Of a DNA stretch of 64,000 nucleotides, positions 1-64,000 are shown piece by piece. Source of the DNA: Bacilli bacterium. GTDB lineage: Bacteria; Bacillota_I; Bacilli_A; RFN20; CAG-826. Below the pieces are notes generated by a model, which had not been told where the DNA came from, made no database searches, and saw only the letters and a list, made by a program, of their open reading frames with translations. Position 1 is the first letter of the stretch. The number at the start of each line of letters is the position of its first letter. Location: assembly GCA_900767605.1 (NCBI GenBank), contig CAAFZT010000054.1:35-64034 (forward strand), written 5' to 3'. The position numbers and the translations under genes are program-made.

Positions 1-251
1 TGATATAGGCAGGAATCCTGGTTACACAAGATTCGCGATACTCTCCAAATTTATTTCAGGATATCGGTAAACCAATATCGTACTAATCATGGTGTTTTTT
101 ACGAAATAGACAAAGAATGGTACTTACGTTGATAATATATTGTCATTTTAAAGAAAGAATTATGACAAATTTCTCTTTTGTTACCCATAGAATTAATTTG
201 TCATTTTATAGTAAACTATTTTCCCTCTTAAACATGGGTCTCTAAAGTTAA

Positions 252-350
252 ATGGGGGACTTGAGCCAAAGTCGTCAAGTTAGGCGGGGACACCCAAAAG
301 GCGCTTTGCAGAGCGACACTTTCGCAAAGGACCGCACGTCGTCGCCCCAT
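252..350. ncRNA. candidate structured RNA element of unknown class
   Basis: GC-rich ~100-nt island in an AT-rich spacer. Closing helix 252-260/341-350 (9 bp, G344 bulged), hairpin 260-264/275-279, long hairpin 301-309/324-335 (3-nt bulge 330-332). Strand unresolved. No match to any riboswitch, tmRNA, RNase P or SRP consensus I can recall. Confidence 0.3.
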
Positions 351-472
351 GGAAAATGCAACCAGACTTGCTAATCTTTTTTTGTACAAAAAAGCAACAA
401 GGAGATTTCGATGTCGCCGTCGAAAAGCACCAAAGGAACAGGGGAGAAGAGGGACAAATAAAAAACTTCGGA

Positions 473-1819
473 CTACAAAGCCTCCCAATAACCGGAGCGG
501 TTATCGCCCATTCTTTTAATATATCCATTTTCCTTTAAACTTTTCGTGACACGCAAAACGGTGCTTCTAGACAATTGACATGCCGCTCCAATTTGTTCCA
601 ACGTAGCTTTTGGATTGCTTTTAATAACATCGAACACGGCCCGGTCTTTGCTAGGGATATTTTCTTGGCCTGATTCATCGATGAACCTGGCATTTTCGAT
701 GCGAACCATAAAAAATTCATCGTCGCTTTGGAAGGTAACATGGTTTTTACCATCATGAAATAACGCATTTGTTCTATTGGTGATATTGGCTAGACCTGAC
801 CCGCGTCGATTCATCAAATGCATGCGGTGAAATAAATCAGCAATAACAGGGTTCCTACGTTTGGATTCCATGACGGATTCCACCACATTGGGAACCATTT
901 TTCCAGAATACATTCCACCAGGGGAGGTGATTTCAATTCGATCGTTATAAATGTTCAGAACCACCTCTGCACCTACGACGTTATAGTCACGGTGGATAAT
1001 AGCGTTAACTAAGGCTTCTTTAATCGCCTCAGGGTCATATTCCCTTTCATAAATGGTTTCACCTTTTTCTTTACGCCACGACGTTTGGGTGTTGTCCTCA
1101 AAGAAAGCAAATGCCCGATCCAGTTGTATTAATAATGACCCACTAATCTCCGAGTCGGATAGAACCGTTTCTTCGCTGATTTTATTCGTGCCATTCCATC
1201 TCGTACAGAAGATGCGCGATTGTCGAACCCGGTTTTCATCCGCGAACAAAACCCCGGCCCTTGTTAATAAACCACGCTCCGCAAGACCAAACGAATCAAA
1301 GTCTTCTGGTTCAAATCGAAGTTTGGCTTTGGATAAATATTTTGACATCAAATAGGTAAAGGAATAATCCTCTTTTTTTTCATTCGTCAAAATAGCATCA
1401 TAGGTTTGACCAAGTCCTTTCAAAATTAGTTCATTTAACAGATAGGATGGAGCGGGGACGGATTGGTTTCCGGAACGAATATAGGCAATTTTATTGCCGT
1501 CGGAACTATAGTAGTAAGGGGTAAACTGCCCTCTAGCAATTTGGAGTTCGATAACAATGCAATTTTCTATTCCGTGAGGAATTAGCCGAAAAATGGGATT
1601 CGGTTCAATACGAGTTTTAATAAGATCGGTAATTTTCGTAATAACATCTTTGGGTTTTTGGATTCCAACAACGACATTTTCGTCTTTTATGCCAAAAAAT
1701 AAGGAACCGCCAACCCCATTGGCGAAGGCGGAAACGCTTTTTAGCCAACTTCTTGGTTTCCTTTCTTCCAGCTCTTCTTTGAAATCATAATCCGTGCATT
1801 CTTCTAACAATTTAATCAT
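473..1819 (-). CDS. AlbA_2 (Schlafen-like) domain / ATPase-like / C-terminal wHTH putative DNA-binding regulator ('RecG-like C-terminal domain' family)
   Basis: ORF track 473..1828. N-terminal KSVSAFANGVGGSLFFGI region typical of AlbA_2. Central NAIIHRDY ... RRNPVIADLFHRMHLMNRRGSGL typical of the HATPase_c_4-type domain. C-terminal HTH (LEQIGAACQLSRSTVLRVTKSLKENGYI). Start moved from GTG 1828 to ATG 1819, 5 nt behind GAGGTGG. Confidence 0.75.
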   Translation of the reverse strand: MIKLLEECTDYDFKEELEERKPRSWLKSVSAFANGVGGSLFFGIKDENVVVGIQKPKDVITKITDLIKTRIEPNPIFRLIPHGIENCIVIELQIARGQFTPYYYSSDGNKIAYIRSGNQSVPAPSYLLNELILKGLGQTYDAILTNEKKEDYSFTYLMSKYLSKAKLRFEPEDFDSFGLAERGLLTRAGVLFADENRVRQSRIFCTRWNGTNKISEETVLSDSEISGSLLIQLDRAFAFFEDNTQTSWRKEKGETIYEREYDPEAIKEALVNAIIHRDYNVVGAEVVLNIYNDRIEITSPGGMYSGKMVPNVVESVMESKRRNPVIADLFHRMHLMNRRGSGLANITNRTNALFHDGKNHVTFQSDDEFFMVRIENARFIDESGQENIPSKDRAVFDVIKSNPKATLEQIGAACQLSRSTVLRVTKSLKENGYIKRMGDNRSGYWEAL

Positions 1820-1877
1820 CCTATCCACCTCGTTTCCTTTTCTATTTTAGTACAAAAACTTAAAAATGAAACCATTT

Positions 1878-1909
1878 TGACACCAATGTGACACCATTCT
1901 GACACCAAT
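1878..1909 (-). repeat. three direct TGACACCAWT repeats at exact 11-bp phasing, upstream of the AlbA_2 gene
   Basis: Copies at 1878-1887, 1889-1898 and 1900-1909, lying 59-90 bp upstream of the ATG at 1819. Iteron/operator-like arrangement on one helical face. Confidence 0.45.
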
Positions 1910-1943
1910 CACTCTTAACCAAAGACCAGTTTTCGCCGCTAAA

Positions 1944-1980
1944 GGAAAATAGGGCGCGGGCAGCCGCAACCCTATTTTCC
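1944..1980 (-). terminator. stem-loop terminator downstream of the lipid kinase gene
   Basis: Perfect 11-bp arms GGAAAATAGGG (1944-1954) / CCCTATTTTCC (1970-1980), 17 nt after the stop at 1997. The U-tract is short. Confidence 0.55.
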
Positions 1981-1996
1981 AAGGAGGATATCCAAT

Positions 1997-2911
1997 CTAT
2001 TCGCAGCCCTCCGGAACCACGAAATTCAATGCCAACGGAAGCATTTTGATGTCGATTTTCGCTTCGCGGAATACCTCGCCGTCAATGGCATAGGCAACGG
2101 GCTTCGGCGATTCGATTTGCACGTGCGTGCACTTCTTATAAATCACCTGATCCACGAGCTTCGCATGGTTGATGTGCTCGCCTTTCCGGTAAATCTTCAT
2201 AAGGCTGGCGGCGGAGAAGCGCGACACCTTTTTAATCAAGCAAACATCAATGATGCCGTCATCGACCGCGCTCATTGGGGCGCATTTATAACCGCCGCCA
2301 TAGGTATGGCCGTTCGCCACGGCGATAAGGAGGCCTTTATCGTCGAAGATAACCTCATCGTCCACGGTGATTTTCATCATGGTCGACATCTTGAATAAAA
2401 GGGAAGAAACGGCGGCGAGGCTATAGGCCCCCTTCCCGCTCATTAAGGGCCATCGCTTGATGCGGTGCATTTTGAAGGTGACTTCCCCGTCAAATCCGAA
2501 ATTGAAGATATTGATAGACACCTTGTCATTGCATTGGAGCAAATCGATCTTCTTCGTCTTGCCGTGGATGAGTTTATCCAAATCCTTAAAGCATTCCGGG
2601 TCCTTGAAGTTTTTGATGAAGTCATTGCCAGACCCCGAGGGGAAGCAGGCCACTTCTGCATTTTCATAACAGTAGGCTCCATTGACGACGTCATGAAGGG
2701 AACCATCGCCTCCGATGGCATAGAAGCGATAGGTTTCTTCTTTGGGATGAGAGGCGAGGTAGTTTTTGACATACTCCCTCCCATCCCCTTTGCAGGTGGT
2801 TTTGTAGATTTCGTAATCGATAAGGCCGTCGTAGGGCTTTAAAAGGGTGCAAATCTCGCTATATCGGTCCCTTTTTCCCGCGTTTGGATTGACGACAAAG
2901 ATGTGTTTCAT
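1997..2911 (-). CDS. diacylglycerol kinase-family lipid kinase (YegS/BmrU/DgkB type)
   Basis: 304 aa. N-terminal MKHIFVVNPNAGKRD and GGDGSLHDVVNG motifs of the DAGK catalytic domain. The start lies 4 nt downstream of the preceding gene's stop. Confidence 0.85.
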   Translation of the reverse strand: MKHIFVVNPNAGKRDRYSEICTLLKPYDGLIDYEIYKTTCKGDGREYVKNYLASHPKEETYRFYAIGGDGSLHDVVNGAYCYENAEVACFPSGSGNDFIKNFKDPECFKDLDKLIHGKTKKIDLLQCNDKVSINIFNFGFDGEVTFKMHRIKRWPLMSGKGAYSLAAVSSLLFKMSTMMKITVDDEVIFDDKGLLIAVANGHTYGGGYKCAPMSAVDDGIIDVCLIKKVSRFSAASLMKIYRKGEHINHAKLVDQVIYKKCTHVQIESPKPVAYAIDGEVFREAKIDIKMLPLALNFVVPEGCE

Positions 2912-2915
2912 GAAT

Positions 2916-4679
2916 TCACTTTGCGTCCTTATGGAGAAAATCGATCTTTTGATCTTTGCTAATCTTCTCCTCTTCCTTCAAATCAAGGCCCAATGTTCCG
3001 CCTGGATTCATGAGATATTCGGGGTCGAAATGGTTTTTCAAGACTTTGAAGATTTCGAATTCCTTCGTGCCCAAGGATCCTTCTAACCATGGAGCGAAGG
3101 CTTTGCCGATGCCATGGTGATGGGACATCGCCGCACCCGATTTTTGAATCGCGTCCAAAATGCCATCCTGGTAATTCTTGTATTCGTTCAAATCCGTCAT
3201 GCGGGCAATGAAGATGAAATAGAGGTTCGCCCCTTGGGGATAAGCATGAGACATGTGGGTCATGCAGATCGTATTCGGCCTAGATTTGCAGAAGGCGCGG
3301 ACATCGCGATGGACTTGGGACATGTTGGACCAATTGACGCTGCACTCCAACGTATCGGTCATGATGCCAAAATCCTGCATGGAGTCTCTAAGATACGGGT
3401 CGTTGAACCTTCCCTTTTCCCAGGATTTGGTCACGAATCCAGTTAAGCTCATGCCTTTAAAGCGTTTGGCAATGCGGTGGATGCATTTGCTGACGTTTTT
3501 GGCAAAGCCCTTCTCTCCATCGGAGAAGCCTAAGAACAAACACATCTCGTTTTCTTTGAATCCTTTGAGTTTAAATAACTTCATCAAAGGCGTTTCGTCG
3601 ATGCCATAGAGGCGAAGCATGATGGAGGTCTCTTCTGGGTCGCTTAAACGGAAAACGGAAGAATATCCCCCTTCGCATTGCATCATTTCCCTTGCGGCCT
3701 TTTGGGCGGTTTCCCAGTCCTTGAACATGAAGGAATAGCGTTTGCGGTTTTCCGGCATATAACGGAACACCCGCAAAGTAACCTCGGTTAAGATGCCGAA
3801 CGTCCCTTCGCTGCCCATCATGATTTGATTGATGCTAGGACCCGTGGCTTCTTTCGGGGCATGCGTGGTCACGATTTTGCCAACGGGGGTGATGTATTCC
3901 TGGGACAATACGATGTCTTCGATTTTGCCATAATAGGTGGAATTCTGGCCGGCTCCACGGGTAACGACCCACCCACCGACGGAAGAATATTCAAAACTCT
4001 GGGGGAAGTGCCCACAGGTGTAGGGTCTTTGGGCATGGAACAAACTCACCGCGTTATTGAGGGCTTCTTCTAGCTTAGGGCCCGACATTCCCGTTTGAAC
4101 GGTGATCGTTTGATCCACTTCGTTGAAACGGATGACTTTGTTGAAGCGGAGGCGCATATCAAACGAGACGCCGCCCTTCATGCATTCGACCCCGCGAGTA
4201 ACCGAGGATCCGCCGCCATAGACATACATCGGAATCTTATGCTCGACGCAGTAAGCAACGATTTTTTCGATTTGTTCCTTGTCGTCTGGATAAATAACGA
4301 CATCGGGGATGTTTTCGATTTTCTTTTCGCGAAGGCGGAGCAAGTCATACATGGTCTTGCCATAGGCAACGCTTAGTCTTGAATAATCATCGTCTTTGAC
4401 GAATTCTTTTCCGACCACTTCTTGGAAGAAGGCAATATCTTCGTCTTTAACGATTTTCTTGGCGATATCGAATTGAACCTCGTCTAGGCCCAAGTCCTCG
4501 CTATATTCTTTGAAATCGTCGTTTTTTAAGTTGAAGGTTTCTTTCAACATGCCAAATAAGGTTTCTTTCGGCGTTTTGATAAAGTTGGGGTCGCCCCATT
4601 TGAAAATGGAACGATAGGATTTTGGAGGGATTTCCCCTTTGTACCATTTCGGCTCGAATTCTTTGTAGGGTTTTGACAT
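2916..4679 (-). CDS. FAD-linked oxidase, alkyldihydroxyacetonephosphate synthase (AGPS)-like
   Basis: 587 aa. PCMH-type FAD-binding region (VVIYPDDKEQIEKIVAYCVEHKIPMYVYGGGSSVTRG). C-terminal FAD-oxidase domain with SHHHGIG (codons at 3114-3122) instead of the GEHGxG of GlcD/D-LDH enzymes. N-terminal FKWGDPNF segment reminiscent of the AGPS N-terminus. Confidence 0.8.
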   Translation of the reverse strand: MSKPYKEFEPKWYKGEIPPKSYRSIFKWGDPNFIKTPKETLFGMLKETFNLKNDDFKEYSEDLGLDEVQFDIAKKIVKDEDIAFFQEVVGKEFVKDDDYSRLSVAYGKTMYDLLRLREKKIENIPDVVIYPDDKEQIEKIVAYCVEHKIPMYVYGGGSSVTRGVECMKGGVSFDMRLRFNKVIRFNEVDQTITVQTGMSGPKLEEALNNAVSLFHAQRPYTCGHFPQSFEYSSVGGWVVTRGAGQNSTYYGKIEDIVLSQEYITPVGKIVTTHAPKEATGPSINQIMMGSEGTFGILTEVTLRVFRYMPENRKRYSFMFKDWETAQKAAREMMQCEGGYSSVFRLSDPEETSIMLRLYGIDETPLMKLFKLKGFKENEMCLFLGFSDGEKGFAKNVSKCIHRIAKRFKGMSLTGFVTKSWEKGRFNDPYLRDSMQDFGIMTDTLECSVNWSNMSQVHRDVRAFCKSRPNTICMTHMSHAYPQGANLYFIFIARMTDLNEYKNYQDGILDAIQKSGAAMSHHHGIGKAFAPWLEGSLGTKEFEIFKVLKNHFDPEYLMNPGGTLGLDLKEEEKISKDQKIDFLHKDAK

Positions 4680-4694
4680 CTTGATGCTTCCTTT

Positions 4695-5039
4695 CTATTT
4701 CATCGATGTTGTTGTTATTAAATCAATGCCGGTATTCAGCACATTGGGAATCACGACGCTATGGATTTCTAGTCTTTCGGTCACGACCACTTTTTTGAGT
4801 TCTTGGAGGAGATCAGGAATCAACTTCTTATCGATTTCCCCCGCGGTGCGAACGCTGACGACGGGGAATCCTTCTACGCTTGTCCTAACCGTAGAGCAAA
4901 CGCTTCGTTTGGGATGGTGGAATTCGTTATAGGCGTATTCCTTGCCCCGAGGGCAGCGGTTACCTTCGCAGGTGTCGTTGATCTCGTCATATACAAGATG
5001 GCATCCATTGGGGCAAACGATGCAAACATATTCTTTCAT
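4695..5039 (-). CDS. DUF1667 Cys-rich small subunit of the anaerobic-type glycerol-3-phosphate dehydrogenase trio
   Basis: 114 aa. MKEYVCIVCPNGCHL ... CEGNRCPRGKEYA cysteine pattern typical of DUF1667. Conserved neighbourhood with the two flavoproteins upstream. Confidence 0.75.
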   Translation of the reverse strand: MKEYVCIVCPNGCHLVYDEINDTCEGNRCPRGKEYAYNEFHHPKRSVCSTVRTSVEGFPVVSVRTAGEIDKKLIPDLLQELKKVVVTERLEIHSVVIPNVLNTGIDLITTTSMK

Positions 5040-5043
5040 GTTC

Positions 5044-6273
5044 TTAATCCTCCAAGACGAAACGGATTTCTCCGGGCTTTTTCACCGTTAATAGGATCTT
5101 TTCCATTTCTGGTGGTCGAAGATGGGAATATTTCCTCTTTAACAGGATCTCTTCCCCTTGTTTTACGATTAAGGTCTTGTTTTGATATTCGTCCCGAGAC
5201 CGGAAATAGAAGGTCATCTTCTCCGTCCCCTTCTCAAAGTCGATATAAGAGGGAACGACATACCCGAAATGGGAATCGAATTGAACGGCTTTTAAGTCCC
5301 GTTTTCTTTCGCCTGTGAGTTTAGCGGCGTCCATGGCCGCGATTTCCCCGCTTTCTGAAACGTAGTCCGCGAGGTCATTGACATGCATCGCGTTGCCACA
5401 GGAATAAACCCCGTCGATCAGAGTTTCAAGCGTTTGGTCAACGTCCGGTCCTTTGGTGAAACGATTTAGAGGAACCCTAATCTCTTTGGCCAGCTCGTTT
5501 TCGGGAATTAAGCCCACCGAGAGAATCAAGGAATCGCAAGGAATGATTTCTTCGCTCCCTTTGATGGGGTTCATTCTTTCATCCACCTTGCAAACCTCCA
5601 CCGCTTCGAGGCGATCTTTCCCAAATACGCGGGTTACGGTATAAGACAAATGGAGGGGGATATCAAAATCCGTCAGGCATTGGGCAATGTTGCGGCTCAA
5701 TCCGCTTGGGGTGGGTTTCACTTCATAGACCCCTTTGACGTGAGCCCCTTCCAAGGTTAATCTCCTTGCCATGATGAGTCCAATGTCTCCTGACCCCAGA
5801 ATCACCACTTCTTTGCAGGGCATTTTACCGAGGACATTGATATAAAATTGTGCTTGCCCCGCGGTCATGACCCCCGTTGGATTCGTGCCATGAATCGCGA
5901 TTTGTTTCCCGGTCCTTTCGCGGCATCCCGTCGCTAAGATGAGCTTCTTTGTAGCGACTTGGTTCACGCCAGTTTCATTCACGAAGGTCACAATGATTCC
6001 GTCTTTGCTTGTGATGTTAGTCACGAACGTATTCTTCAGCACGGTGACGTTCGTCTTCTTTAGCTTCTCAATTTCTTTATTCGCGTATTCGGGGCCAGAA
6101 AGTTTTTCTTTAAACCGGGTTACACCGAACCCATCATGGATGCATTGCTTTAAAATGCCACCGAGTTTTCCTTCTCTTTCAATAAGCAAAACCTTCGCGG
6201 ACTGGCTTGCTTTCACGGCCGAAGCAAGTCCACCAGGTCCGCCCCCGATTACAATGATGTCATAATGTTCCAT
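5044..6273 (-). CDS. NAD(P)/FAD-dependent pyridine nucleotide-disulfide-family oxidoreductase (second subunit of the G3P dehydrogenase trio)
   Basis: 409 aa. MEHYDIIVIGGGPGGLASA dinucleotide fold and a second Rossmann motif VVILGSGDIGLIMA. Confidence 0.85.
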   Translation of the reverse strand: MEHYDIIVIGGGPGGLASAVKASQSAKVLLIEREGKLGGILKQCIHDGFGVTRFKEKLSGPEYANKEIEKLKKTNVTVLKNTFVTNITSKDGIIVTFVNETGVNQVATKKLILATGCRERTGKQIAIHGTNPTGVMTAGQAQFYINVLGKMPCKEVVILGSGDIGLIMARRLTLEGAHVKGVYEVKPTPSGLSRNIAQCLTDFDIPLHLSYTVTRVFGKDRLEAVEVCKVDERMNPIKGSEEIIPCDSLILSVGLIPENELAKEIRVPLNRFTKGPDVDQTLETLIDGVYSCGNAMHVNDLADYVSESGEIAAMDAAKLTGERKRDLKAVQFDSHFGYVVPSYIDFEKGTEKMTFYFRSRDEYQNKTLIVKQGEEILLKRKYSHLRPPEMEKILLTVKKPGEIRFVLED

Positions 6274-6276
6274 CGT

Positions 6277-7977
6277 TTACTCCTTGCTTCCTCGATAAAT
6301 CAAGGTGTCCTCCCCTTTTTTATGGACTTCTTCCAAGGGGATATGGTTTTCTTGGGCGAATAGTTCCGCGACCATGGGTTGGCAGAACCCTCCCTGGCAA
6401 CGCCCCATACCTGCGCGAACTCTTCTTTTAATGCCATCTAGCGTGGATGGGCGGATGATGGAATGAATCGCATCGAGAATTTCGCCTTCACTGATTTCTT
6501 CGCACCGACAGACGATATGGCCGTATTTTGGATTGGATTTGATGAGGCAATCCCGTTCTTCTAACGGTAATTTTCTTGTGGGTGTAATGCCTTTTCGGAC
6601 GGGATTGAAATGTTCGTTCTTCGAAGCGCGGAGGTCTTCCGCGACAAAATGAGCAATCGCTTCTCCAATGGCAGGGGCCGCGGTAAGTCCGGGGGATTGA
6701 ATGCCTGCTGCATGGTAGATGTTCTTCGTCCATTTTCCCTTGGAGACAATGAAGTCTTCTTCATAAGTGGGGGCTCTTACGCCCGAGAAATAGGTAATGG
6801 TGTCGCTCTTTTTAAGATGGGGCATTGTTTTGGAATGCTTTTCAAACAAACGGTCCACCACTTTTTTATCTGTCGTGAAGTCTTCTTTGTCTGGGATTTC
6901 AATCGCATTGGGTCCAACCAAGGTATTGTCATCCACGGTTGGAATAATACCCCCGCCTTTGGAATTGGACGTGTGGCTCTTCTTTTTGATGGAGAAGATT
7001 TGAATGCCGGAATTGGATAGTTCAGGGCGAACGCTTTTATCCATCAAGACATCGGTCCCTTTTCGCGGGTGGATCGAGAAGAATTTGTCGTGAGCAAGCT
7101 CGGCGATGCCATCGCTAAAAACGCCGGCAGCATTCACAACGGCCTTGGGATAAATGGTTCCGCGGTTCGTGATGACCTTCTCAATGACATTATCCTTCAC
7201 AACCATATCCTGGACATAGGTATGGAAGCTCACTTCCGCTCCATTAATGACCGCGGATTCGGCTAGGCCAATCGTGAAGTTATAAGGGCAGATGCTTCCC
7301 GCGTGAGGGAAATAGACACCGAATTTTACTTCTTCAGATAGGTTGGGCTCTAATTCCAATAATTTCTTCCGGCCCAATAGTTTCCAATCCGTAATATGAT
7401 TTTGTTTGCATTTAAAGGTGAAATAGGTGCGGATTAAGGGGCGCAAGGCATTGGATTTAAAGCAAACGGTCTGACCGTCTTCGCGGTATTCCACGTCGAT
7501 TTCCTTGCAGAGTTCTGGAATCATTTTTTTCGCGCGGACTAAATATTTTAGTTTCTCGCTTCCTTTGTGGAGGTCTACGCCCACATGGATGCAGCCGTCG
7601 TTTCTTGAGGAGGCGCCCAAAGCTAAATCTTCGCCCTTTTCCACCAAAAGGACGCTGAGGTTATATCTTTTTAATTCACGGGCAATCGCAGCCCCGACCA
7701 CTCCCCCGCCAATCACGAGTACGTCCACCCTTTTATTGTCTAGACTCGTGTCCACCAAGGACGGCTTCACAACATTTGGGGTATACCCTTTTAAGCGGAT
7801 GTTATTCACCACATGGGAATAGAGCTTCGTCTTGCTGGCTTTTAAGCCGATGCCAACGATTTGTTCCCATGAAGACAATTCGCCATCCAAAAAGAGAATG
7901 TCTTCCCTCTCAGAAGGAGAAATGGAGGAGAGGCCTTCCTCCTTCAGAAGTTTTTTGATTTTCTCGAGTCTCTTCAT
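6277..7977 (-). CDS. FAD-dependent glycerol-3-phosphate dehydrogenase-like oxidoreductase with a C-terminal BFD-like [2Fe-2S] domain
   Basis: 566 aa. VDVLVIGGGVVGAAIAREL FAD fold after a ~90-aa N-terminal extension. C-terminal CRCEEISEGEILDAI ... GMGRCQGGFC BFD-like motif. Confidence 0.85.
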   Translation of the reverse strand: MKRLEKIKKLLKEEGLSSISPSEREDILFLDGELSSWEQIVGIGLKASKTKLYSHVVNNIRLKGYTPNVVKPSLVDTSLDNKRVDVLVIGGGVVGAAIARELKRYNLSVLLVEKGEDLALGASSRNDGCIHVGVDLHKGSEKLKYLVRAKKMIPELCKEIDVEYREDGQTVCFKSNALRPLIRTYFTFKCKQNHITDWKLLGRKKLLELEPNLSEEVKFGVYFPHAGSICPYNFTIGLAESAVINGAEVSFHTYVQDMVVKDNVIEKVITNRGTIYPKAVVNAAGVFSDGIAELAHDKFFSIHPRKGTDVLMDKSVRPELSNSGIQIFSIKKKSHTSNSKGGGIIPTVDDNTLVGPNAIEIPDKEDFTTDKKVVDRLFEKHSKTMPHLKKSDTITYFSGVRAPTYEEDFIVSKGKWTKNIYHAAGIQSPGLTAAPAIGEAIAHFVAEDLRASKNEHFNPVRKGITPTRKLPLEERDCLIKSNPKYGHIVCRCEEISEGEILDAIHSIIRPSTLDGIKRRVRAGMGRCQGGFCQPMVAELFAQENHIPLEEVHKKGEDTLIYRGSKE

Positions 7978-7978
7978 T

Positions 7979-8530
7979 TTATAACCCCATCAACATTTTC
8001 TTGATGCCTTCAATTTCTTCTTTTGTCTTGTTGCCTAAGACGGTTTTGACGATGAGGCCTTCGATAATTACGAGGATGATATTGGCAATCTCGCCGGGGT
8101 TGGGACGGTCCTTGTAGACTTCTTTAACCCCTTCTGCGATTTTTTCCTTCCATTCATCCCAGAAAGACAGAATCTTGTTTTTGATGTCGTCATTTCGTGT
8201 GGATTCATTCAACAAATAAATATGGATTTTGGAATGGTTATAAAGCTCCGTGCTTTTATAGAAGACAACGTCAAAGAACCGTCCAATTTCAAGGTGGTCC
8301 TTATGCTTCAAAAGCCAGGCATCATAATCCCGTTCAAGTTCCTTGAAATGCATTTCGACGATGGCCGAAACAATTTCGTCCTTGGTTTTGAAATGGTAAT
8401 AAAGGCTTCCCGTGGACATATCTAAATAATTGGCGATGTCCCTTAGTGAAAAGTTATTTACCCCTTTCGAAGCGATAAGTTCTTCTGCAGAACGAATAAT
8501 TCTCTCTTTTGCGTTGCTAATTTCTTCCAT
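7979..8530 (-). CDS. TetR/AcrR family transcriptional regulator
   Basis: 183 aa. N-terminal HTH (FSLRDIANYLDMSTGSLYYHFKTKDEI). First gene of the operon, 1 nt from the next CDS. Confidence 0.9.
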   Translation of the reverse strand: MEEISNAKERIIRSAEELIASKGVNNFSLRDIANYLDMSTGSLYYHFKTKDEIVSAIVEMHFKELERDYDAWLLKHKDHLEIGRFFDVVFYKSTELYNHSKIHIYLLNESTRNDDIKNKILSFWDEWKEKIAEGVKEVYKDRPNPGEIANIILVIIEGLIVKTVLGNKTKEEIEGIKKMLMGL

Positions 8531-8546
8531 ATATATGTTACTGAGT

Positions 8547-8602
8547 CGGGCGACCGCCCGTGTAAGCGCTTACATTGTATAGAAGGAAAATAGAGAGTGC
8601 AA
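8547..8602 (-). promoter_or_regulatory. sigmaA-type promoter plus two adjacent perfect palindromes (candidate TetR operator)
   Basis: Minus-strand -35 TTGCAC (8597-8602), 17-nt spacer, -10 TACAAT (8574-8579). 14-bp palindrome TGTAAGCGCTTACA (8561-8574) abuts the -10. A second palindrome CGGGCGACCGCCCG lies at 8547-8560. The TetR ATG is at 8530. Confidence 0.5.
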
Positions 8603-8784
8603 CATAAATTACGTCAGTAAGAGGGCTGCTCCGAACTGCAAGTATTCGACTTAATCAAATTTCGATTCACTTAGTCTGAGGTGGGAGCTAAATTTTTGGC
8701 GATGCAAAAGGCCGGATTCTATTTGCAGCGTTTTCGTCTCCAAAATTTAAAAATTTTGCGTGATTTACTATTCAGCCTCTCTCC

Positions 8785-9177
8785 TTATCCGTAAATTGCA
8801 AAATGTATCGTCATATCTGCCATGAGTTTACATGGTTTTAAAAAATTAGATGAAAAACCGCTCGTTTCGTCAAAGGAGGTGGTGAAAAAAGTGTAAGACC
8901 AGTAACCGTCCCCTACCAATTCCGGAACCACGTAATTCAACGAATCATAATCGAAATTAATAATATCATCGCTAGTTAGATCATAGCCGTGAGAATATTC
9001 AATATTAGTCCTGGCTAATTCATCGTTTTTAAAACGATAGCCGTCACAATTATCGTCTTTATCAAATACAAAGCTAATAAACGTATGCTGGATAAATGTC
9101 AAAGTGACGTTTTTTTCAATTTTAGCGCAAGAAAAAAGTGGAATTACTAGCAATAAACACAATAAAGCATTCTTCAT
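8785..9177 (-). CDS. small lipoprotein, unknown function
   Basis: ORF track 8785..9345. An internal ATG at 9177 gives MKNALLCLLLVIPLFSCAK with a lipobox-like LFSC. GAAGGGGA RBS upstream. Confidence 0.65.
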   Translation of the reverse strand: MKNALLCLLLVIPLFSCAKIEKNVTLTFIQHTFISFVFDKDDNCDGYRFKNDELARTNIEYSHGYDLTSDDIINFDYDSLNYVVPELVGDGYWSYTFFTTSFDETSGFSSNFLKPCKLMADMTIHFAIYG

Positions 9178-9382
9178 ATAAGTCCCCTTCAGATAAACTT
9201 TAACGTATTTCCTCCGCGGAAAATACAACCAGTTTCTTGAGTTCCACAATTGAGTTGCCGAAAAACACGGAAGAGTGATTTTGAAATTATCAAAAGGACA
9301 TCCAATGCCGACCCTTTCGCGCCTAAACCCCAAATTCGTTCTCAACGTCTTTTCTTAACGCCGAAAAATGTTCTCCCGCCAA

Positions 9383-9412
9383 CAAAAAAAACGACCTAGA
9401 CGAATCTAGATC
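9383..9412 (-). terminator. intrinsic terminator after the tRNA pair
   Basis: Minus strand GATCTAG-attcgt-CTAGGTC (7 bp, one G-U) followed by eight T (plus-strand A-run 9383-9391). Confidence 0.65.
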
Positions 9413-9425
9413 GCTTTTGTCTAAA

Positions 9426-9502
9426 TGGCGCGCCCGAGGCGATTCGAACGCCTGACCCCAACCTTCGGAGGGTTGTACTCTATCCAGCTGAGCTACGAGC
9501 GC
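9426..9502 (-). tRNA. tRNA-Arg (anticodon CCG), CCA encoded
   Basis: Manual cloverleaf: acceptor GCGCTCG/CGGGCGC, anticodon stem CAACC/GGTTG with loop CTCCGAA, T-arm AGGCG-TTCGAAT-CGCCT, 3' GCCA. Confidence 0.92.
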
Positions 9503-9507
9503 GTAAA

Positions 9508-9592
9508 TGGTGCACTGGATGGGAGTCGAACCCACACCGGTTGCCCGACTAGCTCCTGAGACTAGCGCGTATACCAATTCCGCCACCAGTGC
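9508..9592 (-). tRNA. tRNA-Leu (anticodon CAG), class II with long variable arm, CCA encoded
   Basis: Acceptor GCACTGG/CCAGTGC, anticodon stem CTAGT/GCTAG with loop CTCAGGA, long variable arm, T-arm GTGGG-TTCGACT-CCCAT, 3' ACCA. Confidence 0.9.
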
Positions 9593-9639
9593 ACGTGGAG
9601 ATACTATATACTTCTCCGAAGCAAAAATCGAATGTTCCT

Positions 9640-12024
9640 TTATTTCTTTTTTGCTTTTTGATCCGCGTAGAAATCCTTGGTTTTCGTAGGGATTAGTCCA
9701 TGGATAAATCCACGGATATAATGCCCGTTTGCATAATCAATAAGACGCCGCACATCTCGTTCGCTTTGGTCTTTGGCAATTTGACGAATCGGGGCATCAT
9801 CAAAACCCGATTTGATTTGAATCGGCGTCCAATCCGCATGTTCCTTGACGAACTGCTTCCGCCTCTTCTTGCCCACCGCGGTCCAAGAGATATCCCCCAT
9901 CGTGGAATCGCGGTCAAAGGGACGTTCCCGACGGTCCTTATCCAAGGTTAAAGGACGTCCTAGTAACGTCTCGAATTCATCATCGTATTGAGTGAAACCC
10001 CCATGGGGAACCGCGTAATAGATGGGGCACTTCTCACGGAGATTGGGCAATGTACGGGTTCCATCCACGATCAAATCCAAGGTTGAAACGATATTCTCGG
10101 AGCTGGTGCCTAGAGCCAAGATATAGGTTCCGCCTTCCACTTGGAACGCGTGAGTTTCCGTATCGTAAATAGCAAAATCACTTTGGTTCAAATCAAAGGA
10201 AGCCACCTGGGTCTCCCCTTCTTTTAGGGCGACTTTCTTAAAAGCGACCAAGACACGCTTTGCTTTAAAGGCGTTCCCTTTGGGGGATTCCGCGTATAGT
10301 TCCAAAACGGTTTTCCCTGGGCGTGAACTTTTATTGGTGACGTTAGCATATACGCGAATCGTTTTTCCTGTTTCCAGGCGAGAAGATTCGCAACGAAGCG
10401 AATAGGAGAAACGATTGTAGGATAAACCATGTCCAAACGGATAAGCGACTTTAACTCCGGAAGTCAGGTAATAACGATATCCCACGTAAATGGATTCCTT
10501 GTAAATCGATTGTCCCTGGAAGCCGGGGTAGAAGCCAAAGGAAGGAACATCGCTTTCATGTATCGGCCAAGTCTCCGCCAATTTGCCACAGGGGGAGCAT
10601 TCTCCCGAAAGGATATCGCGAAGAGCTTCTCCGCTTCCTTCTCCTGCCAAGTAGGTCAATAAAATCGCTTTGGCGCGGTCGCGGAAAGGCAAAACAACGG
10701 GAGCACCGCAAGAAAGAATCACGACGATGTTGGGATTTACAGAATAAAGGGCATCGAACAAAGCGAGCTGGTTCTCTGGAAGATTCATCGTCTCGCGGTC
10801 ATAGCCTTCCGATTCGTCTTCTTCCGGGAGTCCCATGAAATAGAGGACGGTTTTGCTGCGAGATGCCAAATCCACCGCGTTAAAAAGCAAAGCTTTGGAA
10901 TCCGAATTCGGCTTAAAGGAATAGCCCCTAGCAAAAGGAAGTTCTCGGTTGATGGCATCCAAGAAAGAAATAGAATGTTCCGTGTAGACTTTGCTTGATC
11001 CCCCTCCGTTATAACGCGGGGTTTCAGCAAAGGCGCCGATGACGCAGGCGCCCATCAACGTCTTGGATAAAGGGAGAATATTGTTCTCGTTTTTTAGCAA
11101 TACGATGGATTCTTCCGCTGCTTTAACCGCTAATTCATGGCACTTTTGGGCATCCCACCGCGCCACTTTATCCCCTTCTCTAATTTTGGAAATCAAATTC
11201 AAAACGCGGTCCGCGGATTCCGTCATTTTATCCAAAGACAAACGCCCGGATTTCGTCGCGCGTAATAATTCTGCCGTGCGCTCTTTCGCGTAACAGGGCA
11301 TTTCCACATCCAAGCCATGTTGGTGGGAATAAACGGGGTCATAGGTTCCGCCCCAATCGCTCATAACAACGCCCTCATACCCCCAGGAATCGCGCAGGGT
11401 ATCCACAAGAAGATATTCGTTATCGCTACAATGAACTCCGTTGACGATGTTATAGGCAGACATCATCGACCAAGGGTCCGACTCTTTGACGACGATTTCA
11501 AAGGCTTTAAGGTAGATTTCGTGCATCGCCCGCTCATCCACAATCGAATCGTTGATGAAACGATAGTTCTCTTGGCTATTGCAGGCGAAATGCTTCACGC
11601 AGGCGGCGATGGAATTGCTTTGAACACCCTGGATGAAGGCCGCGCCCAATTTGCCGGAAAGCAAAGGATCCTCGGACAAATATTCAAAATTACGGCCACA
11701 TAGAGGGTTCCGTTTAATATTAACCCCAGGGGCCAGCAAAACATCCGTTCCCTTTAAGGCACATTCTTCGGCAATGGCTCGGCCGATTTGTTTTTCAAGC
11801 TCAACGTCCCAGCTGCAAGCCAATAAGCAAGGCGCGGGATAGCAAGTGGAATCCACTTCTTTGGGGGAACACACCCGTAGCCCAAGGGGGCCATCATGCA
11901 TCTCAATCCCTTCAATCCCAAGGCGTTTGCAGCCGTGTAGCTTCCATCCCCCATTCCCGTGGAGAAGGTGGCATCTTTCCCTTAAGGTTAATGCCTGGTG
12001 TTGTTGCTTTGTTTTCTTAGCCAT
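9640..12024 (-). CDS. glycoside hydrolase family 3 beta-glucosidase-like enzyme
   Basis: 794 aa. KHFACNSQENYR, VMSDWGG nucleophile region, GGGSS in the alpha/beta sandwich domain, FnIII-like C-terminal part. No signal peptide. Confidence 0.9.
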   Translation of the reverse strand: MAKKTKQQHQALTLRERCHLLHGNGGWKLHGCKRLGIEGIEMHDGPLGLRVCSPKEVDSTCYPAPCLLACSWDVELEKQIGRAIAEECALKGTDVLLAPGVNIKRNPLCGRNFEYLSEDPLLSGKLGAAFIQGVQSNSIAACVKHFACNSQENYRFINDSIVDERAMHEIYLKAFEIVVKESDPWSMMSAYNIVNGVHCSDNEYLLVDTLRDSWGYEGVVMSDWGGTYDPVYSHQHGLDVEMPCYAKERTAELLRATKSGRLSLDKMTESADRVLNLISKIREGDKVARWDAQKCHELAVKAAEESIVLLKNENNILPLSKTLMGACVIGAFAETPRYNGGGSSKVYTEHSISFLDAINRELPFARGYSFKPNSDSKALLFNAVDLASRSKTVLYFMGLPEEDESEGYDRETMNLPENQLALFDALYSVNPNIVVILSCGAPVVLPFRDRAKAILLTYLAGEGSGEALRDILSGECSPCGKLAETWPIHESDVPSFGFYPGFQGQSIYKESIYVGYRYYLTSGVKVAYPFGHGLSYNRFSYSLRCESSRLETGKTIRVYANVTNKSSRPGKTVLELYAESPKGNAFKAKRVLVAFKKVALKEGETQVASFDLNQSDFAIYDTETHAFQVEGGTYILALGTSSENIVSTLDLIVDGTRTLPNLREKCPIYYAVPHGGFTQYDDEFETLLGRPLTLDKDRRERPFDRDSTMGDISWTAVGKKRRKQFVKEHADWTPIQIKSGFDDAPIRQIAKDQSERDVRRLIDYANGHYIRGFIHGLIPTKTKDFYADQKAKKK

Positions 12025-12137
12025 GTTGCAAGGATTATATCCCGTCCATCATAAAAATCGAAGAGAACGGATGTTAGGAATGGAAAGAGGCAAAAATGCG
12101 TCCTTCGTCTTTCGCAACTTTGGATTGAACCATGACT

Positions 12138-13439
12138 TTATTTTAGAGGGCGGAGGAAAAACGCAAAGGGATTCACAAGGGATTCTGGCATTTCTTCCAC
12201 CACTCCTTGCTTGATGAGTTTTTTGAAGATGCGGCGCGATTTGATGATGTCCTTCTTTCGCCTTTCTAGACTCGGCCAATCCGTGCCGTGCTTATGGTCT
12301 TCCACGGCAGTGAAAAGCATCTTTTCGAATTGATCGATCATCAAAGGCAACGCGTAATTCTTCGCGTTATCAATGTATTTTTGACGCAAATCCATGCGAA
12401 TCAACGGATTATCGAGAAAATAATCGATTCGTTTGGTTAAGGAACGGACGCTGCCATGATGGAACAAGCACCGATTGTCCAACGAGAACGTGTTCGTCGC
12501 CGACATATGCGCATCCGCGATAAGGGGGACGGCCCCACAGGCGAAGGCTTCGATGCAAGAAATCCCTTCGATTTCAAAATCGCTGCAATGGACGTACAAA
12601 TCGCTCCAATTCAAAATTTCGCGGAGGTGGTCCTGCTTGCAGAATTGGATGATTAAAGGATGGGCCAATCCTACTTTTTTGGCTAGGCGGAGATAACGCT
12701 TCTTCTCCGGGCCCTGGCCACAGAGGATTAACTGGATTTTGTCGTTATATTTGCTTTTGGCCACCGCTTTAATCAGCAGATCCTGTCTTTTTTCATGGGC
12801 AAGCCTACCGACGGCCGTGACAACATACAAGCCTTCTAACTCTTTGGGCTTTTGGGTTTCGATTGGATGGAAGAAATCCGTATTGACCCCGTTAGAAATC
12901 ACCACGGGGACGCTTCTTCGATAATGGTGCAGACGAATCTCTCTCGCCGTCATCGCGCTTGGGCAATGGACGTATTTGGTGTAATCGTATTGGTAACGAC
13001 GGAAGGAATTGAAGAGAATGGTATTGATGCCATGCGTCCATCCCAAATGAATTGCCGAGGTGATATTTTGGGGCAAAAGGTGGAAGGCGCTGGTGACGGG
13101 AACCCCCAAAGATTCCGCAATCAGCCGAGCGTGGCTTTCGAGTTTGAAGGGCAAGAACAAATGAACGAGGTCGGCGTCTTTGATCGCGTAATATAAACTC
13201 ACGTCGTCGACGTAACAAAAAGTAAAGCCCTCTTTATCAATCAACCATTGGAAAAAAGGAAAATGGAAGGGTTCCTGCGGATAATAATCATCAGGAGCAT
13301 CGTCTGGATTGTTATAAGTCGTCCCAACAAGACGAACTTCGTGCCCTTTGGCCTTCAATCCTTTGGCAAAACGAAGGCAGGTGGCCGTCGTGCCATTGTT
13401 GAGGATATTCGCGCATTCGAGCACAAAAACAATCTTCAT
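12138..13439 (-). CDS. glycosyltransferase family 4 (diacylglycerol glycosyltransferase-like)
   Basis: 433 aa. GT-B fold signatures (MKIVFVLECANILNNGTT, GRLAHEKRQDLLIKA, EGISCIEAFACGAVP EX7E-type region). Confidence 0.85.
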   Translation of the reverse strand: MKIVFVLECANILNNGTTATCLRFAKGLKAKGHEVRLVGTTYNNPDDAPDDYYPQEPFHFPFFQWLIDKEGFTFCYVDDVSLYYAIKDADLVHLFLPFKLESHARLIAESLGVPVTSAFHLLPQNITSAIHLGWTHGINTILFNSFRRYQYDYTKYVHCPSAMTAREIRLHHYRRSVPVVISNGVNTDFFHPIETQKPKELEGLYVVTAVGRLAHEKRQDLLIKAVAKSKYNDKIQLILCGQGPEKKRYLRLAKKVGLAHPLIIQFCKQDHLREILNWSDLYVHCSDFEIEGISCIEAFACGAVPLIADAHMSATNTFSLDNRCLFHHGSVRSLTKRIDYFLDNPLIRMDLRQKYIDNAKNYALPLMIDQFEKMLFTAVEDHKHGTDWPSLERRKKDIIKSRRIFKKLIKQGVVEEMPESLVNPFAFFLRPLK

Positions 13440-13465
13440 AAGTGGCCGTATTTTAGCATATCTCC

Positions 13466-13496
13466 TACAAAAATAAACGGAGGCCTACGCCCCCGT
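13466..13496 (-). terminator. intrinsic terminator after the XRE-family gene
   Basis: Minus strand ACGGGGGC-gtag-GCCTCCGT hairpin (13477-13496), then TTATTTTTGT. Confidence 0.6.
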
Positions 13497-13516
13497 CATG
13501 CTCTGCATTTTGTCGA

Positions 13517-14212
13517 TTATTTCGTAGAATCCGCTGTTTTAGAGGCTTCTTCTTTCGCCGCCATCGCCTTTTCTATCGGCCCAGCAATTCCATAATAAGC
13601 AGGAATGAATAGGAAGATGACCCATAAGGGATGAAACCAATTCATTCCTTGGTCTAGGAGAATAAAGCAGATGAGACAATAAAGGGCAACGCAAAGAAAA
13701 ACAACGTTGAGCGAGGTGGCTTTCTTTTTCAAAATCGCATCGGAAATGGAGGCTAGGAATTCTCCAAAAAGCAAGAAGGTCCAACCGCACTTCCAGCCTA
13801 AATACCCCTGATTCCCCTGCCATAAAAATCCAACGAGAAGAAAGGAGAGGATCCCGAGGAAAGCAAACACGCCGTGGACGATAGCTTTGACGATTTTTTG
13901 ATTGGGGGTGAGACAAGCATCGTCGTCTTTTTCGGACTCTACGGCTTTCGGTTCTTCTTTCTTTTCTTCTTGTTGGTCTTTCACGCCTTGAACGATTTCA
14001 TCTACGGGCGTATCCGTAGAAAGAAGATCATCTAAGGAAGCATGATAGATTTGAGCAAGGACAATTAAGTTATCCGTGTCCGGGCTTGCTTCCGCGCGTT
14101 CCCATTTAGAAACGGCTTGGCGGGATAGCCCCAGTTTGGAAGCAAGTTCTTCTTGGGATAGCCCCGATTTTTTACGGAGCTCGACGAGGCGATTGGCAAT
14201 TTCAATATTCAT
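13517..14212 (-). CDS. XRE-family HTH protein with a C-terminal multi-pass membrane domain
   Basis: 231 aa. N-terminal HTH_3 (LRKKSGLSQEELASKLGLSRQAVSKWERAEASP), acidic linker, then about 4 predicted TM segments. Confidence 0.85.
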   Translation of the reverse strand: MNIEIANRLVELRKKSGLSQEELASKLGLSRQAVSKWERAEASPDTDNLIVLAQIYHASLDDLLSTDTPVDEIVQGVKDQQEEKKEEPKAVESEKDDDACLTPNQKIVKAIVHGVFAFLGILSFLLVGFLWQGNQGYLGWKCGWTFLLFGEFLASISDAILKKKATSLNVVFLCVALYCLICFILLDQGMNWFHPLWVIFLFIPAYYGIAGPIEKAMAAKEEASKTADSTK

Positions 14213-14295
14213 AATCTCTTCCTCCTTGGAAGGTGCCTCCAGCGTACGGTTTCTTCCAGTTTACGGTCTAGGTATTCTGCTAGTCAAATCCGCAA

Positions 14296-14820
14296 CTAAC
14301 GGTTGCAAAGGCTCTTTTTATGGCGATTTACGTATTTGGTGAAGCGAATTGCAAGGTCTCCGTCTTGAATCGGTTCCCCTTCTTCGACGCATTTCCAATT
14401 GGGGTTTTCATCGAGGTTTTCAAAAAAGACTTCCGCTCCTCCATCCGCGTCAACCTTGGTTAAAAGGACTTCATCGGAATAGGGCAGCAATTGACGGTAA
14501 ATGGAAGCCCCGCCGATGACATAGACATCTTGTTCTTCTAATGCTTTGCCAATGCTAGAAAGGAATTCCTCCATCGAATGGACGTTCGTGACTCCTTCGT
14601 ATTCGTGGGTGGGGTCTTGGGACAAAACGATGCTAGGACGCCCCTTCAATGGTTTTTGATTGGGGAAGGAAAGCAATGTGTTCTCCCCCATGGCACAGAC
14701 GTGACCCATCGTCGTTTTGCGAAAGAAAGCCATATCCAAAGGAAGGTGGAACAATAGCCCGTTCCTCTTCCCAATGCCGAACTTCTTGTCGGCGTTTAAT
14801 ATTTCGATCAACTTTCCCAT
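14296..14820 (-). CDS. folA: dihydrofolate reductase
   Basis: ORF track 14296..14901. The ATG at 14820 (1 nt after the thyA stop) gives MGKLIEILNADKKFGIGKRNGLLFHLPLDMAFFRKTT. Also contains VIGGASIYRQLLPY. Confidence 0.88.
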   Translation of the reverse strand: MGKLIEILNADKKFGIGKRNGLLFHLPLDMAFFRKTTMGHVCAMGENTLLSFPNQKPLKGRPSIVLSQDPTHEYEGVTNVHSMEEFLSSIGKALEEQDVYVIGGASIYRQLLPYSDEVLLTKVDADGGAEVFFENLDENPNWKCVEEGEPIQDGDLAIRFTKYVNRHKKSLCNR

Positions 14821-14821
14821 T

Positions 14822-15652
14822 TTAGATGGCCACCGGGATTTTCTTATCCAAGGTTTCGAATTCGTAATCCACGAGTTCGAAATCTTCAACTTTGAAATCA
14901 TAGAAATTTTTGATGTTGGGGTTGATGATGAGTTTTGGCGCGGGGTGCTCGGGTTTAGCGATGACTTCCTTCACGATATCGACGTGACGGTCATAAATAT
15001 GGGCGTCGGAAATCACGTGGAGCAAGATGCCGGGTTTTAGACCGCTGACTTGGGCAAACATCATCAAAAGAAGGGAATATTGAAGGACGTTCCAGTTATT
15101 CGCGGTCAACATATCGTTAGAACGTTGGTTCAAGATGCCGTTAAGCTTATCTCCGGAAACGTTGAAGGTCATCGAATAGGCGCAAGGATAAAGATGCATC
15201 TCGTGTAGGTCTTCAAAATTATAGATGTTCGTCATGATGCGACGGCTGTGTGGATTGTTCTTCAAATCAAAAAGGACGCGATCCACTTGGTCGAATTCGC
15301 CTTCGGGATAAATCGATTTTTTGGCAAGCTGGTATCCATAGGCCTTGCCAATCGATCCGGTTTCATCCGCCCAAGAATCCCAAATGTGGCTATGGAGGTC
15401 ATGGACGTTATTCGATTTCTTTTGCCAAATCCAAAGCAATTCATCCAAGCAGCTTTTGAATGCGGTGCGGCGAATCGTAAGAATTGGCAGTTCTTCTTGC
15501 AAATCATAACGGTTTACAATGCCGAATTTCTTGATGGTATGAGCAGGGGCCCCATCCGCCCAATGGGGACGGACGGGATAATCGGTATCCCAAACTCCGT
15601 TCTCCAAAATATCCTTCATATTATCAATAAAAATACGGTCTGCACGTGACAT
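14822..15652 (-). CDS. thyA: thymidylate synthase (ThyA type)
   Basis: 276 aa. Conserved ThyA blocks (LDELLWIWQKKSN, LYPCAYSMTFNV, NQRSNDMLTANNWNVLQYSLL, DAHIYDRH). Confidence 0.95.
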   Translation of the reverse strand: MSRADRIFIDNMKDILENGVWDTDYPVRPHWADGAPAHTIKKFGIVNRYDLQEELPILTIRRTAFKSCLDELLWIWQKKSNNVHDLHSHIWDSWADETGSIGKAYGYQLAKKSIYPEGEFDQVDRVLFDLKNNPHSRRIMTNIYNFEDLHEMHLYPCAYSMTFNVSGDKLNGILNQRSNDMLTANNWNVLQYSLLLMMFAQVSGLKPGILLHVISDAHIYDRHVDIVKEVIAKPEHPAPKLIINPNIKNFYDFKVEDFELVDYEFETLDKKIPVAI

Positions 15653-15783
15653 GGAAATCTCCCTTCGTCCTTGAAGAGAAGTATAAAGAAAAAGGTGGGG
15701 CTTATAAACATTTATCCATTTTTTCTCTTATTCCAAAATGTAAATTTGCTGCAAACGATTCATTTTTCCTTTTTGCCGCTTAC

Positions 15784-16791
15784 CTATTTGGTTAGTAATC
15801 CGTGCTTAGCACGAATTTGGTCGAGGGATTTTTGAATTCTTTCGTCCGAATTGTCTCCGATACTAAGCAGCAAGGAAACATCATCGACGTAGGATTGTTT
15901 GGAAAAAACATGGGGGTCATAGGACCACACTTCTACTATTTCACCGCCAAAATCTTCGAAATCGCGTGGGCTGCAAAGACAATGAGAAGGAATCCTATTT
16001 GCTTCGGCTTTGGAAATAACAATGGCTCCGTCTCTAGAATTCGAAGCCAGTTCGGTCTCATCCGATAAAGCCCGAATTCCCCCAATGAGTTGATAGGGGA
16101 GTGATTGCTCGGGTTTTAGGAAAAGCATACGTTGAACGGGGGATTTCATTTTCGGATACCCCCTTCTTAGATACTCCTCCTTCGAAAATGCGGGAGAAAT
16201 CCATTTGTTCGCGCCTTCTTTTTTCTGGCGAATAAGCCCAAAGCCTAGAAGGTCATCGAAGGCTCGAGTGCACGTCGCCTTTGAAAGGGAAAGATCCTTG
16301 GCCACGCGGCTCAAATTAACGGGGCGCGAATCATCGTGATAATAAAGATACAAAAATACGGCTTGCGTACCAGGAACCATCTTTTTTGCAGATGAAAGAG
16401 AGGGGGCCTTGGTTCTTTCCTGAAACAAGCATCCCCAAAACGGGAAATAAACCTGTTGAGACGAGGAAATAAAAGGGACGTGACTTTCTACGAGATTTCT
16501 TCTTTGCAAAGCCGTGAGTCCATCCACGCATAAAGCACAGGGGCACGCACAGCTTTTTTGGAAAAAGCCATACTGTTTTTTTATTTCGGGCAAATGCCAA
16601 GCAAATAAAGGACGAAACAAAACACAAGAATTGCCGTTCCATTCCAATTGGCAAAACGCATAATTCGTCTGCAAAAAGCGGGGCAATGAAGCTACGTTTC
16701 GATATTCATTTATCACGATTGTTTCACCAAAAATAGACTTTAGATAGCCAATCGTTTCATTAAATGTGTCGTTAACATCGAATTGTTTCAT
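15784..16791 (-). CDS. hypothetical wHTH (MarR-like) DNA-binding protein with an N-terminal CxCxCxxC motif
   Basis: ORF track 15784..16845 (TTG start). ATG at 16791 preferred, but neither start has a clear SD. Central wHTH LSRVAKDLSLSKATCTRAFDDLLGFGLIRQKKEG. N-terminal SCACPCALC. No recognisable partner gene. Confidence 0.55.
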   Translation of the reverse strand: MKQFDVNDTFNETIGYLKSIFGETIVINEYRNVASLPRFLQTNYAFCQLEWNGNSCVLFRPLFAWHLPEIKKQYGFFQKSCACPCALCVDGLTALQRRNLVESHVPFISSSQQVYFPFWGCLFQERTKAPSLSSAKKMVPGTQAVFLYLYYHDDSRPVNLSRVAKDLSLSKATCTRAFDDLLGFGLIRQKKEGANKWISPAFSKEEYLRRGYPKMKSPVQRMLFLKPEQSLPYQLIGGIRALSDETELASNSRDGAIVISKAEANRIPSHCLCSPRDFEDFGGEIVEVWSYDPHVFSKQSYVDDVSLLLSIGDNSDERIQKSLDQIRAKHGLLTK

Positions 16792-16870
16792 TGTTACTTT
16801 AATAGTACCATCACTTATGAAATAAATAAAGTTTTTATGAAACAATAAGAATTTATGCCTTTTTTGGGGA

Positions 16871-16893
16871 TAAAAAACGCCTTTGCAAAGGTG
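16871..16893 (-). terminator. intrinsic terminator after the DUF308 membrane protein gene
   Basis: Hairpin CACCTTTGCAAAGGCG on the minus strand (16878-16893), followed by six T. Confidence 0.6.
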
Positions 16894-16928
16894 GTACCTT
16901 GAACAAAAGCGTTAAAAGTTCAACGAAA

Positions 16929-17600
16929 TTATTCGTTATCGACTTCCTCCTCAATCGGAGCATCCGCTTGAATGGTTTTGGAAATCACAACCGTCGCGGT
17001 AGGGAGCACGACAAAGGTGGACAGGCCCATGAAGATGGCATAGACCAAAACAACGATGCCGAAGATGATGAGTTGCACATTTCCAGGGATAATGGTGTCT
17101 CCGCTATTGCCTTTAGCGATGCAAAGGGCGCCAAGAACAATGGAAACAACGGCCATAATCACACCGAAAATCACCGCTGGGAGAGCCATTTTCATAGCCT
17201 TTTGTCGGATGGCATTGATCACTAATAGCAAGGTATCAACGGCCAAAATGCATCCGACGACGATCATCACAAACGGAACGAATCCGATGAGGACACCCAT
17301 GAGATTGGCAGCTTCGCGATAAACGCAGAACCAAATGCCGGCGGCAAGGATGATTCCCCCAGACATGGCCGCGGTAGCAAAGGCTTCATGGCTAACCACG
17401 GCAGCAAAGATGCCCGCGACGATACCAATTGAACCAATCACAATGAGCGTCCAGCCCAAAACGAGGGAGATGGCATTGAGCGCATCACTTGGGTTCGACC
17501 CCTTTCCCATTTGGGCTCCGGCGACAATCACCAAAATACCGACAACCAACATAATGGCGGCTTGGATCCATTTATTCAAAGATTTGCGAACGAGTTTCAT
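16929..17600 (-). CDS. HdeD/DUF308-family integral membrane protein
   Basis: 223 aa, about 6 TM segments with repeated small-residue-rich helices (VVGILVIVAG, IVIGSIGIVAGIFAA) typical of DUF308. Confidence 0.65.
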   Translation of the reverse strand: MKLVRKSLNKWIQAAIMLVVGILVIVAGAQMGKGSNPSDALNAISLVLGWTLIVIGSIGIVAGIFAAVVSHEAFATAAMSGGIILAAGIWFCVYREAANLMGVLIGFVPFVMIVVGCILAVDTLLLVINAIRQKAMKMALPAVIFGVIMAVVSIVLGALCIAKGNSGDTIIPGNVQLIIFGIVVLVYAIFMGLSTFVVLPTATVVISKTIQADAPIEEEVDNE

Positions 17601-17652
17601 AAATCATTCCTCCTTTAACGATGATTGTATCACGGAATAAAAGGAAGGGGGA

Positions 17653-18861
17653 TTAGGCTAAAGCGCGATTGAAAATGGATTCGCAGCTCGTGAGATATTG
17701 ATTGGATTTCGGTTCCAGGACATAAACTTGGTCCGAATGGCCTAGAGGATCAAGGTAAACCGGGTAGCGATCCAAAAAATCGCGAAGGGTGAGGGAGGTC
17801 TTTGTCGTTTCACCCCCATAATAATATTCCCCGGCATCCGCTTCTTTTTCAAAGCGGGAGCATACCTCTTTTAAGGTAGGGCTATAGCCAATTGCCCTCG
17901 CGTTTTGATAGGCGTTATCCGGATCCATCATGAAATCGATAAACGCATTGGCTAGTTTACTATTACGAGAGGTAGAAGGAATCACCATAGAATCGAAGAA
18001 GGCCGCGGTGAAGTCGGGGACAAAGACGTTGAAATGCACTTCTGAGCCTTCTTCTAATAATAGATATAACGCGTCGAAGAAATCCCCAAGTTGGGAGAAG
18101 CAGGCATCGATGGAACCGTTCGCGCAGTCTCGTTTCAATTGATCGTTGCCAAATTCATAGAATCCAGCATTTTTAATTTGGTTCACGAGTTGATCTTGAA
18201 GTTCTCCGGATAGGTCGTTCCCGTCCGTGTTGCCACTTAAATCCGTGATATTGGGATTCAAACGGTCCGCCATTAAAGCGCTCGCAACCACCCATCTGGC
18301 CGTATCGTACATGCCAATTTTTGGCTTGGAGGAATAGAGGCTGGAATTGTATAAGGAAGAGATGCCATTTTTTTGAATGACTTGGCCGACTTCCGGGTTG
18401 TTATCCGAATAGAAAATCGAATAGGCCCCATAAAAATAAGGCATGTAATAGGAGGCGTATCCCTCCTTTTTGGAATCCACCATATATTTGGAAGTTAGGG
18501 AGTGAAGCGGGTCCACGAACATCGTTTGATAAGCGGATAAATGGGGGTAATCGGGGTTCGTGACATCCAGTTCTTTAAGGCGCCCTTCTTTATAAAGGGT
18601 TTGAACCGTGTAATCCCCGGGGATCGCCACGTCATATGGGGTCGTCCCTGAAGTGATTTTTTGATACATGGCTTCGCTGGAAGTAACGGTTTCTAAAATC
18701 GCTTGGCAGTTCTTCTCTCGCTCAAAACGCTGGACGAGGCTCATGTCGATGTATTCACCCCAGTTTAGGAAATAAAGGATATTCGAAGGCGAGGCGAGGA
18801 CTAAAACGGCAAAGACGGTAAATAAGGACAAGCCCATAAGGCCGATGATGATCTTTTTCAT
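17653..18861 (-). CDS. potD: spermidine/putrescine ABC transporter substrate-binding protein (membrane-anchored)
   Basis: 402 aa. N-terminal TM anchor, LYFLNWGEYID block typical of PotD/PotF. 4-nt overlap with potC. Confidence 0.85.
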   Translation of the reverse strand: MKKIIIGLMGLSLFTVFAVLVLASPSNILYFLNWGEYIDMSLVQRFEREKNCQAILETVTSSEAMYQKITSGTTPYDVAIPGDYTVQTLYKEGRLKELDVTNPDYPHLSAYQTMFVDPLHSLTSKYMVDSKKEGYASYYMPYFYGAYSIFYSDNNPEVGQVIQKNGISSLYNSSLYSSKPKIGMYDTARWVVASALMADRLNPNITDLSGNTDGNDLSGELQDQLVNQIKNAGFYEFGNDQLKRDCANGSIDACFSQLGDFFDALYLLLEEGSEVHFNVFVPDFTAAFFDSMVIPSTSRNSKLANAFIDFMMDPDNAYQNARAIGYSPTLKEVCSRFEKEADAGEYYYGGETTKTSLTLRDFLDRYPVYLDPLGHSDQVYVLEPKSNQYLTSCESIFNRALA

Positions 18862-19694
18862 TCTTTCTCCCCTTTCTTTTTCGACGATTCATAAAGGGAA
18901 CAGGCAAGAACGATACCCAAGGTAACAAACGTCAACAAGGCGTTAAAGGCATAGCTCCCCGCGGAGAAATTCTTTTTGGTGTAGGAGCTATAAACGTAGT
19001 TGGAGAAATTGGAGAAGCCATTTCCTTGGGTGTAGAAGGAAATGACAAAGTCATCGATCGACAAGGTAAAAGCAATGAGGGCCCCTGTTAAAATCGCCGT
19101 GGATAAAGACGGAATGACAACTTTGAAGAGGGATTTTGTCGGGCTGCAGCCTAAATCCTGAGCTGCTTCAAAAACCGCTTCATCCGTTTGCTCTAATTTT
19201 GGTAAAACCATCAAAATGACATAGGGAATCATGAAGAAAACGTGGGCCAAGGTCATGGAGGCGAAACCAAAAATATGAGGGAAAATCGGCTTAACCAAAG
19301 AGCAGACAAGCATGATGGAAATACCCGTGACAATTTCGGAGTTGAGCATTGGAATCTCGTTTAAGAAATCCATCGTTTTGCGGGCTTTCTTTTCCAGGGC
19401 ATGGATGCCGATCGAGGCGAATAGACCGCCAATCGTTGCTAAAACCGTTGCCCAGAAAGAAACCAGAAGCGAATCCAAAATCGAAGTATATAGTTGTCGA
19501 TTCGTGAAAATTTCCGCGTAATTTTTCCAGGTAAACCCGCCCCAAGATAAAGGAGAAATGGAATTAGCCCCGGCGTTGAAAGATTGATACACAATCAAAA
19601 CAACGGGGACGTACATGGAAGAAAGCACCAAAACGACGAAGGCGGCCTTGAAAACGGAAAGCAAAACCTGCTTCCAACTCGATTTTTCTAGCAT
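18858..19694 (-). CDS. potC: spermidine/putrescine ABC transporter permease
   Basis: 278 aa. Six-TM BPD_transp_1 permease with an EAAQDLGCSPTKSLFKVVIP EAA loop. Confidence 0.9.
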   Translation of the reverse strand: MLEKSSWKQVLLSVFKAAFVVLVLSSMYVPVVLIVYQSFNAGANSISPLSWGGFTWKNYAEIFTNRQLYTSILDSLLVSFWATVLATIGGLFASIGIHALEKKARKTMDFLNEIPMLNSEIVTGISIMLVCSLVKPIFPHIFGFASMTLAHVFFMIPYVILMVLPKLEQTDEAVFEAAQDLGCSPTKSLFKVVIPSLSTAILTGALIAFTLSIDDFVISFYTQGNGFSNFSNYVYSSYTKKNFSAGSYAFNALLTFVTLGIVLACSLYESSKKKGEKE

Positions 19695-20488
19695 GCGACC
19701 CTCCTCTTCCGGCTTTGGATTTTCGTCAAAACGAATACCAAGGCCAAAATCACGACGGAAACGAACAAGGAAAGCAAGGAGCCGAAGCTGTAATTGTTCT
19801 TCTCAAAGACGCTTTGAATGAGGTTGCCTACTAGTCTAACCCTTCCTTGCCCAATCGTTTGGGAAATGGCAAATCCCGTCGCGGCAGGGAGGAAAACCAT
19901 TAAGACTCCGCTGGAAACGCCTTCCATCGATAAGGGAAGTGTCACCTTGAAGAACGTCTTAAAGGCATTTACGCCCAAATCACGAGATGCCTCCAGACAG
20001 CTGCGGTCCAGCTTCTCCAAAATCGTGTAGATGGGAAAAATCATAAAGGGGAGATAAGTCGTCACCGTGACGGCAATAACTGCCCCCGTAGAACCCAATA
20101 GATTCATCGCTGCAAACACATCCGTGGAGAACAAACGAAGCCAGCTGACGATGCGGAGCATGGAATTGCTCCACATGGGAAGAATCATGAGTAGCAGCAC
20201 GAGCTTCTTGTTCTTTAGTTTAGAAAACGAAAGGAAATAAGCGGTGGGATAGCCAAGCAATAAGCAAATGGCAACCGTCGACACGGCAACCACCAAGGAA
20301 TTCCATAATGCCTTTAAAATGGAAGGATCGGCTAAGCGGAAATAGGAATCGAAAGAAAAACTTGCCGTAGAAAAATCCATCGCGTTGATTTGTAAAAACG
20401 TCAAAATCAACATGACGAATAGAGGGACCACGACAAAAAGGACCAGCCAAACAAAATAGGGAATCGCGTACCCTTTGAATCGTTTCAT
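19688..20488 (-). CDS. potB: spermidine/putrescine ABC transporter permease
   Basis: 266 aa. EAA loop EASRDLGVNAFKTFFKVTLP. Overlaps both potA and potC. Confidence 0.9.
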   Translation of the reverse strand: MKRFKGYAIPYFVWLVLFVVVPLFVMLILTFLQINAMDFSTASFSFDSYFRLADPSILKALWNSLVVAVSTVAICLLLGYPTAYFLSFSKLKNKKLVLLLMILPMWSNSMLRIVSWLRLFSTDVFAAMNLLGSTGAVIAVTVTTYLPFMIFPIYTILEKLDRSCLEASRDLGVNAFKTFFKVTLPLSMEGVSSGVLMVFLPAATGFAISQTIGQGRVRLVGNLIQSVFEKNNYSFGSLLSLFVSVVILALVFVLTKIQSRKRRVAC

Positions 20489-22338
20489 TGGGCTGCTTCC
20501 TCCTCTTTCCGGGCTTTCTCGCGAAGAAGACGGATTTCCCGGGGTTGTTCTTCGTCTTCCACCTTCATCAAGTGGATTTCATAGAAGTCGATTTTGAGTC
20601 CAATTTCCTGGCCAATTTCGGCATTTTGATAATCCGTCACCATCAACGTGGTTCCTTCACATTGGATCCAAAGGTTGAAAGAGACTCCCGTAAAGGCGGT
20701 TTTGACCACCGTTCCGTGGAGAATCGCGCTTTCGGGATTCTCAAAAACCAAGTCAAAGTCCTCGGGACGGATGACCGCATCGACGACTTCTCCTGGGACA
20801 AAGTTCATGATGTAGGTGGAGAAATTTTGGCCGAGGAAAGAAACCCGGCGATTTCCAAGATAGGTCCCTTCCATGATGTTCGCCCCTTCGTAGTTGGCCA
20901 AAAGCTTGGCTTTGTTTTCGTGGATGGATTCGCAATAGATGTTTCCCGGGGCGACGGTTAAGGGGATTTCTTGCCCCACTTGGTATTTTTCGTCAGATTC
21001 GACATGAATACGAGAAGATTCAATATCCACGTCTAATTCATATTTGTTATCGGCGAAGTGGACTCCGCTTACCTTGCCAATCCATTTGGCGATTTCAGGG
21101 GAGCAGACGTCGAAGTCTTCTTTTTCAACCACCACATACATGGGGTCTCCCACGCGGAAATCATCCGCGGAAACCTTAAAGGTTTTCCCCAAAATATCTA
21201 GGCGACGGGGAGCGCTATAAACGCCACGAAGCAAATTGGCTTCTCCAATAAAGGTGGCGACAAAACGATTCACCGGGGCATTGTAAATGTCTTCGGGGCG
21301 ACCCATCTGTTGGATTTTGCCCCCGTTCATGACCACCACCGTATCCGACATGACCATCGCTTCTTCTTGGTCGTGGGTGACAAAAATAAAGGTGATGCCC
21401 AACTTCCTTTGCATTTCGCGAAGTTCTAGACGCATCGCTTTGCGGAGTTTTAAATCCAAGGCGGACAAGGGTTCGTCCAAAAGCAAAATACGGGGTTTGT
21501 TCACGATGGCTCTAGCAATAGCAACACGCTGCATCTGACCACCGGAGAGGGAGGAGATGCTGCGATTTTCATATCCTTCGAGGTTGACGAATTTCAAAGC
21601 TTTTAAAACTTCCCCATGGATTACATTCTCTTTGAAGTGACGGTCCTTAAGACGGGAAATCATATCAAAATAGGGATCCGTGGATTCCACTTGTTTCAAA
21701 ATGATGTCCAAAGCCAAATTCGCTTTGGAAGAAGAATCGATTTGATAATGGTTATCCAAGGACAAGCCTTTTAAAATCTCATCCACGTCCTTGCTGATTT
21801 CCCCATACGTCTTGGGTTTTTTCGTTTTCTTTAAGAAAGCAAAAGCTTCGCTCAGTTTATAAGAGGGAGAAGCCTCTTGGAAATGAGTCACGACATAACG
21901 CAAAACGTCTTTGGGCTTTTCGATGTGGGAGAGGATTTTCATGAGGCCATCCACCTCTTCTTCCTCAAAACCCTTCTCGTTCATCATATTCATGGTTCCG
22001 ATGTCATAAACATTGGAATAGACGTTGTTGCGGAGTCCGAACGCGATGTTATCGAAAATGGAAAGATGAGGGAAAAGGGAATAACGTTGGAAGACCGTGT
22101 TGATCGGACGTTTATGCGCGGGCAAGTCTTGAATTTCCACTCCATCTAAAAGGAGTTGCCCTTCCTGCATGGTTTCAAATCCTCCGATGATGCGGAGAAT
22201 CGTGGTCTTCCCGCATCCGGACGGGCCTAAAAAGGTCACGAATTCATTCTCGTTTACCGAGAGGTTGTAATGATCCAAGATGACATTATCGCCATAGGAT
22301 TTTTTGATGTTTCTGAGTTCGAGGATTTTATGTGCCAT
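20485..22338 (-). CDS. potA: spermidine/putrescine ABC transporter ATPase, extended form (617 aa)
   Basis: Walker A GPSGCGKTT, Q-loop FQRYSLFPH, signature LSGGQMQRV, Walker B ILLLDEPLSALD, H-loop FVTHDQ. About 120-aa insertion between the Q-loop region and the signature, and two tandem C-terminal OB/TOBE-like repeats. Confidence 0.92.
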   Translation of the reverse strand: MAHKILELRNIKKSYGDNVILDHYNLSVNENEFVTFLGPSGCGKTTILRIIGGFETMQEGQLLLDGVEIQDLPAHKRPINTVFQRYSLFPHLSIFDNIAFGLRNNVYSNVYDIGTMNMMNEKGFEEEEVDGLMKILSHIEKPKDVLRYVVTHFQEASPSYKLSEAFAFLKKTKKPKTYGEISKDVDEILKGLSLDNHYQIDSSSKANLALDIILKQVESTDPYFDMISRLKDRHFKENVIHGEVLKALKFVNLEGYENRSISSLSGGQMQRVAIARAIVNKPRILLLDEPLSALDLKLRKAMRLELREMQRKLGITFIFVTHDQEEAMVMSDTVVVMNGGKIQQMGRPEDIYNAPVNRFVATFIGEANLLRGVYSAPRRLDILGKTFKVSADDFRVGDPMYVVVEKEDFDVCSPEIAKWIGKVSGVHFADNKYELDVDIESSRIHVESDEKYQVGQEIPLTVAPGNIYCESIHENKAKLLANYEGANIMEGTYLGNRRVSFLGQNFSTYIMNFVPGEVVDAVIRPEDFDLVFENPESAILHGTVVKTAFTGVSFNLWIQCEGTTLMVTDYQNAEIGQEIGLKIDFYEIHLMKVEDEEQPREIRLLREKARKEEEAAQ

Positions 22339-22351
22339 ATTGGGTTCCTTG

Positions 22352-22393
22352 CTAGAAAAAAGGGAAAAGAAAAGTCCTAGAGTAAACTAGGAC
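22352..22393 (-). terminator. intrinsic terminator inside the potA leader (attenuator candidate)
   Basis: Minus strand GTCCTAG-tttact-CTAGGAC (22374-22393) followed by TTTTCTTTTCCCTTTTTT. The hairpin base is 35 nt and the T-rich tract about 14 nt upstream of the potA ATG, leaving no room for a promoter in between. Confidence 0.6.
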
Positions 22394-22631
22394 GGGTAAC
22401 GTTAATGGAATACACTCTCCCCATTGTGATGCCCCGAAGGCGGAACGAGTGCAAGAACGAACTTCTTCTTTTTCACGGGCACTATCATAATACGTTCTTA
22501 CCAAGATAAAAGAAAAATTTTTAGTTTGTTTTTTCTTTCAATTTTTAAATGGTCCAAAACCTAAGTTTTTTCGCAAATGTCATACCATTTTCGCGAATGA
22601 AAAAATCTAAACCTTAGACAACCAAAAGGGT

Positions 22632-23354
22632 CTAGAGCGACTTCGTCTCTGCGTTTTCTTTTTTTGGTGTCTTTTTTTCTAAATGCAACGGCTTATGAAG
22701 GAAATGGTAAAGAACGAAGGTCAAAACCGTTATTACGGCGTCTTTTAAAAGGTTGAAAGGCAAAACGGCAATGAGACCATAACTCCATTTCACATCACTA
22801 ATCATCGGCATCGCATTCTGCATCACTGCTAGCAGCGACGCTTCTTCCATTCCCATCATGAAAACATAGAAAGGAATCAGGATATAAACGTTAAATAACA
22901 TGGCGCTCAAAACTTGGATGACCGTGGCGACACTCATGCCAGCAATCGCGCCTTTTAACGTTCGGAACCGCTTATAAATCCAGGTCGCAGGAAGACAATA
23001 AAGGGAGCTAAGCAATAAATCTCCGAATTCCCCGACGCACATCGTATTGGTTAACGGCAATTTGATGATTGTTTTGACAAATAAGACCAAGAAGCCCGAT
23101 AAAGGCCCATAGGCAAAGCCGCAAATAAACGCGGGCAATTCATCCAAGTGGATCTTCAAAAACGATGGGAAAAAAGGCAAAGGGATGTTGAAGATGGGCA
23201 CGCAATACAAAATCGTGGACAACGCCCCGAAAATCCCAACGCGGGCCACCAGCCTCGTCCCATTGTAATCGGGACGTTTTTTGGCCAAAACCATAGCCAC
23301 GATAATGCCGATAAGCAAAGCGGCACTGAGCAGCCCTACAGCTAACCATTTCAT
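22632..23354 (-). CDS. ribU: ECF-transporter S component, riboflavin-specific by riboswitch context
   Basis: 240 aa, 6 TM. An FMN riboswitch lies immediately upstream. Confidence 0.8.
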   Translation of the reverse strand: MKWLAVGLLSAALLIGIIVAMVLAKKRPDYNGTRLVARVGIFGALSTILYCVPIFNIPLPFFPSFLKIHLDELPAFICGFAYGPLSGFLVLFVKTIIKLPLTNTMCVGEFGDLLLSSLYCLPATWIYKRFRTLKGAIAGMSVATVIQVLSAMLFNVYILIPFYVFMMGMEEASLLAVMQNAMPMISDVKWSYGLIAVLPFNLLKDAVITVLTFVLYHFLHKPLHLEKKTPKKENAETKSL

Positions 23355-23361
23355 AGAAAAA

Positions 23362-23510
23362 GCCTCCTAAGCATACGCTCCAGAGGCAAAACATCGTTCT
23401 GCGCTTTCTTCCATCCGGACTGTACCGTTGGCTTTGGAATTTCACCAAATCGTGCCTTTCGGCTCGCGGGCTTTACCGCCAGTCGACGTAATTCTCGTCG
23501 CCCTGAAGCT
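23362..23510 (-). promoter_or_regulatory. FMN riboswitch (RFN element) with an SD-sequestering expression platform
   Basis: Minus strand contains GGCGGTAAAGCCCGCGAGC ... GATTTGGTGAAATTCCAAAGCCAACGGTACAGTCCGGATGGAAGAA, matching the conserved RFN core. GCCTCT (23382-23387) can pair with AGGAGGC, the ribU SD (23362-23368). Confidence 0.88.
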
Positions 23511-23515
23511 TCTTC

Positions 23516-23544
23516 ATCATACTACGCCCTTTCTAACGCTTCAA
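23516..23544 (-). promoter_or_regulatory. candidate sigmaA promoter for the riboswitch-ribU unit
   Basis: Minus strand TTGAAG (23539-23544, overlapping the parB stop), 17 nt, TATGAT (23516-23521). Confidence 0.5.
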
Positions 23545-24383
23545 TTCTTAGAATGGGCTTTGGTTTGAAAGGGGATCCCTGCCTTCTTCAAGAAACTTTT
23601 CATCTCTTCTTTGGAAGAGAAGGTGAGGCTAACCGTATTCCCTTTTTTATAAGAAATAGAGGGGACGTGTAGGGGTTTATTCTCTTTTCCCTGTAATTTT
23701 TTGCAGTATTCCTCTGCCTTACGAACCGACCAATGATTCTCTTGGATTGCCTTAGCCGCCTCATCGATAAGAGGGGTAGGAAGAGAAACTAAAGCACGGG
23801 CTTGGCCATAACTAAGCTTTCCTAAAGCCACATCATAACGAACCGAGGCAGGGAGTTTTAATAAACGCATCGTATTGGTGATTTGGCAACGGCTTTGGTG
23901 GGATAAATTAGCAAGGGTCTGCTGACGATACCCAAATTTCTCGCTTAAAGCATGGCAAAGCAAGGCCATCTCTAAAATATTCGTTTCCCGTTGGTCACGG
24001 GCATCCGCAAGAAGCATCAATAACGTCTCTTCGTCCCCGCAGTCTACAATCGCGCAGGGAAGGGACAAAATCCCCGCCGCTTTGGCGCCAAAGAAACGTT
24101 TTCTTCCTAGGATCACTTCATATCGCCCTTCTCCTTTTTTGCGGACGACCAGAGGGTTATAAAAGCCTTTGGATTTCAAGCCTTCGGCAAAATAACGAAT
24201 CGTTTTTTCCGGAAGAGGGACTTCCTGGATGAAGGAAGTATCGTCGATAAGTAAGGTGGAAATGAGTTTAGCCGGTGCACTTTGATATTCCTTTTCCATC
24301 TCGGCGATAACGTCGCTTTGAGAAAATTTCTCAATCAAAGAGGAAAGCGAATCCGATAGCAGTTTGGGCTTATCGCGTTTCAT
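23541..24383 (-). CDS. parB: ParB/Spo0J-family partition protein (divergent CTP-binding motif)
   Basis: ORF track 23541..24512 (TTG). The ATG at 24383 gives MKRDKPKLL and overlaps parA by 14 nt. ParB N-domain and HTH (QQTLANLSHQSRCQITNTMRLLKL). GRKRFFGAKAAG in place of GERRxRAAKLAG. Confidence 0.85.
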   Translation of the reverse strand: MKRDKPKLLSDSLSSLIEKFSQSDVIAEMEKEYQSAPAKLISTLLIDDTSFIQEVPLPEKTIRYFAEGLKSKGFYNPLVVRKKGEGRYEVILGRKRFFGAKAAGILSLPCAIVDCGDEETLLMLLADARDQRETNILEMALLCHALSEKFGYRQQTLANLSHQSRCQITNTMRLLKLPASVRYDVALGKLSYGQARALVSLPTPLIDEAAKAIQENHWSVRKAEEYCKKLQGKENKPLHVPSISYKKGNTVSLTFSSKEEMKSFLKKAGIPFQTKAHSKN

Positions 24384-25143
24384 GGTCCAAAATCTCCTTG
24401 GCCAAGGAGAAATAGGCGTAACTCCCTTGGGAAGTCGGGCGGAAGATAGTGACGGGCTGCTGACGGGCTTGCGATTCCGAAATGCTTTGGTTCCGGGGAA
24501 CGGAGGTGGCAAAGGTATTTTCTTTGAATAACCGTCTCACCTCTTGTTGGATTTCGGTCCCTAATTGGGTCCTCGCGTCATACATCGTCAGGAGGAAACC
24601 CTCGATTTTTAATCGGGGGTTCAACGTATTTTGGACGTTAGAAATGGAAGAAAGGATCGCGGCGACCGCCTCCATGGCAAAATATTCGCATTGAACGGGA
24701 ATCAAAACCGAATCCGCCGCGGTTAAGGCGTTAAGGTTCAATAAACCCAAAGAAGGCGGGCAATCCAAAATCATGAAATCATAATGAGATTCGACGGTTT
24801 TAAGGCATCGAGCCAACAAATCAAAGGGCTTCTCTTGTGGATGGGTATACATCGAGGCTTCCAAAGAAGCCAAGCGAAGATTCGACGGAATCACGCTTAA
24901 GCCTTCAAAGGGAGTTTTTTGGATGCAACTTTCCATTTCCATTTGGCCCGTCAAAGCTTCGTAAATCGTTTCTTTTGCCAAAGTAATATCGATGCCAAGG
25001 CCGCGCCCGGCGTTGCCCTGAGGGTCCATATCCACCAAAAGAACACGCTGCCCAAAATGGGACAAGGCGCTGGAAAGGTTGATGGCTGTGGTGGTTTTGC
25101 CCACCCCGCCCTTTTGGTTGGCGATGGCGATAATCTTAGGCAT
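24370..25143 (-). CDS. parA: ParA/Soj partition ATPase
   Basis: 257 aa. Deviant Walker A ANQKGGVGKTTTA, plus DMDPQGNA and ILDCPPSLG. Confidence 0.93.
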   Translation of the reverse strand: MPKIIAIANQKGGVGKTTTAINLSSALSHFGQRVLLVDMDPQGNAGRGLGIDITLAKETIYEALTGQMEMESCIQKTPFEGLSVIPSNLRLASLEASMYTHPQEKPFDLLARCLKTVESHYDFMILDCPPSLGLLNLNALTAADSVLIPVQCEYFAMEAVAAILSSISNVQNTLNPRLKIEGFLLTMYDARTQLGTEIQQEVRRLFKENTFATSVPRNQSISESQARQQPVTIFRPTSQGSYAYFSLAKEILDHETR

Positions 25144-25178
25144 GACGAGGATATTTTACTCCTTTTTGGTGAATTCTC

Positions 25179-25877
25179 TTAGAGAGGCTTTTTTTGGATA
25201 TCCGCCCAACTACGGGGGTAGCAGGGTTTGGTTGGATGAATTTTTTCGAAGAAATAATTGATGCGCTTTTCTCCACTTGGCATCACGAGTTCTTCTTTCT
25301 TTCTTAGGTGCAGGGCGAGGCGTTGTTCGGTGCCAAGAGCTTCGTGAAGTTCTTCTTCTCCACGAGGTCCTTTCATAGCAATGACAGTTCCATTGACTTT
25401 AACTAACGGGGCGCCTACTTCGAGAAGAATGCGTGTAGCGGCAAACCCGCGAGCCGTGACGATGTCGAAGCTTTCCCGCAACGTCTTTGCCTCTTCTACC
25501 CGTCCGACATAGAAACGGACATTGTTGAGTTCTAATTCTTTTTTGAGCTCTTCTAGGAAGAGGAATTTCTTCTTGGTCGCATCCATTAAGGTGACGTGGC
25601 AAGAAGGGAAGGCAGTAGCAAAAACCATGCCTGGAAAACCTGCTCCCGACCCCATGTCCGCCACGGATTTGCCGGCAAAGGAAGTTGTGAAGGCGGGGGT
25701 CAAGGAATCGAGGAAGTGCTTTTCGATGACTTCGGACTCTTCCGTAATCGAAGTGAGATTCATCTTTTCGTTCCATTCCGCGAGTAATTCCGCGTAGCGG
25801 TGGAATTTGGCTTCGAGGTCCGGATTTAGTTCCAAACCATGCTCGGAAGCGAATGCGAATAATTCGGCGTAAGTCAT
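25179..25877 (-). CDS. rsmG: 16S rRNA (guanine527-N7)-methyltransferase
   Basis: 232 aa. GidB-family blocks (WNEKMNLTSI, DMGSGAGFPG, ARGFA). Confidence 0.92.
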   Translation of the reverse strand: MTYAELFAFASEHGLELNPDLEAKFHRYAELLAEWNEKMNLTSITEESEVIEKHFLDSLTPAFTTSFAGKSVADMGSGAGFPGMVFATAFPSCHVTLMDATKKKFLFLEELKKELELNNVRFYVGRVEEAKTLRESFDIVTARGFAATRILLEVGAPLVKVNGTVIAMKGPRGEEELHEALGTEQRLALHLRKKEELVMPSGEKRINYFFEKIHPTKPCYPRSWADIQKKPL

Positions 25878-27751
25878 AGGCGTTTCTCCTTCTTGAGATA
25901 AAGGGCGAGGATCGTAATGTCCGCGGGATTAACTCCCGGAATGCGGCTTGCTTGTCCTAAATTGGCGGGGCGATATTTATCGAGTTTCTGCCTTGCTTCT
26001 AGGCGTAAGCCATCCATATGGATGTAATCCAAGTCAGGGCGTAATATCATAGCCTCTTCTTTGGAAAAATTCTTCGCCGCTTTTTCTTCTTTGGCAATAT
26101 ATCCTTCGTATTTGGCTTTGGTTTCTAACGCCAAAACGGATTCGTCATCAAAATCATAGGGTTCTAATTCCGGCATTAAAGCCCGGATTCGGCGATATTG
26201 AAAACCGGGGCGTTTCAAAATATCCATGCCTTTTTTGCCATCTTTAGTGGGTGGAAATCCCTTTTCGGCAAAATAGGCATTCAAGCCGTCGCGATCGGAA
26301 ATATTGCAGGTTTCCAAAAGATGGATTGCTTCATGGATTCGCTCGTACTTTTGCTTAAATTCCTCGTAACGGGTCTCGCTTAATAGGCCTAAATCGTGGC
26401 CATGTTCGCAGAGGCGTAAATCCGCGTTGTCGTGGCGAAGCAATAAACGATATTCGGCACGGGAAGAAAGCAAACGATAGGGTTCATCCGTTCCTTTGGT
26501 CACCAAATCATCGATCATGACTCCAATATAGGCTTCATTCCGCTTTAAGACAAACTTGTCCTGGCCACGGATTGCTCTTGCGGCATTGATGCCGGCCATT
26601 AAGCCTAACCCTGCCGCTTCTTCGTATCCACTTGTACCACAAATTTGCCCCGCGATATAAAGACCATCGTATTTTTTAATCTTCAATGTTTCATCGAATT
26701 CGAAGCTCTTCACGGCATCGTATTCAATTTGATAGGCCCACTTTAAGATTTCGGCGTGTTCTAATCCCGGCAAAGAATGGACCATCTCTTCTTGGATTTC
26801 GTGGGGCATGCCGGTAGAAAAGCCTTGAAGGTATATGGATTCGCCGTGTTCATATTCAGGTTCGAGGAACAATTGGTGGCGTTCCTTATCCGCGAAGCGA
26901 TCGATTTTCGATTCAAAAGACGGGCAATAACGGGGGCCGATTCCTTGGATCACGCCATTGAAAACAGCACTGTCCTGCATGTGTTCTTTGACGATATCAA
27001 TCGTTGGTTTTCCCGCGTAAATCAAATAACAAGGCAGTTGTTCCTCAAAGGGAATGAAATGCTTCGTGGAATAGGAAAACGCGAGTTTTTCATGGCTGCC
27101 CTCTTGGATTTCCCCTTTGGAAAAGTCAATGGTCGAGGCCTTTAAGCGAGGCGGAGTCCCCGTTTTAAGACGGATGAGCTCAATCCCCATTTTTTGTAAG
27201 GATTCCGATAATCCTTTCGAAGGCTTTTCTCCATCGGGTCCGCCTTCAAAAACATCGCGGCCCGAAATAATTCGGCCGTTCATGTAGGTGCCCGTAGTTA
27301 AAATTACGGCTTTCGCATTTAAGGTCTTTTTAGAAGAAAGAACGACCCCGTATACGCGTTTATCATCATAAAGAAGGTCTTTGACTTCTTCTTCAATGAT
27401 GGTTAGATTTGGGGTTTGATCCAAAAGAGATTGGATGAAAGCGGGGTAGCCTTTTTTATCTTGTTGGGAGCGAAGACACTGAACGCCAGGGCCCTTGCCG
27501 GTATTGAGCATTTTCATCTGCAAAGGACGATGGTCCGCGGCAATGGCCATAAGGCCGCCGAGCGCATCGATTTCGCGGACAACAATCCCCTTCGCGCTTC
27601 CCCCAATATGCGGGTTGCAGGGCATGTTGCCAATCATCTTGCGGTTCAAAGTGATGAGCAAGGTGCTCAAGCCAAGCATTGCAGAAGCGTGGCTTGCTTC
27701 AATTCCTGCGTGTCCGCCTCCAACCACGATGACGTCAAAATCGGTTTCCAT
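25874..27751 (-). CDS. mnmG: tRNA uridine 5-carboxymethylaminomethyl modification enzyme
   Basis: 625 aa. DVIVVGGGHAGIEA, GPRYCPSFESK, GQICGTSGYEEAA. 4-nt overlap with rsmG. Confidence 0.96.
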   Translation of the reverse strand: METDFDVIVVGGGHAGIEASHASAMLGLSTLLITLNRKMIGNMPCNPHIGGSAKGIVVREIDALGGLMAIAADHRPLQMKMLNTGKGPGVQCLRSQQDKKGYPAFIQSLLDQTPNLTIIEEEVKDLLYDDKRVYGVVLSSKKTLNAKAVILTTGTYMNGRIISGRDVFEGGPDGEKPSKGLSESLQKMGIELIRLKTGTPPRLKASTIDFSKGEIQEGSHEKLAFSYSTKHFIPFEEQLPCYLIYAGKPTIDIVKEHMQDSAVFNGVIQGIGPRYCPSFESKIDRFADKERHQLFLEPEYEHGESIYLQGFSTGMPHEIQEEMVHSLPGLEHAEILKWAYQIEYDAVKSFEFDETLKIKKYDGLYIAGQICGTSGYEEAAGLGLMAGINAARAIRGQDKFVLKRNEAYIGVMIDDLVTKGTDEPYRLLSSRAEYRLLLRHDNADLRLCEHGHDLGLLSETRYEEFKQKYERIHEAIHLLETCNISDRDGLNAYFAEKGFPPTKDGKKGMDILKRPGFQYRRIRALMPELEPYDFDDESVLALETKAKYEGYIAKEEKAAKNFSKEEAMILRPDLDYIHMDGLRLEARQKLDKYRPANLGQASRIPGVNPADITILALYLKKEKRL

Positions 27752-27753
27752 CT

Positions 27754-29169
27754 TTATCCAATGGACCCTGCCATATCCATCTTAATGAGTTGATTGAGTT
27801 CTACCGCGTATTCCATCGGAAGTTCTTTAGCGAAAGGTTCAATAAAGCCCATAACGATCATCTGGGTCGCTTCTTTTTCGCTTAAACCGCGACTCATCAA
27901 ATAGAAAAGCTGTTCTTGATCGATCTTAGAAACCGTGGCTTCGTGTTCGATATAAGAATCATCGTTTTGGATTTCGTTCTTGGGGTACGTATCCGATTTG
28001 GATTCATCATCCAAAATCAACGTATCGCATTCGATGTGCGATTTGGCTCCAATTGCCGAGGGCATCATCCTAACGGTGCCACGGAAATTCGCGATCCCAC
28101 CATGATGGACGACGGATTTGGAAACAATCGTCGAAGAGGTGTCTTTGCCAATATGAATCATACGGGCGCCTGAATCTTGGTACTGCCCTTTGTTGCCCAC
28201 CGCGATCGTCACGGTAGATCCGCGAGAATGGTCGCCTTTTAAAATGCAGGCGGGGTATTTCATGGTCGTCATCGAACCGACGTTGCCATCCACCCATTCC
28301 ATGAATCCGTTTTCTTCCACGCGGGCACGTTGAGTCACCAAATTCAAAATGTTGGTCGACCAGTTTTGAATGGTCGTATAACGGACGTGGGCCCCTTTGT
28401 TGACCACGATTTCTACCACACCCACATGGAGGGATTCCTTGTTGTAAGTCGGGGCGGTGCAGCCTTCCACGTAATGGATATCCGCGCCTTCGTCGGCGAT
28501 AATTAACGTACGTTCGAATTGGCCCGTTTTTTGATTATTGATACGGAAATAAGACTGAAGGGGCTTATCGAGTTTTACGCCCTTGGGAACATAGATAAAA
28601 CTTCCTCCACTCCAGCAGGCTCCGTTTAACGCGCTGAATTTGCTGTCGGCAACAGGAATCACCGTCCCAAAATATTGCTTAAATAAATCAGGGAAAAGTT
28701 TTAACCCCATATCGCTAGAAAGGAAGATAACGCCTTTTTCCTGCAATTCGGAAAGCATGTTGTGATAAACGACTTCCGATTCGTATTGGGTGGAGACACC
28801 AGAAAGGAATTTTTGTTCCGCTTCTGGAATCCCAAGGCGGTTGAAGGTGTTTTTAACGGTCTCGGGAATCTCATCCCAAGAGGAATGTTCTCCTTCCGCC
28901 ACGCGGGTGAAATAGGTGTAGGAATCAAAATCGACGTTATCAAGGGAGGGGCCAAAATCTGGCATCGGCATCTTCAGAAACTGACGGTACGCCTTTAAAC
29001 GGAATTCGAGCATCCATTCCGGTTCCCCTTTGGCTTTGGAAATCTCGCGAACGACGTTTTCGTTTAACCCTTTTCCAGTGTTATAAATCGAAACGTCCTT
29101 ATCGCGGAAACCGTATTGGTATTCTTCGTTTAGGATATCGCTGGGTGTTGGTTTTTTCTCATTCGCCAT
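27754..29169 (-). CDS. sufB: Fe-S cluster assembly scaffold SufB
   Basis: 471 aa. Typical SufB blocks ([50 protein letters not shown]). Confidence 0.95.
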
Positions 29170-29623
29170 GGTGCTTTGCCTCCTCTTCTTGGATCAATTT
29201 GGCAAAAGCATCCCAGCCAATGGTCGCGCAATGGATGCGGGAAGGCTGACGATGGGTGTTGGCAAAGCAAAGAGCTTCATCCAAAACGGAAGCATCGTAT
29301 TCTTCCTGTCCCGTAATCATTTTGGTGTATTCCTCTTGGATTTTTTTGGCTTCTTCGTCTTTTTTGCCAATTAATAAATCGCAGAGGATATCCGTGGAAG
29401 CGGTAGAAATCGCGCAGGCGGTGCCATCCCAGCACGCATCGACGATCGTTCCATTTTCTTCCTTGAGCCAAACATCGATATCGTCGATGCAATTCACCGA
29501 GGAACTATGCGTGGAAAGATACCCATCTAGGCTGGAGGGCTTGGCCTTATGGCGCGGAGCGTTATAGTGGTCGATGATGATTTCCCGCATCATCATGGGA
29601 TTGAGTTCAATTGAAGTAGGCAT
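29159..29623 (-). CDS. sufU: SUF-system Fe-S assembly/sulfur-transfer protein SufU (IscU-like)
   Basis: 154 aa. NPxCxD-like region, [17 protein letters not shown] conserved cysteines. Confidence 0.88.
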
Positions 29624-30839
29624 CTAAGAAATGACCTCCATTTTTAACGGCGTCGACGAGGGCGTCGATTTCTTGTTTGGTGGTGTAGAGATAAAACGAA
29701 GCGCGGACCGTGGCTACCGTCCCCAACAAGGAGGAAAGGATTTTGGCGCAGTGATTGCCCGAACGGCAGGCAATGCCACGACTATTAAGGTAAGTTGCCG
29801 CGTCTTGGGCAAAGACCCCGTTGATATTAAAGGTAACAATTCCCGCTTCGCTATCGGGATTATAAATCGTGACTTTTCCGGTTTTTTGCAGTTCTTCGAC
29901 TGCGTATTTTTTGAGTTCGCGTTCGTGCTTTTGAATGTTGTCTAGGCCGATGCTTTCCAAATATTCAACGGCGGGACGCAAGGCACAGATTTCAGCTAAA
30001 GGCTGAGTCCCGGCTTCAAAGCGCATCGGAGGTTCCAAGAAGGAGGCTTCCCCGCACATATCGAATTTGACGTTCATACCACCACCCGTCATATAGGGCT
30101 GCGTCTGTTTTAACAAATCGTATTTGCCATAAAGAACGCCAACTCCGGTCGGGCCGCACATCTTATGAGAACTAAACGCCAAGAAATCGCAATCGAGGTC
30201 TTGGACATCCATCTTCATGTGCGGAACGCATTGAGCACCATCAAGAATGAAGATGGCCCCATTTTCGTGAGCCACTTCCGCCAGCTCTTTCATCGGGGCG
30301 ACGTAGCCTAAGACGTTGGTTACCCCAGCAATGCTAACGATTTTGGTTTTGGGGGAAATGACCTTTTTAAGGTTTTCTACCGTTAAGCGACCCTCTTTGG
30401 TCAAAGGGATGAAATTCACTTGGCAACCCGTTAGCTCGGCGACGCGGTACCACGGCAAAACATTGGAAGCGTGTTCGGCTTGGGTGATCAAGATTTCATC
30501 GTCGGGTCCGAGTTTTCTAGCGGCGTACCCGTAGGCGATGAGATTCATGCCGGCGGTATCTCCAGCTGTGAAAACCACTTCGGTGGGGTCGCAATGCAAT
30601 AAATGGGCAACGGCTTTTCGGGTTCCAAGAACCTTTTGGTCCATGTTGTAGCAAAGGTCATAATCCCCGCGATGGGAATTGGCCGTTTCAAACGAATAGT
30701 AACGAACCGTTTCGTTGATCACGCAGTCGGGCTTAAACGTCGTGGAGGCGTTATCGAGCCAAACAAGAGGTTTCCCCTGCATTTGAATATGGTTTCGAAG
30801 CATTGGGAAATCGGAACGGATTTTATCGAGATCCAACAT
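29607..30839 (-). CDS. sufS: cysteine desulfurase SufS (class II)
   Basis: 410 aa. PLP lysine block FSSHKMCGPTGVGVLYG and active-site RSGNHCA. Confidence 0.95.
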   Translation of the reverse strand: MLDLDKIRSDFPMLRNHIQMQGKPLVWLDNASTTFKPDCVINETVRYYSFETANSHRGDYDLCYNMDQKVLGTRKAVAHLLHCDPTEVVFTAGDTAGMNLIAYGYAARKLGPDDEILITQAEHASNVLPWYRVAELTGCQVNFIPLTKEGRLTVENLKKVISPKTKIVSIAGVTNVLGYVAPMKELAEVAHENGAIFILDGAQCVPHMKMDVQDLDCDFLAFSSHKMCGPTGVGVLYGKYDLLKQTQPYMTGGGMNVKFDMCGEASFLEPPMRFEAGTQPLAEICALRPAVEYLESIGLDNIQKHERELKKYAVEELQKTGKVTIYNPDSEAGIVTFNINGVFAQDAATYLNSRGIACRSGNHCAKILSSLLGTVATVRASFYLYTTKQEIDALVDAVKNGGHFLDAYFN

Positions 30840-31513
30840 TAGATTCCTCCTTCGATCGCCTCGTCGATACGAGAACGATCCGCTTCATCAAAATAAGTTT
30901 CGATGGGTTTTAGATAACCCAAGGTAATGAGCCTACGGGCTTCTTTGGAGTCCAGCCCGCGGGACATCAAATAGAACATATGGTCTTCGTTGAGTTTGCC
31001 AACAATCGCCGCGTGAGAAGCCGACACGTCATTCTCATCGATTTTTAAAATCGGAGAGCAACGGGCCAAGCAGCGAGGATCGAAAACAATGATTTTGGCC
31101 GCTTGTCGGGTTTTGGAAGCGCGAGCTCCATGCTGAATCTGGCTAACTCCGGTGAAAACCAGATGGCTTTCGTTTTCGCTGATGCCGTAATTTTCCATAA
31201 CTCCCTCGGTATGCGGAGCCAAATGGAAACAGCTGGCTTCAATCGTCTTTTTATCGCTACCTTTGGACAAAACGGCGCCATGGAATTCGCAAGAGGCGCC
31301 TTCTCCTTCTAGGAATACAGAAAGACGGAAAGTTCCACTTCCCTTCGAGAAGTCCGCTAAGGCGCCGATAAATTTGGCGTCCTTTGCAACGTGGACTTCG
31401 ATATCCGTGGAAGGGAAGGATTCAAAACTCGCCATATTAAGGCGAAGTTCTTCCCCTTCTTTCACCGAATAGGAAGCGGCTTGAATATCTTGGTTGATTA
31501 AAGTCGTTTTCAT
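30839..31513 (-). CDS. sufD: SufD-like Fe-S assembly protein, half-length (224 aa)
   Basis: ORF track 30839..31543. The ATG at 31513 shares ATGA with the sufC stop. C-terminal SufBD beta-helix blocks (AAKIIVFD, SHAAIVGKLNEDHMFYLMSRG). The N-terminal half of canonical SufD is absent. Confidence 0.82.
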   Translation of the reverse strand: MKTTLINQDIQAASYSVKEGEELRLNMASFESFPSTDIEVHVAKDAKFIGALADFSKGSGTFRLSVFLEGEGASCEFHGAVLSKGSDKKTIEASCFHLAPHTEGVMENYGISENESHLVFTGVSQIQHGARASKTRQAAKIIVFDPRCLARCSPILKIDENDVSASHAAIVGKLNEDHMFYLMSRGLDSKEARRLITLGYLKPIETYFDEADRSRIDEAIEGGI

Positions 31514-32334
31514 CAGATACCCGCTTTCTCTTTCGCGGCGCAAGCGCCGATGGAAACGTTATTCATACCCGGGTTTTCTTTTTCAATTTCAATGCCGAGT
31601 TCCCGTTTAATCCATTCATATCCTTCGCGGTCAATTCGTTCAATGAGAGTAGGATCGCCATTAACGCGAATGCGACCATTGATCATGATGGCTACGCGAG
31701 TGGGGTGAATCAAATCATATAAACGGGCATAGTGCGAGATGACAAGGAATCCACGTCCCTTGGCCTGCTCTTCTTCGATGGATTTGGCGACGATATTAAT
31801 GGCGTCCACATCAAGACCCGAATCGATCTCATCTAGCAAAGCAAATTTCGGATCAAGCAATTTCATTTGGAGGATTTCGTTCCGCTTCTTTTCGCCACCG
31901 CTGAACCCTTCGTTCAGGTTGCGGTTGCTCATCTCAAAGGGAATACCCGTTTCCTTATAAGCCTTCTGCAGTTTGGAATAGTATTCAAAAAGCGACATCG
32001 GCTTTTGACGCCGAGCATTCATAGCGGCCTTCAAAAAATCAGCGCTGTTCACCCCGGGAATTTCGCTGGGGTATTGGAAAGCAAGAAAAATGCCGGCTTT
32101 CGAACGTTGGTCAACGCTCATCGCCAAGACGTCTTGCCCATCCAAAGTAATGGATCCTTCCGTCACATGGTAATTGGGATTTCCCATGATCGCGGCGAGC
32201 AGCGTGCTCTTACCATGACCGTTGGGGCCAAGGAGGGCCAGGGTTTCGCCTTCGTTCAATTCGAGGTCGACCCCTTTCAATATTTCGTGGTCTTGGACCG
32301 ATACATGTAAATTTTCAATTTTTAGCGTTGACAT
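31513..32334 (-). CDS. sufC: Fe-S cluster assembly ATPase SufC
   Basis: The ATG at 32334 lies 6 nt behind GGAGGTG. Walker A GPNGHGKST, signature FSGGEKKRNEI, Walker B ALLDEIDSGLD. Confidence 0.95.
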   Translation of the reverse strand: MSTLKIENLHVSVQDHEILKGVDLELNEGETLALLGPNGHGKSTLLAAIMGNPNYHVTEGSITLDGQDVLAMSVDQRSKAGIFLAFQYPSEIPGVNSADFLKAAMNARRQKPMSLFEYYSKLQKAYKETGIPFEMSNRNLNEGFSGGEKKRNEILQMKLLDPKFALLDEIDSGLDVDAINIVAKSIEEEQAKGRGFLVISHYARLYDLIHPTRVAIMINGRIRVNGDPTLIERIDREGYEWIKRELGIEIEKENPGMNNVSIGACAAKEKAGI

Positions 32335-32598
32335 AAAAAGCACCTCCAAAGGAGCCTGTCTATTTTATGCATCTAGGCATAGCCTATCAAACGAAACGAT
32401 AACGTCAAACGTAAATTAAGCCCTCTTTCGCCCAAGAAACAGATTTGCCCGTGCCCTGTCGACAATAAGCAAAATCCTCTTTTCTTAATGAAATCGAGTT
32501 CAAAATATAACTTTTAAACTATGAAAAGATAATTATATTTTGCTATACATTCACGTTCGGTATTTTTAAAAAAGAATCCGCGTTAATTTTCAATCCTT

Positions 32599-32613
32599 TC
32601 TTAATAATTAAGA
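32599..32613. promoter_or_regulatory. Fur-family-like 7-1-7 inverted repeat TCTTAATAATTAAGA
   Basis: Perfect 7-1-7 palindrome with the TnnTAAT-n-ATTAnnA architecture of Fur/PerR/Zur boxes. It sits at the centre of the 527-bp divergent spacer, about 265 bp from both the sufC and lipoprotein start codons. Confidence 0.4.
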
Positions 32614-32876
32614 ATATAAGGAAGAATTTGACGTTTTCACTCTGCTTACATTTGTCATTTTCTTATACATTAAAATTAAACTTTGAATGAAGAAACGTTT
32701 TTTAACATAATCACGCAAAATTTGACCAATTTAGGCTGAGAACAAAACCATTCGATTCCTTCTTTTTACCCCTTAAGAAATAATCCCTCATCATCCCGAA
32801 TTATTTTTATTGCCTTGATACTCTTAAGAGTATAAACTTCAAAGGCTACGTTCAGACGAAGGAGGAACGATTCCAC

Positions 32877-34994
32877 ATGAAGAAAACCAAACTCCTCACA
32901 TGTTTAGTTAGCCTCACGGCCCTCGCCACTTTGGCGGGCTGCAACGAGACCAGCTACAAAGAGGGTGTCGCGATTAGCTTCACCGATGCGAATGGCAAAG
33001 TCACGAACTATACAACCAAAGAATTGTTTGAGGACTATCAAGCCAGCAGCAGCACCGCAAGCAGCGATTTTGACAAAATCAAAGAAATTCTAATCCGTAA
33101 GTACTATCAGGATCCGAGCCGTGCCGGCGACCTTAGCCTTTTGAAGTCCTCGGCCCAAACCAAAGTTGACGGTATCAAGAACCAAGCGGAGACCAATGCC
33201 AAAAATAACGGCACGTCCTACGCAACCGAACTCGAAGCCTTGTTGGACGGCGAAAGTGTCGACAACGTGGAAGAGCTTTATCAAAAGAAACTCTACGAAG
33301 TCGAATCCGACAAATTCAACACCGACTATCAAAGCGACGCCAATTTGGTAAAGATGCGTGATGGCAAAGATTCCGATGGCAACAAATTCTTCCCCGAAGA
33401 CGAAAACTTCGGCAAAGGATCGGAAGGTTATTTGAAGACCCGCATGCCGTACAACGTTTCGCACATTTTGCTCGAAGCTTCCAGCGCGAGCGAATCCGAT
33501 GCCACAAGCACCGCGGTCAGCGAAACCGAAGCCAAAACCTTTGGCGATGTCATCTTAATGATGGCGGGCGCCAGCACCGTTGACAGCGATAACGGCAAGA
33601 AATCCGTCGCCGACGGACGCATGACCTTTGGCGAATTGGCGAAAACCTATTCCAAAGATACCGGATCCGCCGAAAAATACGGCAACCTCGGCATCATGGA
33701 TACTTCCACTTCCTTCGTCCAAGGATTCCAATATGGCGTTTATGCTTACGACCTCTTCTTCAATAAGAGCACGCATAAGGATGCAGATGCCAACAAATCG
33801 GCCATCATGTATTCCGAAGACGCCAAATTCCGCAACGAAAAAGGCGAGGAAACCCTTCTTTCCGAAGCCACGGCCGCTGATGGCGTTTTAGGCGAAATCG
33901 GCACGATTCCCTTCGGTGCCGCCGTCGCTTTGGCCAATGACCAAGTCAACAAGAACTTCCCGTCGCAGCAATATCAAGTCAATGATAATGATTCGGCCTA
34001 CATGCCGCGCAACGTCATTTGGAACAAATACTTCAACTCGCACCGCATTGCCGTGATCACCCCGAACCGCATCGCCTATAACGATGTCGTCGAAGCGGGA
34101 TTCACCCAAGCCAGCGAAGAAGCTGCTGCCACCAAATATGCGGAAGCGGAAGGTTATTACAAGAAGACCGCCGAAGACGCTGCTTGGAAAGGCACGTTAG
34201 ATAACGATTACGCGAAGCTCCCTGGTTTCCAAAACAACACCAAGGACATCCTTGATGTGAAAGATGCCAGTGGCAACGCCGAAAACGTTCTCACCAACGA
34301 AAAAGGACAAATCATCCTTGCCGTTCGTGGCGATTCCGGAACCAAAGGCATCCACTTCATCGTCGTGGAACGCAGCCCGCTCATCGCTTACGCTGGATTC
34401 GACAATGGCAAATACGTCGAAACCACCGAAACGAGCACCAGCAAAGATATCACCTCGCTTTCTGAATACTACACCTTCGAAAACCCGGCCGAATCCAAGA
34501 GCTATCCGCAATATACGGTTGGCGATACCAAAGTGGACAAGACAACCCTCATCACCATGGGCCTTGATACCACCAAGGAAAACTACAAGACCAACATCGA
34601 AGATTTGAAGAGCAAAGTCAAAGCCGCCTATTCCAGCGACCTCGACACCTACGAAGTCCAATACTTGGTCAAAGAAACCAAGGCGCAATTCAATGTGGAG
34701 AACGCCACGGTCAAAACGATCATGGATTCCGTTTATAACTATTCGAAGCAACAAAGAAAGAAGAACGCGGAAGACGCAGAAAAGTCCATCGACGAAGCCT
34801 GGGCCAAATACGCGGAATTCCTCCTTCGCGAAGATGCTTCCCGCGAAACCCGCGCCGATGGTTCTCAAAAGCTCATCTCCGAAGTCGCGGCCTTGACCTA
34901 CAACACCGCCGACGCCCGTGATGGAAAGAACATCTGGGGCATCGTTACCAGCGGCACCCACGCCGGAAAACCGGGCGCCTGCTATAAGAAGTAA
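32877..34994 (+). CDS. large surface lipoprotein with a split parvulin (PrsA/PpiC-like) domain
   Basis: 705 aa. Lipobox LATLAGC (Cys22). Parvulin signatures VSHILL, FGELAKTYSKDTGSAEKYGNLG and KGIHFIVVE, separated by an insertion of about 190 aa (domain about 33450-34370). GGAGG RBS. Confidence 0.8.
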   Translation: MKKTKLLTCLVSLTALATLAGCNETSYKEGVAISFTDANGKVTNYTTKELFEDYQASSSTASSDFDKIKEILIRKYYQDPSRAGDLSLLKSSAQTKVDGIKNQAETNAKNNGTSYATELEALLDGESVDNVEELYQKKLYEVESDKFNTDYQSDANLVKMRDGKDSDGNKFFPEDENFGKGSEGYLKTRMPYNVSHILLEASSASESDATSTAVSETEAKTFGDVILMMAGASTVDSDNGKKSVADGRMTFGELAKTYSKDTGSAEKYGNLGIMDTSTSFVQGFQYGVYAYDLFFNKSTHKDADANKSAIMYSEDAKFRNEKGEETLLSEATAADGVLGEIGTIPFGAAVALANDQVNKNFPSQQYQVNDNDSAYMPRNVIWNKYFNSHRIAVITPNRIAYNDVVEAGFTQASEEAAATKYAEAEGYYKKTAEDAAWKGTLDNDYAKLPGFQNNTKDILDVKDASGNAENVLTNEKGQIILAVRGDSGTKGIHFIVVERSPLIAYAGFDNGKYVETTETSTSKDITSLSEYYTFENPAESKSYPQYTVGDTKVDKTTLITMGLDTTKENYKTNIEDLKSKVKAAYSSDLDTYEVQYLVKETKAQFNVENATVKTIMDSVYNYSKQQRKKNAEDAEKSIDEAWAKYAEFLLREDASRETRADGSQKLISEVAALTYNTADARDGKNIWGIVTSGTHAGKPGACYKK

Positions 34995-35006
34995 GGAGAA
35001 ACGAAC

Positions 35007-36680
35007 ATGAAGAAAATCAAAATCTTCTCCGCAGCCTTCCTTGCTGCGATGACCCTCGGCCTCGCTTCTTGCGGCGACGTCGAAATGAGTCTCGGAAAAG
35101 CCGATCAAAACGAGACTATCCTCAAAGATACCGATGTCTTTGGCAATAAACTCCTTGAGATTTATGACAAAGTCGTCGTCAGTGGGGATACCAATAGCGA
35201 AAAGATCCTCAATAACGTTCTTTATCTCTATGCCAAATCCTATTTCGGTGACTTCTTTGCGGATTATACCTGCGATGCTACCGGAACTTGGAAATTAAAC
35301 GACGGCGTCAAACCGGCGGCCTTCTTCCGTGAAGGCGTCAGTGATGAAGTCGCCACGACCAAAGCCTTGGATTTCCACAATTCCATCGTGACTTCCATCA
35401 TGAAGTCGTTCTGGTCCGTAGTCAGCAATAGTTCCTATCAAAAGAACCAACGCTTCCACGAAGAACTCTTCGTCAAAGCCCAACAAGCCGAACTTTATAA
35501 GCTCGATAGCAATGTCACCTTCAAAAATGACGGCGCCATCGACGGCTCCAAGACCTACAAGGACGTCATGGGCTACTTCCACGTCCAAAACGATCAATTC
35601 TTCTCTTATTATAAGGATTATATTGAACGCTCCTTGTTGCCGAACGCTTATCGCAAGGCTTTAGTCGAGCAATACCTCATCGACAACAACTATGGCGCCC
35701 TCGGACGTTCCTATGCCCGTAAGGTCCAATACGTTGCTTTGCCGAACCTCGACAAATATGAATCCTCCACCCGTTCTCTTGTTCGTGCCTATTGCAAGCA
35801 CGTCTTGGAAAAGAAGGATAGCGACCTTGGCGAATTTGCTGGCGTTTATAAAGACCTTCACTTCTTGAATCGTCTTTATTCCGGCTATTTCACCGCTGAA
35901 GAACAAACCTCTTACGCGACGGTCTTAAATAGTATCTACAGCGAAGCCGGCTTCACCGCCGTTGCCGCTTATAACGTTACCAACGCGGATGGCGACTTGC
36001 TCTATACGACCGAAGCCACTTATCGCGAAACGACCTATGGCCAACTCGTCCTCGATTTCAAGGATCTCAGCGATTCTCGCTGGGAAACCGGCTCGACCAC
36101 GGACTTCACGAATTCCGGCGCTTACACCAAAGTCACCGGCCTTGAAATGAAGACTCGTGACATCGTTGCTTCCAGCAAAGTCACCGAAGGATGGTACACC
36201 TCTTCCGGTTTGAGCGACCTCCCCTCTTCCATGAAGACCCGTTTATTCAAGACCCAAGTGGCCAACGAAGTCGATAACCCGGCCTATGCCGACAAAGACA
36301 GCACCGTAACGATCAAGGACACCTTCACTTGGCGCGTTCAGGGCGAATATTACCTCCGTCCCGAAACGATTCAAACCGGCGAAGCCTATCCGTACGCGAT
36401 GTATGATGACTCCGGCAAAACCTGGTACATCGTCCGCGTGGACGAAGCCGTCAAGTCTCCGAAGCTCCAAAGCAAAGAGAACAGCGACACCAGCTATGAA
36501 AACCGCACCTCTGGTGAAACGATGAACCAAATCATTTGGGACATCGCGGACCTCATTGGCGATGGCGATTCCTACAAAAAGGCTGCTCGTCAGTACTTCG
36601 TGGAAAAAATGTCGATCTCCTATCACGACGATAACGTCTATTCCTATTTCGAAAAGACGTTCCCGGACCTCTTCGACTAA
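35007..36680 (+). CDS. surface lipoprotein, degenerate PrsA-like paralogue
   Basis: 557 aa. Lipobox LGLASC (Cys22). Weak parvulin-like remnants (VQYVAL, GWYTSSGLSDLP, TWYIVRVDE). Starts 12 nt after the preceding gene. Confidence 0.72.
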   Translation: MKKIKIFSAAFLAAMTLGLASCGDVEMSLGKADQNETILKDTDVFGNKLLEIYDKVVVSGDTNSEKILNNVLYLYAKSYFGDFFADYTCDATGTWKLNDGVKPAAFFREGVSDEVATTKALDFHNSIVTSIMKSFWSVVSNSSYQKNQRFHEELFVKAQQAELYKLDSNVTFKNDGAIDGSKTYKDVMGYFHVQNDQFFSYYKDYIERSLLPNAYRKALVEQYLIDNNYGALGRSYARKVQYVALPNLDKYESSTRSLVRAYCKHVLEKKDSDLGEFAGVYKDLHFLNRLYSGYFTAEEQTSYATVLNSIYSEAGFTAVAAYNVTNADGDLLYTTEATYRETTYGQLVLDFKDLSDSRWETGSTTDFTNSGAYTKVTGLEMKTRDIVASSKVTEGWYTSSGLSDLPSSMKTRLFKTQVANEVDNPAYADKDSTVTIKDTFTWRVQGEYYLRPETIQTGEAYPYAMYDDSGKTWYIVRVDEAVKSPKLQSKENSDTSYENRTSGETMNQIIWDIADLIGDGDSYKKAARQYFVEKMSISYHDDNVYSYFEKTFPDLFD

Positions 36681-36699
36681 TCCAAAAACACGCTATAAT

Positions 36700-36728
36700 A
36701 AGGGACAAGCAATTGTCCCTTATTTTTA
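36700..36728 (+). terminator. intrinsic terminator after the lipoprotein pair
   Basis: AAGGGACA-agcaat-TGTCCCTT followed by ATTTTTAT. Confidence 0.8.
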
Positions 36729-36746
36729 TAGGGAGAAGGAGCGATT

Positions 36747-37163
36747 ATGGAAGACGTATTCTGTAAAATCATCAAAGGGGAAATCCCCTCCGCCAAAGTC
36801 TATGAAGACGATGACGTCCTCGCGATTCTTGATATTTCTCAGGCCACTCGCGGCCACACCCTGGTGATGCCAAAAAAGCATTACGATTCCTTCTTATCCT
36901 GCCCCAAGGATTTGATGATGAAAGTTTATGCCGTGGCCCAGCGCATCGGCCAAGCGGAAATGGCCGTGTTAGGAGCCAAAGGCGTGAATATCCTCACCAA
37001 TTGTGGCGAAGCGGCCGGACAAAGCGTTCCCCATTTCCATGTCCATGTCATCCCACGGTATATTCGTGGGGAAGGCGGATTCCAAATTAAAATGGCCGAG
37101 AACGACACCTCCGGAATGGATTTGCCGCGCTTGGCCTGCGATATCTCGAAAGCGATTCGCTAA
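36747..37163 (+). CDS. HIT-family (Hint-like) nucleotide hydrolase
   Basis: 138 aa. HTLVMPKKH and the histidine triad HFHVHVIPR. Confidence 0.92.
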   Translation: MEDVFCKIIKGEIPSAKVYEDDDVLAILDISQATRGHTLVMPKKHYDSFLSCPKDLMMKVYAVAQRIGQAEMAVLGAKGVNILTNCGEAAGQSVPHFHVHVIPRYIRGEGGFQIKMAENDTSGMDLPRLACDISKAIR

Positions 37164-37165
37164 AT

Positions 37166-38254
37166 CTAGAACAATTGACCTTGCTTCGGTTCCCCCGCGG
37201 CGAGGTCTTTTTCTTCTTCCTCGACGCTCGTTCCGTAGGGGCGAGCATCATCGCTAGAATAGAAAGGACGATAGAAAAATCTCCCATCCAACGCCATGAC
37301 TTTCGGAGTGTTTTCTCCTTTGGCGGTTCCGTTATACGCGGCATCCAAAATCAGCATCTTCGCATCCATGTCATCGATCATGGAGATAGCCAATGCTTCT
37401 CGCGTCACAGGTAAAACAGGGCTGCCAAATTCCATTTTGCCATGGTGAGACAAAATGATGTGTTCAAGAGTGACCGCCACTTCGTAACGATGGAAGATAT
37501 CCGAATTGGCTTGTCTTTCTTTCTCTTGCTCTGCGCTAGAAAGGGAGGCGAATTCAAAATAACCCATGTTCTTGGCAATCTCGCGAAGCTCGGAATGGCC
37601 GAGCGAAATATGGCCAAGCAATTTGCCTTCCAAGGTATAAACGGTGCCGTTGGGGCCCGACAATTCAATGACTTTTCCAATGTCGTGAATCAACGTTCCC
37701 GCGAGCATGATGTCGCGATTTAAAGAGGGATAAATTTCACATACCTTAAGAGCTAAATCCGTCATGGTTAAACTGTGAAACAGCAATCCCGATGCAAAAT
37801 TATGGTGGTTCCGCACAGCAGCCGGCCATTGAAGGTAATGGTCCATATAACGGTTTAACATCGCCTTCACCAGCTCGCCAACAACGGGGTCGCGGAAGGA
37901 ATTTAAATACACGTCTAGCTTCTTTTGCAAAATATCTTGATCCACAGGGGCGCTAGGAACGAAGATGGACCAATCGATGCCTTTTTGATCCAAGGCTTCG
38001 GCCGTCTTGATTTTTAGTTGCAAATGGGAAGCATATAAAAGGACGTTGCCCTGAATTTGGACGACGCTTCCTTTTTCGAAAAGCTTATCGTCCTCCGGCT
38101 GGTAATCCCATTTCTTGCCATCGATCGTTCCAGAGCAATCTTGAAGGGTCACCGTCAAATAGGGTTTGCCCGCGGAGCTCACGCATTTTTTGGAATCGGC
38201 AACTAGATAGGGGCCAAAGACCTCTATGCCATCTTTTAAATCTTTAATCAGCAT
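37166..38254 (-). CDS. yhaM: 3'-5' exoribonuclease YhaM-like (OB-fold + HD domain)
   Basis: 362 aa. N-terminal OB fold (YLTVTLQDCSGTIDGKKW) and HD domain (LLFHSLTM ... LIHDIGK). Confidence 0.82.
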   Translation of the reverse strand: MLIKDLKDGIEVFGPYLVADSKKCVSSAGKPYLTVTLQDCSGTIDGKKWDYQPEDDKLFEKGSVVQIQGNVLLYASHLQLKIKTAEALDQKGIDWSIFVPSAPVDQDILQKKLDVYLNSFRDPVVGELVKAMLNRYMDHYLQWPAAVRNHHNFASGLLFHSLTMTDLALKVCEIYPSLNRDIMLAGTLIHDIGKVIELSGPNGTVYTLEGKLLGHISLGHSELREIAKNMGYFEFASLSSAEQEKERQANSDIFHRYEVAVTLEHIILSHHGKMEFGSPVLPVTREALAISMIDDMDAKMLILDAAYNGTAKGENTPKVMALDGRFFYRPFYSSDDARPYGTSVEEEEKDLAAGEPKQGQLF

Positions 38255-39050
38255 TCTCGTTTTCCTCCATCGTATTTTGAATGTCTTGCGATTGGTATCC
38301 TTTGCGCATCAACGCTCCAAAGATGCGTTGACGCAATTCATATCCTTCATATTTTTTCTCGTACTTCGCCCGATAGGTGAAATAATCTTTGAGAAGGGCG
38401 TTACGTTCCGACTCTTCGTCATTGACGCTTGCGCATTCTTTGGTAGCTAGAATCGCGATATCTTCGTCAAACCCCCGTTGAATTAAGCCCTGAATCATCT
38501 TGGTCTGTTTCTTCGCGTTAGGAGCTTTTTCGTTCCGTTTATTGAGCAACGTCGCATACTTAAGGGCTTTGTTCTTTTCGTTTTCTTCGTCGAAAACCAG
38601 TTTGGAAAGGATTTCGTCGCGAATCCCTTTTTTCTTTAATTCATAAAGGATTCTCTTTCGGCCATAGGATTTGAAATCCGCGATATCCGAAGCGTAAACC
38701 TTTGCATACATCTCGTCGTCCAATAACCCAATTTTAATTAAGCGCGAGCAGATAGCGGATATCGTTTCTTGGCTGGCTTTTTTGGACTCGAGTTTCGCGG
38801 ATACTTCATGGATCGTTTTGCTGCTTCCCGAGCAAAGCTTTAAGGCATAATCGTAATATTCGTCCAATTGGGCCGCCTTCTTTAATTGGGCGAATTCTTG
38901 GGAAGAAATCTCTTTCCCCTCGTAAAGAGGCTGATCCGTGAAGCTATGGAGACCCATTTCCAATTTGGACCCATCATGAAAAACAACAAGAACGCCTTTC
39001 TTTTTTCTTTCGATCGATGCAATGACTTTACCAGTTTTGACGGACGACAC
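38244..39050 (-). CDS. recX: RecX-family regulatory protein
   Basis: ORF track 38244..39104 (TTG). The GTG at 39050, 7 nt behind GGAGGTG (39058-39064), is the better start. Three-repeat helical RecX pattern. Overlaps the GT4 3' end by 23 nt and the yhaM start by 11 nt. Confidence 0.78.
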   Translation of the reverse strand: MSSVKTGKVIASIERKKKGVLVVFHDGSKLEMGLHSFTDQPLYEGKEISSQEFAQLKKAAQLDEYYDYALKLCSGSSKTIHEVSAKLESKKASQETISAICSRLIKIGLLDDEMYAKVYASDIADFKSYGRKRILYELKKKGIRDEILSKLVFDEENEKNKALKYATLLNKRNEKAPNAKKQTKMIQGLIQRGFDEDIAILATKECASVNDEESERNALLKDYFTYRAKYEKKYEGYELRQRIFGALMRKGYQSQDIQNTMEENENAD

Positions 39051-40203
39051 GGCGATACACCTCCATGATGTTTTGATAGAACCGCTCCAAGGAATAGACA
39101 TCAATGATTCCCAAAGCGGACTGAATGATTTTTTCTTTGGCTTCTTCTTTTAAATTCATGACATGTTCCAAGCGTTCTGGAAAATCCATTTCGTCAAAAA
39201 AGAAGAACCCCGTGGAGCCGTCTTGAATCGTTCCGACGAGATTATCGTCGTATCGAGCCAATACCGGCAGCGATGCTGCCATCGCCTCCATAAACGTCAA
39301 TCCCTGCGTTTCGGTGACGGAAGCGGAAACGAAGCAATCCCCCAAATGATAGAATTTTTGAGTTTCATTTGGAGATACCTTCCCCGTGAAAACCACGTTG
39401 GATTCGATTTGAAGTTCGTGAGCAAGGTCTTGCAGTTCTTTTTCGGCAGGCCCCCAACCTGTTATGACAAATTTAGTTTTACGGGACGGGAAATTCTTAA
39501 GGAAACGGGCATAGCCACGAAGCAACACATCGATGGATTTTTCTTTGGCCACGCGACCCAAAGACAATACCACGTATTCATCCGGCTGGATTCCGTATTT
39601 CCTTTTCAATTCTTCCGTTTCCGATTTATTTTCGTTTTTCAAAGAGAATCGCTCAAAATCGATGCCGGTAGGGATAACGGCCACATTGGCGTCAATCCCC
39701 ACCATACGAAGATAGTCGTAAGTTTTTTCGCTGGGAGAAATAATCGCACCAAAATCCCTTGTTTTTTCCCGGTAAAAAGCACGGATGCAGTGTCTAGCAA
39801 CGCGGTCAAAATGCCCGTGGGTAATGTAATAGGTGTAGTCCTCAATCATCGTGTGGAAGGTATAGATCTTCCCGATGTGAAGCTGATCCGCCATCATCGA
39901 GCCAAAAATGCCGACGCTGGAATCAGTTTGAATGTGTACCACGTTGGGATGGAAATCACGAATAATTTGAGCGGCCTTTCGGTTATACGGGGTAGGAAGA
40001 CGATAATTGTAAAGACGCTTCAATTGAATGCCCGGGACACGGACGACACCGTCTTCATAGGCAAACTGGTTACCATAGGGATTGGTCGTGACAACCAAAA
40101 CCCTCTCTCCGTGCGCCTTTAAAGTAGTAGCCAAGTTATAGGTGGAGGTGGCTACCCCATTAATTTCGGGTGGGTAGGTGTCTGAGAAAAGAACGATATT
40201 CAT
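39028..40203 (-). CDS. glycosyltransferase family 4, glycolipid (diacylglycerol glucosyltransferase)-like
   Basis: The ATG at 40203 gives MNIVLFSDTYPPEINGVATS. GRVAKEKSIDVLL and an EX7E-type TETQGLTFMEAMAASLPV block. Confidence 0.88.
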   Translation of the reverse strand: MNIVLFSDTYPPEINGVATSTYNLATTLKAHGERVLVVTTNPYGNQFAYEDGVVRVPGIQLKRLYNYRLPTPYNRKAAQIIRDFHPNVVHIQTDSSVGIFGSMMADQLHIGKIYTFHTMIEDYTYYITHGHFDRVARHCIRAFYREKTRDFGAIISPSEKTYDYLRMVGIDANVAVIPTGIDFERFSLKNENKSETEELKRKYGIQPDEYVVLSLGRVAKEKSIDVLLRGYARFLKNFPSRKTKFVITGWGPAEKELQDLAHELQIESNVVFTGKVSPNETQKFYHLGDCFVSASVTETQGLTFMEAMAASLPVLARYDDNLVGTIQDGSTGFFFFDEMDFPERLEHVMNLKEEAKEKIIQSALGIIDVYSLERFYQNIMEVYRRVVRQNW

Positions 40204-40205
40204 CG

Positions 40206-41741
40206 TTAAATCTCCCAATTGGACCATCCGGATTCTTCACTTTGGTCCTTCTTTTTCTTTTCTTTTTTCCGCTTAACCTTTTTGGGTTTTTCTTCTTGGA
40301 TGGGAAGGGGGTTGGCTTCCATATTGCGGCGGCGACTTCTCCGTTGCTCTTTTTCCGGTTCTTGGCCGACCTTCATATAGGTGGAAGATAAGTCAGTGGT
40401 ATGGGAATTGATAGGGTCTTGCGTGGTCAAAGCTTCTGCCTCTTCCTCGCTCTTTTTGTGGAACGTAGCCGTTAAGCGACGTTGCATTTCTTTGCGAGAG
40501 AATTGGCTGGTCTCATACATGGTGTCCGCGGAACGCTTACGTTCATCAAAGGTCTCAAGTTGCAAAGTGACATAGGTTTTCCTGGAAGCAAATTCGGGAG
40601 CGGCTCCGCCACGAGAATGATAGAAGGCGCTGACAACCCCCGAAATCAATAAAACAATGTGGAAGGTTGCACTACGCCAAAGGATCTGGGTGGCCGAAAT
40701 AACACCCTGGCTGGAACCAAAGAAGTTGGTGAAGATGGCGTTATAGAAGATTTCGGCAACACCGGCACTTCCTGGAAGAGGAATTAAACCTGTGACCATT
40801 TGGTGGAAGGCCATAAGGAAGGAGGCGCGGACCATGGAATTCCCATAGTTTTTCAAAGAGACAAAAACAAAATGCGTGTCTTCCCCCCACGCATGCATCG
40901 CAAGGCCACAGAAATAAGGCACGGAGAAACGGAAGAAAATGAGGATAAGGAACAAAGTGAAAAGAAGAATCAAAACAGGGATATTGGACTGCAAACGGCG
41001 CAACTCGATTTTGAAGTTTTCAACCTGAACGCGCAAAGACTCGCGGGTTTTATCGGGGTGCTTCAAAAGATGGATTTTTCCTAAAAAGCCAATGACGTAA
41101 TGCAAAATGAAATTGTGGAGACGGTGACTATAACTCATGACGAACAAAATGAGGATCACCGACAAATTGATGACGAAACCGATGATAATGAGCGGCCACA
41201 TCGGAACGGTGAAAGAATAGTCGAATAACGTAATGATAGGATTAATGCCAATCATGGTGTTCCACTCGAAAATAAGAGCCACTCCGCCAAACATAATCAA
41301 CGCGGATTGGTACAAAATGAAGAACATGGCCATGATGGAGGCACCGTTAGAAACCAAGATTCCCTGACTTTTCATCGTATAGACCTGCATGACCTGTCCC
41401 CCACTCGATCCCGGAGTGACGTCACTATAGAATTGGCCAACAAGGGCGCAGGCTAAGCCCTGGTGAAAACGATATTTTCGGGTATAGAGTCGGCAGAAGA
41501 TAACGAGGATTAAAGCTTCAATGCAGTAAGTGAGGACAACGACGCCAAACGTAAGCAAAACATAACGCCAGTCTGCTTGGCCAAAGGCTGTCATGGCATC
41601 GTTAAAATTATCGCCCCAAAGCGAAATGACCAAAGAAATCGCGGTGGCAACAAGAACGACGACGATGTAGATGAGATATTTGAACCGCTGAGACTTTTTC
41701 TTAGGTGGCTCTCGGTTGGTATTAATTTGATATTCGGCCAT
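40206..41741 (-). CDS. flippase-like (LPG-synthase-TM/UPF0104) membrane protein with a long polybasic C-terminal tail
   Basis: 511 aa. About 8 TM segments. The C-terminal ~125 aa are soluble and end in KPKKVKRKKEKKKKDQSEESGWSNWEI. 2 nt upstream of the GT4 gene. Confidence 0.78.
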   Translation of the reverse strand: MAEYQINTNREPPKKKSQRFKYLIYIVVVLVATAISLVISLWGDNFNDAMTAFGQADWRYVLLTFGVVVLTYCIEALILVIFCRLYTRKYRFHQGLACALVGQFYSDVTPGSSGGQVMQVYTMKSQGILVSNGASIMAMFFILYQSALIMFGGVALIFEWNTMIGINPIITLFDYSFTVPMWPLIIIGFVINLSVILILFVMSYSHRLHNFILHYVIGFLGKIHLLKHPDKTRESLRVQVENFKIELRRLQSNIPVLILLFTLFLILIFFRFSVPYFCGLAMHAWGEDTHFVFVSLKNYGNSMVRASFLMAFHQMVTGLIPLPGSAGVAEIFYNAIFTNFFGSSQGVISATQILWRSATFHIVLLISGVVSAFYHSRGGAAPEFASRKTYVTLQLETFDERKRSADTMYETSQFSRKEMQRRLTATFHKKSEEEAEALTTQDPINSHTTDLSSTYMKVGQEPEKEQRRSRRRNMEANPLPIQEEKPKKVKRKKEKKKKDQSEESGWSNWEI

Positions 41742-41824
41742 GGGCTAGTCTATTTTAGACTAGTTCCTAGGAACATGAAACCCATCCCCGGTGAAAACAA
41801 AGAAAACGGAAGAGATTCCAAATT

Positions 41825-42574
41825 TTATTTTCCACGATTCCTAGGGTCAAAATGGGGCATCGGAAGAAGTTTATGCAGGTTCATTCGATGCAAGCGATCG
41901 ATTCTTTCTTTCGTGGTTAAATCCGTGCATTCCCCCGTTTGGATATAGCGATCCAAAGTCGCATAGGTGAAGCCCAGTTTATCTTCATCGCTACAACCAG
42001 ATAAGCCATCGCTAGGCGTCTTATCCACAAGATGAGAAGGTAATCCCAGGACCCTTCCTATTTGTTTCACTTCCTCCACCAAAAGAAGCATTAAAGGACT
42101 CACGTCCCCCGCGGAATCACCAAATTTGGTGGAATAGCCAACATAATCTTCGCTGCGATTGCAGGTGTTGATGACGCGTCCTCCCCCTTCTATGGACTGT
42201 GCCACGGCATAAAGAGTTGCCATGCGCAAGCGAGGTGGCAAATTGATCAAAGCATCATGACTTAAAGAACAGGATGCCTCTATGTCCTTCTTCATGCCAA
42301 GGAACCCGTCGTTAATATTGATTTCCATAAAGGGAATATCCAAAAAGCGAACCAAGGAACGAGCATCTTCGATGTCGTTTTGAACCCCATTGGGCATTAA
42401 AACGCCTAAAACCCTTTCTTTCCCAAGGGCTTTCACGCACAAAGTCGCGCAAACGGAAGAATCTTTTCCGCCAGAAATCCCAATAACCGCCTTGCATTTT
42501 GGACCATTGTTCTCAAAATAATCCACCAGCCATCGAATCAATTCTTCCGCTGTTCTTTCGGGATTTTCTAGCAT
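41825..42574 (-). CDS. nadE: ammonia-dependent NAD+ synthetase
   Basis: 249 aa. PP-loop ISGGKDSSVCATL. Confidence 0.92.
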   Translation of the reverse strand: MLENPERTAEELIRWLVDYFENNGPKCKAVIGISGGKDSSVCATLCVKALGKERVLGVLMPNGVQNDIEDARSLVRFLDIPFMEININDGFLGMKKDIEASCSLSHDALINLPPRLRMATLYAVAQSIEGGGRVINTCNRSEDYVGYSTKFGDSAGDVSPLMLLLVEEVKQIGRVLGLPSHLVDKTPSDGLSGCSDEDKLGFTYATLDRYIQTGECTDLTTKERIDRLHRMNLHKLLPMPHFDPRNRGK

Positions 42575-42704
42575 CTTCGCTCCCTCCTCTTTTTTACCAT
42601 TATTCTACGCATTCTTTTTGGATAAAAAAGCCCGTGAAATACCTCGAATTATATTGACATTTTTCGCCATGATACTAGCATTAAAACCGAAAGGAACTAG
42701 TTTT

Positions 42705-43589
42705 ATGAACTACATACTTAGTGCTACCTCCACCGCCGACCTCACCAAAGAGGAATTCCGCAATCGGAACATCCATTATCTTTGCTTCCATTTCAACCTC
42801 AATGGAGTCGATTACGTCGATGATTTAGGACAATCCATCCCCTTCGACGAATTTTATGAACGCATGTCCAAGGGTGAAATGACCAAAACCAGCCAACCCT
42901 CCGCCGGAGACTACATCAACTACTTCACGCCATTCCTTCAAGAAGGAAAAGACATCTTGCACGTCAGCCTTTCTAGTGGACTAAGCGGCGAATACAATTC
43001 GGCCAACCTCGCTGCAGAAATGCTCAAGGAACAATTCCCCGAACGCAAAATTCGTATCGTGGATAGTTTGGGCGCCTCCAGCGGCTATGGCTTGTTCATG
43101 GACAAATTAGCCGATTTACGGGATGAAGGCATGGGATTAGACGAACTGGGCGATTGGGCCGAGGAACACCGCCTTGAACTCCACCATTTCTTCTTCTCCA
43201 CCGATTTGAAATATTATGTCCGTGGCGGTCGCGTTACCCCCATCGCCGGTTTCTTCGGGAATTTGCTTAACATTTGCCCCTTGCTCCATATGGACGAAAA
43301 TGGAAAGCTCATCCCCTTGGAAAAAGTCCACGGAACCAAAAAGGTGGAAAAGCGAATCGTCGAGAAAATGGTTGAAAACGCCAACGGCGGGCTCGACTAT
43401 AACGGAAAAGTCTTTATCTCGATGTCTCACTGCATGGATCTTGCAATGCCCGTGAAAAACATGGTCGATGAAAAATTCAAGGACATGAACGGCAAAGTCG
43501 TCATCCATTCTATTGGAACCACGATCGGATCCCATACGGGACCTGGCACGGTCGCCCTCTTCTTCTGGGGCAAAACCCGCGCGAAATAA
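42705..43589 (+). CDS. DegV-family fatty-acid-binding protein
   Basis: ORF track 42618..43589. The ATG at 42705 gives MNYILSATSTADL. TSQPSAGDY and LSSGLSGEYNSA DegV blocks. Confidence 0.9.
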   Translation: MNYILSATSTADLTKEEFRNRNIHYLCFHFNLNGVDYVDDLGQSIPFDEFYERMSKGEMTKTSQPSAGDYINYFTPFLQEGKDILHVSLSSGLSGEYNSANLAAEMLKEQFPERKIRIVDSLGASSGYGLFMDKLADLRDEGMGLDELGDWAEEHRLELHHFFFSTDLKYYVRGGRVTPIAGFFGNLLNICPLLHMDENGKLIPLEKVHGTKKVEKRIVEKMVENANGGLDYNGKVFISMSHCMDLAMPVKNMVDEKFKDMNGKVVIHSIGTTIGSHTGPGTVALFFWGKTRAK

Positions 43590-43605
43590 TTCGCACCTCT
43601 AACAG

Positions 43606-43633
43606 AAAAACGGCAGGCCCCCCTGCCGTTTTC
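43606..43633. terminator. bidirectional intrinsic terminator between degV and pflB
   Basis: AAAAA-CGGCAGG-cccc-CCTGCCG-TTTT, flanked by the A-run and the T-run. Confidence 0.8.
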
Positions 43634-43648
43634 TTGTTGTTCTACCAA

Positions 43649-45901
43649 CTAGAGCGACTCGTGCGCGTGACGAGCAATAACGTCTAGTTGCTGTTCTTTC
43701 GTCAAATCGATGAACTTGACCGCATAACCAGAGACGCGGATCGTGAAATTCGCATATTCGGGTTTTTCTGGGTGCTCCATCGCGTCTTTAAGTTTATCAA
43801 TGCCGAAGACGTTAACGTTAAGGTGATGGGCGCCTTTGTCAAAGTAGCCATCGAGGACGTAGACGAGGTTTTTCACCCGTTCCGCATCCGTTTTTCCAAG
43901 GGTATTGGGAGCAATCGTCTGGGTATTGGAAATGCCATCTAGCGCATATTCATACGGAAGCTTTGCTACCGAGTTGAGGGAAGCGAGCAAGCCGTTTTTC
44001 TCCGCTCCATAAGCAGGGTTAGCGCCTGGGGAGAGCGGTTCTCCTGCTTTGCGGCCGTCCGGCATCGAACCTGTGGCTTTGCCATAAACGACATTGGAAG
44101 TAATCGTAAGAATGGAGGTCGTGGGTTCAGAATCGCGGTAGGTATGGTGCTTTTTGATCTTCTTCATGAAGGTCTTCAATAGCCACACGGCAATATCGTC
44201 CGCGCGGTCATCGTCATTGCCATAACGAGGGAAGTCGCCCTCGATTTCATAATCAACGACTAAGCCCGTTTCATCGCGAATGGTTTTGACTTTGGCGTAA
44301 CGAATCGCGGAAAGGCTATCGACAACGTGGGAGAATCCCGCGATCCCTGTAGCAAACGTGCGGCGGACATCCGTATCGATGAGGGCCATTTCGGCGGCTT
44401 CGTAATAATAACGGTCATGCATGTATTGAATGAGGTTCAAGACATTAACATAAATGCCCGCGAGCCATTCCATCATGTCGTCGTAGCGTGCCATGACTTC
44501 GTCGTAATCCAAATATTCGGAAGTAATCGGACGGTAACGCGGACCCACTTGGTCGTGCGTTTTTTCGTCAACGCCGCCGTTAATCGCGTAAAGCAAGCAT
44601 TTGGCCAAGTTCGCGCGGGCTCCGAAGAATTGCATTTCTTTGCCGGTTTCGGTTGCAGAAACGCAGCAGCAAATCGAATAGTCGTCTCCCCAAACCGGAC
44701 GCATCACATCATCGTTTTCATATTGAATGGAGCTGGTTTTCACCGAAATATTCGCCGCATAGGACTTAAATCCGGCAGGAAGGCGCTTCGAATACAAAAC
44801 CGTAAGGTTGGGTTCGGGAGCAGGCCCCATGTTCTCCAGGGTGTGGAGGAACCGGAAATCGCTTTTGGTCACTAGGCTGCGGCCGTCTTGCCCCATACCA
44901 CCAACTTCAAGGGTCGCCCAAACGGGGTCGCCAGAGAAAAGTTGATTGTAGGAGGGGATGCGGGCAAATTTGACCATGCGGAGTTTCATAACGAGGTGGT
45001 CAATGAGCTCTTGGGCTTCCGTTTCAGTAAGGATGCCTTTGCGTAAATCGCGCTCGATATAAATATCAAGGAACGTGGAGATACGACCGACAGACATGGC
45101 GGCACCATTTTGCGTGCGGATGGCGGCCAAATAGCCAAAATAGAGCCATTGCACCGCTTCTTTGGCGTCTTTAGCCGGTTGAGAAATATCAAAACCAAAC
45201 GAGGCAGCCATTTGTTTCATTTCGCGGAGTGCCTTCATCTGATCGGCGATTTCTTCACGCAGGCGAATGACGTCTTCCGTCATCGTGCCATCGCCGCATT
45301 CGGCGAGGTCTTCTTCTTTTTGTGCTAGCAAGAAATCAATACCATAAAGGGCAACGCGGCGATAATCGCCAACAATTCTGCCGCGGCCATAGGCATCGGG
45401 AAGACCCGTTAAGATTTTGTTGTGACGGACTAATTTCATCTCCGGGGTATAGACATCAAAGACCGCTTGGTTATGGGTTTTGTGATAATCCGTGAAGATT
45501 TTGTGAAGTTCGGGGTTGGGGGTATAGCCATAGGTTTGGCAGGCTTTTTCCGCCATCTTTATTCCACCATAAGGCATGAAAGCGCGCTTTAAAGGCTTAT
45601 CGGTTTGTAGGCCGACCACCTTTTCCAATTCTTTCGTTTGATCGCCAATATAAGCGGGACCATAGGCGTTAATGGAGGAAACCACCTCGGTTTCCATGTC
45701 CAAAACGCCGCCTTTGGCACGTTCTTGATGTTGCAAATCCTGCACCATGTTCCAAAGCGTTTCGGTTGCGCCAGTCGGCCCTTCCAAAAAGGAAGCGTCT
45801 CCTTGATATTCCGTATAGTTTCGTTGAATGAAGTCACGAACGTTGACGTCTTCATTCCAGTGTCCGGGGGCAAAGCCCTCCCATTGTAATTTCTGTTCCA
45901 T
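43649..45901 (-). CDS. pflB: pyruvate formate-lyase (glycyl radical enzyme)
   Basis: The ATG at 45901 behind AAAGGAGGG gives [10 protein letters not shown]. Active-site CCVSA and the glycyl radical motif IRVSGYAV near the C-terminus. Confidence 0.96.
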
Positions 45902-45956
45902 GTTTTCCCTCCTTTGGGGGCATGCAATATTTTGAGAGTTTAGAGGAAGCGTTTCT

Positions 45957-45970
45957 TTGATTTCAATCAA
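45957..45970 (-). promoter_or_regulatory. FNR/CRP-type box TTGATTTCAATCAA upstream of pflB
   Basis: Perfect TTGAT-N4-ATCAA, 56-69 nt upstream of the pflB ATG, in the 76-nt pflA-pflB spacer. Confidence 0.7.
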
Positions 45971-45977
45971 TTTCGCT

Positions 45978-46703
45978 TCATTTTTTCGTAAGAATGTTTT
46001 CCGCGTTTTTTACCCGTTCATTCGAGGGGGGTTCTACTTTCCCAAGCGAATAATTCAAATGAAGCTCTTTCCATTTGAATTCCCCCATTTTATGGAAGGG
46101 GAGCACTTCTACCCGTTCCACGTTATGGAGGCCATCAATGAAGCGGCGAGTTGCATTCAAATCCTCGTCGAAATCCGTGTATCCCGGCACTAAGACGTGA
46201 CGAATCCATACGGGCTTATGGATTTCATCCAAGTAACGAAGCATATCAAGAATATTTTCATTGCTTTTGCCCGTTAGGATTCGATGCTTTTTATTGTCGA
46301 TTTCTTTAATGTCGACAAGCAATAAGTCCGTTACCTTCATAAGACTTTGGAAGCGGGAGAAGAATGGCTCCTCTCTTGTAAATGGCGATCCTGAAGTATC
46401 GATGCAGGTGGATATCCCTTTTTCTTTGGCTTTCGTAAATAGTTCCGTCAAGAATTCGATTTGAAGCAAAGGTTCTCCTCCGCTGACGGTGATGCCGCCT
46501 TCTTCGCCCCAATAGGATCGATAACGTAACGCTTGCTCTAGGATAGAATCCGCTGATCGGAGTTCTCCACCGGGAGTAGCCCACGTATCGGGGTTATGGC
46601 AATAAAGGCAACGCAAAGGGCACCCTTTCAAAAAGATAACAAAACGGATTCCCGGGCCATCCAGGGATCCAAACGTTTCGATCGAATGAATGTTTCCTTG
46701 CAT
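45978..46703 (-). CDS. pflA: pyruvate formate-lyase activating enzyme (radical SAM)
   Basis: 241 aa. [11 protein letters not shown] radical-SAM cluster motif and [13 protein letters not shown]. Confidence 0.94.
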
Positions 46704-46753
46704 CTAAAATCCTCTCAGCACGCTTATTATCTTTTTAAAATATCGAAACTTCC

Positions 46754-46767
46754 TTGATTTCAATCAA
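46754..46767 (-). promoter_or_regulatory. FNR/CRP-type box TTGATTTCAATCAA upstream of pflA
   Basis: 14-mer identical to the one at 45957-45970. Lies 51-64 nt upstream of the pflA ATG and overlaps the fnr-like stop codon. Confidence 0.7.
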
Positions 46768-47450
46768 GAATTGGCAATTTCCACCAACGCATCGAAATTG
46801 CAGATTCGAAAAGCAGAACGCCCCTTCTTTTCCAGGACGCCATCTTGCAGCAATTCGCCGATTTTTCGGGATACCGTCTCAGGACGAAGGGATACCGCCG
46901 AAGCAATGTCGCTTAATTTCATCGAGAAAGAATCACGATGAAACTGCGAAGCGCGATAAGCAAATAGTCGAGCGATTTTGGCTTTGGGGTCCGTGGTAGA
47001 TAGAATCATATTTCGTTCATTCGCATCGTGGAGTTTTTTCGAAAGGATCTCGATCACGGACAAAGCGCCGCGTCCATCCTTTAGATGATTCCGGACGATG
47101 GAAGCAGGAACTTTGCAAACCACCACTTCATCCATGGCAATGCCGTGGAAGGGGAAAGTGGGCTGTTCGAGAAATAAACCCTCCCAAATCCATTCGCCCT
47201 TGCCAAAAAACGCGACAATTTTTTCTCTGCCGTCCGAATCATAATTCACAAGTTTGATGTTCCCTTTATGAATCAAGTAAAGGGAATCGGCAGGATCGCC
47301 AAGAGAAAAAATCGAATCGCCTTTTTGGTAAGTCAATCGAACGGCTGAAGCAAAAAGCGAATCCTTCTTCCCTTGCTTTTTGTCTTCCTCAAAAAGCCAT
47401 GCAGATACGCATGGAGAAGGGCATTGTTGGCACGGCGTCTTGGTTTTCAT
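46764..47450 (-). CDS. fnr: Crp/Fnr-family regulator, FNR-like (N-terminal Cys cluster)
   Basis: The ATG at 47450 gives MKTKTPCQQCPSPC (Cx2Cx3C) plus Cys112. cNMP-like beta-barrel. Recognition helix RPETVSRKIGEL carries the FNR E--SR motif. Confidence 0.82.
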   Translation of the reverse strand: MKTKTPCQQCPSPCVSAWLFEEDKKQGKKDSLFASAVRLTYQKGDSIFSLGDPADSLYLIHKGNIKLVNYDSDGREKIVAFFGKGEWIWEGLFLEQPTFPFHGIAMDEVVVCKVPASIVRNHLKDGRGALSVIEILSKKLHDANERNMILSTTDPKAKIARLFAYRASQFHRDSFSMKLSDIASAVSLRPETVSRKIGELLQDGVLEKKGRSAFRICNFDALVEIANS

Positions 47451-47693
47451 AAATGGCAATGTCGAACACTTCAATATCGACTCTAGCAAGATACATGGAA
47501 GAAAGAAGAAATCAAGCAAAATAACCCAAAGCCTCTTTGCCTATTTCTCGGGCTTTTTAACCACTTTATAGGACGTTGTCAAAACTTTGGTCCTCTCTTG
47601 TTGCAACATTCTCTCACGCGCCTAAAATGAGGACTCGTCAGCAGTGAAAGAGAAGGGTGCTTGTCTTTCTCTAGCGTCTTGAGGAGTATCGGT

Positions 47694-50009
47694 ATGACAG
47701 TTATTTACGACGAAAGTCTCGATGGGAACTTAGATATTGAGGAACCAAAAATCTGCGTCATGAAGCGTTCGGGCGAACGAACGAGTTTTGATCGCATGAA
47801 AATCGTGGAAGCTATCCGCGGTGCCAACGAAGAAGAAGGTATCGTTTCGGAGCGTTTAACCGAAGAACAAATCAACGGAATCGCCTATGGCATCATGAAG
47901 GATGCCGCGAATGCAGGACGTGATTTGTCCGTGGAAGAAATCCAGGACAAAGTCGAGGATGCTTTGATGGGCACCGGCAAATACAAGGTTGCCCGCCTTT
48001 ATATCACCTATCGTTATAAGCACGGCGAAAGCCGCAAAATGAGCGATATCGACCAAAAAATCGCTGGTGTTGTCGAACGCTCTAATGAAGAAGTCAAACA
48101 AGAAAACTCCAACAAGAATCCGACAATCCTTTCCGTTCAACGCGACTATATGGCCGGGGAATGGAGCCGTTATTATACGGGCCGTTATTTGCTTAGCGAT
48201 GACATCGTCCAAGCTCATCGCGAAGGCATCATCCACTTCCACGACGCCGATTATTTTGCCCAGCACGAGCACAACTGCGACCTCGTTAACCTCGAGGATA
48301 TGCTTCAAAACGGAACCTGTATTTCGGGCACTCATATCGATACCCCACATAGTTTCTCCGTCGCTTGCACCGTCGCCAGCCAAATCGTAGCCCAAGTCGC
48401 TTCAAGCCAATATGGCGGACAAACCATCACCATGAGCCATTTGGCTCCGTTTGTCGACGTTTCGCGCAAGAGAATTGCCAAACGTTTGAAAGCGGAATTT
48501 GAAGCCGCTGGCATCGAAACTTCCAGTGATAAATTCAATCATTTGGTCGAGCAAGAAGTCCGCAAGGAAATCGAAACGGGCTGCCAAACCATCCAATATC
48601 AGTTGATCACCTTGCAATCCACCAACGGCCAAGCTCCTTTCGTGACCGTCTTCCTCTATCTCCACGAAGTTCCAGAAGGCCGCACCAGAGATGACCTCGC
48701 CCTCATTATCGAAGTCATGCTCAAGCAACGCATTCTCGGCGTCAAAGACCGCACTGGGCAATACATCACCCCGGCTTTCCCCAAACTCATCTATGTCCTT
48801 CAAGACGATAACATCGACGAAGGTACCCCCTATTTCTATTTGACCAAATTGGCCGCAGAATGCACAGCCAAGCGCATGGTCCCCGACTACATCTCCGAAA
48901 AGAAAATGTTCGAATTAAAGGGCGATTGCTACCCCTGCATGGGTTGCCGTTCCTTCTTAACTCCAGATCGCTTCACCGATGCGGGCATCGGCAACATTGC
49001 CAACGCTTTGGATTATGTTCCCGGTAAGCACCGTTACTACGGCCGCTTCAATCAAGGCGTCGTCACCATTAACCTTGTCGATGTTGCTTGCTCTAGCGGC
49101 AAAGACGAAGAGCGCTTCTGGGAAATCTTCCGCGATCGTTTGGAACTTTGCCATCGCGCCTTGCAACTTCGCCACAAGCGCTTGCTCGGCACTCCAAGCG
49201 ACGTGGCTCCGATTCTTTGGCAGGACGGGGCTTTGGCCCGTTTGAAGCCAGGAGAAACCATTGATAAGCTTCTCTTCAATGGCTATTCCACGATTTCTTT
49301 GGGCTATGCCGGACTCGCCGAATGTGTCTATTACATGAAAGGCACATCCCACACTTCCGGAGTAGGGGAAGAATTTGGCATTCGCGTCATGAAGCTTCTC
49401 AACGATTCCTGCGCGAAATGGAAGAGAGAAGAAAACATCGACTACTCCGTCTATGGCACTCCTCTTGAGTCTACGACCTACAAATTTGCCAAGTGCCTCC
49501 AAAAGCGTTTCGGCATCATCCCCGGAGTTACCGATCATAACTACATTACCAATTCCTATCACGTCAACGTCCGGGAAAAGATCAACGCCTTCGATAAATT
49601 GACCAAGGAAGCTCAGTTCCAACAGCTTTCTCCAGGTGGAGCCGTGAGTTATGTTGAGGTTCCGAACATGCAGAATAACATCCCTGCGGTTATTGCGATC
49701 ATGAAGCATATCTACAACACGATCGTCTACGCGGAGCTCAACACCAAGAGCGACCTTTGCGAGAATTGCGGTTATACCGGCGAAATCAAAATCGTCAAAG
49801 ACGAAACCGGCAAACTCGTTTGGGAATGTCCCAATTGCGGCAACCGCGACCAAAGTAAGATGCACGTTGCCCGCAGAACCTGCGGATATATCGGCACCCA
49901 GTTCTGGAATCAAGGCCGTACGCAGGAAATCCAAGACCGCGTCCTGCATCTAAGCTTAGGAACCTTGGACGAAGAAGCCGAGAAGAAAAAAGCGGAAGAA
50001 AATAAGTAA
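47694..50009 (+). CDS. nrdD: anaerobic ribonucleoside-triphosphate reductase (class III)
   Basis: The ATG at 47694 lies behind GAGGAG. ATP-cone (VMKRSGERTSFDRMKIVEAI), C-terminal Zn ribbon CENCGY...CPNCG and the glycyl radical motif RRTCGYIG. Confidence 0.95.
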   Translation: MTVIYDESLDGNLDIEEPKICVMKRSGERTSFDRMKIVEAIRGANEEEGIVSERLTEEQINGIAYGIMKDAANAGRDLSVEEIQDKVEDALMGTGKYKVARLYITYRYKHGESRKMSDIDQKIAGVVERSNEEVKQENSNKNPTILSVQRDYMAGEWSRYYTGRYLLSDDIVQAHREGIIHFHDADYFAQHEHNCDLVNLEDMLQNGTCISGTHIDTPHSFSVACTVASQIVAQVASSQYGGQTITMSHLAPFVDVSRKRIAKRLKAEFEAAGIETSSDKFNHLVEQEVRKEIETGCQTIQYQLITLQSTNGQAPFVTVFLYLHEVPEGRTRDDLALIIEVMLKQRILGVKDRTGQYITPAFPKLIYVLQDDNIDEGTPYFYLTKLAAECTAKRMVPDYISEKKMFELKGDCYPCMGCRSFLTPDRFTDAGIGNIANALDYVPGKHRYYGRFNQGVVTINLVDVACSSGKDEERFWEIFRDRLELCHRALQLRHKRLLGTPSDVAPILWQDGALARLKPGETIDKLLFNGYSTISLGYAGLAECVYYMKGTSHTSGVGEEFGIRVMKLLNDSCAKWKREENIDYSVYGTPLESTTYKFAKCLQKRFGIIPGVTDHNYITNSYHVNVREKINAFDKLTKEAQFQQLSPGGAVSYVEVPNMQNNIPAVIAIMKHIYNTIVYAELNTKSDLCENCGYTGEIKIVKDETGKLVWECPNCGNRDQSKMHVARRTCGYIGTQFWNQGRTQEIQDRVLHLSLGTLDEEAEKKKAEENK

Positions 50010-50015
50010 AATAGA

Positions 50016-50042
50016 AAGCCACAGGGATTCCTTGTGGCTTTT
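50016..50042 (+). terminator. stem-loop between nrdD and nrdG (weak or partial terminator)
   Basis: AAGCCACAGGG-att-CCTTGTGGCTT (11 bp with one G-U) followed by only TTTC. The nrdG RBS follows directly. Confidence 0.4.
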
Positions 50043-50058
50043 CGATAGGAGGACAAAG

Positions 50059-50595
50059 ATGCATTACGGACAAATCATGATCGCCGATAGCGCCAACGGA
50101 GTAGGGGTTCGCGTGACCTTATTCGTTTCGGGATGCACGAATCATTGCCCTGGATGTTTTCAACCAGAAACCTGGGACTTCTCTTTTGGAGAACCCTATA
50201 CCCAAGAGGTGGAAGACAGAATCATCGAAGAACTCAAGAAATCCTACTACGACGGATTAACGATTTTAGGAGGCGAACCTTTTGAAATCGAAAATCAGCC
50301 CGCTCTTCTTCCCTTGATTAAGCGCGTTCACGAAATGGATCCGAAACGAACTATTTGGATGTATACCGGATTCCATTACGAAGACCTTTTGCCAGGTGGA
50401 AAACGCTACACGCCCTTCACGGATTCCATTTTGGATAAGATTGATATCCTCGTGGATGGCCCCTTCCAAGAAGAAAACAAAAACATCTCTTTGAATTTCC
50501 GCGGATCCACCAACCAACGGATCATTGATGTCCCCCAAACAAGAAAAGCGGGGCATATCGTCTTATCCCCGCTTCAAGAAAGTTCTCTTCTTTAA
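50059..50595 (+). CDS. nrdG: anaerobic ribonucleotide reductase activating protein (radical SAM)
   Basis: The ATG at 50059 lies behind AGGAGGA. CTNHCPGCFQPETW cluster motif. Confidence 0.92.
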   Translation: MHYGQIMIADSANGVGVRVTLFVSGCTNHCPGCFQPETWDFSFGEPYTQEVEDRIIEELKKSYYDGLTILGGEPFEIENQPALLPLIKRVHEMDPKRTIWMYTGFHYEDLLPGGKRYTPFTDSILDKIDILVDGPFQEENKNISLNFRGSTNQRIIDVPQTRKAGHIVLSPLQESSLL

Positions 50596-53210
50596 TCGTC
50601 TTTTTCGCTCCAGCCAATCTTCTCGGCGAATTGGTTATTCACCGCGATTTTTAGTTGATAACGATCTTCTTCTAGTTCACTAGCAGGAGATAAGAAGACC
50701 AAAGCCCCATTTTTCTCTTGGCTTGCCCGGTGGGCGGGCATCACTTTATAGGTGAGCCTTCCCTTCCGTTTCATCGAATAGTCCTTGTCGAGGAAGGAAG
50801 AACGTTCTAGTACGGCAAGCAACTGGTAACGAGGGGAATCTCCTTCCGCGCGATATAAGGCAAAAGGCCCTTCCCCTTGCCAAGATAGATGCACGCCATC
50901 CATCGCATAGGAGGCTTGAAAGTACTGAATAGGAGTAAAGACTTCTAGGGGGACAAACCCTTTTATCACATAGGTATGCCCTGGAACGGTGGGGAAAGAG
51001 ACTTCCGTCCCTTCGACGTTGGCGTATACCCCTTCTTCGCTTTCCACTTGAATCGTGGGGGTAATCCCCTCATAACGAATCCGCGCATCTTGCCCTTTCA
51101 AAGAGAGAAGACGAACTTCTCGAATCACGCCGTCTTCATAACGGCAGGAAATCTCGAAATTGCCGCGGGCTTTTAATCCGCGGAAGGATACCTTTTTCCA
51201 AGAAGAAGGCAAAGCAGGCAACAAAGAAATATATCCTTCATGACTTTGAAGGAGCATTTCCGCAATCCCGGCCGTCGCCCCAAAATTCCCATCGATTTGG
51301 AAAGGAGGATGGACGTCCCAAAGGTTCGGGTGGGTCTTCTTTTCTAGGAGCATTCTTAACAAACGATAGCAATGGTCTCCATCCCCAACGCGAGCCCAGC
51401 AGCAAAGGCGATGCGCCAAAGCCCAGCCGGTGGAGAAATCTCCGCGAAGTTCCAAGGTGCGTTTTGCCGCGTCTAACCACGCAGGGGTTTGATGGGTGAT
51501 TAAACTTCCTGGCATTAAACCGACGAGCTGAGAAAGGTGACGGTGATGATATTCGCCGATTTCCCCGTAGAAATGCTCTTCTTGGTATTCTTTGATTTGC
51601 CCGCTGTAGCCAATTTGGACGGGGTCGTAATGATTGGCTTGAAGACGTTCTAATTTTGTGGTGTCGTCTTCTTTTCCTAAAACCGCGGCGATACGTAGGT
51701 CATTTAAAGCATTATCCTGCATCATTTGCTCGTCAAAAGCGCAGCCAACCGTGTGGTAATATTGCTGAGCAGGGTCGCTTAATACCCAGTGTCCACCTAG
51801 CAACTGTTCAGGAGAAGCCGAATACGAGCAAAGATATTTATCGTCATATTTTTTGACGCAGCGGACAAAGAATTTCGCCATGCCGTGAACGGCGGGTTCG
51901 ACGTATTTGGACGCAAAATCCTGATCTAAGGTAAAGGCATAGGCATCATAGAACAAACGGCTGGTCATGCCCCCTGTCCCAGGACCCGAATGGGTTTGAT
52001 GACGCATGCCCTCAATTTCGTAGGCAAAAGCACCTGTTCCGATGATCCAACCGCATTTCCCTTCCCCCGCTTCATAGGAGGCGGGATTTTCTTCCTGCAC
52101 CCATTTCGACGCGCTGGTTTGCGCATAAGGCAAATAGGCCAAGAAGAAATCCGCATAGGCATCAAAAGTTTCGCCAAGATTCGTGACAAAAGCCGGCCAG
52201 TAATTCATCTGGATATTGATGTTATGCCAGAATCCGCTCCCCCACGGGGATTTATCATGAGCCGTCCATACTCCTTGCAAGGAAGCAGGCAAACTTCCTT
52301 TTCGAGAAGAAGAAACCAAAAGGTGACGCCCATATTGGAAATAGAGTTCTTCCAAATAGGGAACGGATTCCCCTTGACGGCAGTTTTCTAATAGTTCATC
52401 CGTATAGTGAACGTCTTCTTTTCCTCCAAGATCCAAGTCCACGCGTCCCATTAAGGAGACATAATCTTGGAGATGACGTTCTCTAAGCTCGGCATAGCCA
52501 AGTTCCATCGCGTTTTGAAGACGTTTCGCAACATCTTCATGAGGATCTTTTCCTTCCGCCTTATGGCTGAAGAAAGTCTCAGGACAAAGCGAATAAGAAG
52601 TTCCCGCGGCATAGAAAATCGATACACGGGTCGCTCCTTTGATGCTAAAACCCACTTCTTTTTGTTCCACGGCTCCATTAGAAATCACTCCCAGCCTTCC
52701 TTCATAATTCAGGTTTTTAGCAGGATGGGTTCCTCGCATCACAAGAACATTTTGCTCAAAATAGACCTTTCCTTCTCTTCCACCATCTTCGATGCTGCGT
52801 TTTCCCAAATAGGAGATAACAAGGCCGATCTTCAAATCAATGGGCTGATTCGCTTCGATGGAATAAGCGAAGCAATGATCAGGATAGGAGCAAAAGCATT
52901 CCCTTTGGATGCGATTGCTTCCATCAAAAAAGGAAGAGGAGGCACATCCGGTTTGAAGAGACAAGGAACGGAGATAGTCCGTGATGCTATTTTGAGGCTG
53001 ATAGGCGATATGGATCTCCGAAAAGGAGGAAACACCCCCATGCGGATAGTCGTTTGCATATTCATTCGTGGTGAATTGGATTTCCTCGTCTTCGATTCCA
53101 CCAAACACACTGGCCCCGAAATACCCATTTCCAATGGGAAGGGAATATTTCTCCCATCCTTCGATGTTCATGGGCGCAGGCTGCCCATAACGTAATTCTA
53201 ATTTCTTCAT
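50592..53210 (-). CDS. glycoside hydrolase family 95 (alpha-L-fucosidase-like)
   Basis: 872 aa. N-terminal LRYGQPAPMNIEGWEKYSLPIGNGYFGASVFGG, typical of the GH95 N-domain. (alpha/alpha)6 catalytic region. No signal peptide. Confidence 0.82.
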   Translation of the reverse strand: MKKLELRYGQPAPMNIEGWEKYSLPIGNGYFGASVFGGIEDEEIQFTTNEYANDYPHGGVSSFSEIHIAYQPQNSITDYLRSLSLQTGCASSSFFDGSNRIQRECFCSYPDHCFAYSIEANQPIDLKIGLVISYLGKRSIEDGGREGKVYFEQNVLVMRGTHPAKNLNYEGRLGVISNGAVEQKEVGFSIKGATRVSIFYAAGTSYSLCPETFFSHKAEGKDPHEDVAKRLQNAMELGYAELRERHLQDYVSLMGRVDLDLGGKEDVHYTDELLENCRQGESVPYLEELYFQYGRHLLVSSSRKGSLPASLQGVWTAHDKSPWGSGFWHNINIQMNYWPAFVTNLGETFDAYADFFLAYLPYAQTSASKWVQEENPASYEAGEGKCGWIIGTGAFAYEIEGMRHQTHSGPGTGGMTSRLFYDAYAFTLDQDFASKYVEPAVHGMAKFFVRCVKKYDDKYLCSYSASPEQLLGGHWVLSDPAQQYYHTVGCAFDEQMMQDNALNDLRIAAVLGKEDDTTKLERLQANHYDPVQIGYSGQIKEYQEEHFYGEIGEYHHRHLSQLVGLMPGSLITHQTPAWLDAAKRTLELRGDFSTGWALAHRLCCWARVGDGDHCYRLLRMLLEKKTHPNLWDVHPPFQIDGNFGATAGIAEMLLQSHEGYISLLPALPSSWKKVSFRGLKARGNFEISCRYEDGVIREVRLLSLKGQDARIRYEGITPTIQVESEEGVYANVEGTEVSFPTVPGHTYVIKGFVPLEVFTPIQYFQASYAMDGVHLSWQGEGPFALYRAEGDSPRYQLLAVLERSSFLDKDYSMKRKGRLTYKVMPAHRASQEKNGALVFLSPASELEEDRYQLKIAVNNQFAEKIGWSEKDD

Positions 53211-53223
53211 AAAACGCCCCTTC

Positions 53224-54840
53224 TTAGATTTCGCTTGTAGAAATCGACCAACGGTAATTATTCACACGCAATCCTTCTGGACGATAGGAAGGAAGTTGCT
53301 TCGCTTCCAGTTCTTCAATCGAATCGATTTCTCCCTTTAAATAAGCGCTTAAACGGCGTTTTGCATAGGCCATCCGTTCTTTTAATCCACCGAGCCGTGC
53401 ACATTGGATTTCATAGCCAAATGCTTTGTTTTCTCTTAGCCACATTTTTTCAAACACGTCTTGGAAAACATTCAAGGATTCCACGATGACATCACATTCA
53501 TCGCAAAGGACTCTAAGTTCCTTCTTATCTTGGGCAAAATAAGCTTCGTGGGCTTTAATTCCCCAATAGGCTTTATGCTCTAAAACTCCACACAAGGAAG
53601 CAACCATATCAAACACATACCGATAAGGCTCGTTCCGTTTCCCCGCTTCTTCGATTTCCTTTTTTATCGCCCCAAAATCCATGGGGTCCAATTCTTTCAA
53701 ATCCAAATCGTAAACGCCCATTAAGGGGTCGGAATAAAGCAAGCATTTAGAAAGGCTGCTGGCTCCAGTAAGCATCTCTCCCCGGATCATCCCCAAATTC
53801 GGCTTGTCCAAAAGGAAGAAGTCTTCGAAGGAAAGCCCAAGGACATCCTTCATTTTTTTCGCGATGTCTGAAATATCTTCGTTCCCTTTGGCAAACTCGG
53901 AAGCCGCAAAAATAACAGGCAAGGCCTCATAAAGGGAGCATTCTTTTCCGTTATCTCCCCAGAGGGTAAGCAGGTAATGCTCCACGTGATTTTTTCTCAT
54001 GCTTTGGAAAGAAGCTTTCAATAGACCGAGCGAATAGGCATTCTGTGGGCAGAATCCACGCCAAGTATATCCAGCGCCCGCAAACCAAACGGGGTGATGG
54101 AATTCGCCATAGAATTCAAACATGCGGTCATAGAAATGGGGATCTTCATGCCCATAGTCCCAATAGGCGAGGCTGACGTTAGAAGGAATCCGATTCACCA
54201 CCTCTTCGGGAGCGTGGAAATTCTCGATGTCGATTTCATCCAAATAATGGCCATTATTAGACAAGCGAACGAACATATCGCCCCACATATGGCAGTCAAA
54301 ATCATATTTTTTGGCAATTTTAGCCACGCGTTCCAAATGACGGGCAATGATTTCGCCTTGTTTTTCGTAACCATATTCCCGGAGATGCTTCCCATATCCA
54401 AGGTTATAGGCTTCATCCATTCCAATATTGAGGTTTTTCGAAGTAAAGCAAGCCCGGACATTGGCGATCAAGCGTTCTATGAAATCGTATACCTCCGGCT
54501 TATCTACGTTCAGGATATCATCGATATCAAGCAGTTTTTGGAAGCAGCCAAGTTTCGCTGGATTCGTGAAATGGGCCAGGGTTTGGATGCAGGGAATGAG
54601 TTCTACTCCCTTGGAAGCGCAATAACGGTCCAATTCTTGGATTTCCTTCTTGGAATAGGCTCCGCGAAGATATCCAAAATAGGGGTCCCCATCGATTTCA
54701 TAAATATCTTCGCTATAAAGCTCTAACGTGTCGTAGCCAATCTTGGCAATCAAATCCACGAAGCGAATTAATTCGTCGTGATTTAAAACCCCATTACGGG
54801 AAACATCGACCATGACACCGAAATGCTGATATCCTTGCAT
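53224..54840 (-). CDS. glycoside hydrolase family 20-like beta-N-acetylhexosaminidase
   Basis: The ATG at 54840 gives MQGYQHFGVMVDVSRNG. The NIGMDEA block corresponds to the GH20 H-x-G-x-D-E catalytic region. No signal peptide. Confidence 0.78.
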   Translation of the reverse strand: MQGYQHFGVMVDVSRNGVLNHDELIRFVDLIAKIGYDTLELYSEDIYEIDGDPYFGYLRGAYSKKEIQELDRYCASKGVELIPCIQTLAHFTNPAKLGCFQKLLDIDDILNVDKPEVYDFIERLIANVRACFTSKNLNIGMDEAYNLGYGKHLREYGYEKQGEIIARHLERVAKIAKKYDFDCHMWGDMFVRLSNNGHYLDEIDIENFHAPEEVVNRIPSNVSLAYWDYGHEDPHFYDRMFEFYGEFHHPVWFAGAGYTWRGFCPQNAYSLGLLKASFQSMRKNHVEHYLLTLWGDNGKECSLYEALPVIFAASEFAKGNEDISDIAKKMKDVLGLSFEDFFLLDKPNLGMIRGEMLTGASSLSKCLLYSDPLMGVYDLDLKELDPMDFGAIKKEIEEAGKRNEPYRYVFDMVASLCGVLEHKAYWGIKAHEAYFAQDKKELRVLCDECDVIVESLNVFQDVFEKMWLRENKAFGYEIQCARLGGLKERMAYAKRRLSAYLKGEIDSIEELEAKQLPSYRPEGLRVNNYRWSISTSEI

Positions 54841-55007
54841 ACAAAATCCTCTGTTAGCTTGATTGTACATGGAATTCTATCAATCGTTTCTTCCTATTTT
54901 CATCATGAGTAAAAAACATGAAAAACTTGTACAAAAAACAAACCAGCAAACCCATAGTTTTATTAGATTCCATAGGCCAAAACTCCTCTTTATGCCATAA
55001 TGAGCAC

Positions 55008-55901
55008 ATGATGAATTTCACTTTAGAAAATAACGCTTTACGGATCGAGGTCACTTCTTTTGGAGGAAACCTTACCTCCATTTTTGATAAAACCCGGAAC
55101 GAAGAACTCTTCTATCAGCCGCTTCCAGAATCTTGGCAACGCCAGGACCATTTTCTCTTCCCCTTCACCGGAAGAATTGTCGATGGGAATTACCTTTATC
55201 GCGGCAAAACCTATACCATGCCGATGCATGGCCTGTTATTAAACCAAGAAGGGCGAGGAAGAAAAGAATCCGATACCACCATCGAAATCGTTTTTACCTC
55301 TAACGAAGAAACATTAATCCATTACCCCTTCCCCTTCGAAGCAAAAGCCACTTTCTCTCTTTTGCCCCACGGGGTTCAAGTTACTTATGAAATCCAAAAT
55401 AAAGGGGACAGTACCCTAATATTCGGGCTTGGCGGCCACCCCGCATTCCGCGTCCCTTGTCAAAAAGAACCAAATGGAATTCTAGAAACTTCCGGGAACA
55501 CCCTTCTTCTTCCACCCTACAAAGAAGAAATAAAAATGACGGAATTATTGCCAGGAGGGTTCGTCAGCGATCGCCTTTTGATCGTTCCTGGGCTCCAAAA
55601 TAACGTTATTGATTTATCCTCTGATTTCTTTCAAAAAGTTGACACGGCAATTCTTGACTCAAGGAACTTCGAAGAGGTCGTTTTAAACAAGAAAGATGGT
55701 TCTAAAATTCGTTTCCATCTAGGAACTGCCCCTCATCTATGTTTGTGGCGGGATTTAAAAGGGGATTTCGTCGCCATTGAGCCATGGCTATCTACTCCTG
55801 ATGTTTTGCCGTTAGAAAAGGATTTGGAGAAAAAGAAAAACCTCCTCCATTTAGAGGCGGGAAAAACATTCGTCTACTCCTATTCCTTCGATATTGAATA
55901 G
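55008..55901 (+). CDS. aldose 1-epimerase (mutarotase) family protein
   Basis: ORF track 54918..55901. An internal ATG at 55008 (MMNFTLENNALRIEVTSFGGNL) fits the family N-terminus and leaves a divergent promoter spacer. GGHPAFRV and EPW blocks. Confidence 0.75.
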   Translation: MMNFTLENNALRIEVTSFGGNLTSIFDKTRNEELFYQPLPESWQRQDHFLFPFTGRIVDGNYLYRGKTYTMPMHGLLLNQEGRGRKESDTTIEIVFTSNEETLIHYPFPFEAKATFSLLPHGVQVTYEIQNKGDSTLIFGLGGHPAFRVPCQKEPNGILETSGNTLLLPPYKEEIKMTELLPGGFVSDRLLIVPGLQNNVIDLSSDFFQKVDTAILDSRNFEEVVLNKKDGSKIRFHLGTAPHLCLWRDLKGDFVAIEPWLSTPDVLPLEKDLEKKKNLLHLEAGKTFVYSYSFDIE

Positions 55902-55902
55902 C

Positions 55903-55938
55903 AAAAGGCCGTCTCCCAATCGCAGGAAACGGCCTTTT
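55903..55938. terminator. bidirectional intrinsic terminator
   Basis: AAAAGGCCGT (55903-55912) / ACGGCCTTTT (55929-55938), between the convergent epimerase and lipoprotein genes. Confidence 0.8.
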
Positions 55939-55950
55939 AAATTCAACGGT

Positions 55951-56580
55951 TTATCGCGGGTTATAATCGTAAAGGCAACTATAGTACAAAGGATTGTTAA
56001 GCTTGGCATTGTAGGAATAATAAAGAGTCGCCCCGTCCTCGAAGTCTTTGAAATCTTTTTTCACGATTGCATCGCCGCTTTTGCTTAAGCAATACCCAGC
56101 GCGTCCGGGATATAAATGAGACGCGCTAATCTCCGGTCCTTCAGATCCATCCGCATAAGAAAAGGAAACATCGTCTCCATTTCGATGGATGACAACCGAA
56201 TAAACATCGGCATATTTCACTTCGATTTTGTCGATTTGATCATCAATATAGCATCGGCTCGGATAAATTTCTTGTATTTTGACATCTACTGTCCCTTTCA
56301 AGGTAATGTCAAGGGCGTCTCCGCCGATTAATTGGTCGAAATCAATACCAAAATCTTCTAATTTTAATGGAACGAAATCCCCTTTTTCGTTTCGGTATTC
56401 GACCACGTCGCATTCATGAATAAGTTTGTAATAAGATTCTTCTTTCCCATCGTATGAAACGAAGTTATTCGTCACGGCAAAAAGGAATTCCGTTGGTTTC
56501 GGCGGAGTCTCCGGGGTGGAGTTGCATCCTATTAAAGCCGTTAGGCCGGCGATGAAGACAAAAGCATTGCGTTTATTCAT
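55951..56580 (-). CDS. lipoprotein, unknown function
   Basis: 209 aa. Signal peptide with lipobox LTALIGC. GGAGGGG RBS. Confidence 0.7.
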   Translation of the reverse strand: MNKRNAFVFIAGLTALIGCNSTPETPPKPTEFLFAVTNNFVSYDGKEESYYKLIHECDVVEYRNEKGDFVPLKLEDFGIDFDQLIGGDALDITLKGTVDVKIQEIYPSRCYIDDQIDKIEVKYADVYSVVIHRNGDDVSFSYADGSEGPEISASHLYPGRAGYCLSKSGDAIVKKDFKDFEDGATLYYSYNAKLNNPLYYSCLYDYNPR

Positions 56581-56803
56581 ACACTACCCCTCCATGGTTT
56601 GATTACTTTTAGGATATATATCCATATATAAAGAAAGCAAGTAAATGTGGAAACTAGTACTTTTGAAGCCGCGATACGTTATGCCAAAAAGCAGGAAGTG
56701 CGAATATCGATTTCAACTCCGTGTTTAGAAACTCTCGTCAAATCTTACGAACGAAAAGGCCGCCTTTTCGACTGGCAGCCTTTTTGTATGGATATCTACG
56801 GTT

Positions 56804-58780
56804 TTAAGCCGCTTTGTCTTCGTCGACAACCGCTTCTTTTTCGTTGCTTGGATAGGCCTTTTCAAACAAGGCGTTCAAGTTCTTCACGAATTCGGCTTTG
56901 TCTTCGATTTCAAATCCTTCGGCAAGCATCGCTTCATCGTAAAGCAAATGTCCGACCGCGGCGATTTCTTTTTCATCCGTCACATTGGCAAGGCTTCTAA
57001 ATAACGGATGGTTCGGATTGATGTTCAAAACCTTTTGGGCTTGGACTTTTTCTTCCGGATGGGCATCCGTCTCCGGGTTCTCATTGAGGGTCTTCGCCAT
57101 CTGCATGCTCAAACCATTCTTGGTCGAGATCGATACCGGCGCATCTTCAAGTTGCAATGAGAATCCCACTTCGTCGACTTTGCCCGTTAACGCAGACTTC
57201 ACATCGTCGAGGAAACGACGGTGTTCCGTGGACAAGGATTCGATATCTTTCTTTTCTTCATCGCTTAAGGATTCTTTATCTTCCGCGGTGATGTTCTTAA
57301 AGGACAGTTCTTTGAATTCCTGCATGGCTTGCAAAGTGAATTCATCGATATCGTTGGTCAAAAGCAGCACGTCTTCCCCGGATTTCCGGTATTTGGCCAT
57401 CTCCGGCAGCATCTTTAACGATTCTAGCGTCTTGCCCGACACATACCAAATGGTCTTTTGTCCTTCCTTCAAGGCGGCTTTATAGTCGTCTAACGAAATA
57501 GGTTTATCTCCATTTAAATGATCGAAGACCAATAGATCCTGAAGTTCTTCTTTCTTCATTCCATAGGAGCTATAGATGCCGAACTTAATGAAGGATCCAT
57601 ATTCTTTCCAGAATTCGAGATATTTCTCGTAATCCTCTTTCTTCCATTGAATCAAACGGTCCACGACCTTCTTTTCAATGTTCTTGGCTACCTTCGATAG
57701 CAAAGGATTCTTCTGAAGCATTTCACGGGAAATGTTGAGCTGCAAATCCTCGGAGTCGATTAAGCCGCGGAGGAACTTAAGATAGTCGGGGACGAGTTCT
57801 TTGTTCTTTTCCTCGATAAAGATTCCTTTGGCATAAAGGGCTAAGCCTTTTTCATAATTTTGAGAATAGAGGTTATATGGGGCGCGGGCAGGAATATAAA
57901 CAAGCGCGTTATATTCCAAAGTTCCCTCCACCTTGATATTCATCGCTAGCATCGGGTCTTCATAGTCGTTGAACCGATTCTTATAGAATTCATTGAGGTC
58001 TTTGTCCGTGACGTCTTTTTTTGCTTTCTTCCATAACGGAATCATCGAATTTAAAGTCTCAATCACTTCTTCATCGTGATACTTGTCTTTGATGGGTTTG
58101 CCATCCGCGTCGACGTCTTGAACGGATTTCTTCACTTTTTGTTGAATCGGATAACGAATGAAATCGCTATATTTCTTCACCAAACGAGAAAGGGTCCATT
58201 CTTCAAGGTAGGTCGAATATTTCTCGTCTTCTTCGTCGTCTTTTAAATAGACGCGAACCGCCGATCCCGAATCCGGCAAGAAAGAATTAGGATCATCTTC
58301 AATCGTATAGGTTTCTACGCCATCACTAGAGAATTTATAGGCATTGCCTTCCAAATCCTTGGTATAGACTTCAATCTTTTTCGCCACCATGAAGGCGCTA
58401 TAGAAACCAACACCGAATTGACCAATTAAATCAACGTCTTCCTTGTTGTCTTTGGCTTCTTTCATCTTCTCCAAGAATTCCTTGGTGCCGCTTTTAGCGA
58501 TGGTGCCAAGATGGTTCTCGAGGTCTTCTTTGGACATGCCGATGCCGTTATCTTGGATTTGAAGCCAACGTTCGTCCTTATTGACCGAAAGGAAAATCTT
58601 ATGGTCTTTCGTCGGGTATTTTCCTTCGCTAGAAACGGCGAGGAAACGGTATTTATCAATCGCATCGCTGGCGTTGGAAATCAATTCGCGAAGGAAAATT
58701 TCCTTGTTGGAATAAATGGAGTTGATCATCAAGTTCAAAAGCTGTTTGGACTCGGTTTTAAATTGTTTTTCTTCTTTCAT
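56804..58780 (-). CDS. htpG: molecular chaperone HtpG (Hsp90)
   Basis: 658 aa. ELISNASDAIDK, IGQFGVGFYSAFMVA and other GHKL/Hsp90 blocks. Confidence 0.96.
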   Translation of the reverse strand: MKEEKQFKTESKQLLNLMINSIYSNKEIFLRELISNASDAIDKYRFLAVSSEGKYPTKDHKIFLSVNKDERWLQIQDNGIGMSKEDLENHLGTIAKSGTKEFLEKMKEAKDNKEDVDLIGQFGVGFYSAFMVAKKIEVYTKDLEGNAYKFSSDGVETYTIEDDPNSFLPDSGSAVRVYLKDDEEDEKYSTYLEEWTLSRLVKKYSDFIRYPIQQKVKKSVQDVDADGKPIKDKYHDEEVIETLNSMIPLWKKAKKDVTDKDLNEFYKNRFNDYEDPMLAMNIKVEGTLEYNALVYIPARAPYNLYSQNYEKGLALYAKGIFIEEKNKELVPDYLKFLRGLIDSEDLQLNISREMLQKNPLLSKVAKNIEKKVVDRLIQWKKEDYEKYLEFWKEYGSFIKFGIYSSYGMKKEELQDLLVFDHLNGDKPISLDDYKAALKEGQKTIWYVSGKTLESLKMLPEMAKYRKSGEDVLLLTNDIDEFTLQAMQEFKELSFKNITAEDKESLSDEEKKDIESLSTEHRRFLDDVKSALTGKVDEVGFSLQLEDAPVSISTKNGLSMQMAKTLNENPETDAHPEEKVQAQKVLNINPNHPLFRSLANVTDEKEIAAVGHLLYDEAMLAEGFEIEDKAEFVKNLNALFEKAYPSNEKEAVVDEDKAA

Positions 58781-58802
58781 CTTTCGTATCTCCTTTTGAG
58801 TT

Positions 58803-58829
58803 TTAGCAGTTAATACGTTCGAGTGCTAA
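58803..58829 (-). promoter_or_regulatory. CIRCE (HrcA operator) in the htpG leader
   Basis: Minus strand TTAGCACTC-GAACGTATT-AACTGCTAA, 16/18 matches to TTAGCACTC-N9-GAGTGCTAA. 23-49 nt upstream of the htpG ATG and downstream of the candidate promoter. Confidence 0.8.
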
Positions 58830-58837
58830 CGTTCTAT

Positions 58838-58865
58838 ATCTTACTTGCTTCTCCGCCTTTATCAA
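58838..58865 (-). promoter_or_regulatory. candidate sigmaA promoter of htpG
   Basis: Minus strand TTGATA (58860-58865), 16 nt, TAAGAT (58838-58843), immediately upstream of CIRCE. Confidence 0.5.
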
Positions 58866-58928
58866 GGGGGTTGCGTTACTTTTTCTTCCATTCCATTTTT
58901 ATCCTGACTAAAGGGGGGTGATTCCTTG

Positions 58929-58977
58929 AACTTAGAAGTTAACTTAGTAGTTGGACTTCTAAGTTCGCTTCTAAGTT
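58929..58977. repeat. four-copy 10-12-nt repeat array (two direct + two inverted copies at 12-bp phasing)
   Basis: AACTTAGAAGTT (58929-58940), AACTTAGTAGTT (58941-58952), then the inverted copies CTTCTAAGTT at 58956-58965 and 58968-58977. Confidence 0.55.
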
Positions 58978-59192
58978 AATTTCAAGAGGTTTGTTCCATG
59001 GCTTTATGATCAAATATGTCGATTAAATGTTGCCTTTGCTTACTTGCTTCACCAAGCATTAGACGAAATTTCGTAGTTACTCCTCTTTTCTAAGTAGACT
59101 CTTTCCTTGGATTGATCCGCCAACTTCCCTGTTTAATCCCCTCTTTTCGTGCACCATCTACTGCTTCCAAGAAAAACGCTTATAATGGAGCA

Positions 59193-60851
59193 ATGCTAGA
59201 ACGATTAACGATTCATAACCTTGCCATTCTCTCCAATGTCGACGCTCATTTCCACGACGGATTCACGGTTTTAACCGGTGAAACCGGGGCAGGAAAAAGC
59301 CTTGTCATTGATTCTTTATCTTTATTATTAGGCGCACGCGCATCCACCGAACTGATCCGCGCTGGCGAAGATAAAGCCTCCATTCAAGGCATTTTCACTT
59401 CTTCTCCACGCATCGAGGCGTTCTTGGCTAAACGCGATATCCCTTCCCAAGACTCACTCACCGTTGAACGCATCATTGGGCGAAGCAAAAGCTACGCCAA
59501 AATCAACGGAGTCACTGTTTCTTTACCCGATTTACAAAAATTAGGAAGCGAACTCGCCGACATCCATTCTCAATTCGATTTCCAAAAGATCTTAAATCCC
59601 GAGAATTACCTTTCCATTATCGATGGATTGTCCCCCTCGATTCTTGCAAACACCTTAGAAGCCTACCAAGAAAAAAGAAACGCCTTCCTTAAAGCCAAGG
59701 AAGAATACGAAGTCCTCAAAAAAGAGAAAGAGCAGTTGGACGCGGGCAAGGATTTTTATGCCTACCAATACCAAGAGTTAAAAGCTTTGAATCTCTATGA
59801 AGGCGAAGAAGAGGAAATCGAAGCCCAAATCGATGTCTTGAAAAACTACGATAAGGTCTATTCCCTTCACCAAGAGGCCAATCAAATTCTGCGGAGCGAC
59901 TACTTCGATCAACTTTACGAATTGGATCAACTCCTCAAAAAACTATCCGGATACGAAAAAGAATACGAAGCCTACCAAGAAAAAATCGATGATCGTTATT
60001 ACGAGCTTTCCGATTTGTTCGATGAATTAAAACGGAAACTCTCCGACATGGACTATGACCCGGAAAAGCTCAACGAACTGGAACAACGGCAAAGCGATAT
60101 CGAGGAATGCAAACGGAAATATCACCGTTCCTATTCTGAGCTTTTGGAATATCGCGATTATCTTCAAAAGGGATTTGGAGATAACGCCAGCTTAGAAGAC
60201 GCGTTAAAGGAAAAAGAAAAAGCCAAGGAAGAGGCTTTCGAAGAAGCTTATAAGACGGCTTTGGAACTTAGCCAAATTCGTCAAAAAACATCTCTCAAAA
60301 TCGAAAAAGAACTCGAAGCTGCATTAAAATCGCTTCTTCTTCAAGTTCAATTCCATATCGGCTTTGCCCCCATCTCGAAAAACGAGTCCGTCTTGGGTGA
60401 AAATGGCATCGACTCCGTGGATTTCTTAATCGAAACCAACGTTGGAGAAGGGATGAAGAGCTTATCGAAAATCCTCTCTGGCGGCGAGGCTAGCCGCATC
60501 ATGCTGGCTTTCAAAGCCTTGCTTATCAAAGCCAAGAAAATTCCAACCGTCATCTTTGATGAAATCGATACGGGCTTAAGCGGGGTTTCCGCGCAGGCGG
60601 TCGCGAATAAAATCGCAGAGATTTCTCTTTCCACCCAAGTGATTTCCATTACCCATATGCCTCAGGTTGCTGCACGTAGCGATCACCAGATTCTCTTATC
60701 CAAAAAGGTAAAAGAAGGCAGGACGTATGCCGAAATCAAGGAATTAGGATTAGACGAAAAGATTCGCCAAGTTGCTTATTTAATCAGTGGGGGCGACATC
60801 ACCCAAAAACAACTCGATTACGCGACCGAAATGGTCATGAGCCACTCTTAA
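59193..60851 (+). CDS. recN: DNA repair protein RecN
   Basis: ORF track 59112..60851 (TTG). The ATG at 59193 gives MLERLTIHNLAIL. Walker A GETGAGKSL, long coiled coil, LSGGEASRIMLA signature, IFDEIDTG Walker B. Confidence 0.93.
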   Translation: MLERLTIHNLAILSNVDAHFHDGFTVLTGETGAGKSLVIDSLSLLLGARASTELIRAGEDKASIQGIFTSSPRIEAFLAKRDIPSQDSLTVERIIGRSKSYAKINGVTVSLPDLQKLGSELADIHSQFDFQKILNPENYLSIIDGLSPSILANTLEAYQEKRNAFLKAKEEYEVLKKEKEQLDAGKDFYAYQYQELKALNLYEGEEEEIEAQIDVLKNYDKVYSLHQEANQILRSDYFDQLYELDQLLKKLSGYEKEYEAYQEKIDDRYYELSDLFDELKRKLSDMDYDPEKLNELEQRQSDIEECKRKYHRSYSELLEYRDYLQKGFGDNASLEDALKEKEKAKEEAFEEAYKTALELSQIRQKTSLKIEKELEAALKSLLLQVQFHIGFAPISKNESVLGENGIDSVDFLIETNVGEGMKSLSKILSGGEASRIMLAFKALLIKAKKIPTVIFDEIDTGLSGVSAQAVANKIAEISLSTQVISITHMPQVAARSDHQILLSKKVKEGRTYAEIKELGLDEKIRQVAYLISGGDITQKQLDYATEMVMSHS

Positions 60852-61840
60852 CGGTCGTCTTGATCAAAGGGGATTAAGCTTTTCACGCAGTCTTTGGGCT
60901 GAATACGAATTTCATTGTTATCCAAATCAATGAGGACATAACGGTCATTTCCCATGCCCATTTCTTTCATATAGCTCAATTGCCTTAAGCCGTGACGAGA
61001 TTCCATGCGTTCCACCAAGACGTGTCTTTCGTCTTCTTTCATCGCGTAGACGATATCGACGCACGCCTGGTCGATAGCAAGAAGATCTAAAGAAGCCAAA
61101 ATCCCCACATTTGGAGTCACAACCGGCTCGGCACGGATCCCTTCGCAATCGCAGGACACGGACATGTTACGCATCACGTTGACGAAAGCAATTTGGTCCT
61201 TAAAGAATTCAAGGGTCGCCTTCGTGCTTTCCACCATGCGCTCCATGAATTCTTCCTTGGCTATGCTCCATTGATTGTTGGAATGGGGGTAGGTATGAAT
61301 CATTGCTTTGCCAATGCGTCCATCCGCCATCCCAATGGCGAGGTTTTTGTTCGAGCCACCAAAACCGCCTTGGGTATGTCCCTTAAAATGGGTCAAAACC
61401 AAAAGGGAATCATAATTTCTCGTATGGGAGCCTACGCTCATTTCCTTAAAGTATTTGCCGCCGTGAAGGGGAAGCATCGTCGTTCCTTCTTCATCCAAAA
61501 TATCCACGGGGCAAAAGTTCCAGCCGTTCTTCTCCAACGTTTTTCGATGGACTTCCGTCGTGTAACGGTCACCCTCGTAATAGGTGTTGGTCTCCACAAT
61601 CGTCGCTTCGGGCAAACGCGAGGCAAGCAAATCCTTCACCCAAGGACGAGGAAGGATGTTAGGCCCACCCTGTTCGCCCGTATGAAGCTTGACCGCGACT
61701 TTCCCTTTCAAGGAAGCGGCGATTTTGTCGTAGGCTTTTTCTAGTCCTTTCGCGCTTAAATCGCGGGTAAAATAAACAATGGATTCGTTCCCCGTTCTTT
61801 CTTCATAGGGAACATAATGGCTACCGTCTTTTAGATTCAT
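60848..61840 (-). CDS. DUF362-family protein (uncharacterised, Cys-containing)
   Basis: The ATG at 61840 lies 8 nt behind GGAG. KLHTGE, FKGHTQGGFGGSNKNLAIG and SVSCDCEG blocks as in DUF362 proteins. Its stop codon overlaps the recN stop codon (TTAA). Confidence 0.7.
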   Translation of the reverse strand: MNLKDGSHYVPYEERTGNESIVYFTRDLSAKGLEKAYDKIAASLKGKVAVKLHTGEQGGPNILPRPWVKDLLASRLPEATIVETNTYYEGDRYTTEVHRKTLEKNGWNFCPVDILDEEGTTMLPLHGGKYFKEMSVGSHTRNYDSLLVLTHFKGHTQGGFGGSNKNLAIGMADGRIGKAMIHTYPHSNNQWSIAKEEFMERMVESTKATLEFFKDQIAFVNVMRNMSVSCDCEGIRAEPVVTPNVGILASLDLLAIDQACVDIVYAMKEDERHVLVERMESRHGLRQLSYMKEMGMGNDRYVLIDLDNNEIRIQPKDCVKSLIPFDQDDR

Positions 61841-62002
61841 AAATACTTCTCCGTTCACTGCTTTTCATTTTATCCATGAAAGCCTTTATGTAAACATAAA
61901 AGCAGCGGATAAATCGTTACTAGTTCGATATTTATCATTATCTAGTTTTTATTACTAGTTCTTGTTTGAAATAAGTATATAATGAAGAAAAAGGAGGGCG
62001 TT

Positions 62003-62908
62003 ATGGAACCACTCGAAGCCGCCTTAAAACCAGAACAGGAAATCAAAAAACAACAGAGAGAAGTCTCGGAACGCAAAAAACAATATCGCGACTTGAAGCT
62101 GAATTACCTTCGCGACAAAGCCGCCTTAAAAGACCAGGCGAAAAAGGATATAGAGGAAAGAAAGCAGCAATATACCGTAGACAAACTTTCGATTGAACAG
62201 CCTTTAAAAGCAGAGAAATACCGCCTCAAAATCCAAAAGAAAAACCGAAACCGAGCTTTAAACGAAGCTCCGCGAAGAGGAATTCTAGAAGAAGTCGGCA
62301 ATGCGACTACCCATGGGGTCGGAGCCATTTTGGGGCTAGTATGCCTAGGGTTAATGATTGCCAAAGCCAACGATGCGTGGAGTTTAACTGCCGCGATTAT
62401 CTACGGGTCTTGTTTCTTTTTGCAGATGCTTTTCTCCTGCCTCTACCATTCCTTCCGCTGCGGATCGACGGTCAAGCGCATCTTCCGCCGCTTCGACTAT
62501 TCTTCGATTTATCTTGCGATTGGGGGCACCTTCGCGCCATTATGGCTCATTTACATGCGAACCAAGATGTGGGGGGACGTCGCCTCAATCGCCTTCATCT
62601 CCGTCCAATGGACCCTCATCGCCTTAGGCATCACTTTTGTCGCTGTCTTTGGACCCGGAAGAGTTCGTTGGCTCCATTTCACTTTGTATTTTGTGATTGG
62701 CTGGAGTGCCATTTTGTTCTTTCCTTATTGGATTCGCGGGGACATCCCCTTGCTCCTTTGGGAAATCATCGGAGGATCCGTCTATACCCTCGGCATGATT
62801 CCCTTCGCCTTGTTAAAAAAGAAACCCGTCGCTCATTTCATTTGGCACTTCTTCGTTTTAGCAGGCGCCATCCTCATGTGGACGGGCCTTTATCTCTACG
62901 TTTTCTAA
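62003..62908 (+). CDS. hemolysin III / PAQR-family membrane protein with an N-terminal charged extension
   Basis: ORF track 61982..62908. The ATG at 62003, 6 nt behind AGGAGGG, is preferred. 7-TM core from about residue 95 (EEVGNATTHGVGA ... HFIWHFFVLAG). The first ~90 aa are K/E/Q-rich. Confidence 0.86.
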   Translation: MEPLEAALKPEQEIKKQQREVSERKKQYRDLKLNYLRDKAALKDQAKKDIEERKQQYTVDKLSIEQPLKAEKYRLKIQKKNRNRALNEAPRRGILEEVGNATTHGVGAILGLVCLGLMIAKANDAWSLTAAIIYGSCFFLQMLFSCLYHSFRCGSTVKRIFRRFDYSSIYLAIGGTFAPLWLIYMRTKMWGDVASIAFISVQWTLIALGITFVAVFGPGRVRWLHFTLYFVIGWSAILFFPYWIRGDIPLLLWEIIGGSVYTLGMIPFALLKKKPVAHFIWHFFVLAGAILMWTGLYLYVF

Positions 62909-62923
62909 ATCGCCTTTCTGACT

Positions 62924-62960
62924 GCCACGTCTTCCCCTTCGAGGCGTGGTTTTTGTTTTT
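62924..62960 (+). terminator. intrinsic terminator after hlyIII
   Basis: Stem 62924-62933 / 62941-62950 (10 bp including G-U pairs) followed by TTTTGTTTTT. Confidence 0.7.
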
Positions 62961-63039
62961 CCGTTCCATGTTTTTTGCTCTCGATAAAATTCTTTTAAAA
63001 AATAATGCGAACCGCTAAAAAAGCGCTAAAATAAAAAAC

Positions 63040-64000
63040 ATGATTGACGTGAAGGGGTTAGAACGCGTTTTCGTTAGCGGTAAGCACATAACCAAAGCCC
63101 TAAAAGGCATTGATTTGACGTTGCCAAACACCGGGCTTGTTTTCATTATCGGCAAATCCGGAAGCGGCAAATCCACCTTATTAAATCTCATCGCGGGGCT
63201 TGATAAGCCCACCGCTGGGCAGATTCTTTTTAACGGCAAAGACGTCTGCAAGTTCAACGAGAAGCAATTGGACGAATACCACTATTCCAACATCGGCTTC
63301 ATCTTTCAGAATTATTGTTTGATTGACGAAATGAGCGTCGAAGCCAATATTGCCATGGGCTTAAAAGAAAAGCCCAAGCATATCAAACATCAAATCCAAC
63401 AGGCATTGGATGATGTGGCCCTAAGCGAAATTGCCAAAAAACGAGTCAAGCATCTTAGCGGCGGACAAAAGCAACGCATTGCGATCGCAAGGGCTTTAAT
63501 CAAAGATCCGCCTGTTTTGCTTTGTGATGAGCCTACCGGAAACTTAGACCGTCAATCCTCTGAAGACGTGCTCAAAATTTTAAAAAGACGTTCGAGAACT
63601 TCCCTTGTTTTGGTCGTCTCCCATAACCTGCCCGAAGCCTATCGCTTCGCCGACCGCATCATCACGTTGACTAAAGGCTTTATCGTAGAAGACCTTTCTT
63701 TCCGTCCGGAAAGCCACGCGGATACCGAAACCTTATATTTGTCTAACCCGGATGAAATGACTCCCGAACAAATTGAAGGGGTCAACAAGGCTTTGGCGGA
63801 AGGCCGTATCAAACGGATCCAGCCCCGAAAAGAACTTTTTCAGCCAAGTATCCCCTGTCCCGATGAGCATGGAGAAGAAAAGAAGCTAAAGGGGCATTTC
63901 TTCACGCCGATTCCCACGATGATGAAGACTATCAACCATTCCAAATGGCGAATGGCCCTTTTCCCCATCCTCACGGGCATTTTGCTTTCTTTGTTCTCTT
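63040..64000 (+). CDS. ABC transporter, fused ATPase-permease (MacB/FtsX type), 3'-truncated by the window end
   Basis: Not in the ORF track because there is no stop before 64000. My translation from the ATG at 63040: MIDVKGLERVF...GKSGSGKSTLLN (Walker A), LSGGQKQRIAIARAL, LLCDEPTGNLD. After about 300 aa a hydrophobic segment, WRMALFPILTGILLSLFS, begins. Confidence 0.88.
   Translation, partial: MIDVKGLERVFVSGKHITKALKGIDLTLPNTGLVFIIGKSGSGKSTLLNLIAGLDKPTAGQILFNGKDVCKFNEKQLDEYHYSNIGFIFQNYCLIDEMSVEANIAMGLKEKPKHIKHQIQQALDDVALSEIAKKRVKHLSGGQKQRIAIARALIKDPPVLLCDEPTGNLDRQSSEDVLKILKRRSRTSLVLVVSHNLPEAYRFADRIITLTKGFIVEDLSFRPESHADTETLYLSNPDEMTPEQIEGVNKALAEGRIKRIQPRKELFQPSIPCPDEHGEEKKLKGHFFTPIPTMMKTINHSKWRMALFPILTGILLSLFS

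Follow-up and report, generated by a model that had tools for sequence, protein, structure and literature searches.

The operon under study is located on the minus strand between positions 8530 and 1997 of the window, the entire 64 kb stretch of DNA that was analysed, and it comprises six open reading frames, for all of which a Pfam search recovered the domains named in a preliminary description of the sequence. The first gene encodes a TetR-family regulator of 183 residues (7979-8530; TetR_N, E=1.4e-13). It is followed by a GlpA/GlpTk-type FAD dehydrogenase of 566 residues (6277-7977) combining a DAO domain (E=9e-64) with a Fer2_BFD domain (E=3e-13), an NAD(P)/FAD pyridine-nucleotide-disulfide oxidoreductase of 409 residues corresponding to a 'NOX' subunit (5044-6273; Pyr_redox_2, E=3e-30) and a DUF1667 protein of 114 residues corresponding to a 'MOX' subunit (4695-5039; E=4e-26). 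The distal genes encode a flavoenzyme of the AGPS family with 587 residues (2916-4679; FAD_binding_4 and FAD-oxidase_C) and a soluble lipid kinase of the DagK/YegS/BmrU family with 304 residues (1997-2911; DAGK_cat and YegS_C). The intergenic gaps, recomputed from the ORF coordinates, are 1, 3, 4, 15 and 4 nt, and five of the six genes have a Shine-Dalgarno-like motif ahead of their start, TetR being the exception. On the source contig (ENA ERZ27229841, k119_172485), the genes follow each other in this order as well. Elsewhere, the window of this gut-type anaerobe encodes PFL, PFL activase, a Crp/Fnr regulator, NrdD and NrdG, the markers from which the preliminary description had concluded that the organism is an anaerobe.

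Upstream of TetR, direct reading of the minus strand suggests a sigma-70-like promoter (8574-8602), with a -35 box TTGCAC (8597-8602) separated by a 17-nt spacer from a -10 box TACAAT (8574-8579). It fell below the threshold of a generic promoter scanner, which made no call since the -35 box fits just three of six positions. The -10 box is overlapped by the perfect 14-nt palindrome TGTAAGCGCTTACA (8561-8574), a candidate TetR operator, and the second, G+C-rich palindrome CGGGCGGTCGCCCG (8547-8560) is placed between the promoter and the TetR start. In the nearest relative for which upstream sequence exists (locus L004), the first palindrome recurs with two mismatches at the equivalent site upstream of TetR, and a GTCGG-N4-CCGAC palindrome lies directly ahead of the TetR start, a similar one being present in L012. 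The overlap of promoter and palindrome and the position of TetR as first gene agree with the proposed gating of the operon, and the protein, whose NCBIfam matches are all weak with none at cut-off, is presumably an autoregulator responding to a putative ligand. At the other end, a terminator-like hairpin on the minus strand (1944-1980) starts 16 nt past the DagK stop codon. Its arms are complementary in 11 of 11 positions and its fold of -26.5 kcal/mol (z = -4.2) was equalled in stability by none of 200 shuffles, while the U-tract behind it is short (UUU) and weak. The closely packed operon with its palindromes and closing stem-loop was in this way reproduced.

The 587-residue protein is a member of the AGPS family and not of the GlcD or D-LDH type. 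Its best relatives of known structure are AGPS from Dictyostelium and guinea pig, with a phmmer search against the PDB assigning 238 bits to the Dictyostelium protein across residues 31-560, compared to 79 bits to D-LDH, which are confined to the FAD domain. When its AlphaFold model was submitted to Foldseek, ranks 1-37 were all occupied by AGPS chains ahead of any D-LDH, the predicted model matching AGPS with E=4e-37 and TM values of 0.79-0.86 over about 580 aligned columns. Matches to NCBIfam GlcD profiles are sub-threshold. The AGPS-like identity proposed earlier is thus retained, and neither profile-type sequence searches nor searches with the structure model revealed the clustering with GlcD or D-LDH that would have spoken against it. 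Moreover, Arg 344, Arg 431, Tyr 487 and the histidines 520-522 align with Arg 352, Arg 447, Tyr 508 and the HHH loop of the Dictyostelium enzyme and are invariant in the window clade, in Dictyostelium-type AGPS and in other bacterial groups. The importance of the two arginines and the tyrosine is known from mutagenesis of Dictyostelium AGPS. AGPS employs oxidised flavin without net redox change. With 31% identity and 254 bits to Dictyostelium-type AGPS, and 238 bits to the Dictyostelium enzyme itself, the window type is the most divergent branch tested; other bacterial branches reach 340-350 bits to the latter, and Dictyostelium-type and guinea-pig AGPS share 331 bits. The preliminary description had regarded an AGPS-type protein as unexpected in an anaerobe, which is contradicted by the 873 clusters of homologues (50% identity, E<1e-30) that are plentiful in such organisms. 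AGPS-type homologues have already been flagged in metagenome surveys as possible ether-lipid markers. To our knowledge, functional tests of bacterial AGPS-type proteins are limited to Myxococcus xanthus.

The three dehydrogenase genes are, judged by sequence and order, predicted to encode a G3PDH–NOX–DUF1667 complex of the 'GlpTk' type, in line with their previous assignment to G3P dehydrogenases. This gene order has been described in the literature, where the proteins form a soluble complex in Thermococcus kodakarensis and homologues are known from Thermotoga maritima and Clostridium perfringens. Both systems agree in their three genes, in the arrangement of these and in a catalytic subunit of the DAO family, but the trio described here is followed by the AGPS-like gene, as in 50 of 80 related loci, instead of occurring solely with glpK and glpF. 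Its catalytic subunit also differs in an N-terminal extension of 83 residues for which no match was found, and it carries a C-terminal BFD [2Fe-2S] domain. The best NCBIfam match of this subunit, type 2 G3P oxidase, is below cut-off (188 versus 460 bits), and the protein falls short of both the GlpA and GlpO thresholds. Among PDB entries it comes closest to Mycoplasma GlpO (4x9m), matched over residues 84-440.

The 304-residue kinase is placed in TIGR00147 (139.7 bits, cut-off 118.65) and misses the equivalog cut-offs of DgkB (106 versus 385 bits) and YegS (116 versus 284 bits), with 75 bits to structures of BmrU and the DgkB type. DgkB, YegS and BmrU have the same two-domain architecture and family membership. 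The window protein occupies an operon slot that is held by an FGGY kinase in most relatives. This became apparent in a comparison of 80 independent species-level loci containing an AGPS-like gene, 48 of which show a directly adjoining kinase, 46 times a non-GlpK FGGY protein and twice a DagK. The DagK partner, as emphasized previously, is adjacent in the window but exceptional in general. The FGGY proteins are closest to xylulokinase and AI-2 kinase; their identification as GlpK was rejected (XylB 240 bits, GlpK 132 bits, both below cut-off). In L005 and L031 they are found alongside a true GlpK (850-877 bits), which implies a second, non-glycerol substrate. The claim that the operon does not serve plain glycerol catabolism holds for the window, where tblastn probes for GlpK and FGGY found no match across the 64 kb, but less so for L005, where bona fide glpF and glpK adjoin the same cluster, and L031, where glpK does.

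Across the comparison set, a GlpA- or GlpD-like gene is found within 7 kb of the AGPS-like gene in 63 of 80 loci, which span Bacillota, Spirochaetota, Thermotogae, Caldisericota, Anaerolineae, Desulfobacterota and Myxococcota, the last of which also have the window type, with other surroundings (L047). AGPS-like and GlpD proteins are fused in a single chain in at least 26 clusters (90% identity), and gene fusions usually join consecutive steps. This recurrent pairing of a dehydrogenase with an AGPS-like protein over many bacterial phyla is new, and we found no description of such a module in the literature. As for other neighbours, a FadR regulator above the NCBIfam equivalog cut-off is the first gene of the cluster in 14 loci, and GntR/UTRA-type regulators appear in some. 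An acyl-CoA synthetase gene is near in seven loci, located immediately 5' of the dehydrogenase gene in L052, L053, L056 and L060, and DegV/FakB follows immediately 3' in two. In L085, a fusion gene is flanked by beta-oxidation genes (acyl-CoA dehydrogenases), an aldehyde dehydrogenase, an SDR and a patatin lipase. The conserved core of the related loci contains no transporter, including sugar or polyol types. Together, FadR, acyl-CoA synthetase, DegV/FakB, the lipid genes of L085 and the transporter-free core confer a lipid flavour on the module.

Based on these features, we tentatively favour the view that the autoregulated operon may constitute a self-contained module acting on the group carried at C1 by a glycerol-phosphate backbone, probably in the direction of cleaving or salvaging glycerol ethers. 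In this scheme, the DagK-family kinase would convert a 1-O-radyl-sn-glycerol to 1-radyl-glycerol-3-phosphate, the starting compound being a monoalkyl- or monoacyl-glycerol supplied by the host, by the diet or by membrane turnover. In most other bacteria, this entry step would fall to the non-GlpK FGGY kinase in the same position. The GlpTk-type dehydrogenase would then oxidize C2 to yield 1-radyl-DHAP, with electrons passed out via the BFD cluster, NOX and DUF1667. Finally, the AGPS-family enzyme would use oxidised FAD as electrophile and its tyrosine as proton acceptor to form an adduct at flavin N5, from which the C1 substituent leaves and is replaced by another nucleophile, so that alkyl-DHAP and water or a fatty acid would give DHAP or acyl-DHAP and a fatty alcohol. 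The outcome would be an oxygen-independent release of the glycerol backbone from ether lipids. The electron-output subunits imply that the pathway is oxidative overall, as catabolism would demand, which counts against de novo synthesis. On the other side, we know of no AGPS-family enzyme that cleaves physiologically and of no FGGY kinase acting on lipids, the exchange from ester to ether is the thermodynamically favoured direction, and 27 of the 80 loci have no kinase next to the AGPS-like gene despite room on both sides. The presence of glpF and glpK beside the same trio in L005 suggests that the dehydrogenase acts on plain G3P, which makes the use of 1-radyl-G3P an extra assumption. The acyl-CoA synthetase and DegV neighbours suit the synthetic direction equally, since synthesis frees a fatty acid, and the window DagK could be a housekeeping lipid kinase that is co-transcribed by chance.

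The preliminary description had instead proposed a de novo ether-lipid module, which we consider somewhat unlikely. There, the trio would convert G3P to DHAP, an unlinked acyltransferase would generate acyl-DHAP, the AGPS homologue would replace the acyl group by a fatty alcohol, forming alkyl-DHAP, and the kinase would phosphorylate an alkyl- or acyl-glycerol product. Alkyl-DHAP synthesis is the sole demonstrated activity of a family whose catalytic residues are intact here, PlsC-type acyltransferases are fused to AGPS in other branches (P0156, P0306), the acyl-CoA synthetase and DegV could recycle the freed fatty acid, and the Desulfobacterota and Thermotogae, both of which have homologues, include known alkylglycerol producers. 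However, the alkylglycerols of D. alkenivorans and T. maritima have already been ascribed to Ger, and the acyltransferase-fused branch, with 39% identity and 413 bits to Dictyostelium-type AGPS, resembles the eukaryotic enzymes more closely than the window type does. While AGPS identity and operon stand, the proposed supply of DHAP for acyl-DHAP lacks support: no match to a FAR-type (NAD_binding_4) probe was obtained in the 80 loci, the only match to a PlsC/GNPAT-type probe was a weak one in L007 at about 7 kb upstream, neither domain was found among the Pfam-scanned ORFs of the window, and DHAP, a central metabolite, needs no dedicated source. The conserved core also holds no candidate alkyl-DHAP reductase, and the FGGY kinase and AGPS::GlpD fusions would be left unexplained.

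The same FGGY kinases, with their resemblance to xylulokinase and AI-2 kinase, would fit a soluble substrate, a small 1-O-substituted glycerol or a ketose or polyol phosphate processed by kinase, dehydrogenase and AGPS-like enzyme, where the flavoenzyme would remove or exchange a small C1 group of a DHAP-like ketose phosphate and DHAP would enter glycolysis. The adjoining glycerol genes in L005 and L031 and the GntR/UTRA-type regulators point in this direction. We regard it as unlikely in view of the core devoid of sugar or polyol transporters, the TetR and FadR regulators, the acyl-CoA synthetase, DegV, acyl-CoA dehydrogenase and patatin neighbours, the lipid-kinase family of the window protein and the complete AGPS fold, including the AGPS-specific N-terminal region, by which AGPS enzymes gate a C16 channel. 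Quite unlikely, in turn, appears ordinary glycerol or G3P catabolism, with the AGPS-like protein as conventional VAO-family redox enzyme, such as a 2-hydroxy acid dehydrogenase or a protein exchanging electrons with the G3PDH complex, and DagK as unrelated housekeeping kinase. Whereas the trio is of a known glycerol-catabolic type and D-LDH and GlcD, with its sub-threshold matches, share the fold, the AGPS matches are much stronger and full-length, the invariant residues are specific for a catalysis that is non-redox, and a non-GlpK kinase persistently adjoins.

With its possible role in making or breaking glycerol ether lipids, the module has become testable, and if the cleaving view is true, it would permit an anaerobic release of the glycerol backbone. 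Such breakage of a 1-O-alkyl bond is in animals carried out by AGMO, which according to the literature is the one enzyme known to cleave alkylglycerol ethers and uses tetrahydrobiopterin. AGMO also depends on O2, unlike the hypothetical oxygen-free route proposed here, and its protein family is unrelated. The same holds for the family of the animal alkylglycerol kinase ACAD10, whose phosphorylation of 1-O-alkylglycerol in salvage equals the first step proposed for DagK and FGGY kinases. The known ether-lipid routes of anaerobic bacteria, PlsA/PlsR and Ger, employ enzymes of unrelated kinds, which act by reduction of an ester bond already in place, and none of their domains was seen among the Pfam-scanned window ORFs. 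The 587-residue protein, a predicted AGPS-type enzyme, shares its three-part fold and Pfam domains with alkyl-DHAP synthase (AGPS/ADPS, EC 2.5.1.26) of Dictyostelium, mammals and M. xanthus (MXAN_1676), but AGPS in M. xanthus and eukaryotes is tied to FAR and GNPAT, while the window type is linked genomically with kinase and G3P dehydrogenase genes. A cluster with the same four functions, GlpD, TetR, AGPS-like flavoprotein and DagK-family kinase, is presumably found in M. tuberculosis, where we take the layout to be Rv2249c (glpD1), Rv2250c (TetR), Rv2250A/Rv2251 (flavoprotein) and Rv2252 (DagK), differing in its GlpD-type instead of three-subunit dehydrogenase and in its divergent arrangement. 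The literature refers to Rv2251 as flavoprotein and to Rv2252 as diacylglycerol kinase. In the actinobacterium Actinocatenispora sera (L086), we verified a layout with GlpD and TetR on one strand and the AGPS-like gene diverging from them.

The six open reading frames that run from 8530 to 1997 on the minus strand were confirmed with the coordinates of the preliminary description, and the recomputed intergenic gaps of 1, 3, 4, 15 and 4 nt agree with their organization as a single operon. Its first gene encodes a TetR-family regulator (7979–8530, Pfam TetR_N), followed by a GlpA/GlpTk-type dehydrogenase (6277–7977, DAO and Fer2_BFD), a NOX subunit (5044–6273, Pyr_redox_2), a DUF1667 subunit (4695–5039, DUF1667), the AGPS-like flavoenzyme of 587 residues (2916–4679, FAD_binding_4 and FAD-oxidase_C) and a DagK-family kinase (1997–2911, DAGK_cat and YegS_C). 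All but one of these six genes are preceded by Shine-Dalgarno-like motifs. Ahead of the TetR gene, a candidate promoter that presumably serves the operon was read by eye as TTGCAC-17 nt-TACAAT (8602–8574); a generic promoter scan made no call at this position around 8.6 kb. The –10 box is overlapped by the perfect 14-nt palindrome TGTAAGCGCTTACA (8561–8574, of the form 7+7), which is succeeded, before the TetR start, by a second palindrome CGGGCGGTCGCCCG (8547–8560, of the form 6+2+6). With two mismatches, the first of these palindromes is also present in L004, the nearest related locus with available upstream sequence, and a GTCGG-N-CCGAC palindrome precedes the TetR start in both L004 and a further related locus, L012. 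A helix-turn-helix protein encoded behind a palindrome that overlaps the promoter points to a TetR-family repressor with a putative operator at its own promoter. The hairpin located at 1944–1980 has a folding energy of –26.5 kcal/mol (z = –4.2) and is followed by only three U. Internal terminator-like matches were disregarded, being no commoner than in shuffled sequences (14 vs 9.8±3.6).

The AGPS-like character proposed for the 587-residue protein was borne out by comparisons of sequence and predicted structure. In a phmmer search against all PDB sequences, residues 31–560 match Dictyostelium AGPS (2uuu) with an E-value of 1.2e-69 and 238 bits and guinea-pig AGPS follows at 4e-54, whereas D-lactate dehydrogenase is found only at 2e-21, with at most 79 bits that are confined to the FAD domain. 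Similarly, when the AlphaFold2 model (pLDDT 87.7, pTM 0.88) was submitted to Foldseek, ranks 1–37 were all occupied by AGPS chains (E=4e-37, TM 0.79–0.86 over about 580 aligned columns), with D-lactate dehydrogenase first appearing at rank 38 (E=5e-26). The correspondence includes the FAD_binding_4 and FAD-oxidase_C core, the AGPS-specific N-terminal part and the overall fold. Clustering with glycolate- or D-lactate-type enzymes, which the preliminary description had named as an observation that would speak against its proposal, was thus not found, and a role as glycolate oxidase or D-lactate dehydrogenase was rejected on the basis of both rankings; all matches of the flavoenzyme to the GlcD models of NCBIfam fall far below their cut-off. 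Mutagenesis of Dictyostelium AGPS had identified R352, R447 and Y508 as important, which correspond to R344, R431 and Y487 of the protein from the window when mapped through the phmmer alignment to 2uuu. These residues and an SHHHG loop at 519–523 (with the histidines at H520–H522) are invariant in a family alignment of 35 sequences and equally in a second alignment combining the Dictyostelium-type AGPS P0237 with representatives of the other bacterial groups. The protein is a real member of the AGPS family with an intact catalytic apparatus. Its identity to the Dictyostelium-type protein amounts to 31% (254 BLAST bits), compared to 39% (413 bits) for a bacterial form fused to an acyltransferase, and in phmmer comparisons GlpD-fused and other bacterial forms score 340–350 bits against 2uuu and the Dictyostelium-type protein 331 bits against guinea-pig AGPS. 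As judged from bit scores, pairwise identities and average-linkage groups, the type found in the window appears as the most divergent branch among those tested.

The three genes preceding the flavoenzyme resemble a described system. FAD-dependent glycerol-3-phosphate (G3P) dehydrogenases of Thermococcus kodakarensis, Thermotoga maritima, Clostridium perfringens and anaerobic protists form a distinct 'GlpTk' clade, whose genes are always followed by those of a pyridine-nucleotide-disulfide oxidoreductase/NADH oxidase and a DUF1667 protein, and the three products assemble into a soluble complex in vitro. The window shows the same order of a DAO-family dehydrogenase, an oxidoreductase and DUF1667. 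The catalytic subunit remains below the NCBIfam cut-offs for GlpA and GlpO. Its best matches in NCBIfam and the PDB are G3P oxidases, with scores short of the curated cut-offs (188 vs 460 bits and 144 vs 553 bits); the best solved relative, GlpO from Mycoplasma, covers residues 84–440 and leaves an N-terminal extension of 83 residues unmatched. The presence of a true glpK next to the same trio in two related loci, L005 and L031, argues that the trio would accept G3P.

The last protein of the operon belongs to the YegS/Rv2252/BmrU family of lipid kinases, as indicated by its domains, a TIGR00147 score of 139.7 bits (cut-off 118.65) and the concordant assignment of its PDB relatives. A housekeeping identity as DgkB, the essential diacylglycerol kinase of Gram-positive bacteria, is not supported at the equivalog level (NF009874, 105.6 bits vs a cut-off of 385).

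The AGPS-like family is large, comprising by sequence score 5828 proteins with E≤1e-10 among the candidates scored in a database clustered at 90% identity and 873 clusters with E≤1e-30 in a library of representatives at 50% identity. Scanning one genome per species, we identified 80 related loci with a flavoenzyme identity of 50–83%, which are distributed over Bacillota, Treponema/Spirochaetota, Thermotogae, Caldisericota, Anaerolineae, Desulfobacterota and Myxococcota, the nearest being that of an Anaeroplasmataceae MAG (83%). A tblastn census of their neighbourhoods revealed that the AGPS-like enzyme is strongly coupled to a G3P-type dehydrogenase across a wide phylogenetic range, with a GlpA- or GlpD-type gene located within 7 kb in 63 of the 80 loci and the NOX and DUF1667 subunits each found in 50, where the entire trio is preserved. 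In some proteins the two enzymes are fused, and no fewer than 26 clusters (90% identity) contain an AGPS-like domain joined to a GlpD-type dehydrogenase (DAO and DAO_C). An adjacent kinase is frequent. The preliminary description had assigned this role to DagK, which turned out to be atypical, being directly adjacent in two of the 80 loci (the window adding one more) compared to 46 with a carbohydrate-family kinase of the FGGY type in its place. The FGGY partner scores 240 bits with XylB and 132 bits with GlpK, both below the cut-off; it is ruled out as glycerol kinase by its weak GlpK score and its coexistence with true GlpK in L005 (877 bits, together with glpF) and L031 (850 bits). Genes for sensing and handling fatty acids recur nearby, including FadR-type regulators (14/80, above the NCBIfam equivalog cut-off with 209.5 vs 189 bits), acyl-CoA synthetases (7/80) and DegV (2/80), and TetR regulators were found in 17 loci and true GlpK in two. 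A probe for fatty-acyl reductases of the FAR type (NAD_binding_4) found no match in the 80 loci, and one for PlsC/GNPAT-type acyltransferases a single weak one, about 7 kb upstream in L007; neither FAR nor GNPAT domains were detected in those ORFs of the window to which Pfam was applied, and the conserved core of the 80 neighbourhoods contains no transporter.

Other AGPS-like fusions involve NUDIX, HAD phosphatase, GNAT and PlsC-type acyltransferase domains (P0129, P0138, P0323, P0367, P0156 and P0306). The NUDIX fusion P0129 falls into the same sequence group as the protein of the window, and in Paludicola (L001) a separate NUDIX gene is located close to the cluster. In locus L085, an AGPS-like fusion gene is co-directional with genes for FadB-like, FadE-like, thioesterase, SDR, aldehyde dehydrogenase, epimerase/NAD_binding_4 and patatin lipase proteins. 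The actinobacterial locus L086 displays divergent genes in the arrangement GlpD<-TetR<- ->AGPS-like, a layout that we take to be shared by Rv2249c–Rv2252 of M. tuberculosis and that would lend the system medical interest. In published work Rv2251 is referred to as a flavoprotein, and Rv2252 has been termed a diacylglycerol kinase. A different context is found in two loci from Polyangiales/Myxococcales (L047 and L050), where an AGPS-like gene of the window type (57% identity, with 240 bits against Dictyostelium AGPS) has no G3P-dehydrogenase gene nearby. Acyl-CoA-dehydrogenase-like genes, confirmed by Pfam for L047, are located upstream of it and an SDR gene is located downstream, with a distant DagK homologue also present in L047. 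In three contigs of Thermodesulfobacteriota type, a metallo-beta-lactamase/ODP gene is located immediately 5' of the AGPS::GlpD fusion (L084, 6293–6988; L087, 6270–7004, where it overlaps the start of the fusion gene; L088, 6191–6907). We considered this gene as a feeder of the phospholipase D type and, since the pair sits amid chemotaxis and two-component genes, have drawn no conclusion.

Beyond family membership, we infer all functions, including substrates and direction. In the chemistry described for AGPS, a tyrosine takes up a proton, an adduct is formed at N5 of the oxidized FAD, the group at C1 is expelled and a second nucleophile attacks. A pathway using the conserved components could start with the kinase, either DagK or FGGY, which would convert a 1-substituted glycerol to the respective G3P, from which the GlpA/GlpD-type dehydrogenase would generate 1-substituted DHAP as direct substrate of the AGPS-like enzyme, which would then exchange the substituent at C1. 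We tentatively favour operation in the direction of cleavage and salvage, a preference held at less than even confidence. It is suggested by the self-contained nature of the module, by a kinase at its start as found in uptake pathways, by dehydrogenases with electron-output partners, which imply a net oxidation, by the lack of FAR and near absence of GNPAT-type genes in the 80 loci, and by the glpF/glpK or beta-oxidation, aldehyde-dehydrogenase and lipase genes that are sometimes found alongside. Against this direction, AGPS enzymes have to our knowledge precedent for synthesis only, we know of no FGGY kinase that acts on a lipid, and about one third of the loci lack an adjacent kinase. As a specific version, which we consider possible and rather doubtful, the module might constitute an oxygen-independent etherase, where the kinase would provide 1-alkyl-G3P that is oxidized to alkyl-DHAP and resolved via the flavin N5 adduct into fatty alcohol and DHAP.

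The synthetic precedent would instead suit the de novo alkyl-DHAP route of the preliminary description, for which the protein identities hold, while its DHAP-supply step is probably wrong and its reliance on DagK as typical partner does not extend to the related loci. Acyl-CoA synthetase and DegV as neighbours match the release of fatty acids by a synthase equally well as salvage, and with the suppliers of fatty alcohol and acyl-DHAP essentially missing from the 80 loci we consider this route unlikely. A soluble 1-substituted glycerol or ketose phosphate as substrate, favoured by the higher score of the FGGY partner with XylB than with GlpK and opposed by the recurrence of genes for fatty-acid sensing and handling, seems rather improbable to us. 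Little credence is given to a conventional redox role of the flavoenzyme within glycerol catabolism, which has the glycerol-catabolic type of the trio in its favour and against it the AGPS fold, the retained catalytic residues and the frequent adjacency of a kinase other than GlpK.

Contrary to the view that an AGPS in an anaerobe is surprising, bacterial homologues, including those of anaerobic MAGs, have already been reported as possible markers and are used in metagenome studies to indicate ether-lipid potential. Functional support among them exists only for the enzyme of M. xanthus, which is about 42% identical to its human counterpart. Whereas the canonical pathway pairs AGPS with FAR and GNPAT, the loci described here instead tie it to a G3P dehydrogenase and usually also to a dedicated kinase and fatty-acid-responsive regulators. 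The known anaerobic routes to ether lipids employ PlsA/PlsR or Ger, and the ORFs of the window that were searched with Pfam show no activase/dehydratase-type domains of either. AGMO has been described as the sole enzyme known to cleave alkylglycerols, and it was only recently that ACAD10 was recognized as a mammalian alkylglycerol kinase. Each protein of the operon belongs to a known family, and in a non-exhaustive search of the literature we found no description of the conserved module of AGPS-like enzyme, G3P dehydrogenase and kinase, of its fusions or of the exchange between FGGY and DagK. A vague AGPS annotation is turned by the associations found here into a concrete hypothesis that can be tested with four proteins. 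If ethers were made, the module would provide a second anaerobic route, independent of PlsA and Ger and without need for GNPAT, and if they were broken, the first oxygen-independent cleavage of ether lipids. An etherase would be the first route besides AGMO and the first in bacteria and anaerobes, with a new physiological role for AGPS, and would bear on the turnover of host and dietary ether (plasmanyl) lipids in the gut, on what becomes of alkylglycerols in anoxic sediments and on the reading of alkylglycerol biomarkers.

The remainder of the window, whose contig derives from an ENA metagenome, confirms an anaerobic lifestyle, with genes for PFL and its activase, a Crp/Fnr regulator and NrdD/NrdG, and its GH3, GH95 and GH20 enzymes suggest a forager of host glycans. 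Away from the operon, a lipid-related stretch (39028–43589) contains a GT4 glycosyltransferase, an LPG_synthase_TM protein (40206–41741) and a DegV/FakB fatty-acid-binding protein (42618–43589), the last suggesting that the organism makes use of exogenous fatty acids. An rsmG/gidB-parA-parB cluster at about 23541–25877 (minus strand), adjoined by an ECF S-component and an ABC transporter, may place the window near the chromosomal origin. No Pfam match at E≤1e-5 was obtained for two adjacent plus-strand ORFs of 705 and 557 residues (32877–34994 and 35007–36680), and none for minus-strand ORFs of 353, 223 and 209 residues (15784–16845, 16929–17600 and 55951–56580). Just upstream of the operon, the adjoining genes of tRNA-Arg(CCG) and tRNA-Leu(CAG) (9426–9592, minus strand) are separated from its promoter by an ORF of 186 residues on the same strand without Pfam match (8785–9345), whose true start is probably internal because it contains the lipoprotein-like signal MKNALLCLLLVIPLFSCAK in its interior. 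On the opposite side, between the terminator hairpin and the beginning of the following gene (473–1828), which encodes a protein with Schlafen AlbA_2, HATPase_c_4 and winged HTH domains, four direct repeats of the sequence (A/T)TGGTGTCA in minus-strand reading follow each other with an exact period of 11 nt (1867–1910; by TRF, period 11, 4.0 copies, 81% matches) and may form an iterated operator for this gene.
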